Virus record (IMG/VR): IMGVR_UViG_3300045988_181536
Coordinates: 64,001 to 128,000 of that record
Strand: one strand, 5' to 3'
Source: a virus
Length of the DNA stretch: 64,000 nucleotides
Shown: positions 1 through 64,000 of the stretch, piece after piece
Numbering within the stretch: the first letter of the stretch is position 1
Layout: every line of letters starts with the position of its first letter
The notes under the pieces: model-generated
Seen by the model: the letters and a program-made list of their open reading frames with translations, nothing else
What the model was told of the DNA's origin: nothing
Databases searched by the model: none
Program-made: the position numbers and the translations under genes

Positions 1-11
1 TCATCGGCGAT

Positions 12-353
12 ATGCCTAGCGTTTCTAAAGCGTTGGAGGATTCCGGCAATATGGCTTCTAAATTAATTGAAGAACAGAAGCAACTGCAACTGCAGAACAA
101 AAACTATGTTACCGCAGAGGATATAATTATGTATTCGGAGTATTACAAAGAGCTATCTGAAAAATGTAAGTTGTTTGAAAATGCCGGATATAAGAAAGCC
201 TTTTTAGCGGACGCTATAGGATATGGAATGCTAAAAGGTATAAGAACTGTAGCTGATAACATTGTTTGTTCAGAGGGATCAAAAATTGCCGTTAGAGTTT
301 ATGACGCTACTGCATATTTAAATGAACAAATGCTAAAGTACTTGAATTTCTAA
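12..353 (+). CDS. hypothetical protein (possibly 5'-truncated at window edge)
   Basis: 113-aa ORF; intrinsic terminator hairpin follows at 373-414. Confidence 0.45.
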   Translation: MPSVSKALEDSGNMASKLIEEQKQLQLQNKNYVTAEDIIMYSEYYKELSEKCKLFENAGYKKAFLADAIGYGMLKGIRTVADNIVCSEGSKIAVRVYDATAYLNEQMLKYLNF

Positions 354-372
354 TATTTTAGTAGTTGTTTAA

Positions 373-414
373 TAACTGCGACTTCCTTATATGAAGTCGC
401 AGTTATTTTTTTAA
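373..414 (+). terminator. rho-independent terminator
   Basis: Inverted repeat aactgcgacttc / gaagtcgcagtt followed by a T-run. Confidence 0.6.
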
Positions 415-540
415 TTATTACTATTGAAAAAATTTAAATTTTTGCGGTATATATAATTGTGTAAGCTTTGAAGATAAATTCAGAGGATCGCGCGATGCTC
501 TTTTTTTTTAATTTTTAATTTAACCATAGCTAAAAAAAAA

Positions 541-780
541 ATGAAATATTTTAAATACTTGTTTTTATTAATATGTCCACTATTCCTTAGTAATGCCAAT
601 GCGCAAGAATCTGTAATTATTAACGGACATACGCATATTGCCGTAACAGTCTTTGTCAACGGACAACCTAAAAAGATTTGGACGCATGATCCAAATGCTT
701 GCGCAAAATGCACGCTGGATAAATTAAAAGAAACGAATCGGCAAATATTAAATCACTGGTATGGCGCTAAAAAGCCTTAG
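541..780 (+). CDS. small secreted protein with N-terminal signal peptide
   Basis: MKYFKYLFLLICPLFLSNANAQE: hydrophobic core plus an ANA-Q signal peptidase site. Confidence 0.5.
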   Translation: MKYFKYLFLLICPLFLSNANAQESVIINGHTHIAVTVFVNGQPKKIWTHDPNACAKCTLDKLKETNRQILNHWYGAKKP

Positions 781-908
781 CATGTGAAAAAATACCTTTA
801 TTTGAGGTATATATATTTAGAAAAGTATTATTAACTTTAAGATGTGAAATATTATTCGATATTTCGCATTTTTTTTACTAATAACAAAAAAAAAAGAAAA
901 GACCAAAA

Positions 909-1427
909 ATGGAAATAACTATAAATATCAATGGTAATTCTGAATATGAACTTTATAACGAGTTCATGGATAAATTACTTAAACTTCGCAAAAGTAATAA
1001 GACTGCAAAGACAACTGAGAAAAGATTTTTTTCTAAGCGCAGTCTTAGGGAACAATTTAAAACTATTCCGCCCTTCTGCATTAAAACTGCGGAATCGGTA
1101 TTTCCTGCAGAATATAAAGATATAGCAAAAGATTCCAAAAAACTTTGGCCTTTTGTTAACAATCTCAGAACTGCAAGATTTATCAAAACCTGTGGTTATA
1201 CAAAACCGAAAGGTTCAACGAGACTTTATGTCTCTTATTGCGGAGTGGACTATGATCCCGATAAAGCGTTTACAGTGGAAGCAGACGGCACAGTGTCTGT
1301 TGATCCACAGTTGCTTAATTGGAATCCATTCTCGCTTGGCGGAGATCTCGGTACGATAAAACCGGGGCACAATCTTATTATAGCAACCTCGGGTGTAATT
1401 GTTTCAAAGGAATTTGCCAATGAATAA
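909..1427 (+). CDS. hypothetical protein
   Basis: 172-aa ORF, non-overlapping. Confidence 0.5.
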   Translation: MEITININGNSEYELYNEFMDKLLKLRKSNKTAKTTEKRFFSKRSLREQFKTIPPFCIKTAESVFPAEYKDIAKDSKKLWPFVNNLRTARFIKTCGYTKPKGSTRLYVSYCGVDYDPDKAFTVEADGTVSVDPQLLNWNPFSLGGDLGTIKPGHNLIIATSGVIVSKEFANE

Positions 1428-1716
1428 CCGCAATACTTGGACTACGGCCAAGTTTCAAAAACGCTTAAAAGAATTTATGCGGGATAATCCGGATTTAACC
1501 GAATCTGAGGCCTGCAGTATTCTTGGAAAGCGTGGCGCTGAAAACCGTAAAAAATCACAACTATCACGTTGTGAAAAACAAAAGTCAGCGTCAGTGAATA
1601 TCCAAAATTTTACTGTAAATTTCTACTTGACGGAAGGTGATGGATATCACATAAAGGGAAAAATTAAAAACAAAAAATCCACTGGCAATAATGCGCAGCT
1701 GGAATTTGATTTCTAA
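1399..1716 (+). CDS. hypothetical basic protein
   Basis: 105-aa ORF overlapping the previous stop (coupled). Confidence 0.4.
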   Translation: MFQRNLPMNNRNTWTTAKFQKRLKEFMRDNPDLTESEACSILGKRGAENRKKSQLSRCEKQKSASVNIQNFTVNFYLTEGDGYHIKGKIKNKKSTGNNAQLEFDF

Positions 1717-1733
1717 TTTTTCCTTGCAATATA

Positions 1734-1804
1734 GTCGCATGGTGTAATGGTAGCACAGATGATTTTGGTTCATTTAGTCTAGGTTCAAACCCTAGTGCGA
1801 CTAT
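1734..1804 (+). tRNA. tRNA-Gln (anticodon TTG)
   Basis: Hand-folded cloverleaf: acceptor agtcgca/tgcgact, D-stem gtgt/gcac, anticodon stem gatga/tcatt with loop ttttggt, T-arm ctagg-ttcaaac-cctag. Confidence 0.75.
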
Positions 1805-1820
1805 TGTTCTTTTTCAAACG

Positions 1821-2184
1821 TCCTGGTGGCGAAACAGGTATACGCAGCAGACTTGACAATAATACAAAGGGTCGCCTACGAGAAATCGCTAGGTAAGCAT
1901 TCCGCGAATTGCTGGAACAGCCTTAGAGTCTCACAAACTACAACGTGGTTGGAAACGACGAGCGTGAAGGTTATAAAATTGTGGGAATTGGCCAATCAGC
2001 AGCCAAGGTCCGTTTAGGACAAGGTTCAGAGACTATGTACGGAACATCTAAACGATTTTATAAATCGCATGATGAAGATATAGTCCAATCAGAACATATT
2101 ATTATGGTTTGAGAAATCAAACAATCTGATGTAAAATCTGCTATCCGAAGGGATATGAGGGTTCGAGTCCCTCCCAGGACACCA
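1821..2184 (+). tRNA. tRNA-Leu (anticodon TAA) interrupted by a ~277-nt group I intron in the anticodon loop; 3' CCA encoded
   Basis: 5' exon 1821-~1854 gtcctgg-tg-gcg..cgc-a-gcaga-ct; 3' exon ~2132-2184 taaaa-tctgc, long variable arm tatccgaagggatat, T-arm gaggg-ttcgagt-ccctc, acceptor ccaggac-a-cca. The 7-bp acceptor stem gtcctgg/ccaggac only forms across the 365-nt span. Spliced loop is cttaaaa. Confidence 0.85.
1855..2131 (+). ncRNA. group I self-splicing intron (anticodon-loop insertion, trnL-UAA type)
   Basis: Canonical elements present: P-like gaattgctggaac (~1905), Q-like aatcagcagc (~1993), R gttcagagacta (2024-2035), S aagatatagtcc (2074-2085). Ends in G before the 3' exon; 5' exon ends in T. 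Confidence 0.8.
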
Positions 2185-2295
2185 ATTTTAACTTAAAACA
2201 AAAGGAGTATAATTATGGACTTCTCAACCGCTGCGTTGTTAATATTGTTCTTAGCTACATATAATATGATAGGCTAACGGCAAGATTAAATATCT

Positions 2296-2345
2296 TCATT
2301 TACAGTCTTCCTGCAGTAAGCACAGGAAGACTGTAAATTTTAATA
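2296..2345 (+). terminator. rho-independent terminator after the tRNA cluster
   Basis: tacagtcttcctg / caggaagactgta 13-bp stem followed by aatttt. Confidence 0.6.
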
Positions 2346-2390
2346 ATTAAAAAAAAGGAAATTTTTATTTCCTGATAGGAAGTTGCTAAT

Positions 2391-2726
2391 ATGAATGGAT
2401 TAAGCATAATATTGTTAGTACTTGTAATCGCCGGTATATGCACTTGGGGTATGGCCGGCATTTTTATTGTCCTAGGTTTGGCATGGTTAATTGCCTTTAC
2501 CATGGACAATATAAACAACCGCGTTGATGCAACAGCAAAAGCGCGTGAAGAAGAAGCCAGGCTGAAAGCTGAGGCTGAATATACTGTGAAAAAAGCATTT
2601 TATGATATGCGTGTTTCACAGTATAAAAAAGAGACTGCGAAACTGTTAAAAGAACAGATCGCAAAGGAGATTGCCAAGGAAGCCGACATAAATATGCCGG
2701 AGTTCTCGGAAGACTTTCCTCGTTAA
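2391..2726 (+). CDS. small membrane protein (two TM helices plus charged coiled C-tail; holin-like topology)
   Basis: N-terminal LSIILLVLVIAGICTWGMAGIFIVLGLAWLIAF then a charged C-terminus. Confidence 0.45.
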   Translation: MNGLSIILLVLVIAGICTWGMAGIFIVLGLAWLIAFTMDNINNRVDATAKAREEEARLKAEAEYTVKKAFYDMRVSQYKKETAKLLKEQIAKEIAKEADINMPEFSEDFPR

Positions 2727-2869
2727 TTTATTAACTCAATTTCTTTGGAAGGGATGGGTTAATAAAGAGTGGTTTTGGTCCCTTTCTTCCACTCACCATC
2801 CCTTCCTTCCCTTTTGGCTAAACTGGCCAAATACAACAAACAATAACAATAAAACCTAGGTAAAATCAT

Positions 2870-3394
2870 ATGGCTAAAGTATCACGTACTAAAAACTTCA
2901 TCAACTTCGTCACGGTCGCTATACGCGATCAGATGGGAAACCTCTGGATTGTCGGAAGCAACCTTCCGGATAACCATGTTCTTCAAGTAAACGAAAAACA
3001 GACCACCTCAATCCGCAAGCTGTTTATGCAGGCGGAATTAATACAATCGAGAATGCCTAAAACGGCAAACTCGGGTCTTTTCGTATTCTGCCATCACGCC
3101 TCTACAAAGGCGCCGGAGTTCTCGAAGACACTCGTCTTCCAGAAATCCAAATTGGTAGAACTTTGGCAGGGAGGTTTCCCGCAGGCTAAATCGCTTCGCA
3201 TGGCTAACAAAGTCATCGAACAATTTAAACTGCAAGGCATAACGAAGTGGCACACGTCAGACGCTATACAGTGTTTCGACGATCAAAAAGTCTTCCAGGA
3301 ATTGGGATTTAGCTCCCTGGAAGATGACGAAGAAAAAGAAGCTAAAGCCGAGTCAAATCCCGAACCCAACGACCCCGCTGAAGCTACTGCATAA
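2870..3394 (+). CDS. hypothetical protein
   Basis: 174-aa ORF; bidirectional terminator hairpin at 3410-3460. Confidence 0.5.
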   Translation: MAKVSRTKNFINFVTVAIRDQMGNLWIVGSNLPDNHVLQVNEKQTTSIRKLFMQAELIQSRMPKTANSGLFVFCHHASTKAPEFSKTLVFQKSKLVELWQGGFPQAKSLRMANKVIEQFKLQGITKWHTSDAIQCFDDQKVFQELGFSSLEDDEEKEAKAESNPEPNDPAEATA

Positions 3395-3409
3395 TTGATC
3401 TTCGGATCC

Positions 3410-3462
3410 TATAACTAACAAGGATCGGGTGTGTTATGCACCCGATCCTTATTATTTTTTTA
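3410..3462. terminator. bidirectional intrinsic terminator between convergent genes
   Basis: aggatcgggtg / cacccgatcct stem flanked by T-runs on both strands. Confidence 0.6.
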
Positions 3463-3479
3463 GCTATGGGTATATAGCA

Positions 3480-3731
3480 TTATTTTCCAAATAGTTGGAT
3501 ACACTCCCTCCATACTGCGGCAACCTTGCGGCTATATTCGCGTTTTTCGGTTTCACGTACTTTCTCCGGCAAATCCGAAGTCTTGGTTTTGGCAAAATCT
3601 TTAGTTTGCTTTTTTGTTAATTTATCCGCAACTTCTTTAGCTTTGCCGCTTAATTCATCTTCTTTATGTTGCTTTTTGGCACCATAAATCATTCCAAAAA
3701 ATCTTTGTTGTGCTTTTGATTTTGCAGGCAT
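3480..3731 (-). CDS. small basic protein (DUF3008-like, MPAKSKAQQRFF N-terminus)
   Basis: 83-aa ORF on minus strand; lysine-rich; convergent with upstream + gene. Confidence 0.5.
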   Translation of the reverse strand: MPAKSKAQQRFFGMIYGAKKQHKEDELSGKAKEVADKLTKKQTKDFAKTKTSDLPEKVRETEKREYSRKVAAVWRECIQLFGK

Positions 3732-3875
3732 AACTTCTTAAAAAAATCAGATTTTATTGTCGCGTCATTTTTAAAAATCGTCAACGGAAAAATTAGCTTA
3801 AAAAAAATAGTTGCCAAATTTCAATCATCTACAATACATTATCTCACACTAACCTAAAACTAAAAAAAACAAACT

Positions 3876-4451
3876 ATGATAAATACTGACAGTATCACAT
3901 GGTACGTGGGCTGCGTGCTTGCTGGCGTTATGGCCGCGCTTGTAGGCTGCTCACTTATAAAAGACGGTGAAACCGTAAACTGGGACAAGGTTGATACAAT
4001 CTCGTCTCTTGTACAAACAACCGCGCAGGTTTCTACCTACGCCGTATGCGTTAAAAATCCGGATCTCTCTCCCGTGTTTAAGGCGATCGGCGAAGGGCTG
4101 GTGCTAATATCAGCATCCCCCGATTCCGAGCAAATGAAACCGGAACAGATTCAGGATTATATCAAAGACCTGCTGTCTGAAAAAGAATGGGGCAGCCTTG
4201 CCGGTCAGGTAAACGGTGTTATGGATACGCTTCTGGGTATCTATGGCAATTTCATAGAAGCTAACCAGGATAAGTTTACCGACGAAGCAAAAGTTTTTGC
4301 CCGTGTGCTAAACTCGATGGGCAAGGGTCTAATATCAGGCAGTGTAGTAGACGTGGCAAGCAGCGCCAAAGCTACAGCGGATCTGGAAAAACAGAAGTCT
4401 GAGCTGATAAATAAGCTAAAGGATATGGATCTCTCCGTATCCGAGGACTAA
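3876..4451 (+). CDS. putative lipoprotein
   Basis: Signal peptide with lipobox LVGCS; terminator hairpin at 4470-4500. Confidence 0.55.
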   Translation: MINTDSITWYVGCVLAGVMAALVGCSLIKDGETVNWDKVDTISSLVQTTAQVSTYAVCVKNPDLSPVFKAIGEGLVLISASPDSEQMKPEQIQDYIKDLLSEKEWGSLAGQVNGVMDTLLGIYGNFIEANQDKFTDEAKVFARVLNSMGKGLISGSVVDVASSAKATADLEKQKSELINKLKDMDLSVSED

Positions 4452-4469
4452 TCTATAGTTAACTTGACA

Positions 4470-4500
4470 AGACGGCGTTGCAAAATACGCCGTCTTTTTT
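4470..4500 (+). terminator. rho-independent terminator
   Basis: agacggcg / cgccgtct stem followed by tttttt. Confidence 0.6.
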
Positions 4501-4770
4501 AAACTTTAAAAAGAAAGACGAAGCATGAAAAAACAAATCAACACAAAAGGTAAACGATTAAAGAAACGTGTAGTCAAAAAATTAACTGTAGATTTTTCCA
4601 ATAGGTATAATAATATTATGGATGTGGATTTTTTAATTTGCGCAAGCGCCAAATTGCCACAGGATATTTTAGAATCTAAACTCGATGGCACTATTAGTCC
4701 GATAGGCTTTGGGTGTTATAGAAAACAAAGAATTGATTATTATTAATTTAAACTAAAAACAAGGAACTAT

Positions 4771-5271
4771 ATGATCGCTGCATCTTACTTCTCTGATACA
4801 ACTTTTGCCGTTATTTTTATCACAGGCGTTATACTGCTAGTATCTTATTGTGCTGTTAAATATGCCGGATTTAATACTGCAACTCAAGGTGATGAGTTGA
4901 TTGAAGACCGTAACCATACACATCCAACTGCCGAGAAACATCCGGTAATTATTGTAAAAAGAATAACTTATACAAAATTTGTCGATCGAAAGTTTAAATT
5001 GGCTTTGTCTACAAAGCATTATAAAAAATTTGCGCAATTTAAACATAAATTAGTTTTGCATATACCCACGGACACAATGGCTGACGCAGAAAAGGAAGTT
5101 GAAATGTTTGACCATTTTCTAAAAACTTTTCCGCATGATAAAAAACGGCTATTTGGTGCGAGATTTAGTGCTGGAAACGGCGATGTAATTGTGGCGGTTG
5201 GCATGGCATCATTAAAAGATAAACAGGAATTTTTAGCAGCCTTAAGAGAACAAAACGTAATCATTCTTTAA
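4771..5271 (+). CDS. hypothetical protein (N-terminal TM segment)
   Basis: 166-aa ORF. Confidence 0.45.
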   Translation: MIAASYFSDTTFAVIFITGVILLVSYCAVKYAGFNTATQGDELIEDRNHTHPTAEKHPVIIVKRITYTKFVDRKFKLALSTKHYKKFAQFKHKLVLHIPTDTMADAEKEVEMFDHFLKTFPHDKKRLFGARFSAGNGDVIVAVGMASLKDKQEFLAALREQNVIIL

Positions 5272-5272
5272 C

Positions 5273-5962
5273 ATGCAGACTAAAAAACTTATTGTTGTTG
5301 AAGCTTGCGACGGGTGTGGAAAAACCACACTCGTTAATAATTTATGCAAACTGTTTGAAAAACGAGACGGCTTTAAACCCGTTTGTGTAAAAGAGCCTTG
5401 GGAAGGTTCGGAAATAGGCACGTTTATTCGTTCTTGGATTAAGCATGTAGATTTTTCAACCAGTGAACTAAAAAAGGAACAAGCATTATTGCTGTTCTCT
5501 GCAGCCCGACTGGAAATGTTGGAGCAATTTTTATTAAAAGAATTAGTTCGTAAAGACGATAACGATTCGCCAATCATCCTTTGCGACAGATTTGTTTTGT
5601 CTACTTGCGTTTATCAAAATCTTAAGTCAGAAGCTCCTTTGTGCTTGCCAAGGTTAACGCAAGCGATTTTAAGCACGATAGCAGATTTGCTTAAAGTTGA
5701 TTGTACGTTGTATTTGGATTTAGACGCCGAAGTCATTGTTGACAGGCTAAATAAACGCAAAGAAAAGTCCGATGTAATGGATCAAAAGGACGTAACATGG
5801 TTTAATCAATTAAGCGGAACTTACAGTCATCAAATACAAATACTTCAGCATGATTATCCCACGCTGCTTGGCATGCTGCATTATCTTGATGCAAGCAAAT
5901 ATGCCGAAGTTGTTGCGGAGGATGCTTATGCATTTTTGAAAAGACATATCCTTAAAAACTAA
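5273..5962 (+). CDS. tmk: thymidylate (dNMP) kinase
   Basis: P-loop IVVEACDGCGKTT and DRx motif LCDRFVLSTCVYQ typical of thymidylate kinases. Confidence 0.7.
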   Translation: MQTKKLIVVEACDGCGKTTLVNNLCKLFEKRDGFKPVCVKEPWEGSEIGTFIRSWIKHVDFSTSELKKEQALLLFSAARLEMLEQFLLKELVRKDDNDSPIILCDRFVLSTCVYQNLKSEAPLCLPRLTQAILSTIADLLKVDCTLYLDLDAEVIVDRLNKRKEKSDVMDQKDVTWFNQLSGTYSHQIQILQHDYPTLLGMLHYLDASKYAEVVAEDAYAFLKRHILKN

Positions 5963-5963
5963 T

Positions 5964-6659
5964 ATGCAATTTTCGCCTAAATTTTACACGAACATATTTC
6001 AACATACAATTACCATTCCAATTCCTCCGGTGCATAACAGCACGGAGAAATTTTTTATCGATTTAACTTTTACCGAATGGCAGCTTAGCGAATGGTTTAA
6101 AAATAGCTGGCATGCGACTTGGGAAAACTTAAAATCAATGTTTATTCCCGGATATAAGTTTTGCATGAATTATATCGGTATTAAGTTTACCGTTTATGAA
6201 GAAGTCTTAGACGAGCATGGGTTTCGGCAAAACAAGTTAAAATTTGAAACCAATAAAGTATTTGAAAAAGATAACCCCGAAGCGGTGTTAAACGCCATGA
6301 CAACCCTATTCGGGCCCTTGTTTTATTGCGTAAATGCTGCATCTGACCAGTGTCAAACAATATCAAAATGGGGCATATCCTTTGCAAATCAGAAAACCGA
6401 TCAACAAAATTCGGAAGAACACGTAGCTAAAAAGTCTGATTTTAGTTATGTTATGGCAATCTATACGGATCCTGAGCATCATGAAATCAGTTGGGTAATC
6501 AGCCGCACGCATAAAAATATTTATTTTGCGTTTAGATTTAGTTCAGTAGCAGATTTAAAGTCTGTTTGCAGGGAAATCGAAAACGCTTTTGCGGATTTTT
6601 TCAACAATTATTATCCGAGTTTGCGTGTGTATAAGCCGATAATTGCGCCAATTGCATGA
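5964..6659 (+). CDS. hypothetical protein
   Basis: 231-aa ORF immediately following tmk. Confidence 0.5.
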   Translation: MQFSPKFYTNIFQHTITIPIPPVHNSTEKFFIDLTFTEWQLSEWFKNSWHATWENLKSMFIPGYKFCMNYIGIKFTVYEEVLDEHGFRQNKLKFETNKVFEKDNPEAVLNAMTTLFGPLFYCVNAASDQCQTISKWGISFANQKTDQQNSEEHVAKKSDFSYVMAIYTDPEHHEISWVISRTHKNIYFAFRFSSVADLKSVCREIENAFADFFNNYYPSLRVYKPIIAPIA

Positions 6660-6775
6660 AACCGATATTAAGATCGCTGATTAACCAAGCCATCCGTGCA
6701 AAATCTATTTTACAGACGGGTCGAGCATTTCATGCCACCATCGCTTTAAAAGGAAGCAAAGTAATAGCTATCGGA

Positions 6776-8160
6776 TGTCAACTACTCACCAGATGAACTA
6801 GTGAGCTTGATTTATATGTTTAAATCAATTTTAGACACTTCATTGCTTATGCTTGTTAAATCCTTAGTAGGCTTATCAAGTCTTATTTCAGCTCCATGTC
6901 TGTAATCATCCGTTGCAGATGATAGGATTGTTAATCCTCTTGTTAAAATATTTTTAGCAGCATTAACATCTCTGTCTAAAACTGTTCCGCATTGGGGACA
7001 TACCCAAAATCTATCTTTTAAAGTTAGGCTTTGATTAATATATCCGCAATTATGACAAGTTTTTGACGAAGGGTAAAAATGGTCTATTTTAATTATCTTC
7101 TTACCTTTCCATGCTGCTTTATATTCTAATTTTTGTATCATGCTATTCCAAGAGACATCTGCAATAGCATAAGCCAATTTATGATTTTGCATCATATTTT
7201 TAACAGCTAATGTCTCTAAACAAATTACATCATATTTGTTTAACAACAAGGTACTTAGTTTATGTTGCATATCTTCACGAGAATTGGTTATCTTTTCATG
7301 AAGTTTTGCTATTTTAATTCTAAGTTTTTCTTTTCTATTAGAACCTTTTTGTTTTTTGGAAAAGTGTTTTTGAAGCTTGGATAGTTTTGATTGATATTTC
7401 TTTTGAAATTTTAAGTTGGGATATCGTTTACCATCAGATGTTATAGCAAAATCTTTAATTCCCAAATCTATGCCCACTGCTTTTGTTAAATCTGCAGCAT
7501 CAGGAATACATACGTTTTGTTCTGTTAAAATAGAAACATAATATTTGCCTGACGGTTTTTTAGAAATTGTCGCACTACAAATTTTACCTTTTAAAGGTCT
7601 ATGATTAACAAACTTTATACCGTTCTTAAATTTGGGAATATATATTTTATCATTTTTAATAGCTACATTCTGTGGAACATTAAAAGAATTGTTTCCGTCT
7701 TTACGTTTAAACTTGGGAAATTTAGACTTTTTACTAAAGAATTTTCCAAAAGCCGTTTCTAAATTTTTTAATGATTGTTGAAGGCTTTGGGAATTAACAT
7801 CTTTTAACCACACATATTCCTTTTGCTTTTTAAGTGTAGTTAGAGCTTGTGAGCAATTATTGTAATTTAAAGTCTTTTTATTTTTAAGGTAAAATTCCTG
7901 TTTCTCTTTAAGAAAGTAATTATATACAAATCGGCAATGCCCAAAATGCAATGATAATAGTTCTTTGTCTTCAGGTGAGGGGTAAAGCCTATATTTATAG
8001 GATTTGTATATTGTTTTATTCATTATTTAAGTTAAACTAAAAACTACTTAGAATCAAATAGCAACAAAAAAAAATAAGAATCTATAATAACTTAAACAAA
8101 ACCCCACCATTCATCTTACCAGACAAGCTGGTAAGTTTTCTGGTGGAAATTAATAAAATT
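6776..8160 (-). mobile_element. IS200/IS605-family (IS1341-like) element carrying only tnpB; no tnpA
   Basis: RE hairpin ctcaccagatgaactagtgag overlapping the tnpB 3' end (6796-6817); LE-like nested palindrome ccaccattcatcttaccagacaagctggtaag..ctggtgg at 8104-8150. Confidence 0.6.
6812..8023 (-). CDS. tnpB: TnpB (IS200/IS605 family OrfB, RNA-guided RuvC-like nuclease)
   Basis: N-terminal YRLYPS..ELL..FG.CRFVYN; RuvC-I GIDLGIKDFA, RuvC-II ..CLETL, Zn finger CHNCG..CPQCG, RuvC-III DRDVNAAKNI. Confidence 0.85.
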   Translation of the reverse strand: MNKTIYKSYKYRLYPSPEDKELLSLHFGHCRFVYNYFLKEKQEFYLKNKKTLNYNNCSQALTTLKKQKEYVWLKDVNSQSLQQSLKNLETAFGKFFSKKSKFPKFKRKDGNNSFNVPQNVAIKNDKIYIPKFKNGIKFVNHRPLKGKICSATISKKPSGKYYVSILTEQNVCIPDAADLTKAVGIDLGIKDFAITSDGKRYPNLKFQKKYQSKLSKLQKHFSKKQKGSNRKEKLRIKIAKLHEKITNSREDMQHKLSTLLLNKYDVICLETLAVKNMMQNHKLAYAIADVSWNSMIQKLEYKAAWKGKKIIKIDHFYPSSKTCHNCGYINQSLTLKDRFWVCPQCGTVLDRDVNAAKNILTRGLTILSSATDDYRHGAEIRLDKPTKDLTSISNEVSKIDLNI

Positions 8161-8411
8161 ACGATTGTTAACCTAAGAATTGATAACAATAACCAAGTAG
8201 CAAACGCAAAACCTTGTGTAAACTGTCAACGAGTTTTAAAACAATTTAATTTTAAACATATTTTTTATACCAATGAGCAAGGGCAATTTGAAGAGTTTAA
8301 GATTGCGGTCGAAGATTAAAGCGCCGCCGACTAAAGTACACAAAGACAAAAAGAAAGTGCAGCAATTAAGTCGCAAGAATTGGAAAAATATAATTTCAAA
8401 CGGATAATGAT

Positions 8412-8714
8412 ATGATTCAAGAAATTAAACAATTTTTCTCTACCAGAAAATTAAAGAAAGAAGCCAAGGATATTGGCATGTCTTTATCGTTTAAGCCAAG
8501 CGAATGCGGATATTATACGAATAAAGTGAGAAATCACTATTCCAACACGGGCAATGTTAATGATCCAAAAGTTACCATGCTCAGGGAAAAGCTTAGAACC
8601 GTAGTGAAAAAACAATTTGATCCTGATATGCAAGGAGATTGGGATGTTTTGGTATACCCAAAATTTAGTTTAGATAAGAAATATATAGGCTTTGAAATTC
8701 GACTAAAATTTTAA
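8412..8714 (+). CDS. hypothetical protein
   Basis: 100-aa ORF. Confidence 0.45.
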   Translation: MIQEIKQFFSTRKLKKEAKDIGMSLSFKPSECGYYTNKVRNHYSNTGNVNDPKVTMLREKLRTVVKKQFDPDMQGDWDVLVYPKFSLDKKYIGFEIRLKF

Positions 8715-8718
8715 ATTT

Positions 8719-9015
8719 ATGCTGCTAAAACTCAGGTCTAAAAACAGGAAATCACGTATAGTTTCTAAGCAAAAGCAAAAAGCAGCCAATATTAGAGAAG
8801 ATTGGCTTTGTGGATTGGAACCTCTGGAAGTTGGAAAAATCAGCAACCATAAGCTGATAACGTTAGAATTTATGGCCCGAAAAGTGTCAGGTATAGGAAA
8901 CAACAGTAAATATTGGCGCCTTTATTCAGAAGGTGATTATGAAGCAGAAATTAGAGTAGCTGCATATTTTGCAGCAATGGAAAAATCTATTCTTAAACAA
9001 TTAAACCTAATTTAA
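8719..9015 (+). CDS. hypothetical basic protein
   Basis: 98-aa ORF. Confidence 0.45.
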   Translation: MLLKLRSKNRKSRIVSKQKQKAANIREDWLCGLEPLEVGKISNHKLITLEFMARKVSGIGNNSKYWRLYSEGDYEAEIRVAAYFAAMEKSILKQLNLI

Positions 9016-9018
9016 AAC

Positions 9019-9267
9019 ATGGAAACCAACAAAAAACTATTTGAAAATATAAAATATGCCGCGCAGCTTTTGGCATTTTGCTGCGTGTTGTTACTGTTGC
9101 TGTTAGTTATGACGCCTTTAATAGGTCTGATAGGCGTTATGATTCTGGCATATGCGGTTTATCAGCGGGGTGTAAAGCAAACTGTTAAAGACTTAAAGAA
9201 AGGTTTTTCGCGGACCTTTAACCGCGATGAATCTGAAAAAGCAAACTCTGACACTATAGACGTTTGA
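9019..9267 (+). CDS. small membrane protein
   Basis: Hydrophobic stretch LLAFCCVLLLLLLVMTPLIGLIGVMILAYAV. Confidence 0.45.
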   Translation: METNKKLFENIKYAAQLLAFCCVLLLLLLVMTPLIGLIGVMILAYAVYQRGVKQTVKDLKKGFSRTFNRDESEKANSDTIDV

Positions 9268-19083: not shown

Positions 19084-19572
19084 ATGAAAGACAGACCAAT
19101 ATTATTTTCATCCCCTATGGTAAGGGCGATTTTAGATGGCAAGAAAACGATGACGAGACGTATCTACAAGACGTGCTTTGATTCTTGGCAAGTCGGAGAC
19201 AGACTATGGGTTAAGGAGACATATCTCATTGCCCAAGATGATTCCATCAATACAAAAATTATATATGCAGCCACAGACCCTAACCTAATGGGGATAGGAT
19301 TTAATTATTCTGTGAAATGCTCAAGCAAGACACAGCTTCCAATATGGAAGCCATCAATCTTTATGCCTCGCAAGTATTCTCGTATTATGCTTGAAATTAC
19401 GGATATTAAACGCGAGCTGTTGCGAGATATATCGGAAGATGATGCCAAGCGGGAAGGCTTTGAAAATAGGCAGGAATTTATAGATTACTTTGAAGAAATT
19501 AACCCTGTGCTAAAGGAGCAAAATCCCGAGGTAGTAGCAATTGGATTTAAAGTTTTGGAGGTGAAGAGATGA
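19084..19572 (+). CDS. ASCH/PUA-like domain protein
   Basis: N-terminal ILFSSPMVRAILDGKKTMTRR .. GDRLWVKETY motif typical of ASCH-like phage proteins. Confidence 0.45.
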   Translation: MKDRPILFSSPMVRAILDGKKTMTRRIYKTCFDSWQVGDRLWVKETYLIAQDDSINTKIIYAATDPNLMGIGFNYSVKCSSKTQLPIWKPSIFMPRKYSRIMLEITDIKRELLRDISEDDAKREGFENRQEFIDYFEEINPVLKEQNPEVVAIGFKVLEVKR

Positions 19573-19769
19573 GTTATAAAGATAAAACCTTCTGCCCAAA
19601 GGCAGACAAAAACAATTCTAAATGTATTCAATGTGATCGATTTTTCGATGAGAATGAATACAATAAATTCTGCATAAAGGCGGGATTTGAAATACCAGTT
19701 GCTTGGTTTTTGGAACCGCCTTGTGAAAAAGAAAATAAAAAAAGGAAAAAGGATAAAGATGAAAGATAA
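19569..19769 (+). CDS. small Cys-rich (zinc-ribbon-like) protein ending ..EPPCEKE..
   Basis: CPKADKNNSKCIQCDRF..FC; start overlaps previous stop (ATGA). Confidence 0.45.
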   Translation: MSYKDKTFCPKADKNNSKCIQCDRFFDENEYNKFCIKAGFEIPVAWFLEPPCEKENKKRKKDKDER

Positions 19770-20106
19770 AAACGGTATCGAAATTAAGTGTAAGAACTGT
19801 GCGAACTATGGAACGTATCTCTTCATGCCTTGCTTGCTTTGTTTACGAAAAAATGCAGGATTTAAGCCGACAGTAGAATCTTACGAAGCCCACATTGCGG
19901 AGTTGCAAAAGGAGCTGAATATCGTCCAAGAGTCCGAACACGCGGAAGCGCAAGAGGCGGATAGGCTTCGCGGGGAAGTCAAAGAGCTGAAGGCACACAA
20001 TGAGGTGCTTCAAAAGAGAGTGCAGGAGTTTTCAATGGAGCTTCTCGAATATAATATGAAGGAGAACAGGGACGTTTTGGAACGCCTTAAAGAGTGGAAA
20101 GAATGA
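19759..20106 (+). CDS. small Cys-containing coiled-coil protein
   Basis: Likely start MKDKNGIEIKCKNCANYG at 19759; C-terminal heptad region shared with the 22210 gene via a DNA repeat. Confidence 0.5.
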   Translation: MKDKNGIEIKCKNCANYGTYLFMPCLLCLRKNAGFKPTVESYEAHIAELQKELNIVQESEHAEAQEADRLRGEVKELKAHNEVLQKRVQEFSMELLEYNMKENRDVLERLKEWKE

Positions 20107-20163
20107 ATTATTAAGTAATACTTAACAGCTGAAGTAAGTTAATAAAAATAATATATTTAAAAA

Positions 20164-20394
20164 TTGAAATCAGTGAAACTAAGTCAACAGAAACTACTCC
20201 ATTATATGCAGGAAAAGCCTAAGAGGGACTTTTTTACTGACAAAATTATTGAAATTGTAGAGCCAAAAAATGCAGAAGATTTCATTATAGTAGGACAACT
20301 TCTGAAGTGTATTAAAACAACTCGTTATAGCGTTGGTTCCGGAAAGATTGAGGCAATCACAAACGACAAAATCAAAAGAAAGGATAAACAATGA
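20164..20394 (+). CDS. hypothetical small protein
   Basis: 76-aa ORF, overlaps the next start. Confidence 0.4.
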   Translation: MKSVKLSQQKLLHYMQEKPKRDFFTDKIIEIVEPKNAEDFIIVGQLLKCIKTTRYSVGSGKIEAITNDKIKRKDKQ

Positions 20395-21080
20395 AAGAAA
20401 AAAGAATAGATTCCCACAAGCTAGACAAAATTTTACATCAGCATAGCCTTTGGTTGTCAGAGAAAGGCCGAAGAGGTAAACGTGCTTATTTGGCTCATTC
20501 AGATCTTAGTGGGTTGGATTTAAGCGGTGCTAATTTACAATACGCACATTTATACGGTGCAAATCTAAATGATACAAATCTTAGTAAAGCATTTCTTGAT
20601 AAAGCGGATCTAACTTTTGCAAACTTAAAGAAGGCCTTTCTTTATCATACTAATTTATCATGGTCCAATCTCCAAGGTGCAAACCTTGAAGATGCGACAT
20701 TAAGTGACGCAATTCTTTATGCTGCAAATTTGTGTGACGCGAAACTTCAGTGCGCAGACTTAAGAGACGCAGATCTTCGTTTTGCAAATTTAAACCACGC
20801 GAACCTATATCATGCACAGCTGGAAGATGCTCTTCTTAAAGGTGCAGACCTGAGTGAGGCTAAGACTGATGATAGAATACTTTGTCTTGATCGAATTGGT
20901 TCCTCCAAGCGGCGAACAACTTACAACATCACAAAAGATATTGTATGGTGTGGTTGCTTTACGGGAACCTTTAAAGAATGGATATCACGAATCCGTGAAA
21001 CTTATCCTGATAAGAATAGTATTTGTAGAAAGGAATACGAAGCAGCGATAGCTTATTTTAGAGCTATCGCGAAAGACTAA
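20391..21080 (+). CDS. pentapeptide-repeat protein
   Basis: About 25 consecutive A(D/N)LxxA(N/D)L pentapeptide repeats from aa 40 to 150. Confidence 0.8.
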   Translation: MKEKRIDSHKLDKILHQHSLWLSEKGRRGKRAYLAHSDLSGLDLSGANLQYAHLYGANLNDTNLSKAFLDKADLTFANLKKAFLYHTNLSWSNLQGANLEDATLSDAILYAANLCDAKLQCADLRDADLRFANLNHANLYHAQLEDALLKGADLSEAKTDDRILCLDRIGSSKRRTTYNITKDIVWCGCFTGTFKEWISRIRETYPDKNSICRKEYEAAIAYFRAIAKD

Positions 21081-21107
21081 CCAGCCAACTTCCAACTTTG
21101 TATAATT

Positions 21108-21656
21108 ATGAAAATACAAATTCGACAAAATATTTTTGAGACTAACAGTTCATCTTCCCATTCTATCACAATAACTGAAAAGAATGGGGAATTTTCTGAA
21201 CAATTTAAATCACGGTTTTTGTATGAATGGAATCCCGGTGTTATTCCCCACAGAACAGATTATTGTAAAGGTGCGGATAGGTTAGATTATTTTAAATACA
21301 AACCGAAAAGTTATTATTGCGAATCCAATGAAACGTATCACTTATATGGTGGTCAATTTGGCTTGGATTGGTTTTGTTGCGACACGTTTGACGCAAAAGT
21401 TGAATACCTATACACTTGGATGCATTCGGTATCTACAACATTCTATAAAGATAACCTATTTGACTGTATAGCAAAACATTATAACATTTCTGTGGAAAAT
21501 ATTGAAGAGGAAACAATCGATCCCAATTCAATATGGGTAGATCATGCTAGTGCTACCTGGGATTTACTGAAGGGCTACTACAGTGGGGATGATCGTATTT
21601 CTTATATTCTTGAAAATCCAAATGTGTTAATATTAGGAGGCAACGATGATGGGTAA
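21108..21656 (+). CDS. hypothetical protein
   Basis: 182-aa ORF. Confidence 0.5.
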   Translation: MKIQIRQNIFETNSSSSHSITITEKNGEFSEQFKSRFLYEWNPGVIPHRTDYCKGADRLDYFKYKPKSYYCESNETYHLYGGQFGLDWFCCDTFDAKVEYLYTWMHSVSTTFYKDNLFDCIAKHYNISVENIEEETIDPNSIWVDHASATWDLLKGYYSGDDRISYILENPNVLILGGNDDG

Positions 21657-21730
21657 AAAGCTTAAACAAATAATCAAGAACACTTTAACAATATTCTTAA
21701 AACCGCCTTGTGAAGAAGAAAGGACTAACA

Positions 21731-22156
21731 ATGAGAAATAGCATAGATGTTTCGCAATTAGAACATCTTCGAGACGGAATATATCGCGCATTTGAAGGAG
21801 AGATATACGGCTATCCCGTTTGCATTATCACCACAAAAAGTCTACCTGAATTTGATATGGGAGACTACTATTGTGGCTATGTAGGAGTCCCGCCTTCTCA
21901 TCCACTGTATCAAATAGGCTATATGGATAATATTATGGCGCAAGTAGATAACGATGCTGAAGTTAATGGCGGGCTTACATATAGCAGAATGGCAGACAGT
22001 TGGAGGACTACGAAAGACGAGTTTAAAGACTATTGGTTCTTCGGCTTCGATTGTGCACATTATTGGAACGAGGAGCATCCCTGCTCTTTTGAAGATGTTA
22101 AAGCCGATTGCGAAGGTTTGGCTTTGGCTTTAAAGAATTATAGAAAAGACCAATAA
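21731..22156 (+). CDS. hypothetical protein
   Basis: ORF-track start at 21710; ATG at 21731 (MRNSIDVS) also possible. Confidence 0.5.
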   Translation: MRNSIDVSQLEHLRDGIYRAFEGEIYGYPVCIITTKSLPEFDMGDYYCGYVGVPPSHPLYQIGYMDNIMAQVDNDAEVNGGLTYSRMADSWRTTKDEFKDYWFFGFDCAHYWNEEHPCSFEDVKADCEGLALALKNYRKDQ

Positions 22157-22209
22157 AGTTGCACTTTTTAGTTAAAAATTATAATAAAAAATTATAAAAA
22201 GGAATAACA

Positions 22210-22677
22210 ATGGAAGAAATCGGAGAAAATAAAATTAGGGTAACGGTGGATGTAGACGTTGATAAAATACGTTCCGATTTGATAAGAAATCTATCTGAAC
22301 AGTGGAATGAGGAAACACCAGAGTCAGAAGAAGAGATATATAATCGTGCAATAAAAAGTGCTAAATACTTCATCGATACAGAAGTCAAGAAAGCCATAGT
22401 TGAGGAGGCGAAGAAACAATTTTTTGAGAATCCAGAACTAAAAGAGTATCTTGCTACTTCCATAAAAAACAGGATAAAAGAAACCTTCTTTACGGAGTTT
22501 CTTACAGGATTGATGCCCTATCAACTGGAGAAGATGATAGAAAAGGGGTATCATAATCGCATTGGTGAGATATCACCAATAAATATTGTTTTTAGCGAAG
22601 AGGAGAGTGGAGGAGTTTTCAATGGAGCTTCTCGACCGCACGATGAAAGAGAACAAGGACGTTTTGGAACGGCTTAA
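22210..22677 (+). CDS. hypothetical protein; 3' end lies in a repeat shared with the 19759 gene but in a different frame
   Basis: 155-aa ORF; see repeat finding. Confidence 0.5.
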   Translation: MEEIGENKIRVTVDVDVDKIRSDLIRNLSEQWNEETPESEEEIYNRAIKSAKYFIDTEVKKAIVEEAKKQFFENPELKEYLATSIKNRIKETFFTEFLTGLMPYQLEKMIEKGYHNRIGEISPINIVFSEEESGGVFNGASRPHDEREQGRFGTA

Positions 22678-22705
22678 ACAGGCAGAAAGCGAGAAAGAAT
22701 AGCCA

Positions 22706-23017
22706 ATGAAAACAAAACGCTGCCCATTCTGTGGAAGTAATGGTATATATACCAAACATTTGCCTATTGGTCTATATTGCGTAGCTTGTACAAAATGCGG
22801 AGCATCTTCAGGACCATTCCTTAACGAGGATGACGCAGAAGAAGCTTGGAACAAAAGGCAAGAGCAATTTAGTCTTAGCGATATGGAACTCCTAAGAGAT
22901 ATCGTTGAAGCTGAGTTAAAATCTGTTAAACGAGACAGTGAATATAGATGTTCATTACTAAGATTGTCTATTAAATGCATGGATGTTTTAAACGATTTAA
23001 ATGAAGGAGAATACTAA
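22706..23017 (+). CDS. lar: Lar-family restriction alleviation protein
   Basis: CPFCGS..(x20)..CVACTKCGASSGPF..EAWNKR matches the Lar family zinc-ribbon signature. Confidence 0.7.
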   Translation: MKTKRCPFCGSNGIYTKHLPIGLYCVACTKCGASSGPFLNEDDAEEAWNKRQEQFSLSDMELLRDIVEAELKSVKRDSEYRCSLLRLSIKCMDVLNDLNEGEY

Positions 23018-23408
23018 AATGAGCGTATACATATATAAAACCCAAAATAATCAAAAAGATGAGATAGTCCTCGAAGAACATGAAGAAATTATTGACTTCA
23101 TAGATTCGTGGTTTAGAAACCAAGTGTGCGCGGTAAGTGACCGTGACGCAGAACAAGTAAAAAACCATTTATTCTCTTCGAAGCTTTTGGACAAGCTAGA
23201 AAACGATTGCTGGGATGCTATGGGACAAAAGGAGTACGCAATAGTCATCTGGAATACACCTGCTTGGTTTATCCAAAATGAAGAGGATCTCTGCGGTTAC
23301 TATAACACTATGCTAAGAATAATCTTTGCTATAAAAAAATTGAGAAAAGCATATGGGAGTGACTGGGAGCACGCAAAGTTTATATTCGAAAGCGACGTTA
23401 CGAAATGA
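23001..23408 (+). CDS. hypothetical protein
   Basis: 135-aa ORF. Confidence 0.5.
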   Translation: MKENTKMSVYIYKTQNNQKDEIVLEEHEEIIDFIDSWFRNQVCAVSDRDAEQVKNHLFSSKLLDKLENDCWDAMGQKEYAIVIWNTPAWFIQNEEDLCGYYNTMLRIIFAIKKLRKAYGSDWEHAKFIFESDVTK

Positions 23409-23953
23409 AACCCATACTAGATGTCTGTTGTGGCGGACGCATGTGGTGGTTTGATAAAAACGATGAACGTGCGGTGTTTATGGATAAGCGCACCTACGAG
23501 GGAACGTTATGTGATGGCAGACACTTTGAGGTAAAGCCAGATATCTTGGGAGATTTTACAAATATTCCATTTCCAGATGAAAGTTTTCACCTTGTAGTAT
23601 TTGACCCGCCACACTTGGAAAAGCTTGGAGAAACATCCTGGCTTTGTATTAAATATGGTAAGCTTCCAAGCGATTGGAAGGACAAACTAACAAAGGCATT
23701 TGAGGAATGCTTTCGGGTGCTAAAGCCTTTTGGAACATTAGTGTTTAAGTGGAACGAAGAGCAAATAAAGCTCAGTGAAATCTTAAAGCTTACTACAGCA
23801 AAACCTGTAGTTTTGCCTAAAAGATTTGAAAACCGTTATATCGTGGAAATCGATGGGGGCAATGGTTGGGCGTGTTTTATGTGTGCCCGTCCGATTGGGC
23901 GTCGGATAGAACCGCAAATCGACGGAGATATATATACTTGGGAGGAGAAATAA
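23405..23953 (+). CDS. DNA N6-adenine/N4-cytosine methyltransferase-like protein fused to the C-terminal signature of the LAMQILEQEG paralog family
   Basis: LDVCCGGRMWWFDK (motif I-like) and VVFDPPH (DPPH motif IV); C-terminal WACFMCARPIGRRIEPQIDGDIYTWEEK. Confidence 0.55.
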   Translation: MKPILDVCCGGRMWWFDKNDERAVFMDKRTYEGTLCDGRHFEVKPDILGDFTNIPFPDESFHLVVFDPPHLEKLGETSWLCIKYGKLPSDWKDKLTKAFEECFRVLKPFGTLVFKWNEEQIKLSEILKLTTAKPVVLPKRFENRYIVEIDGGNGWACFMCARPIGRRIEPQIDGDIYTWEEK

Positions 23954-23955
23954 AT

Positions 23956-24453
23956 ATGAATAAAAAACTAAAAATCCAATTCTGGAAAGCCGAGAAAGCT
24001 TTAGCAATGCAAATACTGGAACAGGAGGGTTTGCCGAAACGTAAAAACGAGGGAAACGTCCGCGTTTGGGACTACATTGCGCTCTTCAAAGAAGCTATAG
24101 TTTTAGGCGGAATAAATGAGTTCGATTTACATATTCCACACATTATATTCGACACCAACGCCGAGCGCGATGCCTATTTGGATAAAGTCATCAACGCAAT
24201 CACCGAGGAACTTTTCTCGGGCGAAGGCGAACTTAAAGTCGGGGAGATGTGCGAGGTTAGTGATGATGGTGTATCTTGGCACAAATATAGACTCTTAGCT
24301 ATATTGCCCGACCGTTATGAAATGAGATTCATTATAGAGAATGGAACACTGAGTTGGTGCACTTGCACATACGCTCGCCCTATTGTCAAGCGCATTGAGC
24401 CTACGCTCGATAAGCGTGGGAATGTCTTCACTTATACCTGGGAGGAAAAATAA
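23956..24453 (+). CDS. paralog-family protein (LAMQILEQEG / ARPI..IEP..YTWEEK family), copy 1
   Basis: Start MNKKLKIQFWKAEKALAMQILEQEGLP after a GGAGGAG RBS; C-terminal ARPIVKRIEPTLDKRGNVFTYTWEEK. Confidence 0.65.
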   Translation: MNKKLKIQFWKAEKALAMQILEQEGLPKRKNEGNVRVWDYIALFKEAIVLGGINEFDLHIPHIIFDTNAERDAYLDKVINAITEELFSGEGELKVGEMCEVSDDGVSWHKYRLLAILPDRYEMRFIIENGTLSWCTCTYARPIVKRIEPTLDKRGNVFTYTWEEK

Positions 24454-24551
24454 GAAACTCCATAGCGGGTGTCGTAAGGTTACGGATAATCCTAATAATC
24501 AACAAAACAAAAATGCTTGAACTTTAAATTAAGATTTGCTGGCATTGAAAT

Positions 24552-25043
24552 ATGTCAACAAATCTTATGCCTAAAACAACTACTTTGCCTGCCGCGACTT
24601 CTGATTCAAACGGGGGATTTTTTGATATTGAAAAGTTGATTCGTACTGACGCTTTTTTCTTTGATAAGGTGGAAAAAGCCGTAAAGCATTTGATGAAAAT
24701 GCACGAGCAGCTAAAAGCTAACTATAGCGACCAAAATTTAAAATTATATAGGGAAGCTTTCTTTGACTATTTAAAGTTAACTCATTTTAGCATATCACCG
24801 CTATTGGGATATTATTATCCTAAGTATCCTTTAGGAACACCCCTGTCTTTAAAAGACTTTCCGTTTGCACATATATTTTATAATTTAAATATAGGTCCAT
24901 CATGTTCTACAGTATTTAGAGGAAGCCGACAGATTTCCAAATGCTGCACAGGGGATACCATATGCAGATTTAAAAATAAAAAAACAGGACAAGTAGTTAC
25001 TATGTCGCTGGAAGATTTCTTTAAAGAACAAAAAACAATTTAA
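24552..25043 (+). CDS. hypothetical protein
   Basis: 163-aa ORF upstream of the RNA repair gene. Confidence 0.5.
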   Translation: MSTNLMPKTTTLPAATSDSNGGFFDIEKLIRTDAFFFDKVEKAVKHLMKMHEQLKANYSDQNLKLYREAFFDYLKLTHFSISPLLGYYYPKYPLGTPLSLKDFPFAHIFYNLNIGPSCSTVFRGSRQISKCCTGDTICRFKNKKTGQVVTMSLEDFFKEQKTI

Positions 25044-25053
25044 AAATTTCACA

Positions 25054-27246
25054 ATGCGAACTTTATTTCTTTTGAGAGGAGCCCCAGGAAGCGGCAAATC
25101 CACTTGGGTGAACCGCAATAACTTGGAACCTTATACTTTATGCGCTGATCAAATTCGCACGCTTATTCAATGTCCCGTGCTAAATCTCAACGGAACATTT
25201 TCCATATCGCAGAAAAATGACAAAGAAGTGTGGGAGTATTTGTTTCATTTATTGGAAACTCGAATGGCTCGTGGCGAAATGTTAATAATTGACGCCACGC
25301 ATTATAAGAAAGAATTGCTTAATAAGTATAAAAAACTTGTTAAAAATTATCGTTATAGAGTTTACGTGGTTGATTTTGTTTCAGGCATATCCATGGAAGA
25401 ATGCATGCGTAGAAATCAAAATCGCACGGGTTACAAGATTGTGCCTGACCATGTAATCCAAAAAATGTATTCGGTGTTTAATTCCGAATCTAAGCAAATT
25501 AGAAATGCTTTTACGACTATTTCTCCGGAAGATGCTGTTAAGCTTATCCAAAATACAAATGACCAAGTAAAAGATTTTAATTCTTGGGAAAAAATTTATA
25601 TTTTTGGGGACATCCATGGCTGTTTTGAACCAATAAAAAGTTTTTTTGAAAAATATCCTTATGATGAAAAAGCCTTTTATATCTTTTTAGGCGACTACTT
25701 AGATAGGGGTTTGCAAAATAAGGAAGTATTGGAATGGGCTATAGAATTTGCCGAACATCCAAATTGTTTATTTTTGGAAGGAAACCATGAGAGATGGTTA
25801 AAGCTTTACGCCTCTAAAGATTCCGAGGATCAAAACTTAATAGCTTCTCGTGTGTTCTTAAAAAATACCATACCTCAAATTAAGGATATTGATCCCGTTA
25901 AAATTCGATCTTTTTGCTACAAACTTGCGCAAATGGCACTATTTTCTTATGGTAAACATACGACATGGTTTTGTTGTCATGGAGGGATGCCTGTATTGCC
26001 AAGTCTGCCAATTGCGGCCATAGAAATGATTCATGGTACGGGCAAATATGAAGACATAGATGAAGTGCATAAAGAATTTGAGCGTAGATACGGCAACTTA
26101 AATATCTATCAAGTTCATGGGCATAGAAATGTATACAAAGATGTCTTTAACGCTGACAAAAGTGTTTTTAATTTAAATTCTGCAGTCGAATACGGAGAAG
26201 ATTTGCGTATTTTAAAACTTGCGTTGCAAGAGGACGGATCGGTTACCAAAGAGCTTATAGAAGAACCAAATCCAGTGCATCTCACAGAATCAAACAAGGT
26301 GCGCAGGTTGTATGATAATGAAATAAACAACGACATTATTAAACAACTCTGTGATAATCCGAGTATTATTAAAATTCAATTGGATGACGGAATTATATCT
26401 TATAAATATGATTCAAAATTGTTTTTCTCAAAACAATGGACAGATCTAAATGTTATCGCCAGGGGATTTTTCTGTCGTAAAGATAAAATCATTTGTCGCA
26501 GTTATAATAAATTCTTTAATTATCAGGAACGGATAGAAACATCCCCAAAAGAACTTTGCAAAACATTGCAATTTCCTGTGAGCAAATTTCAGAAAGAAAA
26601 CGGATTCTTGGGATTGGTAAGTTGGGATGCCGAAATGGATAAGGCGTTTATTGCATCTAAATCAACCAATCAAGGCGAATACGCTCAAATGGTTCGTGAT
26701 CGATTTTATGCTTATGACTCATGGAATGAAATGTTAAATTACGCCAAAGAACATAACGTTACATTAATTTTTGAAGTCATAGAGCCGGAAAAAGATCCGC
26801 ATATTATCGAGTATGCACAACCGCATTTAGTGCTGCTGGATATTGTCGAAAACACAATGGAAGGAAAATTGCTTGAATATGATAAACTTAAAGAACTTGC
26901 CAATTCTTGGAACATCCCTTGTAAAATCTTGGAGCATGTTTACAATAACTGGGAAGAGCTTTGGGAAGATCTAAAGCAATTAGAGCATGAAAAAGATTTA
27001 AAGATCGAAGGCTTTGTTTTTCGAGACATCAATAATTATCAGTTTAAGTTTAAAACAAACTATTATAAACGTTGGAAATCGTTTCGCAGCTTAAAAGACA
27101 AATATGCGCGTTCAAAAGATCAAATGAGACAAGTATTTGTTGATAAAGAAGAAACGGATTTTTTCCTTTGGTTGAATACCCAACCTAAAGAATATGTCAG
27201 CAAAACTGATATTATTACTTTGAGACAAAAATTCTTATCTAATTAG
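25054..27246 (+). CDS. polynucleotide kinase / phosphatase / RNA ligase fusion (bacterial Pnkp-type RNA repair enzyme)
   Basis: N-terminal P-loop LRGAPGSGKSTW (T4 Pnk-like kinase); central metallophosphoesterase motifs IFGDIHG, LGDYLDRG, EGNHE, HGG; C-terminal nucleotidyltransferase with KENGF motif I and downstream ligase-like region. Confidence 0.7.
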   Translation: MRTLFLLRGAPGSGKSTWVNRNNLEPYTLCADQIRTLIQCPVLNLNGTFSISQKNDKEVWEYLFHLLETRMARGEMLIIDATHYKKELLNKYKKLVKNYRYRVYVVDFVSGISMEECMRRNQNRTGYKIVPDHVIQKMYSVFNSESKQIRNAFTTISPEDAVKLIQNTNDQVKDFNSWEKIYIFGDIHGCFEPIKSFFEKYPYDEKAFYIFLGDYLDRGLQNKEVLEWAIEFAEHPNCLFLEGNHERWLKLYASKDSEDQNLIASRVFLKNTIPQIKDIDPVKIRSFCYKLAQMALFSYGKHTTWFCCHGGMPVLPSLPIAAIEMIHGTGKYEDIDEVHKEFERRYGNLNIYQVHGHRNVYKDVFNADKSVFNLNSAVEYGEDLRILKLALQEDGSVTKELIEEPNPVHLTESNKVRRLYDNEINNDIIKQLCDNPSIIKIQLDDGIISYKYDSKLFFSKQWTDLNVIARGFFCRKDKIICRSYNKFFNYQERIETSPKELCKTLQFPVSKFQKENGFLGLVSWDAEMDKAFIASKSTNQGEYAQMVRDRFYAYDSWNEMLNYAKEHNVTLIFEVIEPEKDPHIIEYAQPHLVLLDIVENTMEGKLLEYDKLKELANSWNIPCKILEHVYNNWEELWEDLKQLEHEKDLKIEGFVFRDINNYQFKFKTNYYKRWKSFRSLKDKYARSKDQMRQVFVDKEETDFFLWLNTQPKEYVSKTDIITLRQKFLSN

Positions 27247-27249
27247 AAA

Positions 27250-27295
27250 ACTTTAACTATGCTCGCTTTTACATTTAAAGCGAGCATAGTTTTTC
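27250..27295 (+). terminator. rho-independent terminator
   Basis: aactatgctcgcttt / aaagcgagcatagtt stem followed by a T-run. Confidence 0.6.
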
Positions 27296-27322
27296 AATCC
27301 CCTATTATCAAAGGCATAAATA

Positions 27323-27640
27323 ATGTATACAATTCCAACACTGATAATTCTTAGCATAATTTATTTTGTTTATATTCACAAACAAAAATCCAAAGGTGTA
27401 ATTTCATACTACGAAGCTGACCACAAAGAGATAACTTGTGTACTCGTTTGCACGATGATTTTCTTCATAATGGTGATAGGAAGATTAGCGTACATTAGAT
27501 TTCATAGTGTTTATCACCCATGTGAGGGATGCAGATTTCAATCATTTGTCAACATTTATTATAATGCAGACGGTAAACGTATAGAAGAAAAAGACATTGT
27601 ATTTAAAAAATGCGTAAATTTGCCATTTTATAAATTTTAA
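27323..27640 (+). CDS. small membrane protein
   Basis: Two hydrophobic helices; Cys/His cluster HPCEGC. Confidence 0.45.
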   Translation: MYTIPTLIILSIIYFVYIHKQKSKGVISYYEADHKEITCVLVCTMIFFIMVIGRLAYIRFHSVYHPCEGCRFQSFVNIYYNADGKRIEEKDIVFKKCVNLPFYKF

Positions 27641-27652
27641 AAAATTTTATCC

Positions 27653-28024
27653 ATGACACGAACATCAAAATTAGCGGAAACAAAACAAAAACTTAAAGAA
27701 GCATTAGAAGGCTATATCAAAGCTAAAGAGCAAGTTGCTAAAGCTTCACAATTTAATTTTTCCCAAGAAGAACGATTTGAACAGATCCGAAACTTTAAAT
27801 CAAAATTTCGATGTCAATCCACATTTAAGTCAAACAGCCAAGAATTGGAAGATTATAGAGACGAATTTTCCAGCCTATCTGCATTATTTGCTGTGAGATT
27901 TGTTCGAGAGAAATCCTCGGAAGATGTGCAAGTTGAATTATATATGGAAGATGACGGACTTTACTCAAAAATTGCAGATTTTAATGTATGTTGGCTCCCA
28001 GATTTAATTAAATGCCTAAGCTAA
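27653..28024 (+). CDS. hypothetical protein
   Basis: 123-aa ORF. Confidence 0.45.
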   Translation: MTRTSKLAETKQKLKEALEGYIKAKEQVAKASQFNFSQEERFEQIRNFKSKFRCQSTFKSNSQELEDYRDEFSSLSALFAVRFVREKSSEDVQVELYMEDDGLYSKIADFNVCWLPDLIKCLS

Positions 28025-28055
28025 GCGAAAAAATTTTTAAAGGAGAGATACAAAA

Positions 28056-28415
28056 ATGCCATTCTATGTTTTTCTAAATGATGCACTTACATTAATTTTA
28101 GTGCCTTATATTAAGGCATTACTTGGGATAAATTCTGAAGATGACCTCAACATAGAAATCGATACGGAACCTACACATCCTTATTACAGTGTTATAACGG
28201 TTAAAACATCAATTATGCCTGAAAATATACAAGAAATAAGATATATAGGTCGGATAACAGGAGCGATTGTAGAAAAAGAAACTAATAATGTTTTCGTATA
28301 TACTGGTTTTGATTTAAAGAAAGATGTTTCAGAAATAAACTATTGTTTCAAATTAAACAATATGCCAAATATTCGCGGTAATCCATTAACCATAAAATTT
28401 TTAAAAGATGAATAA
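28056..28415 (+). CDS. hypothetical protein
   Basis: 119-aa ORF. Confidence 0.45.
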   Translation: MPFYVFLNDALTLILVPYIKALLGINSEDDLNIEIDTEPTHPYYSVITVKTSIMPENIQEIRYIGRITGAIVEKETNNVFVYTGFDLKKDVSEINYCFKLNNMPNIRGNPLTIKFLKDE

Positions 28416-28644
28416 TAAAATAGATTGGAGATATATTAGAACACAACTCGCCAATAGCCTTAGTAACGAAAAAATTTGGAGCTTGGCGTGCGCAATTTCT
28501 TCCGAACCGAATGTACACGCAGAAAATTGCCAAAAATTAGAGCAAGCAATTGCCGACATAGATAGTGGTAGTTACGAGGATTTTGTACAAAAATTTCCGG
28601 AATATTTAGGGCTTGACCCTGCGACTGTGGTGAGTCATAGTTAA
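28408..28644 (+). CDS. hypothetical small protein
   Basis: 78-aa ORF overlapping the previous stop. Confidence 0.4.
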   Translation: MNNKIDWRYIRTQLANSLSNEKIWSLACAISSEPNVHAENCQKLEQAIADIDSGSYEDFVQKFPEYLGLDPATVVSHS

Positions 28645-28821
28645 ATTTCAAAATGGCTACCAGAAAACAAAACATGTCCAGCACGTATTTTTTGGAAAAC
28701 GCAAAAGTTATTTCCAAGGAAACTAATCCAAATATCTACTCCCGTGCCAGGCTAAGAGATATCTATCGCAAATACGATACTGCTAAATATCGTAGAGGTA
28801 GCCCTACAATTAAAGCAAAAG

Positions 28822-29433
28822 ATGCCTGAAGAACAGAAAGTTACTGTTAAATCCAAAGATTTAATTTTGGATATCCATTTGAATTTAAAAACTGCCAATA
28901 ATAAAAAGGTAGTTGCTGTGGAGCATAATATTCCGCTTACGGCAATATTAGAACCTATGTTTATAAAAGACGGCGCCAAAAAGATTGAGCAAATAGTAAA
29001 TATGCTAGGCGTTGAAGTTTTTAATACTATGGTTCGGGATTTCTTCCTTAATAAAGTTGAAGACATGCATAAAACGCAAAACTTTATTGAGCATAAGACA
29101 TTGATTGATACTATTCAAGATAACCAGTCTATAATTGAAATCAACAATGCTGATGGTTCTAAGGAACAAAAAGTTCTTGTAAAACCCGTGATTAGCGAAG
29201 AAACCAATCTTATTGTCGAGTTGGAAGAAACTGCAAATGAAGTACCTGATGAGTATCAATTAAATGACGGAGAAGAAAATTTGATTCCGGACATTGAAAT
29301 GACGGAACAACAGTTAACAGAAGTAAAACCGCCGGAATCAAAACCAAAACCGCCTAACGTTGTAACTAATGCGGCGTTAGGCGGAATAGTTGACAATAGT
29401 AGTAGACCATTGCCAAAAGTTCGACTTTCTTAA
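28822..29433 (+). CDS. hypothetical protein
   Basis: 203-aa ORF; terminator hairpin at 29445-29480. Confidence 0.5.
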   Translation: MPEEQKVTVKSKDLILDIHLNLKTANNKKVVAVEHNIPLTAILEPMFIKDGAKKIEQIVNMLGVEVFNTMVRDFFLNKVEDMHKTQNFIEHKTLIDTIQDNQSIIEINNADGSKEQKVLVKPVISEETNLIVELEETANEVPDEYQLNDGEENLIPDIEMTEQQLTEVKPPESKPKPPNVVTNAALGGIVDNSSRPLPKVRLS

Positions 29434-29444
29434 ACATTAAAACA

Positions 29445-29480
29445 ATTTAACCCAAACTCCGACAAACCGTCGGAGTTTAA
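29445..29480 (+). terminator. rho-independent terminator
   Basis: aaactccgac / gtcggagttt stem followed by aatttttt. Confidence 0.6.
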
Positions 29481-29492
29481 TTTTTTACCAAC

Positions 29493-29789
29493 ATGCCTAT
29501 ACTAACCAGCCAATTGCCAACTTTGTATAAAAACGACTATTGCGTATTAAAGGGACAATTTTTTCGTCCAAATGAAGCGTTTCCTTCTAATACCATGCAA
29601 ACGGCTTTAATTGTAAAAATTATAGATCCATCCAATATAAAAATGTTTGAAGGCAGAAAATACGTGAAATGTGCACCTTTGGAAACATCAAACGGTTTTT
29701 ACTATGCTTCAGTCAAAGACTTAACCAGGATATCTAAAAGACAACAAAATTGTCTTGATGAATATTTTTATAATATAGGGGACGATTAA
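29493..29789 (+). CDS. hypothetical protein
   Basis: 98-aa ORF. Confidence 0.45.
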   Translation: MPILTSQLPTLYKNDYCVLKGQFFRPNEAFPSNTMQTALIVKIIDPSNIKMFEGRKYVKCAPLETSNGFYYASVKDLTRISKRQQNCLDEYFYNIGDD

Positions 29790-29890
29790 AATAAATTCAA
29801 ATGTTCCGTATGCCGTTTTTGCTTCAAAAGACAAAGCCGATTTAGTTATTAAATTGTTAAATTATTAAACACAAAGAAACCCTGACAACT

Positions 29891-30454
29891 ATGCTCTCTA
29901 AACCCCAAAAACGATTAGAACTTAAGATTGCATGTTTTAAGGATACTGTGCTTGCAATGCAAATTCTTAGGCACGCAAACATACGTGAAAGTTCTAAACA
30001 TCTAAAAGTTACCAAAATTCCAGGACTTGCAACACCTGATGTACAGCTTGTCCATAACATAAATGAATTAGAAATCGACGAAAACGATTATAGTTATAAT
30101 CCCGTTTTTAATCTACATTTAATAAAGTTTACTAGCACTTTACACCGTAGAAACTACATAGATAATTTTATCTTTTGGTTAAGCAAAGAACAATTCAGTT
30201 TGAATGAACCTGGGAAATTAGAAGTCGGCAAACCTTGCTTGGTTCGGTATGAAGGTAAGCCTTACTGGGTAAAGGAGATTCTTCTTGCTATGCTGCCTGA
30301 AAGTAAATGTGACCGTTTTATTACGTGTGATCGTTTGGATTCATGGCGTTGGGAATCCTGGAGTGAGGACCACATTATGCCAATAAATTGCATTGATCCA
30401 AAAATATATCCGGGTAATAGATACGTTTGGGAGATGGACTTAAAAACTGAATAA
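29891..30454 (+). CDS. paralog-family protein, copy 2 (divergent)
   Basis: LELKIACFKDTVLAMQILRHAN .. C-terminal PGNRYVWEMDLKTE. Confidence 0.55.
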   Translation: MLSKPQKRLELKIACFKDTVLAMQILRHANIRESSKHLKVTKIPGLATPDVQLVHNINELEIDENDYSYNPVFNLHLIKFTSTLHRRNYIDNFIFWLSKEQFSLNEPGKLEVGKPCLVRYEGKPYWVKEILLAMLPESKCDRFITCDRLDSWRWESWSEDHIMPINCIDPKIYPGNRYVWEMDLKTE

Positions 30455-30462
30455 TATCAACT

Positions 30463-30957
30463 ATGCAGAAGAAATTACATTTGAAACTGATAAAACTTAA
30501 ACGGGCCCTTGTAATGCAGGTATTAGAGCAAGAGGGAGAGTTTGAACCCTCGGAGCATGTTGACACAGTTCTAACCCCCGGATTAAGTTGTGATAGGATT
30601 TATCTTAGAGGAAGTCGTCAAGATCGTGATTTGGAACCAAATATAATGACTTTTGATACTGATGTTCAACGTGATGTATACCTAGACAAAGTTATCAATT
30701 GGATCACTAATGAACAGTTTAAACTGGAATCAAAAGAGCTCCAAGTAGGTGAAATATGCGAAACCAAATATTCCTTTTCAGACGTATGGGAACAACACAG
30801 ATTGTTAGCCATACTACCTAAGAAATGTTTTAATAGGTACATAACGACCTATAATAATTCTCAAGGTTGGTTAGCTTGGGAGCAAGCAAGACCTTTGGTC
30901 AGATACATTAAACCAAAAATTAGTAATAATATATACAAGTGGGAGATGTCTTTTTAA
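30463..30957 (+). CDS. paralog-family protein, copy 3
   Basis: LKLIKLKRALVMQVLEQEGEFEPSEH .. ARPLVRYIKPKISNNIYKWEMSF. Confidence 0.6.
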   Translation: MQKKLHLKLIKLKRALVMQVLEQEGEFEPSEHVDTVLTPGLSCDRIYLRGSRQDRDLEPNIMTFDTDVQRDVYLDKVINWITNEQFKLESKELQVGEICETKYSFSDVWEQHRLLAILPKKCFNRYITTYNNSQGWLAWEQARPLVRYIKPKISNNIYKWEMSF

Positions 30958-31142
30958 TGGAAGCTTGGGAAATCGTAAGAGATTTAATGTCGCTAAACGA
31001 TAAGCACTTAGACTCAACTATTGAGACATACGAGTCGCTAAGAGAAAATAATCCTAGGTGCGATGCTATTTATCGCGCGGCTTTAAAAATAAAAGAACAA
31101 AGAGAAGAAGATAAATATGAGCAAAAAACTACTAAAAATTAG
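30939..31142 (+). CDS. hypothetical small protein
   Basis: 67-aa ORF between paralogs. Confidence 0.35.
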   Translation: MGDVFLMEAWEIVRDLMSLNDKHLDSTIETYESLRENNPRCDAIYRAALKIKEQREEDKYEQKTTKN

Positions 31143-31635
31143 ATTTGTCCTTTTTGATTGCGCGCTTGCGATGCAAATTTTAGAGCAAGAAGGAGATTTT
31201 GAAGACTCCGAACACATTAAAATATCCGATAGACCTTGGTTATATAATAATGAGATTCATCTAAGAGGGGATGACTCTGACGGAAATAAAAGAGTTGTAA
31301 TACAAGAATTTGATAACAATCAAGATCGAAACAAACATCTTGCACAAATTTTAGTATGGATACGTAATGAACAATTTGCCAATAGATTTATTAAAAATCT
31401 TGCAATCGGAAAATGTTGCGAAGTACGCAACAAAGATTCCGATAAATGGGAAGTTGGAGAATTATTGGCAATTTTGCCTGAAAATTATAAGAAACGTTAT
31501 GTTGTATCAGATCCTAAGCCCGTATTGAGTGACGATGAACCTACATGGCAAGTTTGGGAGGAAGCTCGTCCTATAGAACGCGGCTTTACATTTACACAAG
31601 AAACCGAAGACACCTATGTTTGGGAACTTTCTTAA
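31117..31635 (+). CDS. paralog-family protein, copy 4
   Basis: LKIRFVLFDCALAMQILEQEGDFEDSEH .. ARPIERGFTFTQETEDTYVWELS. Confidence 0.6.
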   Translation: MSKKLLKIRFVLFDCALAMQILEQEGDFEDSEHIKISDRPWLYNNEIHLRGDDSDGNKRVVIQEFDNNQDRNKHLAQILVWIRNEQFANRFIKNLAIGKCCEVRNKDSDKWEVGELLAILPENYKKRYVVSDPKPVLSDDEPTWQVWEEARPIERGFTFTQETEDTYVWELS

Positions 31636-31650
31636 AAAGCTGACAAATTT

Positions 31651-32790
31651 ATGAACCTAATTTTAACTTCCGATTGGCATCTTGGATTACAACAATATGG
31701 AGATCCAAGACGTGAAAACGACGTTTATAATGCGGCAAAATTTATTATCGATTTTGCTATAAATTCCAAATATCCAATTTTATTGGCAGGGGATATTTTA
31801 GATAGTTGTAATCCCGTTGAAAAGGCTGTAAGCGAACTGAAGGATTTGCATTTAAAGTTAGTTGAAGCTAATATACCTGCATTTTATATAAATGGGAATC
31901 ACGATAATACTTCTGAACATTGGCTTAATGTGGTTAGCAGACCATCCGATAAGGGAGGGTTTATAGAGCTAAAACCAAATCAATCTGTTACAATTAATAA
32001 TGAAGTTATTGTTGGGATTACAGCGTATTCTCGAAAAGAGATCATAGAACAGTTGGCTGAGGCTCCGCAAAATGCAACCATTATTCTGATGCATACGAGA
32101 TGCAAAGAATTTATTCAATACAATGACAAAACTACAAATTATTGGAGCATAGAAGAAGATTTTAATTTTGATAGATTTCCCAATCTAAAATTAGTCGTTA
32201 TAGGCGATACGCATGTTACAGAAACTAAAGCTGTAAACGGCGTAACTTTTATTTCTCCTGGTTCAATAGAACTGGTTAAGGCAAATGAAGATATAAAAAA
32301 ATATTTCTTTGTTTTTGATACCGATAAACGTATGTATGATCCTGTAGAAATATTCTGCGATTATGTACGCATTAGATCTGAACTTATTTGCAACGAACAA
32401 GACCTTGATAATCTAATCGCTACCTTAACCCGATACGGTGTAAATCAAAAGGGTACTAGGGCATTTATAATTGTATATTATAAACCTGAAGTGGAAAACG
32501 TGTTATCAAGAATCAACGATTTAATTGTAGAAAATAAAGAAAACGTTATTTTGCAAAGCATTGTAAAAACCAAAAAGATTACATTTTCCGAAGAAGATGT
32601 AAAAGATGTTGCAAAAGAACAAGTTGAAAATTTAGACAATATTTTATCCTTGCCCGATTTTGTAAGTAAAAGCCTAAATGATATGCAAAATCTGCGTTTA
32701 GGATTGACGGAAAAAGGCGCCGAGTTATTGCAATCTTTAGTAGATAAAAACAACAATTCTGAAGAAGCTATAAACAAATACTTAAACTAA
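31651..32790 (+). CDS. Mre11/SbcD-family recombination nuclease (T4 gp47-like)
   Basis: Calcineurin-like phosphoesterase motifs LTSDWHLG, AGDILD, GNHD, HT..., GD.H. Confidence 0.75.
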   Translation: MNLILTSDWHLGLQQYGDPRRENDVYNAAKFIIDFAINSKYPILLAGDILDSCNPVEKAVSELKDLHLKLVEANIPAFYINGNHDNTSEHWLNVVSRPSDKGGFIELKPNQSVTINNEVIVGITAYSRKEIIEQLAEAPQNATIILMHTRCKEFIQYNDKTTNYWSIEEDFNFDRFPNLKLVVIGDTHVTETKAVNGVTFISPGSIELVKANEDIKKYFFVFDTDKRMYDPVEIFCDYVRIRSELICNEQDLDNLIATLTRYGVNQKGTRAFIIVYYKPEVENVLSRINDLIVENKENVILQSIVKTKKITFSEEDVKDVAKEQVENLDNILSLPDFVSKSLNDMQNLRLGLTEKGAELLQSLVDKNNNSEEAINKYLN

Positions 32791-32797
32791 CTTTACC

Positions 32798-33709
32798 ATG
32801 CTAAAAATTTATCAAAACAAACCTGTTGATTTAGAACTGGCTACAGATTTTCTAAGATCTGTCGTACTTAAAATTAAAACAGCGCCGGACTTTAAACGTT
32901 GTTTGCCCTTTAATGAAAATAACGTGGCAGTGGGCAACCTAAAAGACCCTGAAAAGATTGCCGCGAAAATTGCAGCAGCAAAAGAGAGTTACGCTTCAGA
33001 AGGTGCACTACTTGGCGTTACAGGAAGAATAGCCAGTATAACAGTAATGTGCACGTACTGCGGCGGGGCTGTTACATTTAAGTCTTTTGTAACGGACAAT
33101 GTGGGAATTGCTGGAAACGAAGAGGAGTTGGATAATCAAGAAAGGATTATGTTAACCAAGTTTTTTGACATATGCAAAAGACTTGGCGACGAGGCGATTA
33201 ACTCAAATGTGCCGGTAAATCTGATTTCTTGGGGCGGTTCTTCTTTTGATATTCCGTTTTTATTGCAAAGAAGTTGCATATTGAAAGTATATGATGTTTA
33301 TAAGCAAACATTTATACCTAATATGGAACAATTTTACTATTTAGGTAAAAACCGTGGGGTAGAAGGTAATGTCCGTCAAATCGACTTAATGGACTTTTGG
33401 AATTGCAGCAAATATTACAGCCCGCTTAAAAAGACAACATTGCAACAATTAGCTTATTCGTTCGGATATCTGGAAAATGCTGTGTTGCCTGAAGTTATTG
33501 GACGTAGTGAAATGAGGATAGGTGAAGGTGAGACCGCAATGGATAATATTATTTCTGAAAAAACGTATAAAGATTTTTGTGAAGACTTTAAAAACGGTAT
33601 TGACCAAATCGAATTATCAAAAAGTATTGTACAAGGTGAGAGCCTTAAACAACTTTATCCTCTTCTTGAAACTTACATAATTCAACAACTTGCGGACCAA
33701 ATAATCTAA
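32798..33709 (+). CDS. hypothetical protein, possible RNaseH-fold exonuclease
   Basis: SWGGSSFDIPFLLQR-type segment; weak. Confidence 0.4.
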   Translation: MLKIYQNKPVDLELATDFLRSVVLKIKTAPDFKRCLPFNENNVAVGNLKDPEKIAAKIAAAKESYASEGALLGVTGRIASITVMCTYCGGAVTFKSFVTDNVGIAGNEEELDNQERIMLTKFFDICKRLGDEAINSNVPVNLISWGGSSFDIPFLLQRSCILKVYDVYKQTFIPNMEQFYYLGKNRGVEGNVRQIDLMDFWNCSKYYSPLKKTTLQQLAYSFGYLENAVLPEVIGRSEMRIGEGETAMDNIISEKTYKDFCEDFKNGIDQIELSKSIVQGESLKQLYPLLETYIIQQLADQII

Positions 33710-33711
33710 AT

Positions 33712-34320
33712 ATGTCACGTCCCAAAGGTTCAAAAAATAAACCCAAATTAAAAAATATTATTGCTGAAGAAATACTTCAGGATACCACAGGGCGCAAGAA
33801 ACGCGGACGTAAATCATCTCGTGAAAAGATTGCGATTCCTGTGGTAAATACTAATACTGCTGCGATTAAGTTAAATGTGACATCCAAGGTTCAAGCCTTA
33901 AAAGAGGATTCGGAAAAGCCCAAGCGCAAGCGTCGCACAAAAGCGGAAATGCAGCAAGCCAGGCAGCTTCAAGAATCTTCCGAAGTAATCACAGATAAAC
34001 AAAAATCGCAGCAGTCACTAAAGAAGGTTTTGCCGAAACTTGAAATCGGCAAACCTTTATTTTATTTTGATCAATATTTGCTTACAAAATTTGACAACAA
34101 CAATTTTGCGCTTTGGTTAACTAATAAAAAAGATCGCCAAGTATTTTTAGGATATTATTCCTTGGATATCATCGGATTTAAACAAGCTGTAACCAATATC
34201 GCAACTAGATTGCTGACAAAAGTTGATGACGATTCATACAAATCCCTATTAAGCGCCAATAGCGTATTAAAAGCTTTAGATTTGTTTAGGGTATTTTTAG
34301 ACACAAACTTTAAATCATAA
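33712..34320 (+). CDS. basic DNA-binding-like protein (AT-hook-like N-terminus)
   Basis: SRPKGSKNKPK..GRKKRGRKSSREK..KPKRKRRTKAE. Confidence 0.45.
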   Translation: MSRPKGSKNKPKLKNIIAEEILQDTTGRKKRGRKSSREKIAIPVVNTNTAAIKLNVTSKVQALKEDSEKPKRKRRTKAEMQQARQLQESSEVITDKQKSQQSLKKVLPKLEIGKPLFYFDQYLLTKFDNNNFALWLTNKKDRQVFLGYYSLDIIGFKQAVTNIATRLLTKVDDDSYKSLLSANSVLKALDLFRVFLDTNFKS

Positions 34321-34331
34321 ATATATGTATA

Positions 34332-34598
34332 ATGGACACTTATGATTTAATAGATAACCTTAGTGTCTATAGACATCTGCAATTTCCAAGAGAGATAATT
34401 AAAAATCCCAAAGTAATTATAAAAGTTAAAAATAAATTAACAAATGCTATATATTTTTTTGGATGTGCTACAATGCCATTAAAAAAAGAACTTGAAGAAT
34501 TTTTTCTGCCCATAGCACTTTGGGAGGAAGAACGTTATAACTCTTTGGAATTTGAAATGAAAAACTACCAATATCAAGTTTTAACTATCAACAAATAA
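34332..34598 (+). CDS. hypothetical small protein
   Basis: 88-aa ORF. Confidence 0.4.
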   Translation: MDTYDLIDNLSVYRHLQFPREIIKNPKVIIKVKNKLTNAIYFFGCATMPLKKELEEFFLPIALWEEERYNSLEFEMKNYQYQVLTINK

Positions 34599-34618
34599 CA
34601 ACCAGCACCAAAATTTTT

Positions 34619-35125
34619 ATGACTAAAAAATTAAAATTGGCCTTTTGGCTAACAGATAAAACCCTAGCTATGAAAATAGAGGAACAAGCCGGTTTGCCCC
34701 ATTTTAAAGAAACAGGGTTTGTGAGAATTAAAAGTTCACCTTATCTTGAAGATTGGGGGATTTACCTAAGGGGCAATTACTGGGCTGCTGATAATCAAGT
34801 TGTATCAAAATGTTTTATCAGCAACGAAGAGCGCGACGCCTATTTGCATAAGGTTATTAATGCAATCACGGACGAGCTTTTCACGGGCGAAGGAGAATTG
34901 AAAGTTGGTGAGATGTGCGAGGTGAAAGATGGGGAAGTTGGCGATTGGGAAAAAAGGAAGCTCATAGCAGTTCTTCCAGCGCAATACAGAGAGCGATTCA
35001 TTGTTGAATGGGAGGATTGCCCTACTGAGCACGCTTCTTGGACTTACGCCCGCCCAATAGCTAAGCACACAGAACCCACCGTTGAGGAGTGCGGAAACGT
35101 AGTCACCTACATTTGGGAAAAATAA
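34619..35125 (+). CDS. paralog-family protein, copy 5
   Basis: LKLAFWLTDKTLAMKIEEQAGLPHF .. ARPIAKHTEPTVEECGNVVTYIWEK. Confidence 0.6.
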   Translation: MTKKLKLAFWLTDKTLAMKIEEQAGLPHFKETGFVRIKSSPYLEDWGIYLRGNYWAADNQVVSKCFISNEERDAYLHKVINAITDELFTGEGELKVGEMCEVKDGEVGDWEKRKLIAVLPAQYRERFIVEWEDCPTEHASWTYARPIAKHTEPTVEECGNVVTYIWEK

Positions 35126-35127
35126 AT

Positions 35128-37722
35128 ATGATAATAAAATCTTTACATTTAAAAAACTTCGGACAACATTCCGATTTATTTTTGGATATTAAAGGTCCTG
35201 TAATAGGCATAGTGGGGCGTAATGGATCTGGTAAATCGACTATTGTTTCTGCTTTGCAATATGCATTTACCGGAGAAACTACCAATAATATTCAAACGTA
35301 TATTAAAAAAGGCGAAACTTCCGCCGAAGTAGAAGTTATATTTGAGAAAAACGGTAAAACAGGCGTTATTAGACGTGGCATTAATACCAGAACTACTACC
35401 AGAAGTCTGACCTATGGTGATCTTATTCAAAAGCCTATTACTAAAGCTAAAGAATTTGACGCCATGATGGATCAAATTTTGGGAGTAGATAAACAAAATA
35501 TCTTAAGCGCTATATTTATTGCGCAAGGAGAAATTGCCAATATTCTTAGTCCGAGACTTTCGGAACGACTGGGCTTGTTTGCCAAATTGTTAAATTTAAA
35601 TTTCTTGTCCAAAAGATCTTACGTAGTTGACCAGACTTTAAATAAACTGAGATCTTCCGTTACAGATGTTGGCAGTTTAAAAAATAATTTGGAAGTTAAA
35701 ATTGAAAATTTAAAATCCAAAAACGAAGCCTGGGAATCTGCAGTTCAGGAAGCAAATGCGAAATATGTTAGCGCAACCTTTGTCAAAGATATATGGGAAT
35801 CCGCATCAAATTATATTCATGCTCAAAATGAGCATACACGATGGGAAACTAAATATCAAGAAGCATTAGCAACTCTTGTTGAACAAAAAAATAAGCTAAC
35901 CTCTGTAGCTGCAATTGCAGGGGTAGATGAATCTACGCTTATTCCTAGTATTACGACACAAATCGAAAGCTTAGAAAGTCAATTTAACGAAATAAGCGCA
36001 TTTTTAAAAAATCAACAGCTGATTATTGACGCTTGGAATAATTTAGTTTCAGCCAGAGAAGAAAATAAAATATTTAACCAGCTAAAGACCACGGTGTTTG
36101 CTGACGTACCACCTGACGTTGTGGAAACGACTGTGAGTGAATTTGACGAGTATCAAAACAACACAACCAAATTTGAAGATTGTTGCCTAAAATCCGAAAA
36201 GTGGAAAAACAAACTGTCTGAACTTGAGCAAGATATAAACAAAGCAACTTCCAAGATACAACAGGCAGAGGCCGCTATTCCTCGATTGGATCAACAAAGA
36301 AATAACTTGTGTTCAGTTGTGGCACAGCTAGAAACGCTGGCGAAAACCAAGCAGAAGCTAAAAGACAAGGTTAACAAAGATACTGCCAGCTGTCCTGTAT
36401 GCGGTCTAAAACTGATGCTTGGACAAGAGGTTTGTGATGGAGATATTGAAAGCATAAAACAAAATATTCAAACGCTTCAAACATCCCAGATTCAGCCCTT
36501 GGAAATACAGTTAAAAGAGGCAACTTCTCTAAAAGTAAACAATGGAGCTATCTTAAGAGTTTCAGAGCAAGAATTTAAGCGTATAAAAGCGGACTATGAT
36601 GAGTGCCAAACGCTTATGGTAGAACTGAAGTCTAAAATAGATGCTTATAAAAACGACTGGCCGAAAATTACACAAACTATTTACACAGTAAAAGAAAAGT
36701 TGCCTGAATATAAAGTGTTGTGGGAAAAAAATCAACGCAACACTTTGCAGGATATGATTGATCAAGTAACCAAAACCTTACAATCATTTAATCTTGATGA
36801 AAACAACATAGATGTCGTCAAATTAAAAGAAATTGTCAGCGCAAAAGAACAAGAACTGTCTAAGCTAAGGTCTGAAATATCTAATAAAAAAGATTTGTTA
36901 AGTAGGGCCACTACGATTACAGGGTCTATTTCTGCGCAGGAACAAGAAATATCTAAAACTCAAGAGACTATATCGCAGCTTAATCAAAATCTAAAAAATC
37001 ATAAGCTAAAACAAATACGCGATACACTTGAGCAAGATATAAAAAATGCCTATATTCTGGAAACGTTTAACCACTTCGTAATGATTCCTGAGGTGCAAAC
37101 AATTGCATCTGCAGCTGTGGATGTATATAATCAGCTAAATGCTGAAAAACAAGTCATTGATAATTTGCAGCAGCAGATTGACAATGATAAAAACTTGATC
37201 AATAAACTAGAAGCTGAGAATGCCAAGGTTTATGGTGAAGTTGAAGAATTGGCACGCATAAAGCAACTCTTGCAACCTCAAGACGGCGTAATTAAAAACT
37301 ATATCAATTATTTGTTTAAGTCGATTTCCGGATATATCAGCGAGTATTTGGCGTATATGAATGCCAACTTTATCATTCAAATTGAAGATAGAGCGACTGA
37401 AGAAGACTTGTCATTTAAGTTCCAAAGAATCGATAAGCCTAACGACAAATATTGGTACCCAATGTATCAATTGTCAGGTGGTCAAAAGATTAAGTTGTCC
37501 ATAGCGTTTCAATTAGCTATTCAGAAAATTATTTGCCCTGATTTAGGATTCTTGGTTTTAGATGAACCTACTACTCATTTAGATGAAGAATCCATAAAAG
37601 CGCTTAGCGAACTCTTGGAAAATGTCGGAAATATGTTAACCGGACAAAACGGTCAAGTATGGATCATTGATCATAACCATATCATAGACAAAGCATTTAC
37701 GACTGCAATTAACCTAGATTAG
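35128..37722 (+). CDS. Rad50/SbcC-family ATPase (T4 gp46-like)
   Basis: Walker A GRNGSGKST, long coiled coils with CPVCG zinc hook, signature LSGGQK, Walker B VLDEPTTHLD. Start taken at ATG 35128 (MIIKSLHLKNFG) rather than the upstream overlapping ATG. Confidence 0.8.
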   Translation: MIIKSLHLKNFGQHSDLFLDIKGPVIGIVGRNGSGKSTIVSALQYAFTGETTNNIQTYIKKGETSAEVEVIFEKNGKTGVIRRGINTRTTTRSLTYGDLIQKPITKAKEFDAMMDQILGVDKQNILSAIFIAQGEIANILSPRLSERLGLFAKLLNLNFLSKRSYVVDQTLNKLRSSVTDVGSLKNNLEVKIENLKSKNEAWESAVQEANAKYVSATFVKDIWESASNYIHAQNEHTRWETKYQEALATLVEQKNKLTSVAAIAGVDESTLIPSITTQIESLESQFNEISAFLKNQQLIIDAWNNLVSAREENKIFNQLKTTVFADVPPDVVETTVSEFDEYQNNTTKFEDCCLKSEKWKNKLSELEQDINKATSKIQQAEAAIPRLDQQRNNLCSVVAQLETLAKTKQKLKDKVNKDTASCPVCGLKLMLGQEVCDGDIESIKQNIQTLQTSQIQPLEIQLKEATSLKVNNGAILRVSEQEFKRIKADYDECQTLMVELKSKIDAYKNDWPKITQTIYTVKEKLPEYKVLWEKNQRNTLQDMIDQVTKTLQSFNLDENNIDVVKLKEIVSAKEQELSKLRSEISNKKDLLSRATTITGSISAQEQEISKTQETISQLNQNLKNHKLKQIRDTLEQDIKNAYILETFNHFVMIPEVQTIASAAVDVYNQLNAEKQVIDNLQQQIDNDKNLINKLEAENAKVYGEVEELARIKQLLQPQDGVIKNYINYLFKSISGYISEYLAYMNANFIIQIEDRATEEDLSFKFQRIDKPNDKYWYPMYQLSGGQKIKLSIAFQLAIQKIICPDLGFLVLDEPTTHLDEESIKALSELLENVGNMLTGQNGQVWIIDHNHIIDKAFTTAINLD

Positions 37723-37726
37723 CGAA

Positions 37727-38179
37727 ATGAAAACCGTACTGCAAGAAATTCGGCTTATTTCTCCATTCTTGGGTAGCGGTAAACCGGATGAAAACGGATT
37801 AAGGCGAATCTTGTTAAATAATGTCAAGAAAAACGAAGTTAAGTTATTCTTAACTTCGTTTCTTAATAATTTTAAAAAGCTTACTAATGTAACAATAGAT
37901 AAAAATTTTCAAATTTATCCTGGAATGGTTCCTTCTGATAGAAATGTTCCAGTATTGTTTGAACGAAAACAGATATATATTGACGGAAAAGAACAGTTGT
38001 TTGAAAGCTTACCTGTAGGTTATACCGGATACCTAAAAATCCAATATAACCCTAAAGTTTGGGATGAAACATATCTGTTAAACGGAATTAAAACTATTGC
38101 TAACCATAACGGCATTACGCAATTTGGTGCTAAGCAAGGTTATGGAAAATTCATATTCACCAACAAAAAATCACATTAA
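37727..38179 (+). CDS. hypothetical protein
   Basis: 150-aa ORF. Confidence 0.5.
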   Translation: MKTVLQEIRLISPFLGSGKPDENGLRRILLNNVKKNEVKLFLTSFLNNFKKLTNVTIDKNFQIYPGMVPSDRNVPVLFERKQIYIDGKEQLFESLPVGYTGYLKIQYNPKVWDETYLLNGIKTIANHNGITQFGAKQGYGKFIFTNKKSH

Positions 38180-38183
38180 ATAT

Positions 38184-38438
38184 ATGCCTAACATAAAAAT
38201 TCGTGTTAACAAATCTCAACCGCATTTTGATCTGAAACAAATGAGACGAGATCAATACATGCAATTTAAAGTGCAAGAAACTGTAAAGAATACTTGTAGG
38301 AGGCTTGCAAAGCAAGCTAATGTTAATCCTTTTACGGACAACTATGTCAATCAACCAAAGGTTACGATTAGCTTTGATCTCACAATATCACCATTTCAAA
38401 AATGCATGCAGAAATTTATTGGACAAATAACGATTTAA
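38184..38438 (+). CDS. hypothetical small protein
   Basis: Internal ATG MPNIKIRV; ORF-track start at 38097 overlaps the previous gene. Confidence 0.4.
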   Translation: MPNIKIRVNKSQPHFDLKQMRRDQYMQFKVQETVKNTCRRLAKQANVNPFTDNYVNQPKVTISFDLTISPFQKCMQKFIGQITI

Positions 38439-48640: not shown

Positions 48641-50199
48641 ACTCCCCAAAACCACAGCCAACTGAAACAAATGATGCAATTGCCGTTACAGAAAATCCGG
48701 CAATTAAAAGTTTGGTGCGTAGTAATACCAGAATGTTTGAGCAGTATTTAATGGCTGCAATGATTTTAAGTTATGATTTTTGGAGAGTTTACTGTAAGGA
48801 CAGAATTAACGCTAGAATAAGCTCCCACAGATCATACGAAGATTTTAGTAAAAGCGTATATAACAATATTTATGACGGAATTTGCACGTTTTATAACACT
48901 TTATCCGACAAAAACGACCCAAATAGTTCTTCAATTACCCAAGTCGATGTAAGCTTTGTTAATAGTCTTTTAAAAGACCAGATGTATCTGGGACAAATAA
49001 GTATTGAAGACACGAAATTTGCCGAAGAAAGTTTAAATGAAATTGTCCAGTTAATTAACAATTCTGCCGGAAACAATGATGTTATTTTTAATTTTGCCAA
49101 ATCCGGTTTTGCATTTTGGCTGGAATTAAGACGAGTATCCCAGATAACTGAAAAGTCGTTTAATACAAAAATAACGGCTGATGAATTAATTAATAAACTT
49201 AAATCAGCTACAGATGGATTAGATGTAGATGATTCTACGTTTATGTCGTTTAATGACGCCGTGGACTTTGAAGACGTAGATAATGGCGGTTATCGTATGC
49301 CCGTGGCTACATTGCCTATTTTTACAAGAGTATTAGCCGGAGGATTAAAGAAAGGCGAAACTGGCATTGTTGCGTCACTGCCTTCGGGAGGAAAAACAGT
49401 TTTTGCATGTCAGCTTGCCGTTGGGTTGGCCTTAAATGCTTTTAAGGTATTATTTATTTCAACTGAGCAACATGCTGTTAATCTCGTGCCGAGATGTGTT
49501 AGTCTTAGCACAAATATACCTTTTAGTTTAATAAATGATGGCATTAAACATGCTGTTAAAAATAGCAAATTAAATGACCAACAAATAACCGAAATAAAGG
49601 AGTTTACACAGTTAGTGCAACCTTATCTTTATTTTGAAAATTGGGGATTAAAGGGTAATAAGATAACAAGCAGTTTAGAACATGCCATTGAAAAATTTAT
49701 AGAAGTTAATGGCAGTTTGGATGTTGTTATTATTGACTGGATAGGCGGTGGCATTGAAAAACCTCCGGAAGATCGCGCCAAAAAGCACGAGTATTATGAC
49801 TATACCATGAAATACATTTGCAAGGTTATGAAACAAAAACATCTTGCAGGAGTGGTTATGGCACAGGTTAATCCTAAACAAGCGGAAAATGTCGCAATGA
49901 TTACCATTAACGAACTGGCCGATTGTAAAACACTAGACCAAGATGCTTCTTGGGCATTGGGTATCTCGCGTTTAGAGAATCCTAAAACTCGTGTATCAAA
50001 TCAAATCCAAGCTTCGTATAAAACGCAACAAACGTTTAACTTTTGGAAAAACCGATTGTCTCCGCCGTATCATTATCCCGTGCTTCGTGATTTTGCTTAT
50101 CAAAGATTTGCGGAAAAAGAACAAGCAAGTCCTATGACAAATGTGGCGACCAAGGTTGAACTTGGCAGTATGGATACATTAAACATTAAGCCAATTTAA
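48631..50199 (+). CDS. DnaB-like / RecA-fold replicative helicase
   Basis: Walker A ASLPSGGKTVFACQLA, Walker B VVIIDWIGG in the C-terminal half. Confidence 0.6.
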   Translation: MDLNSPKPQPTETNDAIAVTENPAIKSLVRSNTRMFEQYLMAAMILSYDFWRVYCKDRINARISSHRSYEDFSKSVYNNIYDGICTFYNTLSDKNDPNSSSITQVDVSFVNSLLKDQMYLGQISIEDTKFAEESLNEIVQLINNSAGNNDVIFNFAKSGFAFWLELRRVSQITEKSFNTKITADELINKLKSATDGLDVDDSTFMSFNDAVDFEDVDNGGYRMPVATLPIFTRVLAGGLKKGETGIVASLPSGGKTVFACQLAVGLALNAFKVLFISTEQHAVNLVPRCVSLSTNIPFSLINDGIKHAVKNSKLNDQQITEIKEFTQLVQPYLYFENWGLKGNKITSSLEHAIEKFIEVNGSLDVVIIDWIGGGIEKPPEDRAKKHEYYDYTMKYICKVMKQKHLAGVVMAQVNPKQAENVAMITINELADCKTLDQDASWALGISRLENPKTRVSNQIQASYKTQQTFNFWKNRLSPPYHYPVLRDFAYQRFAEKEQASPMTNVATKVELGSMDTLNIKPI

Positions 50200-50220
50200 G
50201 TATACAATATTTTAAGGATT

Positions 50221-50262
50221 ATTAACCGCTCACCATATAAACTGGTGAGCGGTTTTAACTTA
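50221..50262. terminator. bidirectional intrinsic terminator between convergent genes
   Basis: Perfect 12-bp palindrome aaccgctcacca tataaa ctggtgagcggtt flanked by T/A runs. Confidence 0.7.
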
Positions 50263-50268
50263 AAAATC

Positions 50269-52584
50269 TCAGAATACAAAGGCTTTCCTTATTTCATCCA
50301 TCAAGTTATTATGGTTTTCCCTAATGGTATTTGCGCATACCTGAAGATAAGCGGGATACCACTTAATGTTGGATGTGCCCTTTGATACAACATTTTTCAT
50401 CCAAGAAGTAAAGTATCCTATAAAAGATACGTGGTCAATTGCATTCTTGAAATCCTTAAAGCAATCGGCATATAAGCTGCCTTTTCCGGTGCCGAAGGTT
50501 TTATGTACAGCCAAAGCTACAGCTTCAAAGATTTGTTGAATATAGGGCGTTTTGTCACAATGACCTTCAGCCATTTCAGTAAACAATATTTGCAGAATAT
50601 TTGACAAATGGTCATAAATCGCAGCTTTATCTTTGCAACGGAAACCTAAGAAACGGGTATTTATAGGTCCTTGATAAAGCGGATGACCTTGATAATCCGG
50701 CAGATCATTCTCTACAGGCATATTGTTAATATACTCCACAACCTTTGGAGGCAGCTGATCTAAATTTCGCAGAAGACGCAGTGACTGCATGCTGTGAATT
50801 AAGCGCTTGGGGAACAACGCCCTGCTTTCATGACCGAATAAGTCGCAAATCCTAAGTTTCTCTTCCATAGGAATGCTGTTATATTTTTCATGTCTGCAAA
50901 GATAAGAGCACATGCTCCTATGCCACCAGTTAGGCATAACATCCGCCTTTACATTCGGATTTTTATTTAACTGATCCGCGTGTAAAATCTTTTGATAATC
51001 ATTTATAAATTCATCCAACAAAGACTTAGGTTCAGGAATAGATCCAGGGAACAAAGCGTCCTCTGCCATAATAACTTCAAGCGTAGGACGGAAACGCTGT
51101 ACTTTGCCTATGCTGCGAACATTTTTCCGAAGTTCTTTAAGTTCTTCAATGGCCTCATTTAAATCTATTTCATATTCGCTTTTATTTATTCCAGTCCAAG
51201 CATTTCCTGGCTGAATAGGAAATACCTTTTCAGGTTCTTGATTTAACCTTGCGGCCTTTTCTGCAATTGCCTTCTGCCTTTGTTCGAAAATGGTTATGCT
51301 GTAATCTATTGCTTCCTGAATGTCTTTAATATGGTTGCTGCGACGTTCCAGAGATTTAAAAAACCTAAACGGAGCCAAATAAACCGCATGCAAAGATTCG
51401 CTTAAAAATCTATAACTCATCACTGAAGAGAATTGTTTTTCAGGACGAATATATTTTCCAAGATAACGCTTGCTTATGGACTTAAGATCCTTTTGAAATC
51501 TTTCCCATTTGCGGCATTTATCCGCTTGAATTGTATCCTCTAAAGATTCTGTGCCCTGGGGCTTGGCTGGAGGAGACCATTTGAGGGCTTTTCTGTCCAC
51601 CTCCATATAGTCTATTATGGTTTTATTGGAATCATTTCCTGTATGTGCGCTGCAAGCAACTCTAAGTTCATTCAACATCTTCCAATAGCTTTTTTTGCAG
51701 AATCTGCCACCCATAGAATTGATAAGATTCTTAAGATAAAGAATATTGGGAAGATGATGCTGTATATCACCTTCTCGCTTACGTTCTAAATCAAGATAAA
51801 GCGAATGATAAAACTTGGTTCCGTGAAGCTTATTGGATATGAACTTGAAATTCATCATTACCGCCATATTCGGATTTGACGGGCAATAATCCAAAGACAT
51901 GTCTAAGAGATGAAGCGCATGTGTATCTGCCAAGGAGCAATGATTGTAATTGGCATATTGTATGCGCTTTAATTGAGGATTATAACCTGCAAAAAACTTA
52001 ACAGACTTAAGCCCCCTTTCTGGAACATTGCAACGACGATCAGATAAAGTCCAGCCGTAACCGTTGGTGGCTTTAGGGTTTTTTTCAGCCCATTCCTTCT
52101 CAAGCTGTGCTCTTTTCTGAGCACGTTCCTTTGCCTGTTGCTCCTTTTTTAAGGCTGCTTCTTTTTCCAGCTTTTCCTTTTTTAAAGCCTCTTCCTTGGC
52201 CTTTCTTCTCTCTGCAAGCATCTGTTGATAGATTGCTCTGCCTTTTGCAATAGCTTGTCTTCTACGCTCTCTGTCTTCTTCGGAGATATTTAAAGGCTTA
52301 GTGACTTTGTAACCCTTGGGGCGTCGAAAACGATATTTGTCCAACTTGGCTTTAGCTAATTCTAAAACTTTTTCTGAAACCGTATATTTCCTCTTGCCAG
52401 TTTTCGTGGCTCTATCTGCAGCCACTAAATTCATGCAACATTGTACTAAAGTTTTTTGATTTGCTTTAAGCTTATCTTGATCCAAACGTCCAGTTCCACC
52501 CCCGCGAGCTCTGTGCACCTTCTCGTTCAGGATGCTCTTAGACATATCGCAGTATTCTTCTGTATTACCAATAGTTGTTGCCAT
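50269..52584 (-). CDS. large hypothetical protein (771 aa) with central Lys/Glu-rich coiled-coil segment
   Basis: Only long minus-strand gene in this part; KEEALKKEKLEKEAALKKEQQAKERAQKRAQLEKEWAEK. Confidence 0.6.
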   Translation of the reverse strand: MATTIGNTEEYCDMSKSILNEKVHRARGGGTGRLDQDKLKANQKTLVQCCMNLVAADRATKTGKRKYTVSEKVLELAKAKLDKYRFRRPKGYKVTKPLNISEEDRERRRQAIAKGRAIYQQMLAERRKAKEEALKKEKLEKEAALKKEQQAKERAQKRAQLEKEWAEKNPKATNGYGWTLSDRRCNVPERGLKSVKFFAGYNPQLKRIQYANYNHCSLADTHALHLLDMSLDYCPSNPNMAVMMNFKFISNKLHGTKFYHSLYLDLERKREGDIQHHLPNILYLKNLINSMGGRFCKKSYWKMLNELRVACSAHTGNDSNKTIIDYMEVDRKALKWSPPAKPQGTESLEDTIQADKCRKWERFQKDLKSISKRYLGKYIRPEKQFSSVMSYRFLSESLHAVYLAPFRFFKSLERRSNHIKDIQEAIDYSITIFEQRQKAIAEKAARLNQEPEKVFPIQPGNAWTGINKSEYEIDLNEAIEELKELRKNVRSIGKVQRFRPTLEVIMAEDALFPGSIPEPKSLLDEFINDYQKILHADQLNKNPNVKADVMPNWWHRSMCSYLCRHEKYNSIPMEEKLRICDLFGHESRALFPKRLIHSMQSLRLLRNLDQLPPKVVEYINNMPVENDLPDYQGHPLYQGPINTRFLGFRCKDKAAIYDHLSNILQILFTEMAEGHCDKTPYIQQIFEAVALAVHKTFGTGKGSLYADCFKDFKNAIDHVSFIGYFTSWMKNVVSKGTSNIKWYPAYLQVCANTIRENHNNLMDEIRKAFVF

Positions 52585-53811
52585 AATCGTTGTTTTAAAT
52601 TTTTCGTTATCTTTTCAAATTTTTATTATCCAATCAAGAAAAATTTTCTTAAAACCTGTAAAATTTTTAATAAGTATATAAAAATTAATGAGTTAAAGTT
52701 AAAATTTTTCTGATTCATGGTTGTTTATGTTGAATTTTAGGATTAGTGTGCCTTATTGGAAGAACCTATTACTATTTCTGAATAGCTAATCGGCCAACTT
52801 TTTGGTTAACATGGCGAGAGCGTAGCCCTCGCCTACACTCTGCATGTTAAATGTTAAAGATGCTTTAATGTTACAAATTAAAAGTCAAACATTAAAGATA
52901 AAAAAGTTGGCCTTTACGAACCTCTCATGTTCATGCCATCGGTCAACGCCCGATGTCACTTTTTCCGTTACTAAGATCTTGCGCCCCTACGGGGCGCTGG
53001 CGGAACCCCTGTAACTCCGCAATTTTTACGAAAATTGGCGCGAAAAACTGTTTAAATTCTCCAAAATTACATAGGAAAAAATGTGTCATTGCTAAAAATT
53101 GCAGTGCATTTGCCCGCTGTAAATAGACTAAAAAATAGCCAAATGATCAAAACGGAAATCTGGAACAATAGCTATATGCAGGAAAAAATGGGCTTAGAAT
53201 CTTTTTTAAATTTAAAGGTATATAAATATATAGCCTAAAAGCTAAAAATCATTTTTAAGGGCGTTTATTCGCGTTTTTTAATTTTATCGCTGGGTCAGAA
53301 CTAAATCCCTAAAAGCTGTATTAAGGGAGATTGCGTTATATCAAAAGTCGCCATGATAGCTATTATAAAAACGCTAAGTCTATTATACTGTGAAAATAAG
53401 CCCTAATTTCCCTTCCCCTGCACCCCTACCTTTGAATGAATATATTTTTATCTTCGAATTAACATTCTCGATAAAAAGCTTTTTATATTCTATCTGCATA
53501 AATGCATCTAGCATATAAAAAGAAAAATTATTAACATAATTTTTTCTACCTATTACTATTTCTGAATAGCAAAATAGTATTACCTTCGGAACTGCGTTCC
53601 TGCGGTAATACTATTTATTTTCTTTTTTAAAGGTGTTAAAATTTAAAGAGAAGAATCTTAAAAGAATTAGAGAAAAAATAACCAAAATTTAAAATGACAA
53701 TAAAACACCATACAATAATCCTAAATTAAAAAGCGATTATTGCATATCCATTAAGTAAAATTTTTTAAATAAAAAAAAAACAAACCATGTGTAAGTGTCA
53801 ATAGAAATTTC

Positions 53812-55182
53812 TTGATTAGTAAATCAATCCCATGCTTCAATCTATATCCCACAATGAGCACAGCTAAAACCTACATACTTGATGACAGATTATTAAAAAT
53901 AGATCTGTCCGCTTTGGAAAAAACATGCACAGCATTGAATTTTAAGTTAAGTCAACAAATACAAAGATTAGTTACGCGATTGCTTACAGTACATTTTACA
54001 GGCAAGTTGCATGTCATAGATCATAACCATTTGGAATTATCATTGCCTGATCCAGAATTATTGCAGGATGATGGTCCTAAAGAGTTAATGTCCAAGCATC
54101 TTTATGTAAACTTATCAAAATTTGCAGCAGAGGGTCATAATTGCGCTGCACGCTGTGTTAAAACCAATCGGTTTTATAATATAAAGGATTTGTTGGAAAT
54201 GCGTCCCATAGGATTAAGACATAAAGACAAGTCTTATAAATGGTATATAACTTGGGATCCGGATAAATTTTTAAAGAATTATAAAAATAAAGATTTATTG
54301 ACCTCTTCTTTAGTATTTAATTCCGAAGATGCTTTAGAGAATAAATGGATTTCTCCCGGCACATGCATTCCACTAAATAAATTGCCTGTATCCCATCCTG
54401 CAGTCTCTTATTTAAATGACAGGGGTTATACAGATATGGATGCTCTTGTCCGCCAGTTTAACGCTTCGTTTTGCACTGAGGAAAACCCGCAACTTAAACA
54501 TCTAAAATTCGGTAAGGATACTGAAGGCTATATAATTGACCCTTTTAAATTCTTTACCCCTCAAGGGTGTATTATTTTTACCGCTTTTCAATTAGGCCAG
54601 CCTAAATTATGGCAAGCAAGAATTTTAGATAAAAAATTAGGCAATGATAAATTGCATTATATGCATTTTGTCAATGACCCATTTAAAAGAATAAGCGGGT
54701 ATTATAAAGTAGCCGAAAAAGACGCTACAGGTAAATACATACCTTTACAGGGTGTGTCTGATTCCATTATAAAAAGAAAATATTATTTATCTCCAGGTTC
54801 TAAGGCCGGTAATGTTTTGATGGGTTATGATGCCGCGAGAGAATTTAATTTATCCCGTCCGTCAGGGAAGAAAGTTATAGGGCTTTGTGAAGGCGTTTTA
54901 GATGCTGCCAGAATGGGGCCGCCGTTTTGCGCTTATTTGGGAGGCGCTTTGTCCGTAGGACAGCTAAAATTAATTAGCAATGGCATGTTTGATAAAATAA
55001 TTCTTGCCGTAGACCATGATAAAGTCGGAAGCACTACGGCAGCTAAGTTGAGGCGTAGCATTTCTATGCTGGGAGGAATTGATATAGATGAATTAGACTA
55101 TCCTTTGAAGTTTAAAGATTTAGGAGAAATAACCGACAATAACCTGATTTTAGACTTAAAAAAACAATACGATTTATCTTGA
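53812..55182 (+). CDS. DNA primase (TOPRIM domain, DnaG-like)
   Basis: TOPRIM motifs VIGLCEGVLDAAR and ILAVDHDKVG; alternative start at ATG 53854. Confidence 0.65.
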   Translation: MISKSIPCFNLYPTMSTAKTYILDDRLLKIDLSALEKTCTALNFKLSQQIQRLVTRLLTVHFTGKLHVIDHNHLELSLPDPELLQDDGPKELMSKHLYVNLSKFAAEGHNCAARCVKTNRFYNIKDLLEMRPIGLRHKDKSYKWYITWDPDKFLKNYKNKDLLTSSLVFNSEDALENKWISPGTCIPLNKLPVSHPAVSYLNDRGYTDMDALVRQFNASFCTEENPQLKHLKFGKDTEGYIIDPFKFFTPQGCIIFTAFQLGQPKLWQARILDKKLGNDKLHYMHFVNDPFKRISGYYKVAEKDATGKYIPLQGVSDSIIKRKYYLSPGSKAGNVLMGYDAAREFNLSRPSGKKVIGLCEGVLDAARMGPPFCAYLGGALSVGQLKLISNGMFDKIILAVDHDKVGSTTAAKLRRSISMLGGIDIDELDYPLKFKDLGEITDNNLILDLKKQYDLS

Positions 55183-55217
55183 AAGTTAATTAAATATAAA
55201 GAATCTAAACCAACACT

Positions 55218-58200
55218 ATGGAAGAACAAGTAAAAACAAAAACCACGGATAATCCGGATCCGTTTACGAATGAGTTTTCCCGACAGATTTGGGAAGTAAC
55301 CTATAAAACGCAAAATGAAAAGAGTATTACAGATACGTGGAAACGTGTGGCAAATGCTGTAGCCAATGTAGAAAAGGATGAAGAATCCAAAAGATTTTAT
55401 GCTGAGGCTTTTTATGAGATTTTAAAAGATTTTAAGTTTATACCCGGAGGTCGTATATTGGCCAATGCAGGGGGTAGTTGTAAGAATGTCTCTCTCGTCA
55501 ACTGTTATCTCTCACCTGCTCCCAAATACGACATGGATTCCGTTGAAGGAATTATGGAGGTATTAAAGAACCAGGTTTTAACTTTAAAATCTGAAGGAGG
55601 CTGGGGTTTAAATTGTAGTTTTATTCGTCCCAGAGGTTCTTATATAGAAGGCATAGGTGCCAGAACCCCCGGTGCTGTAAAGTATTTGGAGCTGTTTGAT
55701 AAAAGTTCCGAAATTATTACGGAAGGTCCAGGAGAGTATTACATAGAGAATAAAGAAAAAACGCCTAAGAATGAAAAGAAGAAAATTCGCAAGGGTGCAA
55801 TGATGCTTTGTTTAAGCTGCTGGCATCCTGATATATACGAATTTATTACTGCCAAACAAAAGCCGTTTCATCTAACTAAAATGAATATGTCCGTAAATGT
55901 TACCAATGCTTTTATGGATATTTTAAATAGAGTTAACGAGCTTGTTAAAAACAATGCTTCGCAGGAAGAAATCGATGCTGTTGATTTTTGGCAATTGAGA
56001 TTTCCTGATACGGCTTTTGAAAAGTATAAATCCGAATGGGATGGAGACTTGGATAAATGGGAGAAAAAAGGTTATCCTGTAAAAGTTTATCGTACAGTAA
56101 GGGCTACTGATCTATGGGAAGCCTTAATGCAGTCTACCAGCAATCGTTCGGAGCCTGGAGTTTTATTTCTCGATAGGGCAAATGAGACACATTGCGCAAA
56201 TTATATCCCTGAGTTGCAATTAGTTGGGACAAATCCTTGTCTTACTGGAGATACCAAAGTTGCTGTTGCTGACGGGCGTACAAATGTGACTATTAAAGAG
56301 TTGGCCGAAGCTGGCAGAGATGTTCCGGTGTTAGCTTGTGATAATGCTGGCAATATTGTTACAAAGTTAATGCGTAATCCTCGTATTACAGGCTATAATA
56401 AAGATATTTATCGAGTGACTTTAGATGATGGTAATCATATTGATTGCACGTCTAATCATAAGTTTAGATTGTCTGATGGAACATATAAAGAGGTAAAAGA
56501 TTTATCAACAGGTGTAGCTTTGCACACAAATACGTTAAGTGTAGAAGAGTATAAACGTTATTTAGTGCAGGAAGTTTTAAATACGGAAATTACCCCTAAT
56601 CTTCAGCTTGATTCCGTACAACAACTGTGTGAAGAAGCAAAGTCTCAGGGTTATGAGGTAAAAATAGATAATAACATAGTTTTGGTTAAGAGGGTTTGTG
56701 AGGAATGTGGAAAAGAACATTTTGTTCCATTTACTCATCGCGAAATTGCGTTTTGTTCTCTGGAATGTTTAAATACCCATTTGAATAAAGAAAAAATCGC
56801 TGCCAAAACCACAAATACTGATTTAGATGTAATATCTGCTGAGGATTGGCCTGTAAGGTTTGTTTCGTCTATTGAATATATAGGCAAACAAGATGTCTAT
56901 ACCGGTACAGTTGATGATGTGCATAATTATTGCGTTGGGATGTTTGAAACTGTGAATGAACATGGACATCCAAAATTTTATATACTTAATAATCAGCAGT
57001 GCGGAGAGCAGGTTTTATACAGCGGAGGATGCTGCAACTTAGGATCCATCAATCTTACGGCATTTATAGAGTACGATGAAACTAAACATGCCGCCGTTTT
57101 TAACTTTCAGAAGTTCTCTGATATTGTTCCTTATTGCGTAAGATTCTTGGATAATGTCATAGACATTGCCAATCTGCCTTTGGAAGAATATAAATATATG
57201 GCTGAAAGTTATCGAAGAATCGGGCTTGGTATTACAGGCATAGGCTCTGCTTTAATGATGTTGGGTCTAAAATACGATTCTAAGGAAGCTAAAGACTTTT
57301 TAACTAAAGTTTTTGATGTTTATAATTTCTTAGGGATAAGGGCAAGTATCGCTTTAGCTAAATGTAAAGGTGCGTTTAAAGGATGCAATCCTGCAAAACA
57401 TGCTGATAATATAAAATATACGTTTAGACATTTACCGAAGTATATATTGGATGCTTTGCAAAAAGAATTGTTAGAAACTAACGGCATCCGCAATTCAGCC
57501 TTGTTCTCAGTCCAACCGACAGGCAATACAGGGTGTCTAGCCAATAATATTTCAGGCGGTGTGGAACCTGTGTTTCAGTTAGAATACTACAGAATTGTTG
57601 GAGTGCCGATTGTTCCTGAAAGCATAAAAGATAAATGTCCTAGGTTCTGGGAGGGGGATTTTACTCCGAACAATTATTTCAAAGAAGTTAAATACGCAGA
57701 TTTTACTTACTTGTCTTACGTAACTGAAGCTGGCCAAGAATATCAGATACATAAAGATAGAGGTCTGTGTGAAAAAGTAAAAATTCGAGATTATGCTTAC
57801 CAATGGATCTTGGATCATAATTTAGAATATCCACAGGAAGTTTTTACAACAGCTATGCAACTACCTGTTGAATCTCATTTGGAAATTCTGAAATTAGTAT
57901 CTGCACATTTGGATTCCGCTGTAAGTAAAACGATAAATGTTGGCAAGGATTACCCTTATGAACAGTTTAAGAATGTTTATTTAGATGCATATAATAGCGG
58001 AGTAATAAAAGGAGTTACGACTTATCGTGAGGGTTCTATGAGTGCAGTATTGCAAACTACGGATTCGAAAGATGACGTAAATCCTACATCTACATCGATT
58101 ATTCATCCTACTATTACTGCTGAGAAACGTCCTGATATATTGCCGTGTAGAGTATTTTTTAGAACGGTAAAAGGAATATCTTATTACTTTATTGTAAGTT

Positions 58201-58664
58201 TCTTGGAAAATAGTCCGTTTGAGATGTTTATTGACATAAATGAAGATAACATTTTTGACGAGGATGGAGAATGGGTTGAGCGCCGTCGCATTATACCCAA
58301 GACTGTAAAGGAAGGAACTTTAAAGAAGTTGGGTAAGGCTACGTTCGAGTTTGTATCTAAAGATGAGAAATTTATATTTAAAATTGTAAAAGCCAATGAG
58401 TCTTCAGATAAAGCCACATTAACAGCCCTTGCTCGTTTGGTGGCTTTGAATTTGCAGTCCGGTGTATCAGTGAAAGAGATAATACATCAGCTATCTAAAA
58501 CCGAAGGGGATTTTACTTCAATTGTGAAAGCAATTAACAAAGTATTGTCTCAGTGTGCTGGTAAAGTTGATCTTGGAGAAACATGCCCTGTTTGCGGAGG
58601 TAAAGTGTTACGTGAAGAGGGATGTAAAAAATGCTATGCATGTGGATGGTCTGCATGCGGCTAA
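55218..58664 (+). CDS. ribonucleotide reductase, class II-like (NrdJ-like), intein-containing
   Basis: RNR motifs NCYLSP, LKSEGGWGLNCSFIRPRGSYI, RKGAMMLCLSCWHPDIYEFI, active-site TNP|CGEQ interrupted by intein, CNLGSINL, C-terminal Cys-rich tail CPVCGG..CKKCYACGWSACG. Confidence 0.75.
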   Translation: MEEQVKTKTTDNPDPFTNEFSRQIWEVTYKTQNEKSITDTWKRVANAVANVEKDEESKRFYAEAFYEILKDFKFIPGGRILANAGGSCKNVSLVNCYLSPAPKYDMDSVEGIMEVLKNQVLTLKSEGGWGLNCSFIRPRGSYIEGIGARTPGAVKYLELFDKSSEIITEGPGEYYIENKEKTPKNEKKKIRKGAMMLCLSCWHPDIYEFITAKQKPFHLTKMNMSVNVTNAFMDILNRVNELVKNNASQEEIDAVDFWQLRFPDTAFEKYKSEWDGDLDKWEKKGYPVKVYRTVRATDLWEALMQSTSNRSEPGVLFLDRANETHCANYIPELQLVGTNPCLTGDTKVAVADGRTNVTIKELAEAGRDVPVLACDNAGNIVTKLMRNPRITGYNKDIYRVTLDDGNHIDCTSNHKFRLSDGTYKEVKDLSTGVALHTNTLSVEEYKRYLVQEVLNTEITPNLQLDSVQQLCEEAKSQGYEVKIDNNIVLVKRVCEECGKEHFVPFTHREIAFCSLECLNTHLNKEKIAAKTTNTDLDVISAEDWPVRFVSSIEYIGKQDVYTGTVDDVHNYCVGMFETVNEHGHPKFYILNNQQCGEQVLYSGGCCNLGSINLTAFIEYDETKHAAVFNFQKFSDIVPYCVRFLDNVIDIANLPLEEYKYMAESYRRIGLGITGIGSALMMLGLKYDSKEAKDFLTKVFDVYNFLGIRASIALAKCKGAFKGCNPAKHADNIKYTFRHLPKYILDALQKELLETNGIRNSALFSVQPTGNTGCLANNISGGVEPVFQLEYYRIVGVPIVPESIKDKCPRFWEGDFTPNNYFKEVKYADFTYLSYVTEAGQEYQIHKDRGLCEKVKIRDYAYQWILDHNLEYPQEVFTTAMQLPVESHLEILKLVSAHLDSAVSKTINVGKDYPYEQFKNVYLDAYNSGVIKGVTTYREGSMSAVLQTTDSKDDVNPTSTSIIHPTITAEKRPDILPCRVFFRTVKGISYYFIVSFLENSPFEMFIDINEDNIFDEDGEWVERRRIIPKTVKEGTLKKLGKATFEFVSKDEKFIFKIVKANESSDKATLTALARLVALNLQSGVSVKEIIHQLSKTEGDFTSIVKAINKVLSQCAGKVDLGETCPVCGGKVLREEGCKKCYACGWSACG
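56238..56999 (+). other. intein (254 aa) inserted before the catalytic Cys of RNR
   Basis: Block A CLTGDTKVAV, block B DCTSNHKF, internal Cys4 segment CEECG..CSLEC, block F VYTGTVDDVHNYCVG, ends ..ILNNQQ followed by CGEQ. Confidence 0.7.
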
Positions 58665-58675
58665 TTTAAACTTAA

Positions 58676-58712
58676 CAAACGACGGGCAAGACTTCCTGCC
58701 CGTCGTTTTTAA
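58676..58712 (+). terminator. rho-independent terminator after RNR
   Basis: aacgacgggcag / ctgcccgtcgtt stem followed by tttaaaaa. Confidence 0.6.
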
Positions 58713-58717
58713 AAACC

Positions 58718-61700
58718 ATGAGAGAAAGCGAAATTAATTTACCCCCCGTGAATATGGATTTGCCATGTCCTAAATTGGCAGATTTTTGCGGAGATTTATC
58801 GTATAAACGTTGTAAGGATGACTTAACTCCCGAAAACGATAATGTAGTATTTTTAAATGGTGTAGGCAGGTTAAATGCGGATATAATGTTTTTAACTGCG
58901 GCGCCATTAAAAGAGGATGTGGATGCGAGATATTCTACACCTATGCATTTAAAATCGGGTGCCGGTGAAATGTTTCGCGCAATATGTTTGCAAAATGGCA
59001 TTGATATTGATGACTGTTATTTTACGTCATTAATAAAGTACGGAATAAAACAAAAGAATTTAAAAGGTTGTAAAAAGGATATAGATTATTGTTTGCCTTT
59101 GCTTCTGGAAGAATTTCAGTATTGTCACCCAAAAATTATAGTTTGCGTCGGTACGGAAGCGTGTGACTTTATTTTAAATTATAAAATAAGCGTATCAAAA
59201 TTGGAAGAGGCGTGGTTTTTTAGTCAAGAACACAACGCTCATGTGTTTGTAATTAGCAGTATTTATAATGCCTATTATAAGCCTGAATTGTACGATAAAT
59301 TAGATAAAGAGATAGGCATGTTGGCTGACTTTTATGATCATTTTCTACAAGGCAAGCCAATCGAGCAGATAAAGTGTGACTATCAATGTATTTCAACTTA
59401 TTCACAGTTATCCAATTTGTTAAATCAGCTTAAGTCTGAAGGTTATAAATTATTTGGAGTTGACTGCGAGTGGGGTAAACAATGTTTTGTAGACGGATAT
59501 CTTAGATCAATACAATTTGCATGGGCTCCAGGCAAGGCAGCTTATATAAACTTTAATAATGAACAAGCCGAATGGGTCTTTGATGCATCAAAAGAATCGG
59601 TATGTAAATTATTGCAAGATTTTTTTAATGACCCTGAAGTGCATTTTGTAGGGCATAACGGAGCGGCTGATGCTCAATGGATGTCAACACATTTGGGACT
59701 AAATGTGTATGACGGCAAGTTTATTTTTGACACCATGTTTGGTATTCAGACAGCTGATGAATATGCTGATCAAAAGTTGGAAAAATTAGCTGCCAAATAC
59801 ACAGATAAAGGCAGATATGATATTGATCTGATCTTATGGAAGAAAAATAATAAAGGCGTATCCTTTGATGAAGATGAAGGATATGGACAAGTTCCTTTGG
59901 AAATTCTTTACCCATATGGTTGTTCGGATGCCGATGTAACTTTAAGATTGTATCCGATTATTAAAGACATGTTAATTAAAGACGGCACTTATGATTATTT
60001 CATGAATATTAAGTTGCCGTTTGTTATTGATGGATTTACCTCCATGTCTATTGCGGGTGTGCCTTTTTGCACTGAGGATGCCAATAAAGCGCGAATAGCT
60101 TATCTGGCCGCAGGCGTAGTCATGCAAAAGTTGTTTATGCAAATGCTTAAAAAAGAGGCATATGATTTGTTTTATACGGAAGTGTCAAAAATTCCGCAGG
60201 AAACGCCTGTAGCGAATATTGCAGAAATTCAAAAGTTTTTTGATGATGAAAGATCTTTTGAAGATATTTTTAATCTGTTAAAAAAACTTTATGGGCGCAA
60301 AGCATTGCCTTTATTGCCGTTTGCTGAACATTATTACTATGTGGATGCCTTTAATCCCAATTCTGCAGAGCATAAAAAGAAATGGTTGTTTGACGTAAAG
60401 AAATACACGCCTATTAAAACAACTAAGCCGGAAGAGGGTAATGCAATACCCTGGGAAAGAGTATTAAAAATGTCCCCCGCTAAGCAGAAAAATTATAAGC
60501 CTGCTGTGGATAAAGATACTCTTAAAATATTTGCGGATAAAGGAGATGATTTATGTCTGCATTTATTGCAAATGAATGCAATTAATCAGATAACCAAGAA
60601 TTTTCTAAAAGGTGAAGAAGGCGGGCTGCAAAAGTTTTTAACTTCAGATGGAAGGCTGCATTCCAACTTCGTTATGACCGAAAGCTCACGGCCACGATCG
60701 TTTAAGCCTAACATCTTAAACATACCAAGATATGTTACAGATTACATAGACAAGGGTTTCACGAAAGTATTAAAGTATTTTAATATTACAGATAAATCTG
60801 ATTTGTCGGAGTTTAATGAAGATAATTTTAATGAAATCGTAAATTCTTTACGTGAAACTTACGGCATTACCGAAAATATAACGATAAAAGATATGGTGCC
60901 TGCACCGTTGCGCTGGTGCTTTAAAGCGCCTGAAGGGTATTGTTTTGTCGATGCAGACTATGCCACAGCTGAAGTATGGTCGATTGCATATTTGGCAAAT
61001 GATAAAAAGTTAATTTCCACTTTGAATGATCCGGATCCGCAATTTGCATTTAAAAAGATGCCTGATGGTTCGGAAAAACAAGTGCGTATAGCATATTGTG
61101 ATGACATTGTTGAATTTACTGAAGATGCAAAAGATCCTGCACTACTTGTAGATCCTAATGATCCGGATTTGGTGAGAAATAATGACGGGTCTCTAAAGCA
61201 TCCGAAACAAGATGTTCACTGGGTTGCAGTGGAAAATAAATTTATGCTTAACACACCCCGAGAAAAGTTAAACAAGAAGAAGACGAGAGATGCTGCGGGA
61301 AAGGTAGCTAATTTTTGTTCTGGCAAAGAAAATTACGTTTATACTTTAGAGGGTTATAAAAAAGCAAAGTTAATAAAACAAGGAGATATTTTAAAATCAA
61401 TATCCGGTTTTACAAAAACTTTATCTGTTACTGCTTTAAATGAGAGAGACTGCATTAAGATCAGATTAAGTTCCGGATTAGTGGCTACTTATCATAAATA
61501 TCATAAGCTTAGATGCTTTAATGGTACGGAAATGGTCTGGGTAAGAGTTAAAGATATCGATCCAAAAAGGCATAAAGTAGTTACCTTCAATCCGAGTTTT
61601 ACTGAAGTTATAGGCACTTTTAATGTTCCAAAAGATTCTTATACGGATTTTTATACAGAATTGAAATGTCGTGAAGGTGATAATACCTATCGCTTGCCTG

Positions 61701-62677
61701 AGTGGATATTCTCTTTAAGTCGTGCTGAGATTTGGAGTATATTGCAACGCTTTTTAGAATTAAACCCCCGAGTCACCGATGCGGTGTGTTATCATTTTCC
61801 GTTAAAATTTTGGAAAAATAATTTAGAATTTATTTCCGATATTGCTTTATTGTTGAATTTTATAGGTTTTCAAACCAAGCTTTCGTTGGAACAAGGCGAG
61901 GATGTTTTAGTGGCTTCGGCTGCTATCGAACCTAATGGGCCTTTGCAAAATATTTATTTTAGTGAAGTTGTTTCTTTGGAACATGTGAAAGAAGATATTG
62001 TGGCAATTGAATGTGAATCCCATGAATATATAGACACTTCAATGAATAGCCATAATTCGATTCCTTATGGTGCAAGTCCTTCTTTGCTGGAACGTAACAT
62101 TGAAATAGCTTCAGGTGAAAAACCTGAACCTGGTACGGGACAAAAACTTATTGACGCCTATATGAACACCAAACCGCAAGTTGCAGAATTTTTGGAATGG
62201 TGTAAGTCTCTGCCTGACGGACAAGGGTATTACCAATCGCCTTCGGGATTTAAAAGACATTTTAAAATACCGCCTTTGGATGCTCAAATGTCGGATGATC
62301 TTAGAGAAAGTATCATAAGTAAACTTCGTCGAGAAGCTTGCAATATAGGATTGCAATCTTTGGTTGCTGACTCTTTAGCAAGGGCCATACCTCCACTAAA
62401 TGCCAGTTTTAGAAAGATGAATATGAAGAGCAGAGTAGTAATTCCTTTGTATGACGCTATTTATATTTTATCTCCTTACAACGAAGTCGATTTGGCTGTA
62501 AGTATGTTGAAGTTTTTTATGTCTGAGAATAATTATTGGGACCTAAAAGGCGGTCGCTTGCGTTACAGTATTGATGTCGAAGTTACAAAACGGTGGGGTA
62601 CAGAACTTTCTGAAGAAGAACACAAAGAACTAACTGAAGGATTAAAAAACGCTTGCCAGACGTTCAAGCTTGCGTAG
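58718..62677 (+). CDS. family A DNA polymerase with N-terminal UDG-like domain and 3'-5' exonuclease, intein-containing
   Basis: Exo I FGVDCEW, Exo II FVGHNGAADAQWM, Exo III YPYGCSDAD; Pol motif A FVDADYATAEVWSIAYLA; motif B R..AGKVANF|intein|SIPYGAS; motif C VIPLYDAIYIL; N-terminal ~150 aa weakly resembles family-4 UDG. Confidence 0.75.
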   Translation: MRESEINLPPVNMDLPCPKLADFCGDLSYKRCKDDLTPENDNVVFLNGVGRLNADIMFLTAAPLKEDVDARYSTPMHLKSGAGEMFRAICLQNGIDIDDCYFTSLIKYGIKQKNLKGCKKDIDYCLPLLLEEFQYCHPKIIVCVGTEACDFILNYKISVSKLEEAWFFSQEHNAHVFVISSIYNAYYKPELYDKLDKEIGMLADFYDHFLQGKPIEQIKCDYQCISTYSQLSNLLNQLKSEGYKLFGVDCEWGKQCFVDGYLRSIQFAWAPGKAAYINFNNEQAEWVFDASKESVCKLLQDFFNDPEVHFVGHNGAADAQWMSTHLGLNVYDGKFIFDTMFGIQTADEYADQKLEKLAAKYTDKGRYDIDLILWKKNNKGVSFDEDEGYGQVPLEILYPYGCSDADVTLRLYPIIKDMLIKDGTYDYFMNIKLPFVIDGFTSMSIAGVPFCTEDANKARIAYLAAGVVMQKLFMQMLKKEAYDLFYTEVSKIPQETPVANIAEIQKFFDDERSFEDIFNLLKKLYGRKALPLLPFAEHYYYVDAFNPNSAEHKKKWLFDVKKYTPIKTTKPEEGNAIPWERVLKMSPAKQKNYKPAVDKDTLKIFADKGDDLCLHLLQMNAINQITKNFLKGEEGGLQKFLTSDGRLHSNFVMTESSRPRSFKPNILNIPRYVTDYIDKGFTKVLKYFNITDKSDLSEFNEDNFNEIVNSLRETYGITENITIKDMVPAPLRWCFKAPEGYCFVDADYATAEVWSIAYLANDKKLISTLNDPDPQFAFKKMPDGSEKQVRIAYCDDIVEFTEDAKDPALLVDPNDPDLVRNNDGSLKHPKQDVHWVAVENKFMLNTPREKLNKKKTRDAAGKVANFCSGKENYVYTLEGYKKAKLIKQGDILKSISGFTKTLSVTALNERDCIKIRLSSGLVATYHKYHKLRCFNGTEMVWVRVKDIDPKRHKVVTFNPSFTEVIGTFNVPKDSYTDFYTELKCREGDNTYRLPEWIFSLSRAEIWSILQRFLELNPRVTDAVCYHFPLKFWKNNLEFISDIALLLNFIGFQTKLSLEQGEDVLVASAAIEPNGPLQNIYFSEVVSLEHVKEDIVAIECESHEYIDTSMNSHNSIPYGASPSLLERNIEIASGEKPEPGTGQKLIDAYMNTKPQVAEFLEWCKSLPDGQGYYQSPSGFKRHFKIPPLDAQMSDDLRESIISKLRREACNIGLQSLVADSLARAIPPLNASFRKMNMKSRVVIPLYDAIYILSPYNEVDLAVSMLKFFMSENNYWDLKGGRLRYSIDVEVTKRWGTELSEEEHKELTEGLKNACQTFKLA
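61316..62056 (+). other. intein (247 aa) inserted in DNA polymerase motif B
   Basis: Starts C at NF|CSGKENYVY, ends ..SMNSHN followed by SIPYGAS; the extein junction restores ANF-SIPYG, matching the PolA motif B consensus; internal region may be a degenerate homing endonuclease. Confidence 0.65.
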
Positions 62678-62717
62678 CGTTGGCAGGTATACAAACACAA
62701 GAATATACACATAAAAT

Positions 62718-64000
62718 ATGGCTTATTTGAATCTATCACAATCATCTATGAATAATACAAAACAAAATTCAGTTTTATCTTCGTTTTTTCGGAATAATAT
62801 TCCGTGGGTTAGGCTAGCTCCTCCTCGTGAAAACGAACCGAATATGGTTGTCCGAATACTTCCGGGCATGGATTTTTCATTTCAGAATAACACAGAAGCT
62901 CTACTAAGTTCTACAGAACCTTTTAAAACAGCATCCGGACAATATACATCTTGGGCGCAGTTTGTAAAAGGTTATATGTTTTTTGGCAGTTTTAAGATGC
63001 ATTTGTTATCGCCTGATACTTTGGATATGACTTCACATACGTATCCAAGAAGAGGCGCAGATGCATTTTGCGATTTAAGGAGTTTTATCTTCTTTAACAC
63101 AGGAAAATATGCGACAACAAATCCTCTTACAGGACAGCCTACAATTACACCTGAAGAGGAAGAACTGATTAAGTATAGACCATATTCGCCTAATAATACT
63201 GCTGCAAATTTTGAATCGGTTAAGCTACCGAGCAAACCTCGTACATTTGTTTTGTCGAATGTTTTGCATCGCAATCCTCAAACTGAACAAATGGAGCAGA
63301 AGATAGGCGTATATAGTGAGCAAATGTTCCAGACGCTTGTGCAAATTGTAAAACAGCAAATTGCTGCCAATTCCGGTTTGTCTTCAGTGTCGGCAAATTA
63401 TCCTGAACTGTTGTTCGGAGACGTAACTGATCAGGAAACGGGATGTTTGCTTGAAGTGAGGTATTGTCATAATACTTTAACAAACAATAGAATACTCACT
63501 CTTACTCCTTCGAAAGATCCAAATAATGAAACACGTTTGGGCTATTCACAATATCCCGTTTCGGATGATATTTTGAAGAAAAGGTATATATTGTGTGATC
63601 CTGAAAATGTTTTAGAGATCTGGACTTATCAACAGCAGCTCGATTTGCTGTGTAAGGATCCTATGTTCCCGATCGACTTGTTGAAAAAGGCTAAGGATAA
63701 TGGAGTCTTTAAAGACGCAGAATTGCATTTGGAATTGCGCGAAGAAGGTTTGGAAATGCTGGCAAGGCGTGAATCGTTTAAGCGAAATGCTGCTGAAGGC
63801 ATTTATACGCCGCAACCTGGCGTTGCCAAAGCTGCTATAGGAAATCGCCCAATTCCAACAATACAAAAACCTGTGATTCCGATTCCAGCAACAGATAAAG
63901 CTGCAGCAAATCTTCCTCCAGTGAATGTTGAAGCTTTGCATACAGCTTCTATATCTGCCAAACCCGTAACGGAACTAGATTTAATTGTAGAAGATTATCA
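62718..64000 (+). CDS. hypothetical protein, 3'-truncated by window end (at least 427 aa)
   Basis: Open frame from ATG 62718 to the window edge without stop (MAYLNLSQSSMNN..); the minus-strand ORFs listed here are embedded in it. Confidence 0.6.
   Translation, partial: MAYLNLSQSSMNNTKQNSVLSSFFRNNIPWVRLAPPRENEPNMVVRILPGMDFSFQNNTEALLSSTEPFKTASGQYTSWAQFVKGYMFFGSFKMHLLSPDTLDMTSHTYPRRGADAFCDLRSFIFFNTGKYATTNPLTGQPTITPEEEELIKYRPYSPNNTAANFESVKLPSKPRTFVLSNVLHRNPQTEQMEQKIGVYSEQMFQTLVQIVKQQIAANSGLSSVSANYPELLFGDVTDQETGCLLEVRYCHNTLTNNRILTLTPSKDPNNETRLGYSQYPVSDDILKKRYILCDPENVLEIWTYQQQLDLLCKDPMFPIDLLKKAKDNGVFKDAELHLELREEGLEMLARRESFKRNAAEGIYTPQPGVAKAAIGNRPIPTIQKPVIPIPATDKAAANLPPVNVEALHTASISAKPVTELDLIVEDY

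Follow-up and report, generated by a model that had tools for sequence, protein, structure and literature searches.

A group I intron splits the tRNA-Leu(UAA) gene of a human-gut phage and is very probably an endonuclease-less derivative of an HNH-bearing mobile family

The classical group I intron of cyanobacterial and plastid trnL(UAA) genes interrupts the anticodon loop as CUU/a...g/AAAA, between U34 and A35 (site Leu.3Ug; Williams 2020, doi 10.1101/2020.01.27.920355; PMC13011429), and bacterial tRNA introns are known at nearly all anticodon-loop positions (PMC13011429). The phage introns described by 2014 were all in protein-coding genes, despite the many tRNA genes that phages carry (Hausner, Hafez and Edgell 2014; PMC3984707), and the literature searched, including recent papers on intron-rich gut phages and a 2025 intron database paper, yielded no case of a phage tRNA gene interrupted by a group I intron. 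The gene described here lies in a stretch of viral DNA of 64,000 nucleotides (the window) whose source lineage is an uncultivated human-gut phage of ~166-174 kb. It is very probably a functional tRNA-Leu(UAA) gene that carries a 278-nt group I intron at U33/U34, the intron being a HEG-less derivative of an HNH-encoding mobile family. We infer from the sequence that the intron would be competent to splice; its mode of spread and the use of the tRNA, as proposed below, are likewise inferred.

A sequence-only reading of the window had proposed a phage tRNA-Leu(UAA) gene whose anticodon loop is split by a group I intron, and ARAGORN, Rfam and the existence of intron-less alleles all bear this out. 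With its intron search enabled, ARAGORN placed tRNA-Leu(taa) at 1820-2184 on the + strand, interrupted by 278 nt of intron at agaCU|UGAC...GAUG|UAAAA. The proposal had the gene start at 1821 and the intron span ~277 nt, so the start moves by one base and the intron length needs only a small correction. Once spliced, the 87 nt fold into the cloverleaf of a type II tRNA whose variable arm is long and whose 3' end has A73 and an encoded CCA; its UAA anticodon sits inside the 7-nt loop CUUAAAA, as expected of a tRNA-Leu. The check suggested along with the proposal, a search with Rfam Intron_gpI (RF00028), gave a match at 1851-2105 (+) of 68.7 bits (gathering threshold 50; E 2.4e-15) over the full model, positions 1-253, and relaxing the threshold to E<=0.1 revealed no further group I match in the 64 kb. 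The split gene was missed both by default ARAGORN and by the Rfam tRNA model and required the ARAGORN -i option; nearby, default ARAGORN found only the tRNA-Gln(UUG) gene listed in Table 1. Intron-less orthologues score 57.2 bits with the Rfam tRNA model. The minimum free energy fold of the whole 365-nt precursor contained all arms of the tRNA (acceptor, D, anticodon, variable and T) and, within the intron, P2 and P4-P9, with a z-score of -4.1 and none of 100 shuffles folding equally well. The setting had also been described as a tRNA cluster, which is true of the tRNA-Gln gene directly upstream, probably co-transcribed with tRNA-Leu, but the remaining tRNAs are at least 10 kb away.

Table 1. 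Positions of the split tRNA-Leu(UAA) gene, the structural elements of its intron and other genes of the window.
Feature	Position	Strand	Basis or remark
tRNA-Gln(UUG)	1732..1804	+	ARAGORN/Rfam; 15 nt upstream of tRNA-Leu
tRNA-Leu(UAA) 5' exon: acceptor 5' strand, D arm, anticodon stem 5' strand, C32, U33	1820..1853	+	ARAGORN intron search
Group I intron, 278 nt, no ORF; first base U, last base omega-G2131	1854..2131	+	RF00028; absent from intron-less alleles
P1: exon GACU 1850-1853 and intron base 1854 / IGS GGGUC 1869-1873; loop 1855-1868	1850..1873	+	Read from the sequence
P2 hairpin, GAAA tetraloop 1882-1885, one bulged C	1875..1893	+	RNAalifold; 5/7 pairs compensatory
P3 5' strand UUCCG (partner 2040-2044; pseudoknot with P7)	1900..1904	+	100% of cells paired (9 sequences); 4/5 pairs compensatory
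P4 1910-1915/1996-2001, P5 1920-1922/1990-1992, ~65-nt P5 extension 1923-1989 with GAAA loop	1910..2001	+	RNAalifold, covariation
P6/P6a hairpin	2002..2025	+	Rfam alignment, RNAalifold, covariation
P7 5' strand in R element (partner 2081-2086), with guanosine-binding pair G2031-C2085	2029..2035	+	Invariant 9/9
P3 3' strand CGGAA, 4 nt after P7	2040..2044	+	Sequence, covariation
P8 hairpin, internal loop AUCUAAA / CAUGAU	2045..2074	+	RNAalifold, covariation
P7 3' strand in S element (S = 2075-2086)	2081..2086	+	Rfam alignment, covariation
P9 2089-2093/2125-2129 enclosing P9a 2107-2112/2117-2122, GAAA tetraloop; then U2130, omega-G2131	2089..2129	+	P9a: 5/6 pairs compensatory
tRNA-Leu(UAA) 3' exon: U34-A35-A36, A37, A38, anticodon stem 3' strand, variable arm, T arm, acceptor 3' strand, A73, CCA	2132..2184	+	ARAGORN; allele alignment
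TerL	13006-15045	-	
Pnkp/RNA-ligase fusion	25054-27246		
RNR with intein	55218-58664		
UDG-PolA fusion	58718-62677		

The elements of the catalytic core were found where they had been placed from the sequence (P 1907-1919, Q 1995-2004, R 2024-2035 and S 2075-2086), and the terminal G of the intron is G2131. In an alignment of the window intron with eight relatives, running from the internal guide sequence (IGS) to omega-G, RNAalifold recovered P2, P4, P5, a three-helix P5 extension, P6/P6a, P7, P8 and P9a, with compensatory changes at 33 of 58 pairs. A model of P2-P9a that adds the P3/P7 pseudoknot to these helices placed 93.5% of cells in standard pairs, against 29-38% when the 3' partners were slid by 1-3 columns, and 34 of its 62 pairs showed compensatory changes; none of 500 shuffles reached the observed values. 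P4 and P7, including G2031-C2085, were invariant, P3 was paired throughout, and the P5-extension helices showed 93-99% pairing among the nine family members and compensatory changes at 13 of 19 pairs. P9, shifted by one column in the alignment, was read by eye and covaries (UCAGA/UCUGA in the window, AGUAA/UUACU in L204, ACUAC/GUAGU in L052 and ACUCA/UGAGU in L207). A P3-P9 core backed by covariation and containing the P3/P7 pseudoknot, as defines a group I intron, is thus present. P7 and the guanosine site were assigned from the Rfam alignment and from homology to the Tetrahymena P7. The four nucleotides between P7 and the P3 3' strand leave no room for P7.1/P7.2. The internal loop of P8 resembles a tetraloop receptor, by analogy with family member L227, in which a canonical CCUAAG/UAUGG receptor motif occupies the equivalent place.

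The exact insertion site was read from alleles of the same gene. A scan of IMG/VR and a metagenome collection with the 3' exon recovered eleven related contigs, with full lengths of up to 166-174 kb, some labelled human-gut assemblies and at least two of them duplicates of one another (L002 from IMG/VR and L241 from ENA). The tRNA gene is uninterrupted, with the loop CTTAAAA and exactly 1854-2131 missing, in L001, L002 (= L241), L238, L240 and L242, and the intron is present at the same junction in L003, L235, L236, L239 and L243 besides the window. The intron-less alleles L001, L002, L238, L240 and L242 match the 5' exon completely or almost completely, and the 3' exon is 100% identical in 9/9 contigs of the flank comparison and in all 11 related contigs aligned. 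The window DNA alone fits both CU|U...G|UAAAA and CUU|...GU|AAAA. The first intron base is U in the window and C in the five sister alleles, so in these the anticodon base U34 can come only from the 3' exon. By these alleles and the pairing in P1, the intron lies between U33 and U34 (CU|...G|UAAAA), and unambiguous 33/34 insertions were also seen in L204, L207 and L227. The site had been taken for that of the cyanobacterial/plastid trnL-UAA intron; it lies one nucleotide upstream (33/34 versus 34/35). For a 33/34 site the predicted spliced junction is ...GCAGACU-UAAAAUCUGC..., and the intron-less alleles read GCAGCAGACTTAAAATCTGCTATCC around the junction.

The guide pairing that had been proposed between the IGS and the end of the 5' exon was also recovered, with GGUC (1870-1873) opposite exon GACU. 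The U33.G1870 wobble (U1853.G1870) marks the 5' splice site, and a U.G wobble there together with omega-G was found in the window, in its five sisters and in the 33/34 relatives. In the sisters the C at +1 forms a C-G pair with G1869, which leaves U33.G1870 as the sole wobble at the splice site. Against the reading of a functional split gene, the window allele alone has tandem U.G wobbles (U1853.G1870 and U1854.G1869), and cleavage after 1854 with omega-G2131 would give an anticodon loop of 8 nt. Also against it, the window has next to no P10 pairing to the 3' exon, which amounts to ~3 bp in alleles of the L003 type. With P10 weak or absent, it is probably the anticodon stem (GCAGA/UCUGC) that aligns the exons, by analogy with the Anabaena pre-tRNA, for which Zaug and colleagues reportedly described such a role in 1993.

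The wider distribution of such genes was surveyed by scanning IMG/VR with a generic R...S pattern, then with a pattern of S element, anticodon loop and T arm, and then with intron-aware ARAGORN combined with a rule requiring U(-1) and omega-G. The sequence-only reading had called such introns rare in phages. They are unreported in the literature searched, but one restrictive pattern scan gave 26 IMG/VR viral contigs with tRNA genes split by group I introns, mostly tRNA-Leu(UAA). The junctions given by ARAGORN were wrong at several loci: the U(-1)/omega-G rule turned tRNA-Phe(GAA) into Leu(UAA) and tRNA-Ser(GCU) into Arg(UCU), and the junction of L204 was set by hand. One family among these has the whole ribozyme of the window, including the P5 extension. 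At site 33/34 it comprises L204 (751 nt; HNH_3 above the Pfam cut-off), L207 (817 nt; a sub-threshold HNH_3 match) and L227 (480 nt; no endonuclease ORF found among ORFs of at least 50 aa). At site 34/35 it comprises L052 (755 nt) and L222 (756 nt), both with HNH_3 above the cut-off, L211 (747 nt), with a homologous ORF bearing the same motif as the HNH relatives, and L231 (293 nt). In the long copies the ORF lies in the P1 loop and reads into the core. The IGS follows the site, being GGUC in all 33/34 members and GAGUC or GAGCC in all 34/35 members. In a neighbour-joining tree the 34/35 members formed one split, so the tree is compatible with a single site shift. A pattern scan for the IGS and P2 matched only L003 and L204, and the family pattern of P5 extension plus Q matched only L003 and L052 among the IMG/VR viral contigs.

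The closest relative of the window intron is L204 (IMGVR_UViG_3300008459_000274), in the tRNA-Leu(UAA) gene of another phage. The two share the 33/34 site, the IGS AAGGGUCGCC and 72% identity over the ribozyme, and their P2 and P3 are nearly identical, differing only by compensatory changes. They differ in that the L204 intron is 751 nt long, with a 211-codon HNH_3 ORF extending from the P1 loop into the core, and in that its tRNA exons are only 67% identical to those of the window. Translation of window positions 1862-1903 gave 14 residues that are 93% identical to the C-terminal end of the L204 ORF, which argues that the window intron is an endonuclease-deleted derivative.

The following course of events is proposed. 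The tRNA-Gln/tRNA-Leu precursor would be transcribed and the intron would fold into P1-P9, with exon GACU lying on IGS GGUC and U33.G1870 as the wobble of P1. Exogenous guanosine bound at G2031-C2085 of P7 would attack after U33; omega-G2131 would then occupy the same site and the 3'-OH of U33 would attack after G2131, leaving the loop CUUAAAA in a mature tRNA that decodes UUA and UUG. The intron would have originated in an HNH-encoding mobile family whose target is the anticodon loop in tRNA-Leu(UAA) genes of phages, with an endonuclease ORF formerly in the P1 loop, of which a 14-codon tail overlapping the IGS and P2 would remain. With that ORF lost, persistence or spread would proceed by recombination or through endonuclease supplied in trans during co-infection, and an allele already holding the intron would escape that endonuclease.

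An improbable alternative is that the intron descends directly from the cyanobacterial/plastid trnL(UAA) IC3 intron, at the classical site, and was brought in with a captured host tRNA gene. The tRNA species and loop are indeed shared, family members L052, L211, L222 and L231 sit at the classical 34/35, and P1-P2, P8 and P9/P9a are colinear with those of compact 34/35 tRNA-Leu introns in bacteria and phages; an architecture of the Azoarcus/Anabaena type is also suggested by the pair of GAAA tetraloops and by a P8 resembling a receptor. Such descent is at odds with the 33/34 insertion and its matching IGS (GGUC instead of GAGUC), and with the ~65-nt extension in the P4-P6 region, 73-84% identical to phage protein-gene introns and absent from the compact ones. 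A second scan, of prokaryotic genomes, gave 70 bacterial loci, many of them with compact introns, which interrupt either tRNA-Leu(UAA) or tRNA-Arg(UCU). All bacterial tRNA-Leu introns recovered by it were compact and at 34/35, and in a first scan the P5-extension/Q pattern of the family had 0 matches in 185,579 prokaryotic species genomes, which also speaks against this origin.

The window copy has one of two features expected of a homing intron. The 278-nt intron contains no ORF of HEG size, and no HNH homologue was found in the 64-kb window, where only the 14-codon tail of the ancestral ORF is left; Pfam gave nothing for the small ORFs flanking the intron. An intron-encoded endonuclease is therefore absent from this copy. 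Presence and absence at an identical site among close relatives was found, with 6 intron-bearing and 5 distinct intron-less contigs that were interleaved by flank similarity. The earlier description of the intron as a mobile element accordingly applies to its lineage, but with no endonuclease gene here the copy cannot move alone. The introns were 98.1-99.2% identical (1-2 mismatches in ~265 nt), and the flanks of the same genomes were 87-97.5% identical. The low divergence of the intron fits purifying selection, recent lateral spread or both; with so little divergence in the lineage, a recent sweep cannot be told apart from selection that preserves the ribozyme. The six intron-bearing alleles differ mostly in the P1, L6 and P9 loops, with the exception of two P2 changes in L239. 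The exon D-loop variation was inconsistent between intron-plus and intron-minus alleles, and no clear co-conversion tract was seen.

These same comparisons bear on a second alternative, that of a decaying, splicing-dead remnant in a tRNA-Leu pseudogene, tolerated because the host supplies tRNA-Leu(UAA). Loss of the HEG is the usual step ahead of intron decay, and the endonuclease gene is absent here; half of the related genomes are free of the intron, and the window allele has the tandem U.G ambiguity and no P10. A dead intron is nevertheless quite improbable. All core helices are intact with P4 and P7 invariant, the allele differences lie mostly in loops, the two in P2 of L239 excepted, and 1-2 mismatches in ~265 nt of intron stand against a flank difference of 2.5-13%. 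The exons are also intact, the 3' exon being fully conserved.

The context of the phage bears on the use of the tRNA. TerL and PolA have only ~23-25% identity to any isolated phage, and megablast of window positions 1-25000 against isolated phages gave 0 matches; identity with the crAss-like Zeta group was considered and support for it was not found. UUA is the commonest Leu codon in the long ORFs of the window (35.7%; UUR 61%), which makes it plausible that the phage benefits from a tRNA-Leu(UAA). Since half of the related genomes are without the intron and others are perhaps without the tRNA, the tRNA may also be dispensable, and a dead intron may be tolerable for some time.

Against this background the intron might have been co-opted, either with splicing gating tRNA-Leu(UAA) according to GTP level or timing, or with the split loop shielding the gene or its precursor from a nuclease that targets tRNA or tDNA. 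The Pnkp/RNA-ligase fusion encoded in the window is typical of tRNA repair, UUA is the main Leu codon, and the only group I intron of the 64 kb sits in a tRNA gene though TerL, RNR and PolA, usual targets of phage introns, are present. Near-identical phages exist with and without the intron, which speaks against a need for it, and selfish persistence accounts for everything seen; co-option is very unlikely. An assembly chimera joining a tRNA gene to a foreign intron has nothing in its favour but the metagenomic origin of all related sequences and is effectively refuted, its probability being negligible, by the recurrence of the same split gene and junctions in the window and in five human-gut contigs from IMG/VR and ENA, in several separate assemblies.

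The preferred reading of an HEG-less derivative may be extended further, in a form that is fairly unlikely to hold as a whole. Phage tRNA genes would be a regular, overlooked niche of mobile group I introns; the site would have slid from 34/35 to 33/34 by a single A-to-G change in the IGS (GAGUC to GGGUC), after which the intron would have reverse-spliced into the tRNA at the newly specified site; and the endonuclease-less copy would be kept since it immunises the tRNA-Leu gene during co-infection against the endonuclease of the family. If true, the one-nucleotide slide would be a natural, datable case in which a group I intron was retargeted through its RNA guide.

The window locus and at least 25 further IMG/VR contigs indicate that phage tRNAs are also intron targets. 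Standard phage annotation misses split tRNAs, as the failure of default ARAGORN at this gene illustrates, so tRNA repertoires of phages may be undercounted, as may codon and recoding inferences drawn from them, including those on suppressor tRNAs. The natural pairs of intron-plus and intron-minus genomes in the human-gut lineage, the same-site relative with an endonuclease and the sister introns one nucleotide apart, with guide sequences changed to match, make a compact study system, suited to work on homing, on the loss of endonucleases and on how group I introns are retargeted to new splice sites. A compact, well-folded 278-nt ribozyme in tRNA exons may also be of interest for RNA circularisation tools based on permuted introns and exons.

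The comparison with the cyanobacterial intron draws on published descriptions and known features of that intron. The window intron resembles the classical trnL(UAA) intron in that it interrupts the tRNA-Leu(UAA) anticodon loop after a U (position -1) and ends in G, in having no ORF, as is true of most classical copies, in its short P1 and the GAAA loops on P2 and P9, and in its probable reliance on the anticodon stem for exon alignment. It differs in its site (U33/U34 instead of U34/A35), to which the IGS is shifted to match, in its host, a phage rather than a cell or plastid, and in having relatives with HNH ORFs in the P1 loop. Its ~65-nt P5 extension is absent from compact tRNA introns, so that the window intron departs from the compact IC3 architecture. 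A plain IC3 type was rejected because of this extension, the sequence of which matches phage protein-gene introns.

With the compact bacterial tRNA introns, some copies of which carry HNH or other HEGs, the window intron shares colinear P1-P2, P3, P7, P8 and P9/P9a and the S element AAGAUAUAGUCC. The two differ in P4 and R, AAUUCGGUGAA / GUGUAGAGACUA versus AAUUGCUGGAA / GGUUCAGAGACUA, and the compact introns have no P5 extension. Similar compact introns were found in phages (L198-L201, L206, L208, L210 and L230), again with colinear P1-P2, P8 and P9/P9a, differing P4 and R and no P5 extension.

Phage protein-gene introns are likewise phage-borne and often associated with HNH endonucleases, as is the window family, but they interrupt ORFs and not tRNAs. 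Their domain of P4, P5 extension, P6 and R is 73-84% identical to that of the window over 100-130 nt, and in isolated phages that domain alone matches, in Twort nrdE, Staphylococcus phage DW2, the RNR beta gene of Pseudomonas KIL, the RNA polymerase beta gene of Serratia 2050HW, nepoznato and Bacillus phage BpSp. The introns of 2050HW, nepoznato and BpSp have a long segment from R to S with extra helices like P7.1/P7.2, hence are of IA2 type, and the window intron lacks these. The P7.1/P7.2 helices that characterise subgroup IA2 are absent from the window intron, in which only UGUA (2036-2039) lies between P7 and the P3 3' strand and 0 nt separate that strand from P8. From its sequence the window family looks like a mosaic, with the scaffold of a tRNA intron and a phage-type P4-P6 domain, and neither subgroup name (IA2 or IC3) is applied to it. 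The kind of element is known, and what is new is a phage tRNA as its host, a shifted site with a matching change in the guide, and the mosaic ribozyme.

The segment of about 200 bp directly following the tRNA-Leu CCA was found in the window and in the intron-bearing related contigs L003, L235, L236 and L243, and was missing or replaced in L239, which also carries the intron, and in the intron-less contigs L001, L002, L238 and L242. Its distribution among these contigs therefore indicated no linkage to the presence of the intron. On the other side of tRNA-Leu, the intron-less human-gut contigs L238 and L240 had unrelated sequence where tRNA-Gln(UUG) would have its 5′ half (the region homologous to window 1732-1775), and they probably carry a truncated tRNA-Gln beside an intact tRNA-Leu. 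Further downstream, the transposase ORF was located within a segment of approximately 1.4 kb (window 6776-8153). L001 and L002, elsewhere about 94-96% identical to the window, contained approximately 140 bp at this position, a difference suggestive of an insertion-sequence polymorphism; the intron lies 4.6 kb away.

Features of the window outside the intron-split tRNA gene
Feature	Position	Strand	Match
Segment of ~200 bp right after the tRNA-Leu CCA	2192-2387
21-codon ORF in this segment	2215-2280
Perfect 13-bp hairpin, then T-rich tail, in this segment	about 2303-2345
Transposase, 403 aa	6812-8023	-	PHROG 506, E 1e-132
Polynucleotide kinase/phosphatase-RNA ligase fusion, 730 aa	25054-27246		PHROG 8238, E 2e-185
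Ribonucleotide reductase large subunit with intein splicing domain (residues 349-573)	55218-58664
PolA, 1319 aa, N-terminal UDG domain; adjoins the ribonucleotide reductase gene	58718-62677

The phage with the intron-split tRNA also encodes a polynucleotide kinase/phosphatase-RNA ligase fusion, the classic repair enzyme for the tRNA anticodon loop. No Pfam match was obtained in the stretch of ~700 residues between the exonuclease and polymerase domains of PolA.

Group I introns also split phage tRNAs with suppressor-type anticodons, in the IMG/VR contigs L209, L214 and L221 and in L229. In the first three, a 689-nt ORF-containing intron lies between positions 35 and 36 of a tRNA(CUA); the split tRNA of L229 looks like a tRNA(UCA) after resetting of the junction. 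Such recoding tRNAs would escape intron-blind annotation. Among the prokaryotic genome contigs, the S-element/tRNA pattern matched four archaeal-binned MAG contigs (L135, L145, L152 and L167; Promethearchaeota, Bathyarchaeota and Hodarchaeum), in none of which ARAGORN reported a split tRNA. Group I introns are reportedly lacking in archaea, and these contigs may be mis-binned or viral.

Two compact 204-nt tRNA-Leu(UAA) introns from IMG/VR (L201 and L210) lack the P5 extension, are likewise inserted at 33/34, and have an IGS-P2 start (GGGUCGC...) similar to that of the window intron. Ribozymes that otherwise differ may have in common the one-nucleotide shift or else the P1-P2 module. Across the window ribozyme, P1-P2 (1869-1893) and P8 and P9 (2045-2131) were similar to the compact tRNA introns (L198-L230), and the P4-P6 domain (1910-2035) to introns in protein-coding genes of isolated phages (L232-L234). 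By sequence comparison the ribozyme looks like a mosaic, which suggests that intron lineages have exchanged domains.

Follow-up and report, generated by a model that had tools for sequence, protein, structure and literature searches.

A recently mobile tnpB-only insertion sequence in a lineage of uncultured human-gut phages

Based on our comparison with sibling phage contigs, positions 6777-8152 of the window (the whole 64-kb stretch of viral DNA analysed here) are a complete, non-autonomous insertion sequence (IS) of the IS200/IS605 family: a tnpB-only, IS1341-like element without tnpA, which moved recently within one lineage of uncultured phages of the human gut (genomes of ~170 kb). The element is 1,376 bp long, its top strand is the minus strand of the window, and its termini are fixed by empty sites and by other copies. 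Elements of this family with tnpB only are already familiar, and the present one is of the ordinary, routine kind. Overall, we are fairly confident of an explanation in which a recently mobile tnpB-only IS, moved by a TnpA in trans, combines omega-RNA-guided cutting, homing, and TnpA-type deletions of its flanks. Since two independent gut-metagenome assemblies match the window at 100% identity over 6 kb, the element at this locus is no assembly artefact. A megablast search of 5000-10500 against deposited phages gave no match, and the terminase shares no more than ~25% identity with those of cultured phages.

The element and its ends

The tnpB gene (6812-8023, minus strand) encodes 403 amino acids, and the genes around it lie almost all on the plus strand. 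Its product matches the Pfam families HTH_OrfB_IS605 (PF12323), OrfB_IS605 (PF01385), and Cas12f1-like_TNB (PF07282) above their cut-offs (E 2e-15 to 2e-25), which gives it the HTH, RuvC (OrfB_IS605), and zinc ribbon of the TnpB/OrfB protein of tnpB-only IS200/IS605 elements, and residues 7-381 align with the ISDra2 TnpB structures 8H1J and 8EXA of the PDB (E about 1e-82). It contains the RuvC motifs GIDLG, CLETL, and LDRDVNAA as well as the two CxxC pairs; the catalytic D is residue 186 (GIDLG), the E is residue 270 (CLETL), and DRD occupies residues 350-352, all aligned to the ISDra2 catalytic motifs. The ORF, the Pfam domains, and the ISDra2 alignment agree with the initial annotation, which had described an intact minus-strand TnpB of this length with RuvC motifs and a zinc finger, opposite to its neighbours. 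In 13 close variants the protein is always 403 aa long, the motifs are retained, and the RuvC catalytic triad expected of an OMEGA nuclease is intact. Relative to the window copy, dN/dS is 0.17-0.32, and by this sequence measure tnpB is under purifying selection. The identical protein occurs on 22 contigs, and homologues are found in 433 of 50,697 deposited phage records; against one genome per species, the best matches, in MAGs of Clostridia and Paludibacteraceae, reach 47-48% and do not point to a host.

Both ends carry subterminal imperfect palindromes on the same strand, as in IS200/IS605 elements, without terminal inverted repeats. The left end (LE; 8024-8152, minus strand, 129 nt), placed by alignment with the copies in L004, L005, and L006 and with empty sites, begins TAATTTCCACCAG and contains a nested imperfect palindrome at 8104-8146 with an inner hairpin, CTTACCAG-CTTGT-CTGGTAAG, at 8115-8135 (minus strand). 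Immediately 5' of the foot of this hairpin stands AAAA (8139-8136), where IS608 has its LE "guide" tetranucleotide. At the right end (RE), the subterminal hairpin ctcaccagatgaactagtgag, or CTCACTAG-TTCAT-CTGGTGAG, stands at 6785-6805 (minus strand), 7 nt downstream of the tnpB stop codon, and is followed by TAGTTGAC (6784-6777), whose final base is the RE cut site; the RE tip thus reads ...GGTGAGTAGTTGAC. The two hairpins are related in sequence (CTTACCAG.. and CTCACTAG..) and in other copies they are either conserved or covary; in L006, for example, paired changes preserve the RE stem as CTCACTAG-CTTGT-CTAGTGAG. The hairpin pattern occurs twice in the window, against 0.00 times in 100 window shuffles, the second occurrence being a miniature copy, and the last 33 nt of the element also form the terminus of two further TnpB subfamilies present on sibling contigs.

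Copies with differing flanks share exactly 6777-8152 and diverge directly after GTTGAC. We took GTTGAC as the RE tip and treated GTTGAT and TTTAC as variants. An RE ending one base earlier (GTTGA) would suit the pair of L161 and the window, and it fails for the pairs of L162 and the window and of the window and L001. Comparison with relatives lacking the insertion, which the initial annotation had proposed as a check, supplied the exact ends and the target motif. The extent first given, 6776-8160, was thereby approximately right and its exact ends were not: 8153-8157 is TTTAT, the target and not the element. Likewise, the RE hairpin first placed at 6796-6817 is real, with coordinates ~11 nt off and no overlap with the ORF, and the nested palindrome at 8104-8150 was correctly read as the LE hairpin and is refined here.

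Insertion site, copies, and empty alleles

The element is inserted in a small deaminase-like gene, with TTTAT of the minus strand just 5' of it. In four sibling contigs (L001, L002, L003, and L151) this position holds an uninterrupted 141-aa deaminase-like gene; its intact product has HSE...PCxxC and matches dCMP_cyt_deam_1 weakly, at 22.6 bits where the cut-off is 25. In siblings, the empty site is ...CGTAATTTTAT|GATAATC. In the window, the element replaces 138 nt of the gene, and these missing nucleotides, which adjoined the right end, are the segment with the HSE motif. As defined by sibling comparison, a 5' remnant remains at 6656-6776 (plus strand), with a frame that enters the RE and stops at 6796, and a 3' remnant with the PCVNC zinc motif remains at 8153-8319 (plus strand). 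The gene splitting and the 138-nt deletion had been overlooked at the first reading. While interruption of a coding sequence recalls an IStron, in which a group I intron is joined to an IS200/IS605 element, we give that reading practically no credence: scanning 6000-9000 with Rfam at E<=10 gave no group I or other intron and no omega-RNA family, only chance snoRNA and miRNA matches; the element and the gene that it interrupts run in opposite directions; and coding sequence including the HSE motif is gone. The orientation and the deletion refute the IStron reading, which calls for a 5' group I intron in sense orientation.

Related contigs of gut phages carry copies of the IS, 87-100% identical, at a minimum of 10 other sites, most of them following TTTAT, and the same element recurs at 97-98% nucleotide identity elsewhere in siblings (L004/L005, L149/L162, L161, and others). 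Aligned copies all share TTTAT and then diverge upstream of it; of the 12 LE junctions collected, 10 read TTTAT, against a TTTAT frequency of 0.46% per position; two junctions (TCTAT and TTCAT) deviate from TTAT. Two of the other sites are empty in the window itself. At 29484-29489 (plus strand), the empty allele of the L161 element site reads TTTAC|C in the window and TTTAT|C in contig 181110; at 8986-8991 (plus strand), the empty allele is TCTAT|T, and L162 and L149 carry the element there in opposite orientation. These two filled/empty pairs (29488|29489 and 8990|8991) have no target duplication, as is usual for the family, whose members insert 3' of a defined motif of 4-5 nt and duplicate no target sequence.

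A 47-nt miniature of the same end family, overlooked at first reading, lies between genes at 18581-18627 (minus strand) with TTTAT before it (18632-18628). Related miniatures occur in L026/L156 and in L027/L147. Separately, 13 nt at 48076-48088 were considered as an RE relic and rejected, the resemblance being too weak.

The initial annotation had left two readings, a recent IS insertion or a domesticated RNA-guided nuclease. The empty sibling site and the same element elsewhere in siblings bear out the former. A domesticated TnpB would be an immobile nuclease or regulator retained by the phage (TldR-like), serving for example gene regulation or defence, and the missing tnpA, the purifying selection, and the 22 contigs with an identical protein would suit it. 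We nevertheless hold it to be very improbable. The insertion site is polymorphic for presence and absence, so that the empty sites largely refute it; at least 10 other sites have intact LE and RE and a common target motif; and the insertion destroyed a gene instead of keeping a conserved regulatory position. TldR-like proteins are recognised by loss of RuvC residues and ends and by a fixed position, whereas this element keeps its catalytic residues and ends and varies in position. Neither of the findings named beforehand as refuting the annotation was made: four sibling contigs lack the gene at this position, and the RuvC residues are unsubstituted.

Predicted omega-RNA, probable homing, and flank deletions

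The recently mobile IS ends in an omega-RNA-like scaffold of ~214 nt (6777-6990, minus strand; 5' limit approximate), spanning the last ~180 nt of tnpB up to the RE tip. The fold has a minimum free energy of -52.5 kcal/mol (z = -4.1), and 0 of 200 shuffles were equally stable. Over 12 copies, pairing holds in 99.4% of cells, and compensatory changes occur at 11 scaffold pairs (shuffles give 1.3, slid partners 0-2); this covariation comes mostly from two divergent copies, L006 and L165, and the fold tested was derived from the same sequences. Stability and covariation thus back the modelled omega-RNA fold in silico. The structured 3' scaffold ends at the exact boundary and is followed by a guide taken from the flank, the arrangement, here in silico, of OMEGA systems; the initial annotation had correctly placed the junction of omega-RNA and guide at the low-coordinate end. 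The predicted guide, ATCCGATAGCTATTAC (6761-6776, minus strand, 16 nt), is the flank past the RE, where copies diverge after GTTGAC, and its sequence is unique in the window. The candidate TAM, TTTAT (8153-8157, minus strand), lies directly 5' of the LE, outside the element. L001-L003 carry sequence identical to the predicted guide, preceded by TTGTTAT. The motif before this sibling target is thus GTTAT, in contrast to TTTAT at insertions, and GTTAT may not be a functional TAM.

We propose the following scheme. A Y1 (HUH) TnpA from the host or another element, assumed to recognise the LE and RE hairpins, would act in trans and make two cuts in the top strand, one 3' of TTAT and the other 3' of ...GTTGAC; the element would move as single-stranded DNA. 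This step is inferred from the end anatomy, the lack of target duplication, and the target motif. As the initial annotation had stated, we found no tnpA in the element, and none elsewhere in the window or in those sibling loci that we fetched. Our TnpA profile started from an IS608 TnpA sequence validated on bacterial loci and was rebuilt from real genes beside bacterial tnpB homologues. It matched TnpA beside tnpB in bacterial loci, the positive control, and matched nothing in the 64-kb window; in the phage loci L001-L028 its best E value was 0.25, and among the matches listed from a scan of viral contigs there was only Firmicute-type TnpA, none on sibling contigs. The 3' ~214 nt and about 16 nt of flank would then be transcribed as omega-RNA, and TnpB with this RNA would cut the TAM and flank sequence, that is, element-lacking alleles in co-infecting siblings. 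If phage recombination machinery repaired the break from the element-bearing genome, the element would be copied across.

The element probably spreads by such homing. In a stretch of about 3.4 kb with the element at its centre, L157 and the window have 2 mismatches, the flanks differ by 5-15 per 250 nt, and L004 and L005 show the same element-centred near-identity; the window also encodes SbcC/Rad50-like and metallophosphatase (Mre11-like) proteins. This signature is only suggestive, because phages that have no nuclease also often show mosaic tracts of identity. TnpB-driven homing, possibly extending to co-infecting phages, has been discussed previously (PMC10055086, PMC13565253). The same cutting could instead serve as a weapon between phages, for which the phage would retain the element, the guide directing cleavage of siblings at the intact deaminase-like gene and killing them without copying the element. 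Phage homing endonucleases are known to kill competitors (PMC13565253), and the 16-nt guide perfectly matches L001-L003 beside a TTAT-containing motif. That motif is GTTAT rather than TTTAT, however, and the element-centred near-identical tracts point to transfer by recombination and not to exclusion alone; we consider the weapon reading improbable, and the two outcomes are compatible with each other.

The flanks of the element are repeatedly deleted. On the right side, the deletions measure 138 nt in the window, 135 nt in L004, 146 nt in L157 and L169, and 251 nt in L171 (116 nt beyond L004); on the left side, L169 lacks 368 nt. The distal ends of all five independent deletions lie immediately 3' of TTAT, a motif with a frequency of 1.04% per position (chance of 5/5 about 1e-10). 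Since each ends exactly 3' of another TTAT, additional joining events of the TnpA type explain the deletions best. A fixed step of ~140 nt for RE deletions, suggested by the first three (135-146 nt), is weakened by the 251 nt of L171. It is possible, if doubtful, that the deletions arose instead by homologous recombination between copies or miniatures at neighbouring TTAT sites, or as random deletions selected for a TAM-adjacent guide. Phage recombination is efficient, copies and miniatures are dense in sibling genomes, the L027/L147 miniature occupies the exact site of the full-length copy in L005, and L165 has an insertion 12 nt after the RE of another element. On the other hand, no simple insertion was seen at the five distal TTAT sites among the loci fetched, and random deletion would rarely leave the exact RE tip. 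Three deletion junctions read GTTGAT, not GTTGAC, as if both cuts had slid by one base; this fits direct joining and is not predicted by recombination.

Each RE-side deletion hands the predicted guide a new sequence. Alleles that are "empty" are altered at the TAM/protospacer junction: TTTAT to TTTAC (window 29488), a 1-nt insertion (contig 180451), and a 1-nt loss (window ~48075). We offer only as a speculative idea, with rather little confidence, that repeated TnpA-type deletion (116-368 nt), guide switching, and these altered alleles reflect an arms race between homing drive and resistance. If so, the new guide of an RE deletion would target older alleles and remove the older guide's own target, and guide switching by flank deletion would be a previously undescribed retargeting route for TnpB elements; when we searched the literature for deletions, adjacent or in the flanks, by which TnpB is retargeted or which end at surrogate target motifs, we found none.

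The value of this locus lies in its natural allelic series, in which filled, empty, miniaturised, and stepwise flank-deleted alleles occur within element-centred identity tracts. The series is field evidence for the proposed spread of TnpB between co-infecting phages by homing, and it hints at a simple way for TnpB elements to change their guide. Also suitable as test material are this compact, ISDra2-like TnpB, whose scaffold is defined, the TAM candidate TTTAT, and the numerous natural pairs of guide and target.

Relation to known systems

The element resembles ISDra2 of Deinococcus radiodurans in its three-domain TnpB with RuvC D-E-D and zinc ribbon, in a scaffold that overlaps the tnpB 3' end up to the RE, in a guide formed by the RE flank, and in a 5-nt T-rich TAM 5' of the LE. 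Unlike ISDra2, it has no tnpA, and its carrier is a lytic-looking gut phage rather than a bacterial chromosome; the TAM candidate is TTTAT here, whereas the TAM of ISDra2 is TTGAT as reported by Karvelis et al. (2021).

With IS608 of Helicobacter pylori it shares subterminal imperfect palindromes at both ends and the lack of target duplication. The LE is cut outside the element, at a distance 5' of the hairpin foot of 17 nt here and 19 nt in IS608 (PMC3201880), and the RE is cut inside it, 8 nt 3' of the foot here and 10 nt in IS608. By the TTAC/AAAG rule of IS608, AAAA would pair with TTAT (PMC3201880). Unlike in IS608, the transposase is absent here and the mechanism is deduced.

Like IS1341-type elements and the PATE/MITE-like miniatures of IS200/IS605, the present family has tnpB alone, and its ~47-nt hairpin miniatures share ends and target motif with the full copies; the miniatures here differ in being a single hairpin composed of an LE-type 5' part and the RE tip. 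Finally, the element recalls the free-standing homing endonucleases of T-even phages (Seg and Mob) and the "non-restorative homing" proposed for TnpB (PMC13565253): the nuclease gene is polymorphic among close phages, high-identity tracts flank it as co-conversion would leave them, and an empty allele carries the predicted cut site. Unlike with Seg and Mob, recognition would be by RNA guide and TAM, and the drive is here a proposed one.

Insertion into a deaminase-like gene

From the relatives of the neighbouring gene that we retrieved from IMG/VR, the ends of the tnpB element can be fixed at 6777 and 8152 of the window. Three sibling gut-phage contigs (L001-L003) match the window as far as 6776 and resume at 8153, with 138 nt between these points versus 1,376 in the window, and a fourth sibling (L151) does likewise. 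Since the 138 nt of the siblings complete a 141-aa ORF with HSE...PCxxC, whose product has a weak, sub-threshold match to cytidine/dCMP deaminases (22.6 bits), the deaminase-like gene of the window is split into 6656-6776 and 8153-8319. Copies at other positions, 97% identical in nucleotide sequence in L004 and L005 and 71% in L006, have exactly 6777-8152 in common with the window and diverge outside. The uninterrupted sibling gene and these copies with the same exact ends bear out the recent IS insertion that the initial annotation gave as one of two readings; it had itself called for a comparison with insertion-free relatives. On the top strand of the element, the junctions read ...TTTAT/TAATTTCCACCAG... 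at the left end (LE, the high-coordinate side) and ...GGTGAGTAGTTGAC/flank at the right end (RE). The RE hairpin ctcaccagatgaactagtgag occupies 6785-6805, 7 nt past the tnpB stop codon, and the nested palindrome of the LE occupies 8104-8146; the initial annotation had recognized both, but misplaced the former and extended the latter to 8150. The window locus is not a chimera, because two independent human-gut assemblies (L158, L159) are 100% identical to it over 6 kb.

In a sibling Logan contig (ERR14141017; L162, 1-1800), the deaminase-like gene is interrupted elsewhere by a different, 399-aa TnpB element with only a short nucleotide match to the present one (69.5% over 264 nt); because of this second element, the gene is a repeated landing place.

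Mobility and loss of flanking DNA

Copies gathered with the RE pattern and exact-protein look-ups, with 87-100% protein identity, occupy at least 10 different sites in related gut-phage contigs. The window is empty at 29488/29489, where L161 has the element and contig 181110 reads TTTAT/CAACATG, and at 8990/8991 (target TCTAT), where L162 and L149 are filled in the opposite orientation; neither filled/empty pair shows a target duplication. The LE is preceded by TTTAT at 10 of 12 junctions and by TCTAT and TTCAT at one each; the frequency of TTTAT on this strand is 0.46% per position. In agreement with the initial annotation, which saw no tnpA, a TnpA profile that detects TnpA beside bacterial tnpB has no match in the window or the phage loci, and a scan of viral contigs gave none on sibling contigs among the matches listed. 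The element is therefore non-autonomous: it belongs to the IS200/IS605 family with tnpB as its only gene, and we assume that a TnpA acting in trans would move it. Two further TnpB subfamilies, found in L024, L028, L148, L151-L153 and L155 (contigs 181894, OYZN01000009, OYXW01000105 and others), are divergent from that of the window (for example, 371 aa, L028 8382-9497), yet the last 33 nt of their RE are identical to those of the window element, which suggests that a single transposase may serve all of them. In L151, one such element adjoins sequence that matches the tRNA-Gln gene of the window, its RE flank corresponding to window 1775 onward. In L165/L166, a copy of the element has inserted just beyond a second hairpin-ended element, 12 nt downstream of its RE tip (...GATTAGTAGTTGAC/TTTCATATTTAT/TTATTTCC...) and hence within the presumed guide of the latter.

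A 47-nt single-hairpin miniature relative of the element ends lies on the minus strand at 18581-18627 (TTTAT/ATTGTTTAATTCAGAAAACTCACCAGTTCATTTGGTGCGTAGTTGAC/; target-adjacent TTTAT at 18628-18632), between ORFs 18028-18459 and 18645-19004. Related miniatures occur in L026/L156 and L027/L147, the site in L027/L147 being the exact site of the full-length element in L005, with both flanks alike.

The window allele is not a simple insertion: 138 nt are missing beside the RE relative to L001-L003 and L151, with the distal end ...TTGTTAT/. On the same side, L004 has lost 135 nt relative to L005 (...AATTAT/), L157 and L169 a further 146 nt relative to the window (6631-6776; ...GGCTTAT/), and L171 251 nt relative to L005 (...GTGTTAT/); on the LE side, L169 has lost 368 nt (window 8153-8520; ...CACTTTAT/). 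All 5 distal ends lie directly after a TTAT, which is not chance since TTAT occupies 1.04% of positions, and closer TTATs were passed over in several cases. Because both ends of each deletion are cut positions of the family transposase, we favor a TnpA-type reaction in which one end of the element was joined to a surrogate target; the chief alternative is that neighbouring insertions recombined. In three of these alleles the RE tip is GTTGAT, not GTTGAC, as if both cuts had slid by one base, and TTTAC at the empty site 29484-29488 of the window would be the mirror-image product of such a slide; we offer this as a pattern only.

TnpB, predicted omega-RNA and possible homing

The minus-strand ORF 6812-8023 encodes a 403-aa protein with HTH_OrfB_IS605, OrfB_IS605 and Cas12f1-like TNB domains, all far over Pfam cut-offs; residues 7-381 match ISDra2 TnpB structures (8H1J, 8BF8/8EXA; E about 1e-82), and the alignment contains GIDLG, CLETL, LDRDVNAA and two CxxC pairs. 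The intact TnpB with RuvC motifs and zinc finger described earlier is thus confirmed, as is its orientation against nearly all neighbours. Every copy of the element encodes 403 aa with the catalytic motifs retained, and dN/dS against the window copy is 0.17-0.32.

The window is phage-like, with nearly all genes on the plus strand, four tRNAs, a DnaB-like helicase, a primase, an SbcC/Rad50-like ATPase, and a ribonucleotide reductase and family A DNA polymerase (55218-58664 and 58718-62677). Residues 349-573 of the reductase large subunit are an intein (Pfam Intein_splicing); the polymerase starts with a UDG-like domain at its N-terminus and has, ahead of its last polymerase motif, an unmatched insertion of ~300 aa, perhaps a second intein. 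Apart from tnpB, the minus strand has just two long ORFs: 13006-15045, whose product is distantly homologous to large terminases (about 25% identical to those of Bacillus and Vibrio phages), and 50269-52584 (771 aa); Pfam searches matched neither.

The 214 nt that close the element on the RE side fold at -52.5 kcal/mol versus -36.8 ± 3.8 in shuffles (z = -4.1). Over 12 aligned copies, 99.4% of cells in the predicted structure pair, and 11 pairs show compensatory double changes, where column shuffles give 1.3 ± 1.1 and slid partners 0-2, the fold being derived from the same aligned sequences and the covariation coming chiefly from L006 and L165. Because tnpA-plus-tnpB elements on other viral contigs (L141-L145) close their RE alike, as GGTGAGTAGTTCAC, the final 13-14 nt of the predicted scaffold are a conserved part of the putative RNA within the clade. 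An Rfam search of the element region matched no family. We predict that the flank ATCCGATAGCTATTAC (6776-6761) serves as the guide; it occurs once in the window, and in L001-L003, TTGTTAT precedes the same 16 nt.

Homing by TnpB is established for bacterial IS605/IS607 (PMC10055086), and its extension to co-infecting phages has been proposed (PMC13565253). Along about 3.4 kb with the element at its centre (~5900-9300), L157 and the window show 2 substitutions, versus 5-15 differences per 250 nt beyond; L004 and L005 have a similar tract, also centred on the element. One target site (window 29484-29489; L173, L175) has three empty alleles, TTTAT/C, TTTAC/C (window) and TTTAT-A-C (TTTAT-A-CAACATG in contig 180451), which vary exactly at the TAM/protospacer junction, and the window at ~48075 has one base fewer than the guide target of L005. 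Phage mosaicism and local divergence of 5-8% could produce both tracts and variants; they also fit co-conversion together with mutants that escaped cutting or, instead, footprints of excision.

At 48076-48088, the window has only 13 nt (tgtggtagattat) where L004, L005 and L027 have an extra segment of ~533 nt (L005 3329-3861). It encodes a 173-aa ORF that matched nothing in Pfam; apparent paralogues in the window (e.g., 23866-24453, 34619-35125) have "...LAMQILEQEG..." and "...KVGEMCE..." motifs in common with it.

Relation to known elements

TnpB genes are common in phages: homologues occur in 433 deposited phage records, all below 60% identity, the best being Parabacteroides phage PF672P2 (48.6%), and the best genome matches reach 47-48%. 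Wherever its defining features can be tested, the element qualifies as a tnpB-only IS200/IS605 element with a predicted omega-RNA. It failed the test for an IStron and that for a domesticated dead nuclease; the domesticated RNA-guided nuclease raised as an alternative in the initial annotation is very unlikely. What makes the element of further interest is its series of alleles, with flank deletions that would change the guide, miniatures, variants at the junction and tracts of high identity; we regard this series as suggestive rather than demonstrated.

In IS608, the LE cleavage site follows TTAC and lies 19 nt 5' of the foot of the LE hairpin, and the RE site follows TCAA and lies 10 nt 3' of the foot of the RE hairpin; the LE site is recognized via base pairing with the tetranucleotide AAAG that immediately precedes its hairpin foot (PMC3201880). 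The corresponding foot-to-cut distances here are 17 (LE) and 8 (RE) nt, and AAAA (8139-8136) takes the place of AAAG in front of the LE foot. By the IS608 pairing scheme (positions 1, 2 and 4 canonical), AAAA would specify TTAT, in agreement with the target core seen at the junctions.

Follow-up and report, generated by a model that had tools for sequence, protein, structure and literature searches.

Why does a large gut phage keep more than 1 kb without genes inside its replication gene cluster, and why does this stretch carry the same 22 nucleotides twice? The question is raised by a window of 64,000 nt (the whole stretch of DNA analyzed here) from a group of uncultivated human-gut phages of ~165–175 kb that have no cultured or annotated relative. 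An earlier note on this DNA took the stretch for a possible origin of replication, a packaging region or a long non-coding RNA. The gap proves to be a genuine non-coding module, conserved within the replication gene cluster, and the 22-nt repeat is the local version of a pair of repeats by which the module is defined throughout a phage family. The gap, the helicase and the 771-aa protein encoded beside it had no BLAST match among 50,697 phage records, and the primase had one weak partial match there. A host among the Bacteroidota is suggested by the absence of Shine-Dalgarno sequences, the single ground for this assignment.

The Gap and Its Neighbors

Every sequence feature listed earlier was found in the window, with slightly corrected coordinates. 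The 1.2-kb non-coding region between divergent genes is borne out and its right end moves to 53853: the primase start is most likely ATG 53854, replacing TTG 53812, because the primases of relatives align from that methionine, and the gap therefore spans 52585–53853 (1.27 kb). No other ORF-free stretch in the window (ORF cut-off of at least 80 aa) is as large. The flanking replication genes are those that had been claimed (DnaB-type helicase, 771-aa gene, primase, RNR and PolA), and the gap and its surroundings are delimited as follows:

48631–50199, DnaB-type helicase, left of the 771-aa gene
50269–52584, minus strand, 771-aa orphan gene (all-helical), the left neighbor, transcribed away from the module
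52585–52764, strand unassigned, AT-rich left spacer (variability profile, 11 distinct clade sequences)
53629–53853, plus strand, leader/promoter region of the primase operon (variability profile)
53854–55182, plus strand, Toprim primase (442 aa from ATG 53854), the right neighbor, which opens the primase-RNR-PolA block

In this block the RNR carries an intein and PolA a UDG domain. Within the left spacer, conservation in the clade covers 52585–52735, where the promoter and 5′ UTR of the 771-aa gene presumably lie, and 52735–52764 is variable up to the last base before the first repeat copy; the spacer also includes the third least stable 100-bp duplex in the window (52608–52707). On the primase side, one relative has an IS200/IS605 element (TnpA and TnpB) inserted between 53814 and 53821. 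Identification of the host through the phage TnpB was tried and given up, its best bacterial relatives being too distant (34–56% identical) and taxonomically scattered.

A small protein gene would speak against the non-coding nature of the gap. Stop-to-stop frames of at least 18 aa were compared in seven lineages and gave low-complexity noise only, without any conserved peptide. A tRNA/tmRNA scan found nothing within the gap. The Rfam scan suggested by the earlier note was run on the window, the gap and the L008 and L009 sequences with gathering and permissive thresholds, and no family was matched in the gap or in L008 and L009; at E up to 10 the best gap matches lay far under the gathering scores. 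No second copy of the module and no mobile element was found elsewhere in the window. As a side observation, a 43-aa ORF on the minus strand (53383–53514) has no counterpart elsewhere.

The 771-aa protein belongs to no Pfam family, has five homologues among 5.8 billion proteins and three matches among 1.84 billion representatives, and its AF2 model reached a pLDDT of 40; a function was sought through Pfam, the two protein searches and AlphaFold, all without result. The first ~160 codons of its gene are hypervariable among genomes elsewhere ~96% identical, and over 52101–52600 identity to L011 drops to 51–73%. The protein is 30% identical to its L008 counterpart, whereas the primases of the same pair are 76% identical.

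Two Identical Boxes

The 22-nt direct repeat that had been reported, CCTATTACTATTTCTGAATAGC, is present with a spacing of 784 bp and extends to 26 nt if one mismatch is allowed. Its two copies are:

52765–52786, plus strand, repeat copy 1 (box 1)
53549–53570, plus strand, repeat copy 2 (box 2), identical to copy 1

Chance falls far short of explaining this repeat. No other match occurs in the 64 kb at up to three mismatches and none in 100 shuffles, and the longest exact repeat is at most 14 nt in gap shuffles and at most 13 nt in other 1.1-kb segments of the 64 kb. Among 11 clade sequences the 21-nt core at 52766–52786 (CTATTACTATTTCTGAATAGC) never varies, and position -1 is C, T or A. Box 1 includes a small dyad, CTATT-N10-AATAG. 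The idea that the box is a general phage promoter was rejected because a complete 173-kb genome holds exactly two copies and the window shows no excess of degenerate copies. A 16-nt complementarity between box 1 and an sbcC-like gene was judged to lie at about chance level.

The Module in Other Lineages

Eight lineages, with primases 43–98% identical, share a gene-free gap of ~1 kb adjoining the primase gene, each with one repeat pair of 21–67 nt whose copies lie 457–784 bp apart. The pair is direct in seven of the eight and inverted in L031; its sequence is lineage-specific, and seven lineages have two identical copies, the eighth a pair with a mismatch at 1 of 38 positions. Repeats in shuffled lineage sequences reach a maximum of 15 nt, and in the 7–13-kb loci the pairs are the sole exact repeats of at least 18 nt within 2 kb. 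The two copies co-evolve: the boxes of L008 and L009 differ at four sites, and each change is common to both copies. Every box contains a dyad, the sequence of which differs by lineage. The bodies of the putative RNAs are not alignable between lineages. In three relatives the helicase gene adjoins the primase gene directly, and both the gap and the repeat are missing; a search of IMG/VR with the L021 and L022 boxes found no close relatives. The L023 gap has short repeated hairpin motifs. GNA-triloop DNA mini-hairpins on the minus strand, and a loxP-like ACTTCGTATA motif in L023, were seen and judged post hoc.

Conserved Islands and Folded Elements

A variability profile of the clade, built on 11 distinct sequences, delimits two islands. 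Island A (52760–53035) begins exactly at box 1, and island B (53385–53612) is almost invariant and stops exactly at the terminator-like hairpin after box 2. Between 53435 and 53610 at most two columns vary in the 11 sequences, compared to 10–17 per 25 nt just outside, and this 175-nt stretch is more strictly conserved than the surrounding genes; the hypervariable 53612–53690 follows directly after the hairpin end at 53616. The ~350 nt between the islands are variable and partly replaced in some genomes, and two clade genomes have unrelated sequence instead of the 45 nt at 53329–53373. A central dyad block at ~53186–53268 is recognizable in L021 and L031 (nhmmer E 1e-18 to 1e-20) and has four pairs with compensatory change. 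The elements between and beside the boxes are:

52792–52912, plus strand, three-way-junction domain closed by the 12-bp stem GGCCAACUUUUU/AAAAAGUUGGCC, opening part of island A
52937–52966, plus strand, terminator-like site 1, hairpin CATCGG-N7-CCGATG, then TCACTTTTTCC
52981–53028, plus strand, two GC-rich hairpins, GCGCCCC-TAC-GGGGCGC (52981–52997) and GCGGA-N11-TCCGC (53000–53020)
53035–53385, strand unassigned, variable middle part, a haplotype mosaic (variability profile, alignments)
53401–53428, plus strand, C-rich motif CCCTAATTTCCCTTCCCCTGCACCCCTA, G-quadruplex-capable on the minus strand
53435–53548, plus strand, AT-rich near-invariant stretch with three predicted hairpins, core of island B
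53572–53628, plus strand, strong terminator-like hairpin, 13-bp outer and 5-bp inner stem, then ATTTTCTTTTTT

The long-range inverted repeat previously described (GGCCAACTTTTT/AAAAAGTTGGCC, 52792–52803 and 52901–52912) is complementary at 12 of 12 positions. The three-way-junction domain has a folding z of -4.4, and a C-to-U change in two clade members turns one of its G-C pairs into G·U, on the plus strand only. The GC-rich hairpins of the same description are also there (GGCGAG..CTCGCC at 52813–52833 and GCGCCCC-TAC-GGGGCGC as listed). At site 1 the hairpin arms span 52937–52955 with the T-run TCACTTTTT after them, and the stem is invariant and the loop variable in the clade; the hairpin at 53000–53020 is followed by the T-run AATTTTT/AATTTTTA and forms terminator-like site 2, at the end of island A. 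Motifs of the form C4-5-N3-4-C4-5 like CCCTAATTTCCCTTCCCCTGCACCCCTA also occur in L021, L022, and L031. Island B folds modestly better than shuffles (z = -2.2).

The terminator-like hairpin with a T-run near 53600 was confirmed as well (arms 53572–53592 and 53596–53616). It starts 2 nt after box 2 and has a fold of -23.7 kcal/mol (z = -5.4), and terminator-like counterparts stand after box 2 in L008, L009, L022, and L021. Comparison of L008 with L009 reveals four compensatory double changes in the 17-bp stem of the hairpin after box 2, and a hairpin of L023 and L044 has two compensatory pairs and an invariant 10-nt loop. The signals share one polarity: G·U pairs fall on the plus strand, and so do all three hairpin-plus-T-run sites of the gap, plus being the strand of the primase. 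As candidate intrinsic terminators, these sites combine a stable hairpin with a U-run right after it, and the stem compared between L008 and L009 shows that pairing is maintained in evolution. An alternative pairing between box 2 and the terminator arm is seen in the window and is not kept in L008 or L009.

A Model of Structured RNA Units

What could such a module do? The reading preferred here, put forward tentatively and as one that may well turn out wrong, is that the gap gives rise to rightward-transcribed structured RNA units that have one recognition box in common and stand upstream of the primase-RNR-polymerase genes. The folded elements in the gap are probably small RNAs, and the ncRNA proposed in the earlier note gains comparative support from the lack of a conserved small ORF, the compensatory changes, the strand of the T-runs and the end of conservation at 53616. 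In place of the single long ncRNA with its end at 53600 that had been suggested, the comparison favors at least two conserved units, set apart from each other; the 350 nt between the islands are variable and partly replaced in some genomes.

We infer that transcription of the gap would run toward the primase gene and yield two or more structured RNA units. Unit A would lead from box 1 through the three-way junction and the GC-rich hairpins to the hairpin and U-run sites near 52966 and 53028, and unit B would comprise the almost invariant stretch with box 2 and end at the strong terminator at ~53628, which lies ~225 nt before the primase start codon. The box, an element of 21–34 nt (23–67 nt in the most distant lineages) with a small stem-loop, may be the recognition site for one trans-acting factor, and both copies would stay alike and change together because that one factor would recognize both. 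The factor would most likely be a phage-specific protein binding the hairpin in RNA or the dyad in DNA. Since hairpins follow each box in every lineage (with box 2 directly before a terminator in at least four) and a terminator precedes the primase-RNR-polymerase genes, the most likely output would be factor-dependent control of both units and of read-through into the replication genes, possibly of the nut/RAT or of the promoter-operator type.

Some observations sit less easily with an RNA. The sequence just upstream of box 1 is variable, which counts against this reading, and island B, loops included, is closer to invariance than an RNA fold by itself would demand. Hairpins in DNA would likewise retain compensatory changes and G·T pairs; in L031 the boxes are inverted, and a symmetric DNA site therefore fits better than a one-direction RNA element. 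Sigma-70 hexamers and the Bacteroidetes -7 box (TAnnTTTG) are not enriched in the intergenic DNA of the phage, and the promoter-like match TTAACA-17-TACTAT exists for box 2 only. A candidate promoter TAccTTTG at 53427, before island B, was discarded as not conserved in the clade. No candidate box-binding protein was identified.

Origin, Recombination and Decoy Readings

The same transcripts of the structured-RNA model could also serve replication initiation, and the main rival, which is not exclusive, holds that the gap is an origin where the boxes bind a phage initiator or the helicase/primase loading machinery. As a complete account this is possible and rather unlikely; an origin role of the gap is nonetheless plausible by position, and to that extent the earlier claim stands, the place between the DnaB helicase and primase genes being kept in eight lineages despite differing orphan neighbors. 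The boxes would bracket AT-rich, hairpin-rich DNA, and rightward transcripts with their ends at the terminators may activate or prime initiation, as in T4 oriF/oriG, the T7 primary origin, ColE1 and lactococcal phage c2; this reading is compatible with a transcribed region. The GC content of the gap is 30% compared to ~36% for the window, and of the 15 least stable 100-bp duplexes in the 64 kb, three are in the gap, flanking its box-bounded part; however, similar AT-rich unstable stretches exist elsewhere in the window. (AT)n or AT palindromes stand at the center in L031 and L044, the L031 gap has polypurine and alternating GC tracts, three lineages conserve the central dyad, island B is invariant at every base, the inverted boxes of L031 suit a DNA site, and the fast-evolving orphan gene that adjoins the gap could be a specificity factor. 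On the other hand, there are only two sites, 457–784 bp apart, and no iteron array (8–9-mers other than the box are not enriched in the window gap), and DnaA-box-like sequences (up to two mismatches) occur at shuffle expectation in all lineages. The cumulative GC skew, which the earlier note had suggested as a check, shows within the 64 kb a local dip matching the minus-strand gene only and no global extreme. A recognizable initiator was not found by Pfam of the neighbors or by the searches and AF2 model of the 771-aa protein, and no check run separates an origin from another cis-acting region. The packaging role that had also been proposed received no support.

Crossover at the boxes is an improbable function: they would serve a site-specific recombinase as sites of the lox/FRT/hix kind, with inverted half-sites on either side of an asymmetric spacer, or else homologous exchange like that of PeSL cassettes in T4-like phages. 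The 0.5–0.8-kb segment would be excised as a circle, inverted (L031) or swapped between co-infecting phages, and recombination itself would keep the two copies identical. Perfectly identical, sharp-edged repeats in seven lineages would suit such a process, as would the co-change in L008/L009, which suggests homogenization, the dyad in every box, the orientation (direct in seven lineages, inverted in one) and a content between the boxes that differs strongly by lineage, with mosaic haplotypes in the clade; moreover, the phage encodes Mre11/Rad50-type recombination functions, and PeSL repeats of T4-like phages do form mini-circles (PMC2839356, PMC4122927). A deletion would leave the junction GGAAGAAC-box-AAAATAGTATTACC and a circle TTTTTTCTAC-box-TAATCGGCC. 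Yet no deletion, circle or inversion junction was found in 11 distinct clade sequences or 8 metagenome stretches (assembled contigs): all 12 box occurrences in the metagenome stretches keep the parental flanks, and the 11 clade sequences are colinear. A recombinase domain is absent from the neighboring genes (17 window proteins scanned), the dyad spacing of 4–10 nt is unlike fixed recombinase sites, PeSLs are many per genome and flank ORFs whereas here exactly two copies flank non-coding sequence, and excision would remove strongly conserved sequence. Just as doubtful is an undescribed replication/recombination element, in which a phage factor acting on both boxes would copy out or excise the non-coding segment between them as a small DNA or RNA circle, or would initiate and delimit a local replication bubble; the copies would then be identical in seven of eight lineages and one position off in the eighth because copying would regenerate both boxes each cycle. 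Very improbable indeed is a role of the boxes as solitary CRISPR-repeat mimics (RNA anti-CRISPRs of the Racr type), each expressed with a hairpin and terminator. Box size (21–34 nt) and internal hairpin do resemble CRISPR repeats, a terminator follows box 2, Racrs in phages are solitary repeat units (PMC10651486), and lineage-specific boxes with identical copies would follow from the mimicking of different host repeats, both copies staying alike since they imitate the same one. However, the 21-nt core was not matched exactly in any of 185,579 bacterial and archaeal species (one genome per species), neither box matches the Rfam CRISPR-DR families at E up to 10, and mimicry leaves unexplained the constant position in the replication cluster and the surrounding conserved ~800 nt.

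Significance

The module provides a precise testable handle in the form of two 21-nt boxes, three predicted RNA 3′ ends and a 175-nt conserved stretch. If the boxes bind a phage-specific factor, they would add a new case of recognition sites that occur as a pair and co-evolve with their reader; should the module be an origin, this phage group would have its first defined origin, useful for estimates of replication rate from metagenome coverage. Additionally, a simple search rule (one perfect pair of at least 20 nt, 0.45–0.8 kb apart, in an ORF-free gap beside a primase gene) could find the same module in other uncultivated phages.

Comparison With Known Systems

Sibling small RNAs such as OmrA/OmrB and Qrr1-4 resemble the two proposed units in that adjacent units share an identical segment of 20–30 nt and the remainder differs. 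The segment that siblings share occupies one fixed place in the RNA, where it serves as the seed for mRNA targets they have in common, whereas the gap box opens one conserved unit and lies close to the end of the other, and no convincing target was found for it. Identical protein-binding repeats hundreds of bp to kb apart, which cooperate in replication by looping, are known from P4 ori/crr and from R6K gamma with alpha/beta, and the boxes are likewise identical repeats placed far apart. In P4 and R6K a known initiator binds short iterons in clusters, whereas each site of the gap is a single 21–67-nt box.

The PeSL cassettes of T4-like phages consist of a promoter-like box and a stem-loop terminator, are near-identical to each other and can recombine, excising the interposed DNA as a mini-circle (PMC2839356, PMC4122927). 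The likeness is that PeSLs are direct repeats too, in a phage that is large and lytic and has T4-type recombination genes. PeSLs differ in that many copies occur in hyperplastic regions and flank small ORFs, whereas the gap has two copies at a fixed place around a non-coding segment. A PeSL also has a recognizable sigma-70 promoter preceded by a stem-loop, whereas the gap shows no promoter consensus and a strong stem-loop after the box; hairpins stand both before and after box 2.

As an AT-rich non-coding region by replication genes, the gap may be likened to T4 oriF/oriG, the T7 primary origin, ColE1 RNA II and the c2 ori. It would also share with such transcription-assisted origins the structured untranslated transcripts proposed here, together with a C-rich/G-rich tract of the kind that stabilizes RNA-DNA hybrids. 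The T7 primary origin has two tandem promoters. In the gap, by contrast, no promoter was identified and no skew signal is seen, an R-loop or primer role stays putative, and transcription-assisted origins lack such a perfect, widely spaced repeat pair.

In lambda, the copies nutL and nutR are near-identical within a phage, differ between related phages and fit one phage-specific protein. They lie in divergent transcripts, whereas the gap boxes are on one strand (inverted only in L031), and here neither a boxA nor an N-like protein was found, nor a box overlapping the terminator stem. Like lambda nut and RAT, on the other hand, the box is a short hairpin element present in two copies per genome upstream of terminators, and the combination expected of a nut/RAT-type site, a hairpin upstream of terminators whose copies co-evolve, appears from the sequence to be present in this module.

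Genomic setting of the gap

The phage (about 165–175 kb) comes so far solely from human-gut metagenomes, with near-identical contigs in IMG/VR and ENA. Among 50,697 deposited phage genomes, no relative of the gap, the helicase or the 771-aa protein was found, and the primase gave one weak partial match. The gap is the longest stretch without an ORF in the window. Domain identification bears out the flanking helicase, primase, RNR and DNA polymerase genes named in an earlier note; the primase gene is indeed the right border, but its start is more probably ATG 53854 than the TTG at 53812.

Genes around the gap
upstream of the gap: DnaB-type helicase
50269–52584, minus strand: 771-aa orphan gene, left neighbour of the gap
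52585–53853: ORF-free gap
right of the gap, + strand: Toprim primase, start probably ATG 53854
55218–58664, downstream of the primase: RNR large subunit with intein
58718–62677, further downstream: PolA, a family A polymerase (1319 aa) with an N-terminal uracil-DNA-glycosylase-superfamily domain (UDG)

The RNR inteins of relatives differ from that of the window and carry LAGLIDADG domains. A tRNA scan found none inside the gap; elsewhere, a tRNA-Gln (1732–1804) is followed 46 nt later, outside the tRNA, by a group I intron match (1851–2105, full length, Rfam 68.7 bits), and a similar match lies downstream of the polymerase region in the related locus L008 (12962–13187). The 730-aa protein encoded at 25054–27246 combines kinase (AAA_33), metallophosphatase and T4 Rnl1-type RNA ligase domains and is predicted to be a fused Pnkp-ligase tRNA-repair enzyme. 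A 403-aa TnpB/Cas12f-like gene (6812–8023, minus strand; OrfB_IS605, TNB and HTH domains) lies within a low-GC patch and yields no host clue, since its closest bacterial relatives are merely 34–56% identical and taxonomically scattered.

A box pair kept across lineages

Primase relatives were traced into metagenome contigs to reach the gaps of other lineages. An ORF-free gap of about 0.95–1.27 kb is kept beside the primase gene in eight lineages (primase identity 43–98%), directly upstream of it or separated from it by a single orphan gene. The 22-nt direct repeat reported earlier is present at 52765–52786 (box 1) and 53549–53570 (box 2), 784 bp apart, and each of the eight gaps holds a repeat pair, perfect in all except L031.

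Box pairs in the eight lineages
window clade: 21–22 nt, spacing 784 bp
L008: 32 nt, spacing 584 bp
L009: 34 nt, spacing 579 bp
L021: 30 nt, spacing 776 bp
L022: 23 nt, spacing 662 bp
L044: 23 nt, spacing 723 bp
L023: 32 and 67 nt, two interleaved pairs
L031: 38 nt in inverted orientation, identical at 37 of 38 positions

Shuffled versions of these gaps reach 13–15 nt in their longest exact repeat, and apart from the box pairs the 7–13-kb loci have no exact repeat of at least 18 nt within 2 kb. In three more distant relatives the helicase gene directly adjoins the primase gene, and both the gap and the repeat are absent. On these comparisons, the repeat pair marks a module common to a phage family. 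Two independent metagenome contigs of relatives break inside the gap, L032 at 382 nt upstream of the primase, where its end adjoins a perfect 28-bp hairpin (46–104), and L045 at 186 nt upstream; strain variation or assembly difficulties may be the cause. Only two other exact direct repeats of at least 20 nt occur in the 64 kb, one of 34 nt (14984–15017 and 16265–16298) at the starts of two nearby genes, where it spans a ribosome-binding region, the ATG and the first codons, and one of 25 nt (20024–20048 and 22611–22635) within coding sequence. Both probably mark the starts of paralogous genes.

The box sequence is lineage-specific, yet retains traces of common descent in a small dyad (TTCTTT(A)..(T)AAAGAA, GATCTTA-TTAC-TAAGATC or CTATT..AATAG). 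The boxes of L008 and L009 differ at four sites, with the same changes in both copies. Across 11 distinct sequences of the window clade the 21-nt core (52766–52786) is invariant in both copies, and the base directly before copy 1 varies among C, T and A. A complete 173-kb genome has these two copies only, the window shows no enrichment of degenerate copies, and the core has no exact match in one genome for each of 185,579 bacterial and archaeal species. The 3′ half of box 1 with four flanking bases (52775–52790) is perfectly complementary over 16 nt to 37512–37527, in the 3′ part of an SbcC/Rad50-like gene, both in + strand transcripts; the window has five long-range complementary 16-mers vs about 2–3 expected by chance. 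L023 carries three similar hairpins (4498–4662 and 3926–3945) of the form (T)ATAC-GAA/TTC-GTAT(A); its 10-mer ACTTCGTATA is common to the loxP arm and its 32-nt repeat begins ACTTCGT, a resemblance that may be coincidence.

Conserved islands and predicted RNA structure

The 11 clade sequences resolve the gap into two conserved islands.

Islands of the gap
52760–53035, island A: begins at box 1; three-way junction closed by a 12-bp stem, then three GC-rich hairpins
53385–53612, island B: almost invariant from 53435; contains box 2; stops where the pairing of the terminator hairpin ends

The other elements described earlier are also in place: the long-range inverted repeat with its 12-nt arms (52792 and 52901), the GC-rich hairpins (52813–52833 and 52981–52997) and the strong terminator-like hairpin with T-run (53572–53628). 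T-runs follow two of the three GC-rich hairpins of island A. Haplotypes are mosaic in the variable 350 nt that separate the islands, and two clade genomes (L034, L002) carry unrelated sequence in place of the 45 nt at 53329–53373 between fully conserved flanks (GTATTAAGGG ... AAAACGCTAAGTC). Variability peaks for the whole gap directly 3′ of the terminator hairpin. In clade genome IMGVR_UViG_3300045988_180451 (L007 4355–5968 = L002), an IS200/IS605 insertion of about 1.6 kb, encoding Y1 TnpA (133 aa) and TnpB (365 aa), lies just upstream of the primase start (window equivalent 53814–53821); the box-bounded module is intact despite it. The 5′ part of the 771-aa gene (52100–52584, first ~160 codons) shows DNA identity of about 51–73% between genomes that are about 96% identical elsewhere, and the adjoining non-coding 52585–52735 is almost invariant; the protein's N-terminus looks like a swapped or fast-evolving domain beside the module. 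At 53401–53428 the minus strand (complement GGGGTGCAGGGGAAGGGAAATTAGGG) has four G-runs and is G-quadruplex-capable in a region of 30% GC, and paired C-runs occur at comparable places in L021 (3518), L022 (4207) and L031 (1463).

Hairpins stand within 2–30 nt after each box in every lineage, and after box 2 the window clade, L008, L009 and L022 have a hairpin with T-run on the strand of the primase gene, as does L021 less cleanly. Selection maintains the pairing in these hairpins: compensatory double substitutions number four in the 17-bp stem that follows box 2 (L008 vs L009), two in a hairpin of L023/L044 with an invariant 10-nt loop (GAGTTTACGA), and four in a central dyad block common to the window, L021 and L031. 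The polarity signals favour the + strand: it carries all three hairpin and T-run sites of the window, and its G·U pairs would turn into A·C mismatches if the opposite strand were read. A small protein gene would, according to the earlier note, have counted against its reading; a comparison of all stop-to-stop frames of 18 aa or more from seven lineages shows no conserved peptide. The Rfam scan it proposed matches no family in the gap.

Function of the module and comparison with known systems

The gap is a conserved non-coding module with a co-evolving box pair and structure-preserving evolution of + strand polarity. The earlier observation is confirmed, far more strongly than could be known when it was made; its reading as origin and/or ncRNA is partly supported, with comparative support for the ncRNA part. 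The most economical reading, which we favour tentatively, is that rightward transcription would yield a set of structured RNA units that share one recognition box and terminate ahead of the primase-RNR-polymerase genes; a single trans-acting factor would read the box, the likely output being regulation of these units and of transcriptional read-through to the replication genes, in a nut/RAT-like or promoter-operator-like manner. No promoter could be called in the gap, since the sigma-70 and Bacteroidetes consensus are both uninformative for this phage. Against RNA units stand the RNA bodies, which cannot be aligned between lineages, the inverted boxes of L031, and the invariance of island B, which exceeds what RNA structure needs. 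That base-by-base invariance would suit an origin of replication, as would the constant location among replication genes, the low GC content, the AT tracts, which in some lineages include (AT)n, and the central dyad. However, none of the tests run lends an origin direct support: cumulative GC skew has no extreme in the window, there is no iteron array, excess of DnaA boxes or uniquely unstable duplex in the gap, and no initiator is recognisable because the 771-aa protein next to the gap is an orphan whose AlphaFold model is unusable. An origin, which is compatible with structured RNA units, is the main rival reading and somewhat less likely.

The perfect identity of the copies would also be accounted for if the boxes were recombination sites, lox-like or resembling the PeSL cassettes that can excise mini-circles (PMC2839356, PMC4122927). 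This appears improbable: no recombinant junction was seen in the assembled sequences and no recombinase in the 17 window proteins scanned, and PeSL cassettes differ from the box pair in copy number and context. A Racr-type mimicry of CRISPR repeats (PMC10651486) finds no support: the boxes match no CRISPR-DR family in Rfam and the core has no exact match in the bacterial and archaeal genomes searched. The element is a member of no described family, and the module is best filed among phage non-coding control or origin regions, from which its single, perfectly matched, co-evolving box pair sets it apart.

Follow-up and report, generated by a model that had tools for sequence, protein, structure and literature searches.

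A glutamine-terminated, nuclease-less intein with a conserved Cys4 module at the radical-cysteine site of a large-phage class II ribonucleotide reductase

Of the intein sites in ribonucleotide reductase (RNR), the one reported most often lies immediately before the thiyl-radical active site, on its N-terminal side (Dassa et al. 2009, PMC2677866), and the intein described here occupies this position. The 'glutamine-type' intein of the Chilo iridescent virus (CIV) RNR also lies in a viral RNR large subunit and ends in Gln, and published summaries of the original work state that its splicing was shown by experiment and that a terminal Gln supports it better than Asn does (Amitai et al. 2004, summarised in PMC4031507; PMC549080). 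The CIV host protein belongs to a eukaryotic virus, whereas ours is a phage NrdJ, and the likeness is drawn from the description of the CIV intein rather than from its sequence. The Pyrococcus abyssi PolII mini-intein, a structural match to our model (2lcj), likewise has no nuclease and a C-terminal Gln, and it splices slowly (PMC4031507); unlike ours, it is archaeal, resides in another host protein and carries no zinc-finger insert.

Among phages, the NrdA inteins of Dickeya phage LIMEstone1 and Synechococcus phage S-CBWM1 and the intein of the uncultured 735-kb phage LR756501 share our insertion point, and their N-terminal splicing regions are related to that of our intein (36-44% identity by tblastn over the first ~100 aa). 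All three differ from it in possessing an HNH nuclease and lacking a Cys4 finger, and they end in the canonical His-Asn (LIMEstone1 and S-CBWM1) or in Lys-Asn (LR756501), where ours ends in Gln-Gln. A further parallel is I-TevIII, an HNH homing enzyme on a phage RNR gene (the nrdB intron of phage RB3) that binds DNA through zinc fingers in a separate domain and has a T4 relative in the form of a shorter, non-mobile version of the intron (PMC1865063), much as our copy is the nuclease-less form of an intein. I-TevIII is intron-encoded, and we liken its zinc-finger domain to our finger by description and not by sequence comparison. Taken singly, each element of the picture has precedents, as inteins have been described at the radical-Cys site of RNR, with a terminal Gln, with an HNH nuclease and, as mini-inteins, with no nuclease at all; in this respect the basic assignment made below is an ordinary one.

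The 64-kb stretch of viral DNA analysed here (the window) contains a gene of 1148 codons plus stop on the + strand (55218..58664) that encodes an RNR precursor with the Pfam Ribonuc_red_lgN, lgC barrel and TSCPD domains and a single intein. Conceptual splicing yields a product of 894 aa (~101 kDa) that scores 447.6 bits against the NrdJ equivalog model TIGR02504 (NrdJ_Z; NCBIfam cut-off 399.95) and finds its best solved-structure match in the B12-dependent RNR of T. maritima (1xje, E 6e-46), with no gap across 'stnpcge'. The equivalog score and the NPCGE thiyl-Cys loop identify the host protein from its sequence as NrdJ, a class II (adenosylcobalamin-dependent) RNR. The N-extein (55218..56237, + strand, aa 1-340) ends in ...LQLVGTNP, the junction residues also found in the intein-free alleles L006 and L012, and the C-extein (57000..58664, + strand) begins with the +1 Cys (TGC, nt 57000-57002), which is the thiyl-radical Cys of NPCGE. 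The gapless fit of the spliced product to the T. maritima enzyme bears out the extein junction proposed in the original prediction.

Between the exteins, 56238..56999 on the + strand translates to 254 aa (~28.6 kDa), CLTGDTKVAV...FYILNNQQ, flanked by ...LVGTNP on the N-terminal side and CGEQVLYS on the C-terminal side. The insert scores far beyond chance and above the curated thresholds of both intein family models searched, Pfam Intein_splicing PF14890 (E 5e-12, 46.2 bits, gathering cut-off 35.8) and NCBIfam intein_Nterm TIGR01445 (48.5 bits, cut-off 24.5). Its AlphaFold model (pLDDT 85) adopts the Hint fold, and the top Foldseek matches of this model are mini-inteins, with TM scores of 0.75-0.84 normalised to the target. 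Sequence and model together identify the insert as an intein, in frame at the conserved motif NP/CGE (a slash marks the junction here and below), and the placement of an intein at the catalytic Cys, first made from the letters alone, proved exact in its coordinates. The last intein residue must be Gln254 (CAG, nt 56997-56999), as had been suggested, because natural intein-free alleles (L006/L013 and L012), 94-98% identical to the window in nucleotide sequence, read LQLVGTNP/CGEQVLYS and thereby fix the junction at GTNP/CGEQ. At the DNA level, the empty site of L006 reads ...GTTGGGACAAATCCT/TGCGGGGAGCAGGTTTTATAT....

The Hint fold is assembled from two halves, both on the + strand, as are all of the segments that lie between them. 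The N-terminal half (aa 1-95, 56238..56522), which aligns to the Npu DnaE and DnaB inteins, contains block A (CLTGDT) and block B, in which T71-S-N-H74 (nt 56448-56459) lies within TSNHKF (aa 71-76). The C-terminal half (aa 206-254, 56853..56999) contains block F, VYTGTVDDVHNYCVG (aa 220-234, nt 56895-56939), and block G, ...FYILNNQQ. Blocks A, B and F, named in the original prediction, are all present. The nucleophile set is that of a class-1 intein, with Cys1, Thr71 and His74 of the TxxH motif, and the +1 Cys all present. Three of the usual helpers are absent together: the terminal Asn and the penultimate His of a canonical block G, which here ends ...NNQ-Q, and the block F Asp (VYD in Npu DnaE), at whose position Thr222 is aligned. 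The block F Asp is an assisting residue and does not define inteins.

An insert in an active-site loop could also be a part of the RNR peculiar to this lineage, a domain or loop retained in the finished enzyme, a reading that would explain the missing His-Asn end and that gains from splicing being itself deduced from sequence. It would place a Hint fold closely matching solved mini-inteins, together with a conserved Cys1, TxxH motif and +1 Cys, inside the NP/CGE active-site loop that it splits, and it would leave unexplained that the insert itself scores above the curated cut-offs of both intein models. Moreover, empty alleles of 94-98% nucleotide identity have the same junction residues, and in others an insert of 486 aa occupies this very point. 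The Hint fold, the conserved splicing residues and the intein-free alleles with identical flanking extein residues exclude a retained domain, to which we assign practically no probability.

The intein is one of a large lineage at this RNR site, most of it metagenomic. We delimited 135 relatives, and the insertion point is xNP/C.../CGE in every one. The first residue is Cys in 136/136 sequences (the window's intein included, as it is in the block B and block F counts, n=136) and the +1 residue is Cys in 135/135 relatives. Block B reads TxxH in 130/136, with T71 and H74 invariant or nearly so, and the block F residue that follows VY is Asn in 126/136. The last residue is Gln in 81/135 relatives and Asn in the remaining 54/135, a change from Gln to Asn taking two base substitutions, and a penultimate His occurs in 0/135. 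A C-terminal Gln had been described as known from a few viral RNR inteins; it is indeed a known variant, but in this lineage it is the more common ending.

The intein appears to be maintained in a working state. In the C-extein, 38 synonymous and 5 nonsynonymous changes separate the window from L010, and dN/dS in the exteins is ~0.03-0.06. Among seven distinct mini alleles, all with intact reading frames, omega is 0.08 for the N-terminal and 0.10 for the C-terminal Hint half. Since the RNR would be unable to work with the insert in place, this purifying selection on exteins and Hint halves leads us to infer that the element is functional and that the window's intein splices. With three usual helpers missing together, splicing could be slow or conditional.

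The atypical ending and block F would also be expected of a dead, splicing-defective intein in an nrdJ copy that is declining as a pseudogene, and one related contig (L001) has frameshifts. The latter are three 1-nt deletions in or beside homopolymer runs in a low-grade assembly; we considered them as a sign of pseudogenisation and rejected this, as assembly errors are their most likely source. Among the 135 relatives such atypical residues are the rule, splicing is documented for inteins that end in Gln (PMC4031507), and neither the seven in-frame mini alleles nor the low omega and dN/dS values fit a gene in decay. We consider a dead intein very improbable. For an active intein, splicing would begin with a single 1148-aa precursor chain, in which the intein parts Asn-Pro from the radical-forming Cys of NPCGE, so that the precursor would be no working reductase. 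An N-S acyl shift at Cys1, helped by Thr71 and His74 of block B, would be followed by trans-thioesterification onto the +1 Cys. Gln254 would then cyclise in place of Asn and without a penultimate His, a chemistry that we propose from the identity of the terminal residue, and an S-N shift would complete NrdJ at 894 aa and leave the ~29-kDa intein free.

What lies between the Hint halves differs from both a homing endonuclease and a simple linker. Linker 1 (aa 96-125, 56523..56612) is modelled with low confidence (pLDDT mostly 49-71) and evolves neutrally (omega 0.61), as does linker 2 (aa 186-205, 56793..56852; pLDDT <50 at aa 193-202, omega 0.91). Between them lies a conserved accessory module (aa 126-185, 56613..56792; pLDDT ~93, omega 0.13) that consists of a helix, a beta-hairpin and the Cys4 finger proper, CEECGKEHFVPFTHREIAFCSLEC (aa 154-177, 56697-56768), with its motif CEECGKEH...CSLEC. 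In the insert, no HNH or LAGLIDADG domain was detected, with Pfam and an HMM specific to the lineage's HNH domains both giving no HNH match, and no ORF of at least 60 aa is found inside it in another frame, where stop-free stretches reach 63 aa at most. No related HNH is encoded elsewhere in the 64-kb window; as the genome may measure some 170 kb, a nuclease acting in trans may lie outside the window. In lacking a nuclease the intein resembles a mini-intein, yet it has 254 aa where ~130-200 aa are usual, and because of its extra folded and selected 60-aa module it is no plain mini-intein.

Its relatives place this architecture within an HNH-intein lineage. HNH features are present in 105/135 relatives, the long ones scoring above the Pfam HNH_3 threshold, and full-length relatives have the order Hint-N, HNH nuclease, helical repeats, Cys4 finger, helical repeat, Hint-C, with the nuclease and the first set of repeats at the place of our linker 1; both nuclease and repeats are missing from the window's copy. 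In relatives of intermediate length the HNH/repeat region has been lost in a graded fashion, and short forms are scattered among long ones in a neighbour-joining tree computed without support values. The nearest full-length counterpart is the 486-aa allele of L008 and L018, which shares with our intein the gene lineage, the site, the termini CLTGDTKVAVAD...NNQQ/CGEQ and a Cys4 finger of its own, with extein nucleotide identity of 94-98% for L008. It is 232 aa longer and has an HNH_3 domain and helical repeats. Over aa 1-88 and 226-254 the L008 Hint ends are 96-99% identical to the window's in nucleotide sequence, whereas the central cassettes, finger included, are only 42-64% identical. We had considered the window's intein as a recent simple deletion of the L008 full-length form, and this divergence of the centres against the ends led us to reject it; as our central cassette is no recent deletion product of that of L008, nuclease loss is deduced from the family pattern.

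A candidate HNH relic in linker 1, where MAFFT paired LNTEITPNLQL with the HNH segment NNxPxNLxxM, was also discarded, as an HMM built from the HNH/repeat region of the relatives gave 1.1 bits there and up to 4.5 bits on shuffled sequence. It is by the homology of its other parts, and not by its architecture, that the window's intein is assigned as a nuclease-less member of the HNH-intein lineage. Overall, an active class-1 intein in a large-phage nrdJ, descended within this lineage and now without its nuclease, is in our judgement a highly probable account of the locus.

The finger itself is widespread in the family. A strict CxxC-x12-20-CxxxC motif is found in 115/135 relatives, a count biased by a search query that itself contained the finger, and the family pattern CExC-x15-CSxxC corresponds to CEEC-x15-FCSLEC in our copy. 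In neither family alignment do C154, C157, R168, C173 or C177 vary, and the Glu directly after C154 is, like an Arg-Glu pair, invariant or near-invariant. Among the seven distinct mini alleles, the module has accumulated 17 synonymous and 9 nonsynonymous changes (P 6e-7), and its omega of 0.13 stands against 0.6-0.9 for the linkers (Fisher P 0.004). AlphaFold predicts a knuckle, a strand and a helix, and the four Cys probably bind zinc.

The finger pattern C-x2-C...(F/Y)-C-S-x2-C presumably resembles that of the FCS, MYM and TRASH-like treble-clef zinc fingers. Scores against family models all lie under threshold (VATC 18.6 against 26.6; zf_Tbcl_2 16.2 against 27), and profile searches of the PDB gave marginal zinc-knuckle matches to the PHC1 FCS finger (2l8e, E 2.6) and the N-terminal knuckle of archaeal AlaRS (E 3.7e-4). 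No Pfam model covers the finger, and we did not find it described in the literature searched. With the 64-aa profile, a word-indexed search of proteins for the finger outside inteins found nothing. Likewise, a tblastn search of 50,697 phage records with the full HNH and finger cassette found no free-standing HNH with this finger, its matches being RNR inteins and one HNH-only protein.

The original prediction had set a Cys4 insert in the place of a classical homing endonuclease. The Cys4 motif is present and HNH and LAGLIDADG motifs are absent, as claimed, but the finger is no substitute for a nuclease, as Cys4 finger and HNH nuclease occur together in 90/135 relatives and in L008. The stronger form of this idea, that the module is a new and very small homing nuclease that has replaced the HNH or LAGLIDADG type, could draw on its standing as the sole conserved non-splicing element of the insert and on its invariant or near-invariant charged residues. 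A core of ~45-60 aa with four metal-ligand Cys offers no conserved His/Asp catalytic set, however, and the His of CGKEH is Phe in 100/116 relatives. The treble-clef likeness is itself weak, and a finger that stands beside a complete HNH in so many relatives is accessory. We hold that such a nuclease has hardly any chance of being right, and from these comparisons the finger is an accessory module. By analogy with HNH homing enzymes of the I-TevIII kind, its most likely identity is that of the zinc finger through which the ancestral homing enzyme bound DNA. Its retention by selection in nuclease-less copies would mean either that it is needed for the insert to fold cleanly during splicing or that DNA is still bound.

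Related metagenome contigs, four of nine of which are titled human gut metagenome, preserve empty, mini and full-length alleles at this site. Besides the empty alleles of our own RNR lineage, L007 and L019 carry empty alleles (SNP/CGEQ) in a second one. The L011 mini-intein is a mosaic, of P0004 type at aa 27-50 and of window type from aa 54 onward, with the breakpoint at aa 50-54, and an internal tract shared between RNR lineages (nt 180-660) has dS ~0.2 where the exteins are saturated. On this sequence evidence the three allele classes coexist and recombine in one population. Horizontal transfer of a whole mini-intein between lineages A and B, initially suggested by 85% intein against 70% extein identity, was replaced by transfer of this internal patch. 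A lineage-A-like patch in the L011 C-extein was likewise rejected as a co-conversion tract, as it is not contiguous with the intein.

These alleles raise the possibility that the mini-intein moves as a non-autonomous element whose finger binds the homing site and which is mobilised in trans, at co-infection, by the HNH of L008-type alleles. The co-occurrence and recombination of the allele classes, the near-identity of the Hint ends in mini and full forms, the purifying selection on a finger with no nuclease in cis and the dimerisation of HNH enzymes such as I-TevIII via a zinc-finger DNA-binding domain (PMC1865063) would all agree with it. A co-infection of mini and empty alleles would, however, supply no nuclease and hence no drive, and the tract common to the RNR lineages is an internal patch rather than a whole intein with co-converted flanks. 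The finger shows no excess of positive charge as a sign of DNA binding (mean +0.013 per residue, -1 in our copy), and a folding requirement for splicing would explain its selection equally well. We therefore regard mobilisation in trans as unlikely, if a good deal less so than a dead intein. The window's copy is probably not self-mobile and would persist through vertical descent and through recombination with other intein alleles.

More speculatively, the finger may be a working domain rather than a leftover, either one that recognises the empty RNR site and so lets the mini-intein spread on the HNH of full-length alleles, or a zinc- or redox-sensitive splicing switch that controls RNR maturation. 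Both versions are compatible with selection in seven nuclease-free alleles, with invariance across the family and with frequent allele recombination, and we give the proposal a low probability.

The lineage is of interest beyond the single gene. An unusual catalytic set is its norm: the last residue is Gln or Asn, the one before it is never His, and the block F Asp is replaced by Asn. Its members offer many natural test cases for the third step of splicing without the usual helpers, as well as a source of inteins with Cys/Cys junctions for protein engineering. A finger that stays under selection after nuclease loss runs counter to the simple expectation that, when homing has ceased, all of the sequence between the two Hint halves degenerates. 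Finally, in the related large phage contigs every stage of the homing cycle is represented at a single site, in empty, full-length and nuclease-less form and with recombination between intein alleles, so that a natural phage population is at hand in which the cycle can be tested directly.

The ribonucleotide reductase (RNR) precursor is an 1148-aa ORF (55218-58664, plus strand) whose translation reads ...LQLVGTNP, then a 254-residue insert that starts CLTGDTKVAV and ends FYILNNQQ (nt 56238-56999, plus strand), then CGEQVLYS..., an exact match to the original prediction. Pfam recognizes in it the RNR all-alpha domain, the RNR barrel as a single stretch across the insert, and a C-terminal TSCPD domain. 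With the 254 residues taken out, the 894-aa product aligns without gaps across 'stnpcge' of the Thermotoga maritima B12-dependent reductase (1xje), which bears out the proposed extein junction, and passes the TIGR02504 NrdJ equivalog model (447.6 vs 399.95 bits); the host protein is therefore a class II RNR, and the first residue past the insert is the Cys of its NPCGE loop. Dassa et al. 2009 (PMC2677866) place this insertion position immediately before the thiyl-radical active site, and it is the commonest site for RNR inteins. The insert alone scores above the gathering threshold of Pfam Intein_splicing (46.2 vs 35.8 bits, E 5e-12), and the NCBIfam intein N-terminal model is also passed (48.5 vs 24.5 bits).

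The N-terminal 90 and C-terminal 40 residues of the insert match solved DnaE/DnaB inteins in sequence, and its block F (kqdvyTgtvddvHnycv) aligns with KQNVYDIGVERDHNFAL of Npu DnaE. An AlphaFold model based on an alignment of 26 family members reached a pLDDT of 85 (38 with single-sequence input), with values above 90 in the splicing core, ~93 over residues 130-170, and two low-confidence linkers at ~110-125 and ~190-205. The top Foldseek matches in the PDB are the mini-inteins Ssp DnaB, Npu DnaB and DnaE, and Mtu RecA (target-normalised TM 0.75-0.84). Cys1, Thr71 and His74 of block B, His229 of block F and the +1 Cys are all in place, and the terminal Asn, penultimate His and block-F Asp are replaced by Gln254, Gln253 and Thr222, respectively. 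On the chemistry established for inteins (Mills, Johnson and Perler 2014, PMC4031507), splicing would follow the class-1 pathway, proceeding through Cys1 and the +1 Cys and then cyclisation of Gln254.

With the spliced RNR as query, scans of viral and metagenome contigs yielded 15 loci on contigs of 103-175 kb together with two short ones; among the metagenome contigs, four carry the title human gut metagenome. RNR nucleotide identity to the window is 94-98% in lineage A, ~70% in lineage B and 87% in a third group. The insertion site is empty in L006 (= L013) and L012 of lineage A and in L007 and L019 of lineage B, is occupied by the 254-aa mini form in the window, L001, L009 (= L016), L010, L014, L015, L017, L020 and, in lineage B, L011, and holds a 486-aa full-length form with an HNH nuclease, repeats and its own finger in L008 and L018. 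The junction extein residues of empty and occupied lineage-A alleles are identical, which places the end of the intein at Gln254, as had been proposed, and excludes the alternative that the insert is a lineage-specific RNR domain retained in the mature protein. Together with the model scores, the mini-intein-like fold and the splicing residues, the empty alleles show that the element is real and is, as first read, an intein. Separately, three single-base deletions in L001 (Logan ERR2213674 contig; locus positions ~146, 895 and 1661), each within or beside a homopolymer run, divide the RNR among three called genes; their most likely cause is error in the assembly or reads rather than decay.

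A word-indexed protein search returned a single near-identical fragment, and an exhaustive HMMER search returned 2976 matches, in 135 of the best 150 of which we could delimit a homologous insert. All 135 lie at xNP/C.../CGE, with a Cys at the start and a Cys after the insert. The last residue is Gln in 81 and Asn in 54, and a penultimate His is found in none (0/135). With the window included, block B TxxH is present in 130/136, and the block-F residue following VY is Asn in 126/136. Published work shows splicing by inteins that end in Gln: for the CIV RNR intein Gln works better than Asn, and the Pab and Mma PolII inteins splice slowly (PMC4031507; PMC549080); a Gln end is thus a known variant. 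The original prediction was right in this respect, but what it regarded as an unusual feature of a few viral RNR inteins is the majority state of this lineage. Position -3 covaries with the last residue (Asn in 51 of 81 Gln-ended, Thr or Ser in 36 of 54 Asn-ended relatives). On a neighbour-joining tree drawn without support values the two ends are intermixed, and Gln to Asn takes two base changes. A profile search with the family alignment matches almost entirely unnamed metagenomic proteins. The same-site inteins of cultured or assembled phages belong to other sub-lineages, all without the Cys4 finger: that of Thermus phage G20c is of the LAGLIDADG type and ends ...SGN/CAE, whereas those of Dickeya phage LIMEstone1 and Synechococcus phage S-CBWM1 (...VHN/C) and of the 735-kb uncultured phage LR756501 (...VKN/CGEQ) are of the HNH type.

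Of the 135 relatives, 115 have a strict CxxC-x12-20-CxxxC motif and five more a degenerate form. The conserved unit spans ~60 aa, a helix ending (Q)GY and a beta-hairpin followed by the Cys4 motif, K-x-C-E-x-C-G-x-x-F-x-V-P-x-x-x-R-E-x-x-F-C-S-x-x-C, whose four Cys and Arg are invariant in the family alignments. Most relatives are 450-500 aa long and carry the finger at residues ~280-326, downstream of helical repeats and an HNH_3 domain (33-35 bits vs a Pfam cut-off of 24.8). A lineage-specific HNH HMM finds both HNH and finger in 90 relatives, the finger alone in 25, HNH alone in 15 and neither in 5, counts that lean towards finger-bearing copies because the query contained the finger. The prediction of a Cys4 insert instead of a homing endonuclease holds in that the finger is present and the nuclease absent; since the finger accompanies HNH in most relatives, however, it is an accessory module of an HNH-intein lineage rather than a replacement nuclease. 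No Pfam family matches the finger significantly (VATC and zf_Tbcl_2, both treble-clef fingers, fall below threshold), and a profile search against the PDB found no solved homologue, the best matches being the archaeal AlaRS N-terminal zinc knuckle (E 3.7e-4) and the PHC1 FCS finger (E 2.6). Within the insert there is no other-frame ORF of at least 60 aa (longest other-frame stop-free stretch, 63 aa), and the 64-kb window holds no related HNH or second copy of the finger. The family pattern and graded intermediate forms suggest that the intein descends from an ancestor with HNH. In I-TevIII, an HNH homing enzyme encoded by an intron in a phage RNR gene, the DNA-binding domain contains two zinc fingers (PMC1865063); by analogy, the finger here most probably represents the DNA-binding portion of the homing enzyme.

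Changes among seven distinct DNA alleles of the mini-intein were tallied under parsimony, one codon column at a time. Purifying selection is seen in Hint-N (63 synonymous/16 nonsynonymous changes, omega 0.08, binomial P 2e-26), Hint-C (26/11, 0.10, P 4e-11) and the Cys4 module (aa 126-185; 17/9, 0.13, P 6e-7), and not significant in linker 1 (6/14, 0.61, P 0.22) or linker 2 (4/13, 0.91, P 0.53); the module differs from the linkers at Fisher P 0.004. The finger is thus maintained as strongly as the splicing domain, with no nuclease in cis. Extein dN/dS is ~0.03-0.06 within lineage A, and these substitution patterns indicate a functional host gene and a maintained splicing domain. The most economical explanation for keeping the finger in nuclease-less copies is a folding requirement for clean splicing; a more interesting one is that the finger still binds DNA, which would let the mini form, for instance, exploit the nuclease of full-length alleles. 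Charge analysis of the finger supports neither.

Other features of the window and its relatives deserve mention. The RNR gene of the sister contigs L009/L016 and of protein P0002 carries a second, 395-aa LAGLIDADG-type intein (ILGRFAGDGS, LCGFVDADGC) at VN/C(Y/F)LSP, a site unoccupied in the window (55503-55505, Cys96, ...SLVN/CYLSP...), so that two different inteins are polymorphic in this one gene. The family A DNA polymerase ORF (58718-62677, plus strand) has an N-terminal uracil-DNA-glycosylase-superfamily domain (aa 48-179) before its 3'-5' exonuclease domain, and a 247-aa in-frame insert (61316-62056, plus strand) splits its motif ...AGKVANF/.../SIPYGASP. With a Cys start, a His-Asn end and a following Ser, this insert looks like a second intein and may be a very divergent one; Pfam does not match it, tblastn against 50,697 phage records finds nothing similar, and among PDB sequences the gp41-1 intein matches best (E 0.43). 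A 403-aa ORF (6812-8023, minus strand) matches the transposase-annotated phrog_506 (E 2e-132) within a region otherwise devoted to phage replication and packaging. The 679-aa terminase large-subunit ORF (13006-15045, minus strand) matches its family only over aa 241-641, so the family does not explain its N-terminal extension. A 730-aa ORF (25054-27246, plus strand) has a full-length RNA-ligase PHROG match and also matches polynucleotide kinase/phosphatase families.

The inteins of the window and of full-length L008 are 96-99% identical in nucleotide sequence over aa 1-88 and 226-254 and 42-64% identical in the centre, which rules out the mini form as a fresh deletion of the L008 copy. A third central-cassette variant, P0004 (246 aa, 57% identical), lies in an RNR that differs very little from that of the window. 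Against the lineage-B mini-intein of L011 (L011:4015-4776), the exteins are synonymously saturated (pS 0.70-0.83) and the first 165 nt of the intein are ~68% identical, and nt 180-660 are 85-100% identical with dS ~0.2. At the 24 Hint-N sites separating the window from P0004, L011 agrees with P0004 at the first seven (aa 27-50) and with the window at 15 of the remaining 16, from aa 54 on, a clean recombinant; intein alleles thus recombine inside the intein. The insertion site, the Gln end, HNH-lineage inteins and nuclease loss were each already known; new are the unusual catalytic set as the norm across a large lineage and the conserved, selected Cys4 finger. The allele series of related phage contigs is a convenient natural system for the homing cycle.

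Follow-up and report, generated by a model that had tools for sequence, protein, structure and literature searches.

A probable class 1 intein with a decayed LAGLIDADG endonuclease in motif B of a phage family A DNA polymerase

Class 1 inteins of the PI-SceI/VMA type, including TliVMA (PDB 7qsu), share with the polymerase insert described here Cys1, the block B His, the terminal His-Asn and a +1 nucleophile, as well as a Hint fold with the endonuclease placed between the two Hint lobes. As in these inteins, both LAGLIDADG motifs are retained among the allelic relatives of the insert; unlike them, the insert itself keeps about one half-domain without the catalytic acid, and it differs from the usual class 1 inteins in having His for Thr in block B and Ala for Asp in block F. 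The mini-inteins gp41-1 (PDB 6qaz/6riz) and MchDnaB-1 (6rix) superpose on its Hint lobes with an rmsd of 2.6-2.7 A over about 80-88 columns and show a weak, non-significant N-lobe sequence similarity to it, but they have no endonuclease remnant.

With respect to the host protein, DNA polymerase I is named among the intein-bearing replication and repair proteins (Novikova et al. 2016, PMC4760082). The bacterial DNA polymerase I inteins covered there belong to the same host protein family and are given without an insertion point in the main text of that article, whereas the host of the present insert is a phage UDG-exo-PolA fusion from metagenomes. Nearer relatives are the metagenomic PolA motif B inteins (P0072, P0076, P0078, P0082, P0094), which belong to the same family, occupy the same bond (..NF/S..YG, the slash marking the junction) and equally have no block F Asp (21/21); in most of them the LAGLIDADG domain is complete (about 380-430 aa), and their hosts have no UDG domain. 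The terminase inteins of actinobacteriophages (Gordonia phages Ali17 and Verity, Mycobacterium phage Omega) are homologous to a full-length relative of the insert (tblastn E 3e-11 to 1e-6; the P0082 intein matches them at E 3e-11), and both they and the insert are phage-borne and of LAGLIDADG type, but their host protein and insertion site are different.

The stretch analysed, hereafter the window, comprises 64,000 nucleotides of viral DNA (positions 64,001 to 128,000 of IMG/VR record IMGVR_UViG_3300045988_181536). The features of the polymerase locus are as follows.

58718..62677, + strand, polymerase precursor gene, 1319 aa plus stop, from the ORF list; family 4 UDG-like, 3'-5' exonuclease and family A polymerase domains by Pfam
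58718..61315, + strand, N-extein, aa 1-866, ending with the first half of motif B
60941-60991, + strand, motif A CFVDADYATAEV in the N-extein
61283-61315, + strand, end of the N-extein, TRDAAGKVANF
61316..62056, + strand, probable intein, 247 aa, precursor aa 867-1113; from translation, insert-free alleles, Foldseek and profile relatives
61316..61585, + strand, predicted Hint N-lobe, intein aa 1-90
61316-61318, + strand, Cys1 in the N-lobe, invariant column
61475-61510, + strand, block B GLVATYHKYHKL in the N-lobe
61502-61504, + strand, His63, the conserved block B His, invariant column
61586..61951, + strand, probable LAGLIDADG homing endonuclease remnant, intein aa 91-212; from the allele alignment
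61598-61621, + strand, motif 1 relic FTEVIGTF; from alignment with P0015, P0014 and P0008
61724-61774, + strand, degenerate motif 2 helix AEIWSILQRFLELNPRV; from the same alignment
61823-61870, + strand, helix after motif 2, LEFISDIALLLNFIGF
61952..62056, + strand, predicted Hint C-lobe, intein aa 213-247
61994-62035, + strand, block F DIVAIECESHEYID in the C-lobe
62036-62056, + strand, block G TSMNSHN, with the terminal His-Asn at 62051-62056
62057..62677, + strand, C-extein, aa 1114-1319
62057-62059, + strand, Ser+1 (TCG), first residue of SIPYGAS, the second half of motif B
62435-62467, + strand, motif C region VVIPLYDAIYI in the C-extein

In the precursor, Pfam placed the UDG domain at aa 48-179, DNA_pol_A_exo1 at aa 222-419 (E 7.5e-17) and DNA_pol_A (E 6.6e-22) in three stretches, and the family A polymerase assignment was based on the latter two together with the Klenow alignment described below. 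No match to the polymerase gene was obtained by megablast against deposited phages, identity with deposited phage polymerases was at most 23-26%, and this UDG-exo-PolA host protein is known from metagenomes alone. A 247-aa insert beginning with Cys and ending in SMNSHN before Ser had been proposed at 61316-62056 by a sequence-only reading of the window, and both its coordinates and its residues proved exact upon translation: the insert runs in frame from CSGKENYVY (TGT for Cys) to SMNSHN (CAT AAT), followed directly by the Ser codon, and is flanked by ...TRDAAGKVANF upstream and SIPYGAS... downstream. The possibility of a group I intron was ruled out, as the frame reads through without a break and no intron was found here by Rfam.

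The insertion point was determined by comparison with the Klenow fragment using phmmer. With the insert present, the alignment was confined to the downstream part (E 2.8e-8); with the insert deleted, it ran continuously through motif B (E 1.7e-11) and spanned motifs A, B and C, pairing 'ktrdaagkvanfsipygaspsllern' with 'qrrsa--kainfgliygmsafglarq'. The restored K-V-A-N-F/S-I-P-Y-G thus aligns unbroken with Klenow motif B (KAINF/GLIYG), which places the split inside motif B, directly after the equivalent of Phe762 in E. coli numbering. The fingers O-helix is thereby broken between two catalytic-site residues.

Site occupancy was counted after 41 homologous UDG-exo-PolA proteins had been aligned with MAFFT. 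The site is uninterrupted, with GKxxNF followed by (S/G/Q)xPYG, in 28 of the 41, and an insert is present at the identical peptide bond in the remaining 13 (13/41); judged from the aligned sequences, the sharing of this bond is far beyond chance. The earlier proposals that the insert lies within motif B, that its removal restores ANF-SIPYG and that intein-free alleles should be sought in related phages are all borne out by the two alignments. The closest intein-free alleles have an identity of about 50%, and an empty allele with the identical GKVANF-SIPYGA junction was absent from the IMG/VR and JGI metagenome contigs. An empty-site DNA would read ...GCTAATTTT/TCGATTCCTTATGG... across the junction, and a synthetic empty-site duplex ...GGAAAGGTAGCTAATTTT/TCGATTCCTTATGGTGCA... 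Two of the occupied homologues, P0024 and P0027, carry an unrelated intein type at the same bond. Inside the P0024 intein an out-of-frame or antisense endonuclease gene seems to exist.

The insert was modelled by AlphaFold2 (mean pLDDT 66.8), with pLDDT of about 77-87 in the Hint lobes and below 50 at residues 237-245 just before the splice site. Almost all of the best 50 Foldseek matches of this model in the PDB were inteins, hedgehog Hint domains or BIL domains, led by the TliVMA intein (E 1.1e-4, TM 0.57 on the query), MchDnaB-1 (2.6e-4) and gp41-1 (9e-4); the insert is thus predicted to have the Hint fold, on a model of moderate quality. For sequence relatives, a profile was built from six allelic inserts and run with a cut-off of E<=1e-3, by which 797 proteins were matched. 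The top nine matches, upon scanning, were all family A polymerases (9/9) broken at Pfam DNA_pol_A positions ~212-219; LAGLIDADG_3 was found in 7/9, and one further match had only a weak PF14890 hit below its cut-off. The junction contexts of the profile matches included 13 representatives at NF/S..YG, and the metagenomic PolA motif B inteins named above were matched at E 1e-139 to 1e-20.

The intein HMM check suggested by the sequence-only reading had a negative outcome: none of the curated models (Pfam, including PF14890, PF14528 and PF07591, and the NCBIfam intein N-/C-terminal models) matched the window's insert at E<=1. The insert run by phmmer against PDB sequences gave chance-level matches only (MHC class II, and gp41-1 at E 0.43), a PDB search with the six-insert profile yielded gp41-1 (E 0.08) along with a NEMO coiled coil as a spurious match, and the insert alone gave no tblastn match in deposited phages. 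A word-indexed search with the insert alone was also empty although P0001, which is 98% identical, contains the insert, reflecting a limitation of the index.

The silence of the curated models would be expected if the insert were a non-splicing domain, or the gene a disabled polymerase gene, and insertions specific to a lineage are tolerated elsewhere in family A polymerases. Such a domain would here have to break the O-helix between catalytic-site residues, adopt a predicted Hint fold and nevertheless keep splice-site residues that are invariant across alleles only 29-41% identical, and a disabled gene is hard to reconcile with the very strong purifying selection on the exteins (dN/dS 0.01-0.04) and with an ORF that is unbroken in every relative. 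This explanation is accordingly considered highly improbable. Because the AlphaFold model matches Hint domains, the profile relatives are LAGLIDADG inteins and the P0015 allele retains both motifs, the insert is read as a class 1 intein with a decayed nested LAGLIDADG homing endonuclease, to which we assign a probability of roughly 0.88. It represents a divergent addition to an already known kind, and as a mobile element it is genuine though rather ordinary.

All the terminal splice residues anticipated from the sequence, namely Cys1, the C-terminal His-Asn and the +1 Ser, together with the block B His, were found. Cys1 is shared by every allele and by 34/34 relatives, the C-terminal S-H-N is invariant among the alleles (...SHN/S at 62051-62059), and all of the PolA motif B inteins (21/21) have H at the His63 position. 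The accessory positions are more variable. The block B Thr position, occupied by His60 in the window, is H, R or T in the PolA group, and 9/13 relatives from other hosts have T there; the block F Asp (F:4) is replaced by Ala230 in the window and is V, A, I or T, with a gap in two, among the 21 PolA motif B inteins (Asp in 0/21), and D in 6/13 relatives from other hosts. The block F Asp is an accessory and not a defining feature. With two accessory residues replaced (His for Thr and Ala for Asp), efficient splicing is not assured. Assignment to class 3 was ruled out, as Cys1 is present, the block F Cys lies off F:4, and there are no Trp/Thr partners.

Since the canonical residues are present, the standard pathway is assumed for splicing. 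The gene would be translated as a 1319-aa precursor with the O-helix broken after the Phe762 equivalent. Cys867 (intein Cys1) would attack the carbonyl of Phe866 in an N-S acyl shift, the acyl group would be transferred to the side chain of Ser1114 (+1), and Asn1113 would cyclise with the assistance of His1112 to release the intein, after which an O-N shift would form the normal Phe-Ser peptide bond. The predicted products are a 1072-aa polymerase with K-V-A-N-F-S-I-P-Y-G, its junction peptide being ...GKVANF-SIPYGASPSLLER, and the free 247-aa intein. The intein would persist because a working polymerase needs precise splicing.

An intein placed in the catalytic O-helix must leave the precursor inactive, and it was considered whether splicing, and hence polymerase activity, might be gated by redox or another condition, as conditional inteins are known from other systems. 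The six close alleles all have Cys46 and Cys233, and the replaced block B Thr and block F Asp might slow or condition splicing; in the wider PolA motif B set, by contrast, Cys46 is found in 10/21 and Cys233 in 5/21, many homologous polymerases have no intein at all, and the allelic turnover described below is the pattern of a selfish element. A conditional switch is thus regarded as very unlikely.

The suspicion that the internal region is a degenerate LAGLIDADG endonuclease was strengthened by an aligned series of alleles, running from P0015 (431 aa), which keeps both motifs (FAYLMGLYLGDGS and YLLAGLIDSDGS) and is the sole allele matched by Pfam LAGLIDADG_3 (E 9.6e-6), through degenerate forms of 325-329 aa to the 247-aa form of the window. 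In the latter, motif 1 is reduced to FTEVIGTF with its half-domain deleted, and motif 2 is replaced by ILQRFLELNPRV, in which Pro takes the place of the catalytic Asp; the modelled helices of the remnant are at residues 110-118, 129-149 and 170-182. Both catalytic acids and both half-domains of a two-motif LAGLIDADG enzyme are thus present in P0015 but not in the window's copy. The Pfam LAGLIDADG models gave no match to the window's insert, no other-frame or antisense ORF was found within it, and no free-standing endonuclease gene adjoins the polymerase gene. With the first half-domain and the catalytic acid of motif 2 lost, the window's copy is most likely no longer able to home alone. The intein would have entered the highly conserved motif B DNA through homing driven by its endonuclease, and the endonuclease would have lost its first half-domain and the catalytic acid of its second motif later in the lineage.

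Selection on the insert was estimated as pN/pS among four copies of the 247-aa intein. The values were 0.09 for the N-lobe, 0.00 for the C-lobe (zero nonsynonymous differences), 0.21 for the middle region and 0.05-0.07 for the flanking extein. Because strong purifying selection acts on the Hint lobes, splicing is probably active.

Comparison of the alleles points to replacement of the intein as a cassette. The exteins of the window and L004 are 99.6% identical, whereas identity drops to 34% between their inteins, and the DNA homology breaks at the intein borders (61343-62050). Two unrelated cassettes occupy the locus in phages otherwise about 95% identical. A sister intein of 237 aa, which has no complete endonuclease, is 92% identical in DNA (dS about 0.19) across exteins that share only 65% identity and whose synonymous sites are saturated, and the identity steps up and down within 20 codons of the junctions. 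Between L002 and L004, dS was 0.007 for the intein and 0.135 for the extein.

These patterns, together with a middle region that is not neutral, could also be accounted for if the element were still mobile, either through a residual half LAGLIDADG domain that still targets or cleaves DNA, for example as a dimer, or through mobilisation in trans by the endonuclease of a full-length allele or by one encoded elsewhere in a co-infecting phage. In the window's copy, however, motif 1 and its half-domain are gone, Pro stands at the catalytic Asp of motif 2, no nuclease family or hidden frame could be matched, and no endonuclease gene lies beside the polymerase gene; the 247-aa type was found only as close variants inside near-identical exteins and gives no direct sign of recent movement. 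Continued mobility of the element is therefore judged unlikely. Equally doubtful is the broader proposal that endonuclease-incomplete inteins (the 237-aa and perhaps the 247-aa form) move as precise cassettes via a half-domain dimer or in trans, with motif B as a hotspot in which related inteins would hop among three bonds within six codons. The preferred reading remains that of an intein whose endonuclease has decayed.

Three Hint-type insertions had been claimed for the window. The intein in the RNR gene was upheld (PF14890, E 1.2e-10), but the TerL element, rather than a simple internal insertion, is an N-terminal Hint-like stretch in a TerL ORF that appears to be truncated. The window's other Hint-type elements gave no match to the profile of the polymerase intein.

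The polymerase and many of its metagenomic kin should be annotated as precursors, in which the catalytic O-helix would form only after splicing. Since the curated models miss the intein, automatic pipelines will report an oversized or 'split' PolA domain. Virioplankton PolA surveys use the Phe762-equivalent residue as a marker, and as the insertion lies directly after it, unrecognised inteins can corrupt such surveys. For protein engineering, this divergent family may hold modest interest through its Ser+1 junction and its uncommon accessory residues. Within one gene family, several stages of the homing cycle can be seen side by side as empty sites, full endonucleases, decayed endonucleases and unrelated cassettes.

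The insert lies within a single long polymerase reading frame, and the domains of this frame were assigned by Pfam as follows.

58718..62677 (+): polymerase ORF, 1319 codons
aa 48-179 of the ORF: family 4 uracil-DNA-glycosylase-like domain
aa 222-419 of the ORF: 3'-5' exonuclease domain
three separate stretches of the ORF: family A polymerase domain

Translation of 61316-62056 yielded 247 in-frame residues (CSGKENYVY...SMNSHN), preceded by ...GKVANF and directly followed by a Ser codon opening SIPYGAS, exactly as the sequence-only reading had placed them. With the insert kept, the phmmer alignment to Klenow (E 2.8e-8) covered nothing but motif A and the sequence that follows the insert. After deletion of the 247 residues, one stretch, 'ktrdaagkvanfsipygaspsllern', was aligned with Klenow 'qrrsa--kainfgliygmsafglarq' (E 1.7e-11). 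This single, continuous motif B alignment locates the insert inside PolA motif B, as had been claimed, after the equivalent of Phe762 in E. coli Pol I numbering. Ser+1 stands where Pol I has Gly763, in the O-helix, which binds the incoming nucleotide. Among 5.8 billion proteins searched, 41 UDG-exo-PolA homologues were found and aligned with MAFFT. Uninterrupted GKxxNF-(S/G/Q)xPYG, the intein-free state that was sought, was present in 28 of the 41, and an insert at exactly the window's bond in 13. In P0049, a more distant homologue, a Pfam-recognised intein was located three residues upstream (AKT|C...HN|CNF).

The insert was identified as an intein by three independent lines, namely signature residues, Hint fold and profile homology. 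Six allelic inserts, only 29-41% identical, share invariant Cys1, block B His (His63), block F His and terminal Ser-His-Asn, and the splice residues read at the ends of the window's insert (Cys1, His-Asn and Ser+1) are all present. The AlphaFold2 model on the six-allele alignment had a mean pLDDT of 66.8 (with the N-terminal Hint lobe at about 77-87), and its matches in the PDB were almost exclusively inteins, hedgehog Hint and BIL domains, with the endonuclease-containing TliVMA intein (E 1.1e-4) at the top, followed by MchDnaB-1 and gp41-1. When the six-allele profile was searched exhaustively with HMMER, 797 cluster representatives passed E<=1e-3, of which 72 also passed E<=1e-10. The top matches scanned were all family A polymerases (9/9), with the Pfam match broken at profile positions about 212-219; LAGLIDADG_3 was found in 7/9, and of the remaining two, one had a weak PF14890 match only, below the cut-off, and P0090 was borderline (E 7.2e-5, 23.4 bits vs the 22.5 cut-off). 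The intein of P0082, a full-length relative of the window's, matched described actinobacteriophage terminase inteins (E 3e-11). The curated intein models proposed as a check were silent (no match to the insert at E<=1 in Pfam and NCBIfam scans), and sequence similarity to solved inteins was not significant. Defining features of inteins found here are thus empty alleles, the signature residues and a predicted Hint fold; curated HMM recognition and two accessory residues are absent. The window element resembles class 1 LAGLIDADG inteins, with which it shares Cys1, block B His, His-Asn plus nucleophile and the predicted Hint fold, and its splicing is predicted. Inteins commonly occupy active-site motifs, as the window's does. 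It is a divergent new member of an already known class, not a categorically new element.

The two accessory positions carry His in place of the block B Thr and Ala in place of the block F Asp. Asp was present at the block F position in 0/21 PolA motif B inteins vs 6/13 relatives from other host proteins, and PolA motif B inteins, if they splice, evidently use non-standard helper residues. pN/pS was calculated over four copies of the 247-aa intein (the window and the related contigs L005, L010 and L012).

pN/pS by region of the polymerase gene
N-terminal Hint lobe: 0.09
C-terminal Hint lobe: 0.00
Endonuclease remnant: 0.21
Flanking extein: 0.05-0.07

Constraint on the splicing domain is therefore as strong as on the polymerase, the endonuclease remnant is more relaxed, and from this selection pattern we infer continued splicing of the window intein.

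The suggestion of a degenerate LAGLIDADG endonuclease was borne out by the aligned alleles, which run as a series from intact endonuclease to decayed. Both motifs are intact in the P0015 intein (431 aa; FAYLMGLYLGDGS and YLLAGLIDSDGS; Pfam LAGLIDADG_3, E 9.6e-6) and degenerate in those of P0014 (329 aa) and P0008 (325 aa), and the shortest alleles have 247 aa (the window's) and 237 aa. In the window intein, the first half-domain is gone except 'FTEVIGTF', motif 2 is ILQRFLELNPRV with Pro at the catalytic Asp column, and the helix after motif 2 is kept (LEFISDIALLLNFIGF). By this motif test it is predicted not to be a functional LAGLIDADG endonuclease. No ORF was found in the other frames or on the opposite strand within the insert, which is slightly poorer in G+C than the exteins (33.2% vs 36.7%).

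Further inteins, introns and genes were recorded in the window.

1851-2105 (+): complete group I intron (RF00028, 68.7 bits, E 2.4e-15, Rfam), 47 nt downstream of tRNA-Gln (1732-1804)
6812-8023 (-): TnpB / IS605 OrfB-type protein with OrfB_IS605, Cas12f1-like TNB and HTH domains
13006-15045 (-): large terminase ORF
25054-27246 (+): 730-aa fusion of polynucleotide kinase-like P-loop, metallophosphoesterase and T4-type RNA ligase 1 domains
43002-46919 (+, 1305 aa) and 50269-52584 (-, 771 aa): ORFs with no Pfam or PHROG match
55218-58664 (+): ribonucleotide reductase (RNR)

Three Hint-type insertions had been counted in the 64 kb. The RNR one is real (aa 341-594, PF14890 E 1.2e-10, bond GTNP|C...|CGEQ); it apparently ends ...FYILNNQQ, with Gln-Gln, not His-Asn, and about 11 extra residues after block F. 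Its counterpart in the related contig L004 is a 486-aa version with an HNH_3 domain, so near-identical phages differ in the RNR intein too. The terminase case stands only as a Hint-like start of about 130 aa (MSKKVESLNPKFTESYAIEDWQIETSNGW...CADTHGII...MYDVTLKNDTSHTYFTNGILSHN|TTNMLL) in an ORF whose match to PHROG 675 starts at profile position 143. Upstream on the same strand, where + strand ORFs lie instead, no N-terminal ATPase/Walker A part was found, nor was any N-terminal TerL piece within the 64-kb window. The ORF looks like either the C-terminal half of an intein with an atypical split and a long C-fragment, a type represented by AceL-TerL, or a broken gene. No interrupted protein-coding gene was recognised around the group I intron. 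Judged by its domains, the 730-aa fusion unites Pnkp and Rnl in a single putative RNA repair polypeptide, and four tRNA genes lie within the window.

Junction contexts were read from the best 150 of the 797 profile matches, among which three insertion sites were found, all within six residues of PolA motif B.

Motif B insertion sites among the best 150 of 797 profile matches
NF|S..YG, the window's bond: 13 representatives
AKx|CNF: 13 representatives
NFG(x)|[C/S/T](x)YG: 6 representatives

Further matches among these 150 occupied a 'TGRL' site of PolA or lay in GyrA-like proteins or other hosts. Across the motif B inteins (P0079-P0102, P0123, P0207 and others), those at the other bonds scored against the window-bond profile as well as distant same-bond inteins did, which suggests movement between neighbouring bonds. 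Relatives detectable by tblastn in deposited phages stood under terminase, helicase and RNR annotations, with DNA polymerase in 0/60 rows sampled across the ranking. According to a survey (PMC4760082), whose main text gives no insertion site, bacterial DNA polymerase I carries inteins.

At the window's NF|S bond, the P0024 polymerase (L009 5563-6519) carries an unrelated intein, CIAENQKV...GYLVSN, ending Ser-Asn. Its middle, read in the intein frame, is of low complexity and rich in Arg and Lys, and the +1 frame is open for 271 codons, with an HNH-like motif (DRIDNDGHYEINNLRLVERTEN). This open frame may represent a nested endonuclease gene, out of frame with the intein; Pfam gave no significant match. 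In the relative L015 (IMGVR_UViG_3300045988_177658), the polymerase gene has, besides the 237-aa intein, a group I intron (4975-6139; RF00028, 69.4 bits) that interrupts TESSR|PRSFKPN (aa 658 of the window's protein, nt about 60691) and carries a 335-aa ORF containing a DUF559/Vsr-like nuclease domain. The corresponding 'TGRL' site is occupied by inteins in other PolA proteins.

No close relative of the window phage was found among deposited genomes; related contigs of 100-180 kb occur in IMG/VR, ENA and Logan assemblies. All relatives at least 60% identical to the window polymerase carry an intein at its bond, in three very different versions; an empty site was searched for in close relatives among IMG/VR and JGI metagenome contigs and none was found, the nearest intein-free alleles being about 50% identical. 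Between the window and L004, protein and DNA identities are 99.6% and 96.4% for the exteins vs 34% and 48% for the inteins. The blastn alignment between the window and L002, at 94-95% identity, stops at 61342 and resumes at 62051, which places the breaks in homology at the borders of the intein. The 237-aa intein has 92% DNA identity between L002 and L006 (dS about 0.19) with exteins 65% identical, the identity stepping within 20 codons of the intein junctions, and L002 vs L004 gave dS of 0.007 in the intein and 0.135 in the extein. This identity pattern bears the marks of cassette-like horizontal movement, apparently even of an allele without a complete endonuclease. The most interesting aspects of the element are population-genetic, namely cassette swaps between near-identical phages, the apparent mobility of endonuclease-poor alleles and the three-site motif B hotspot.
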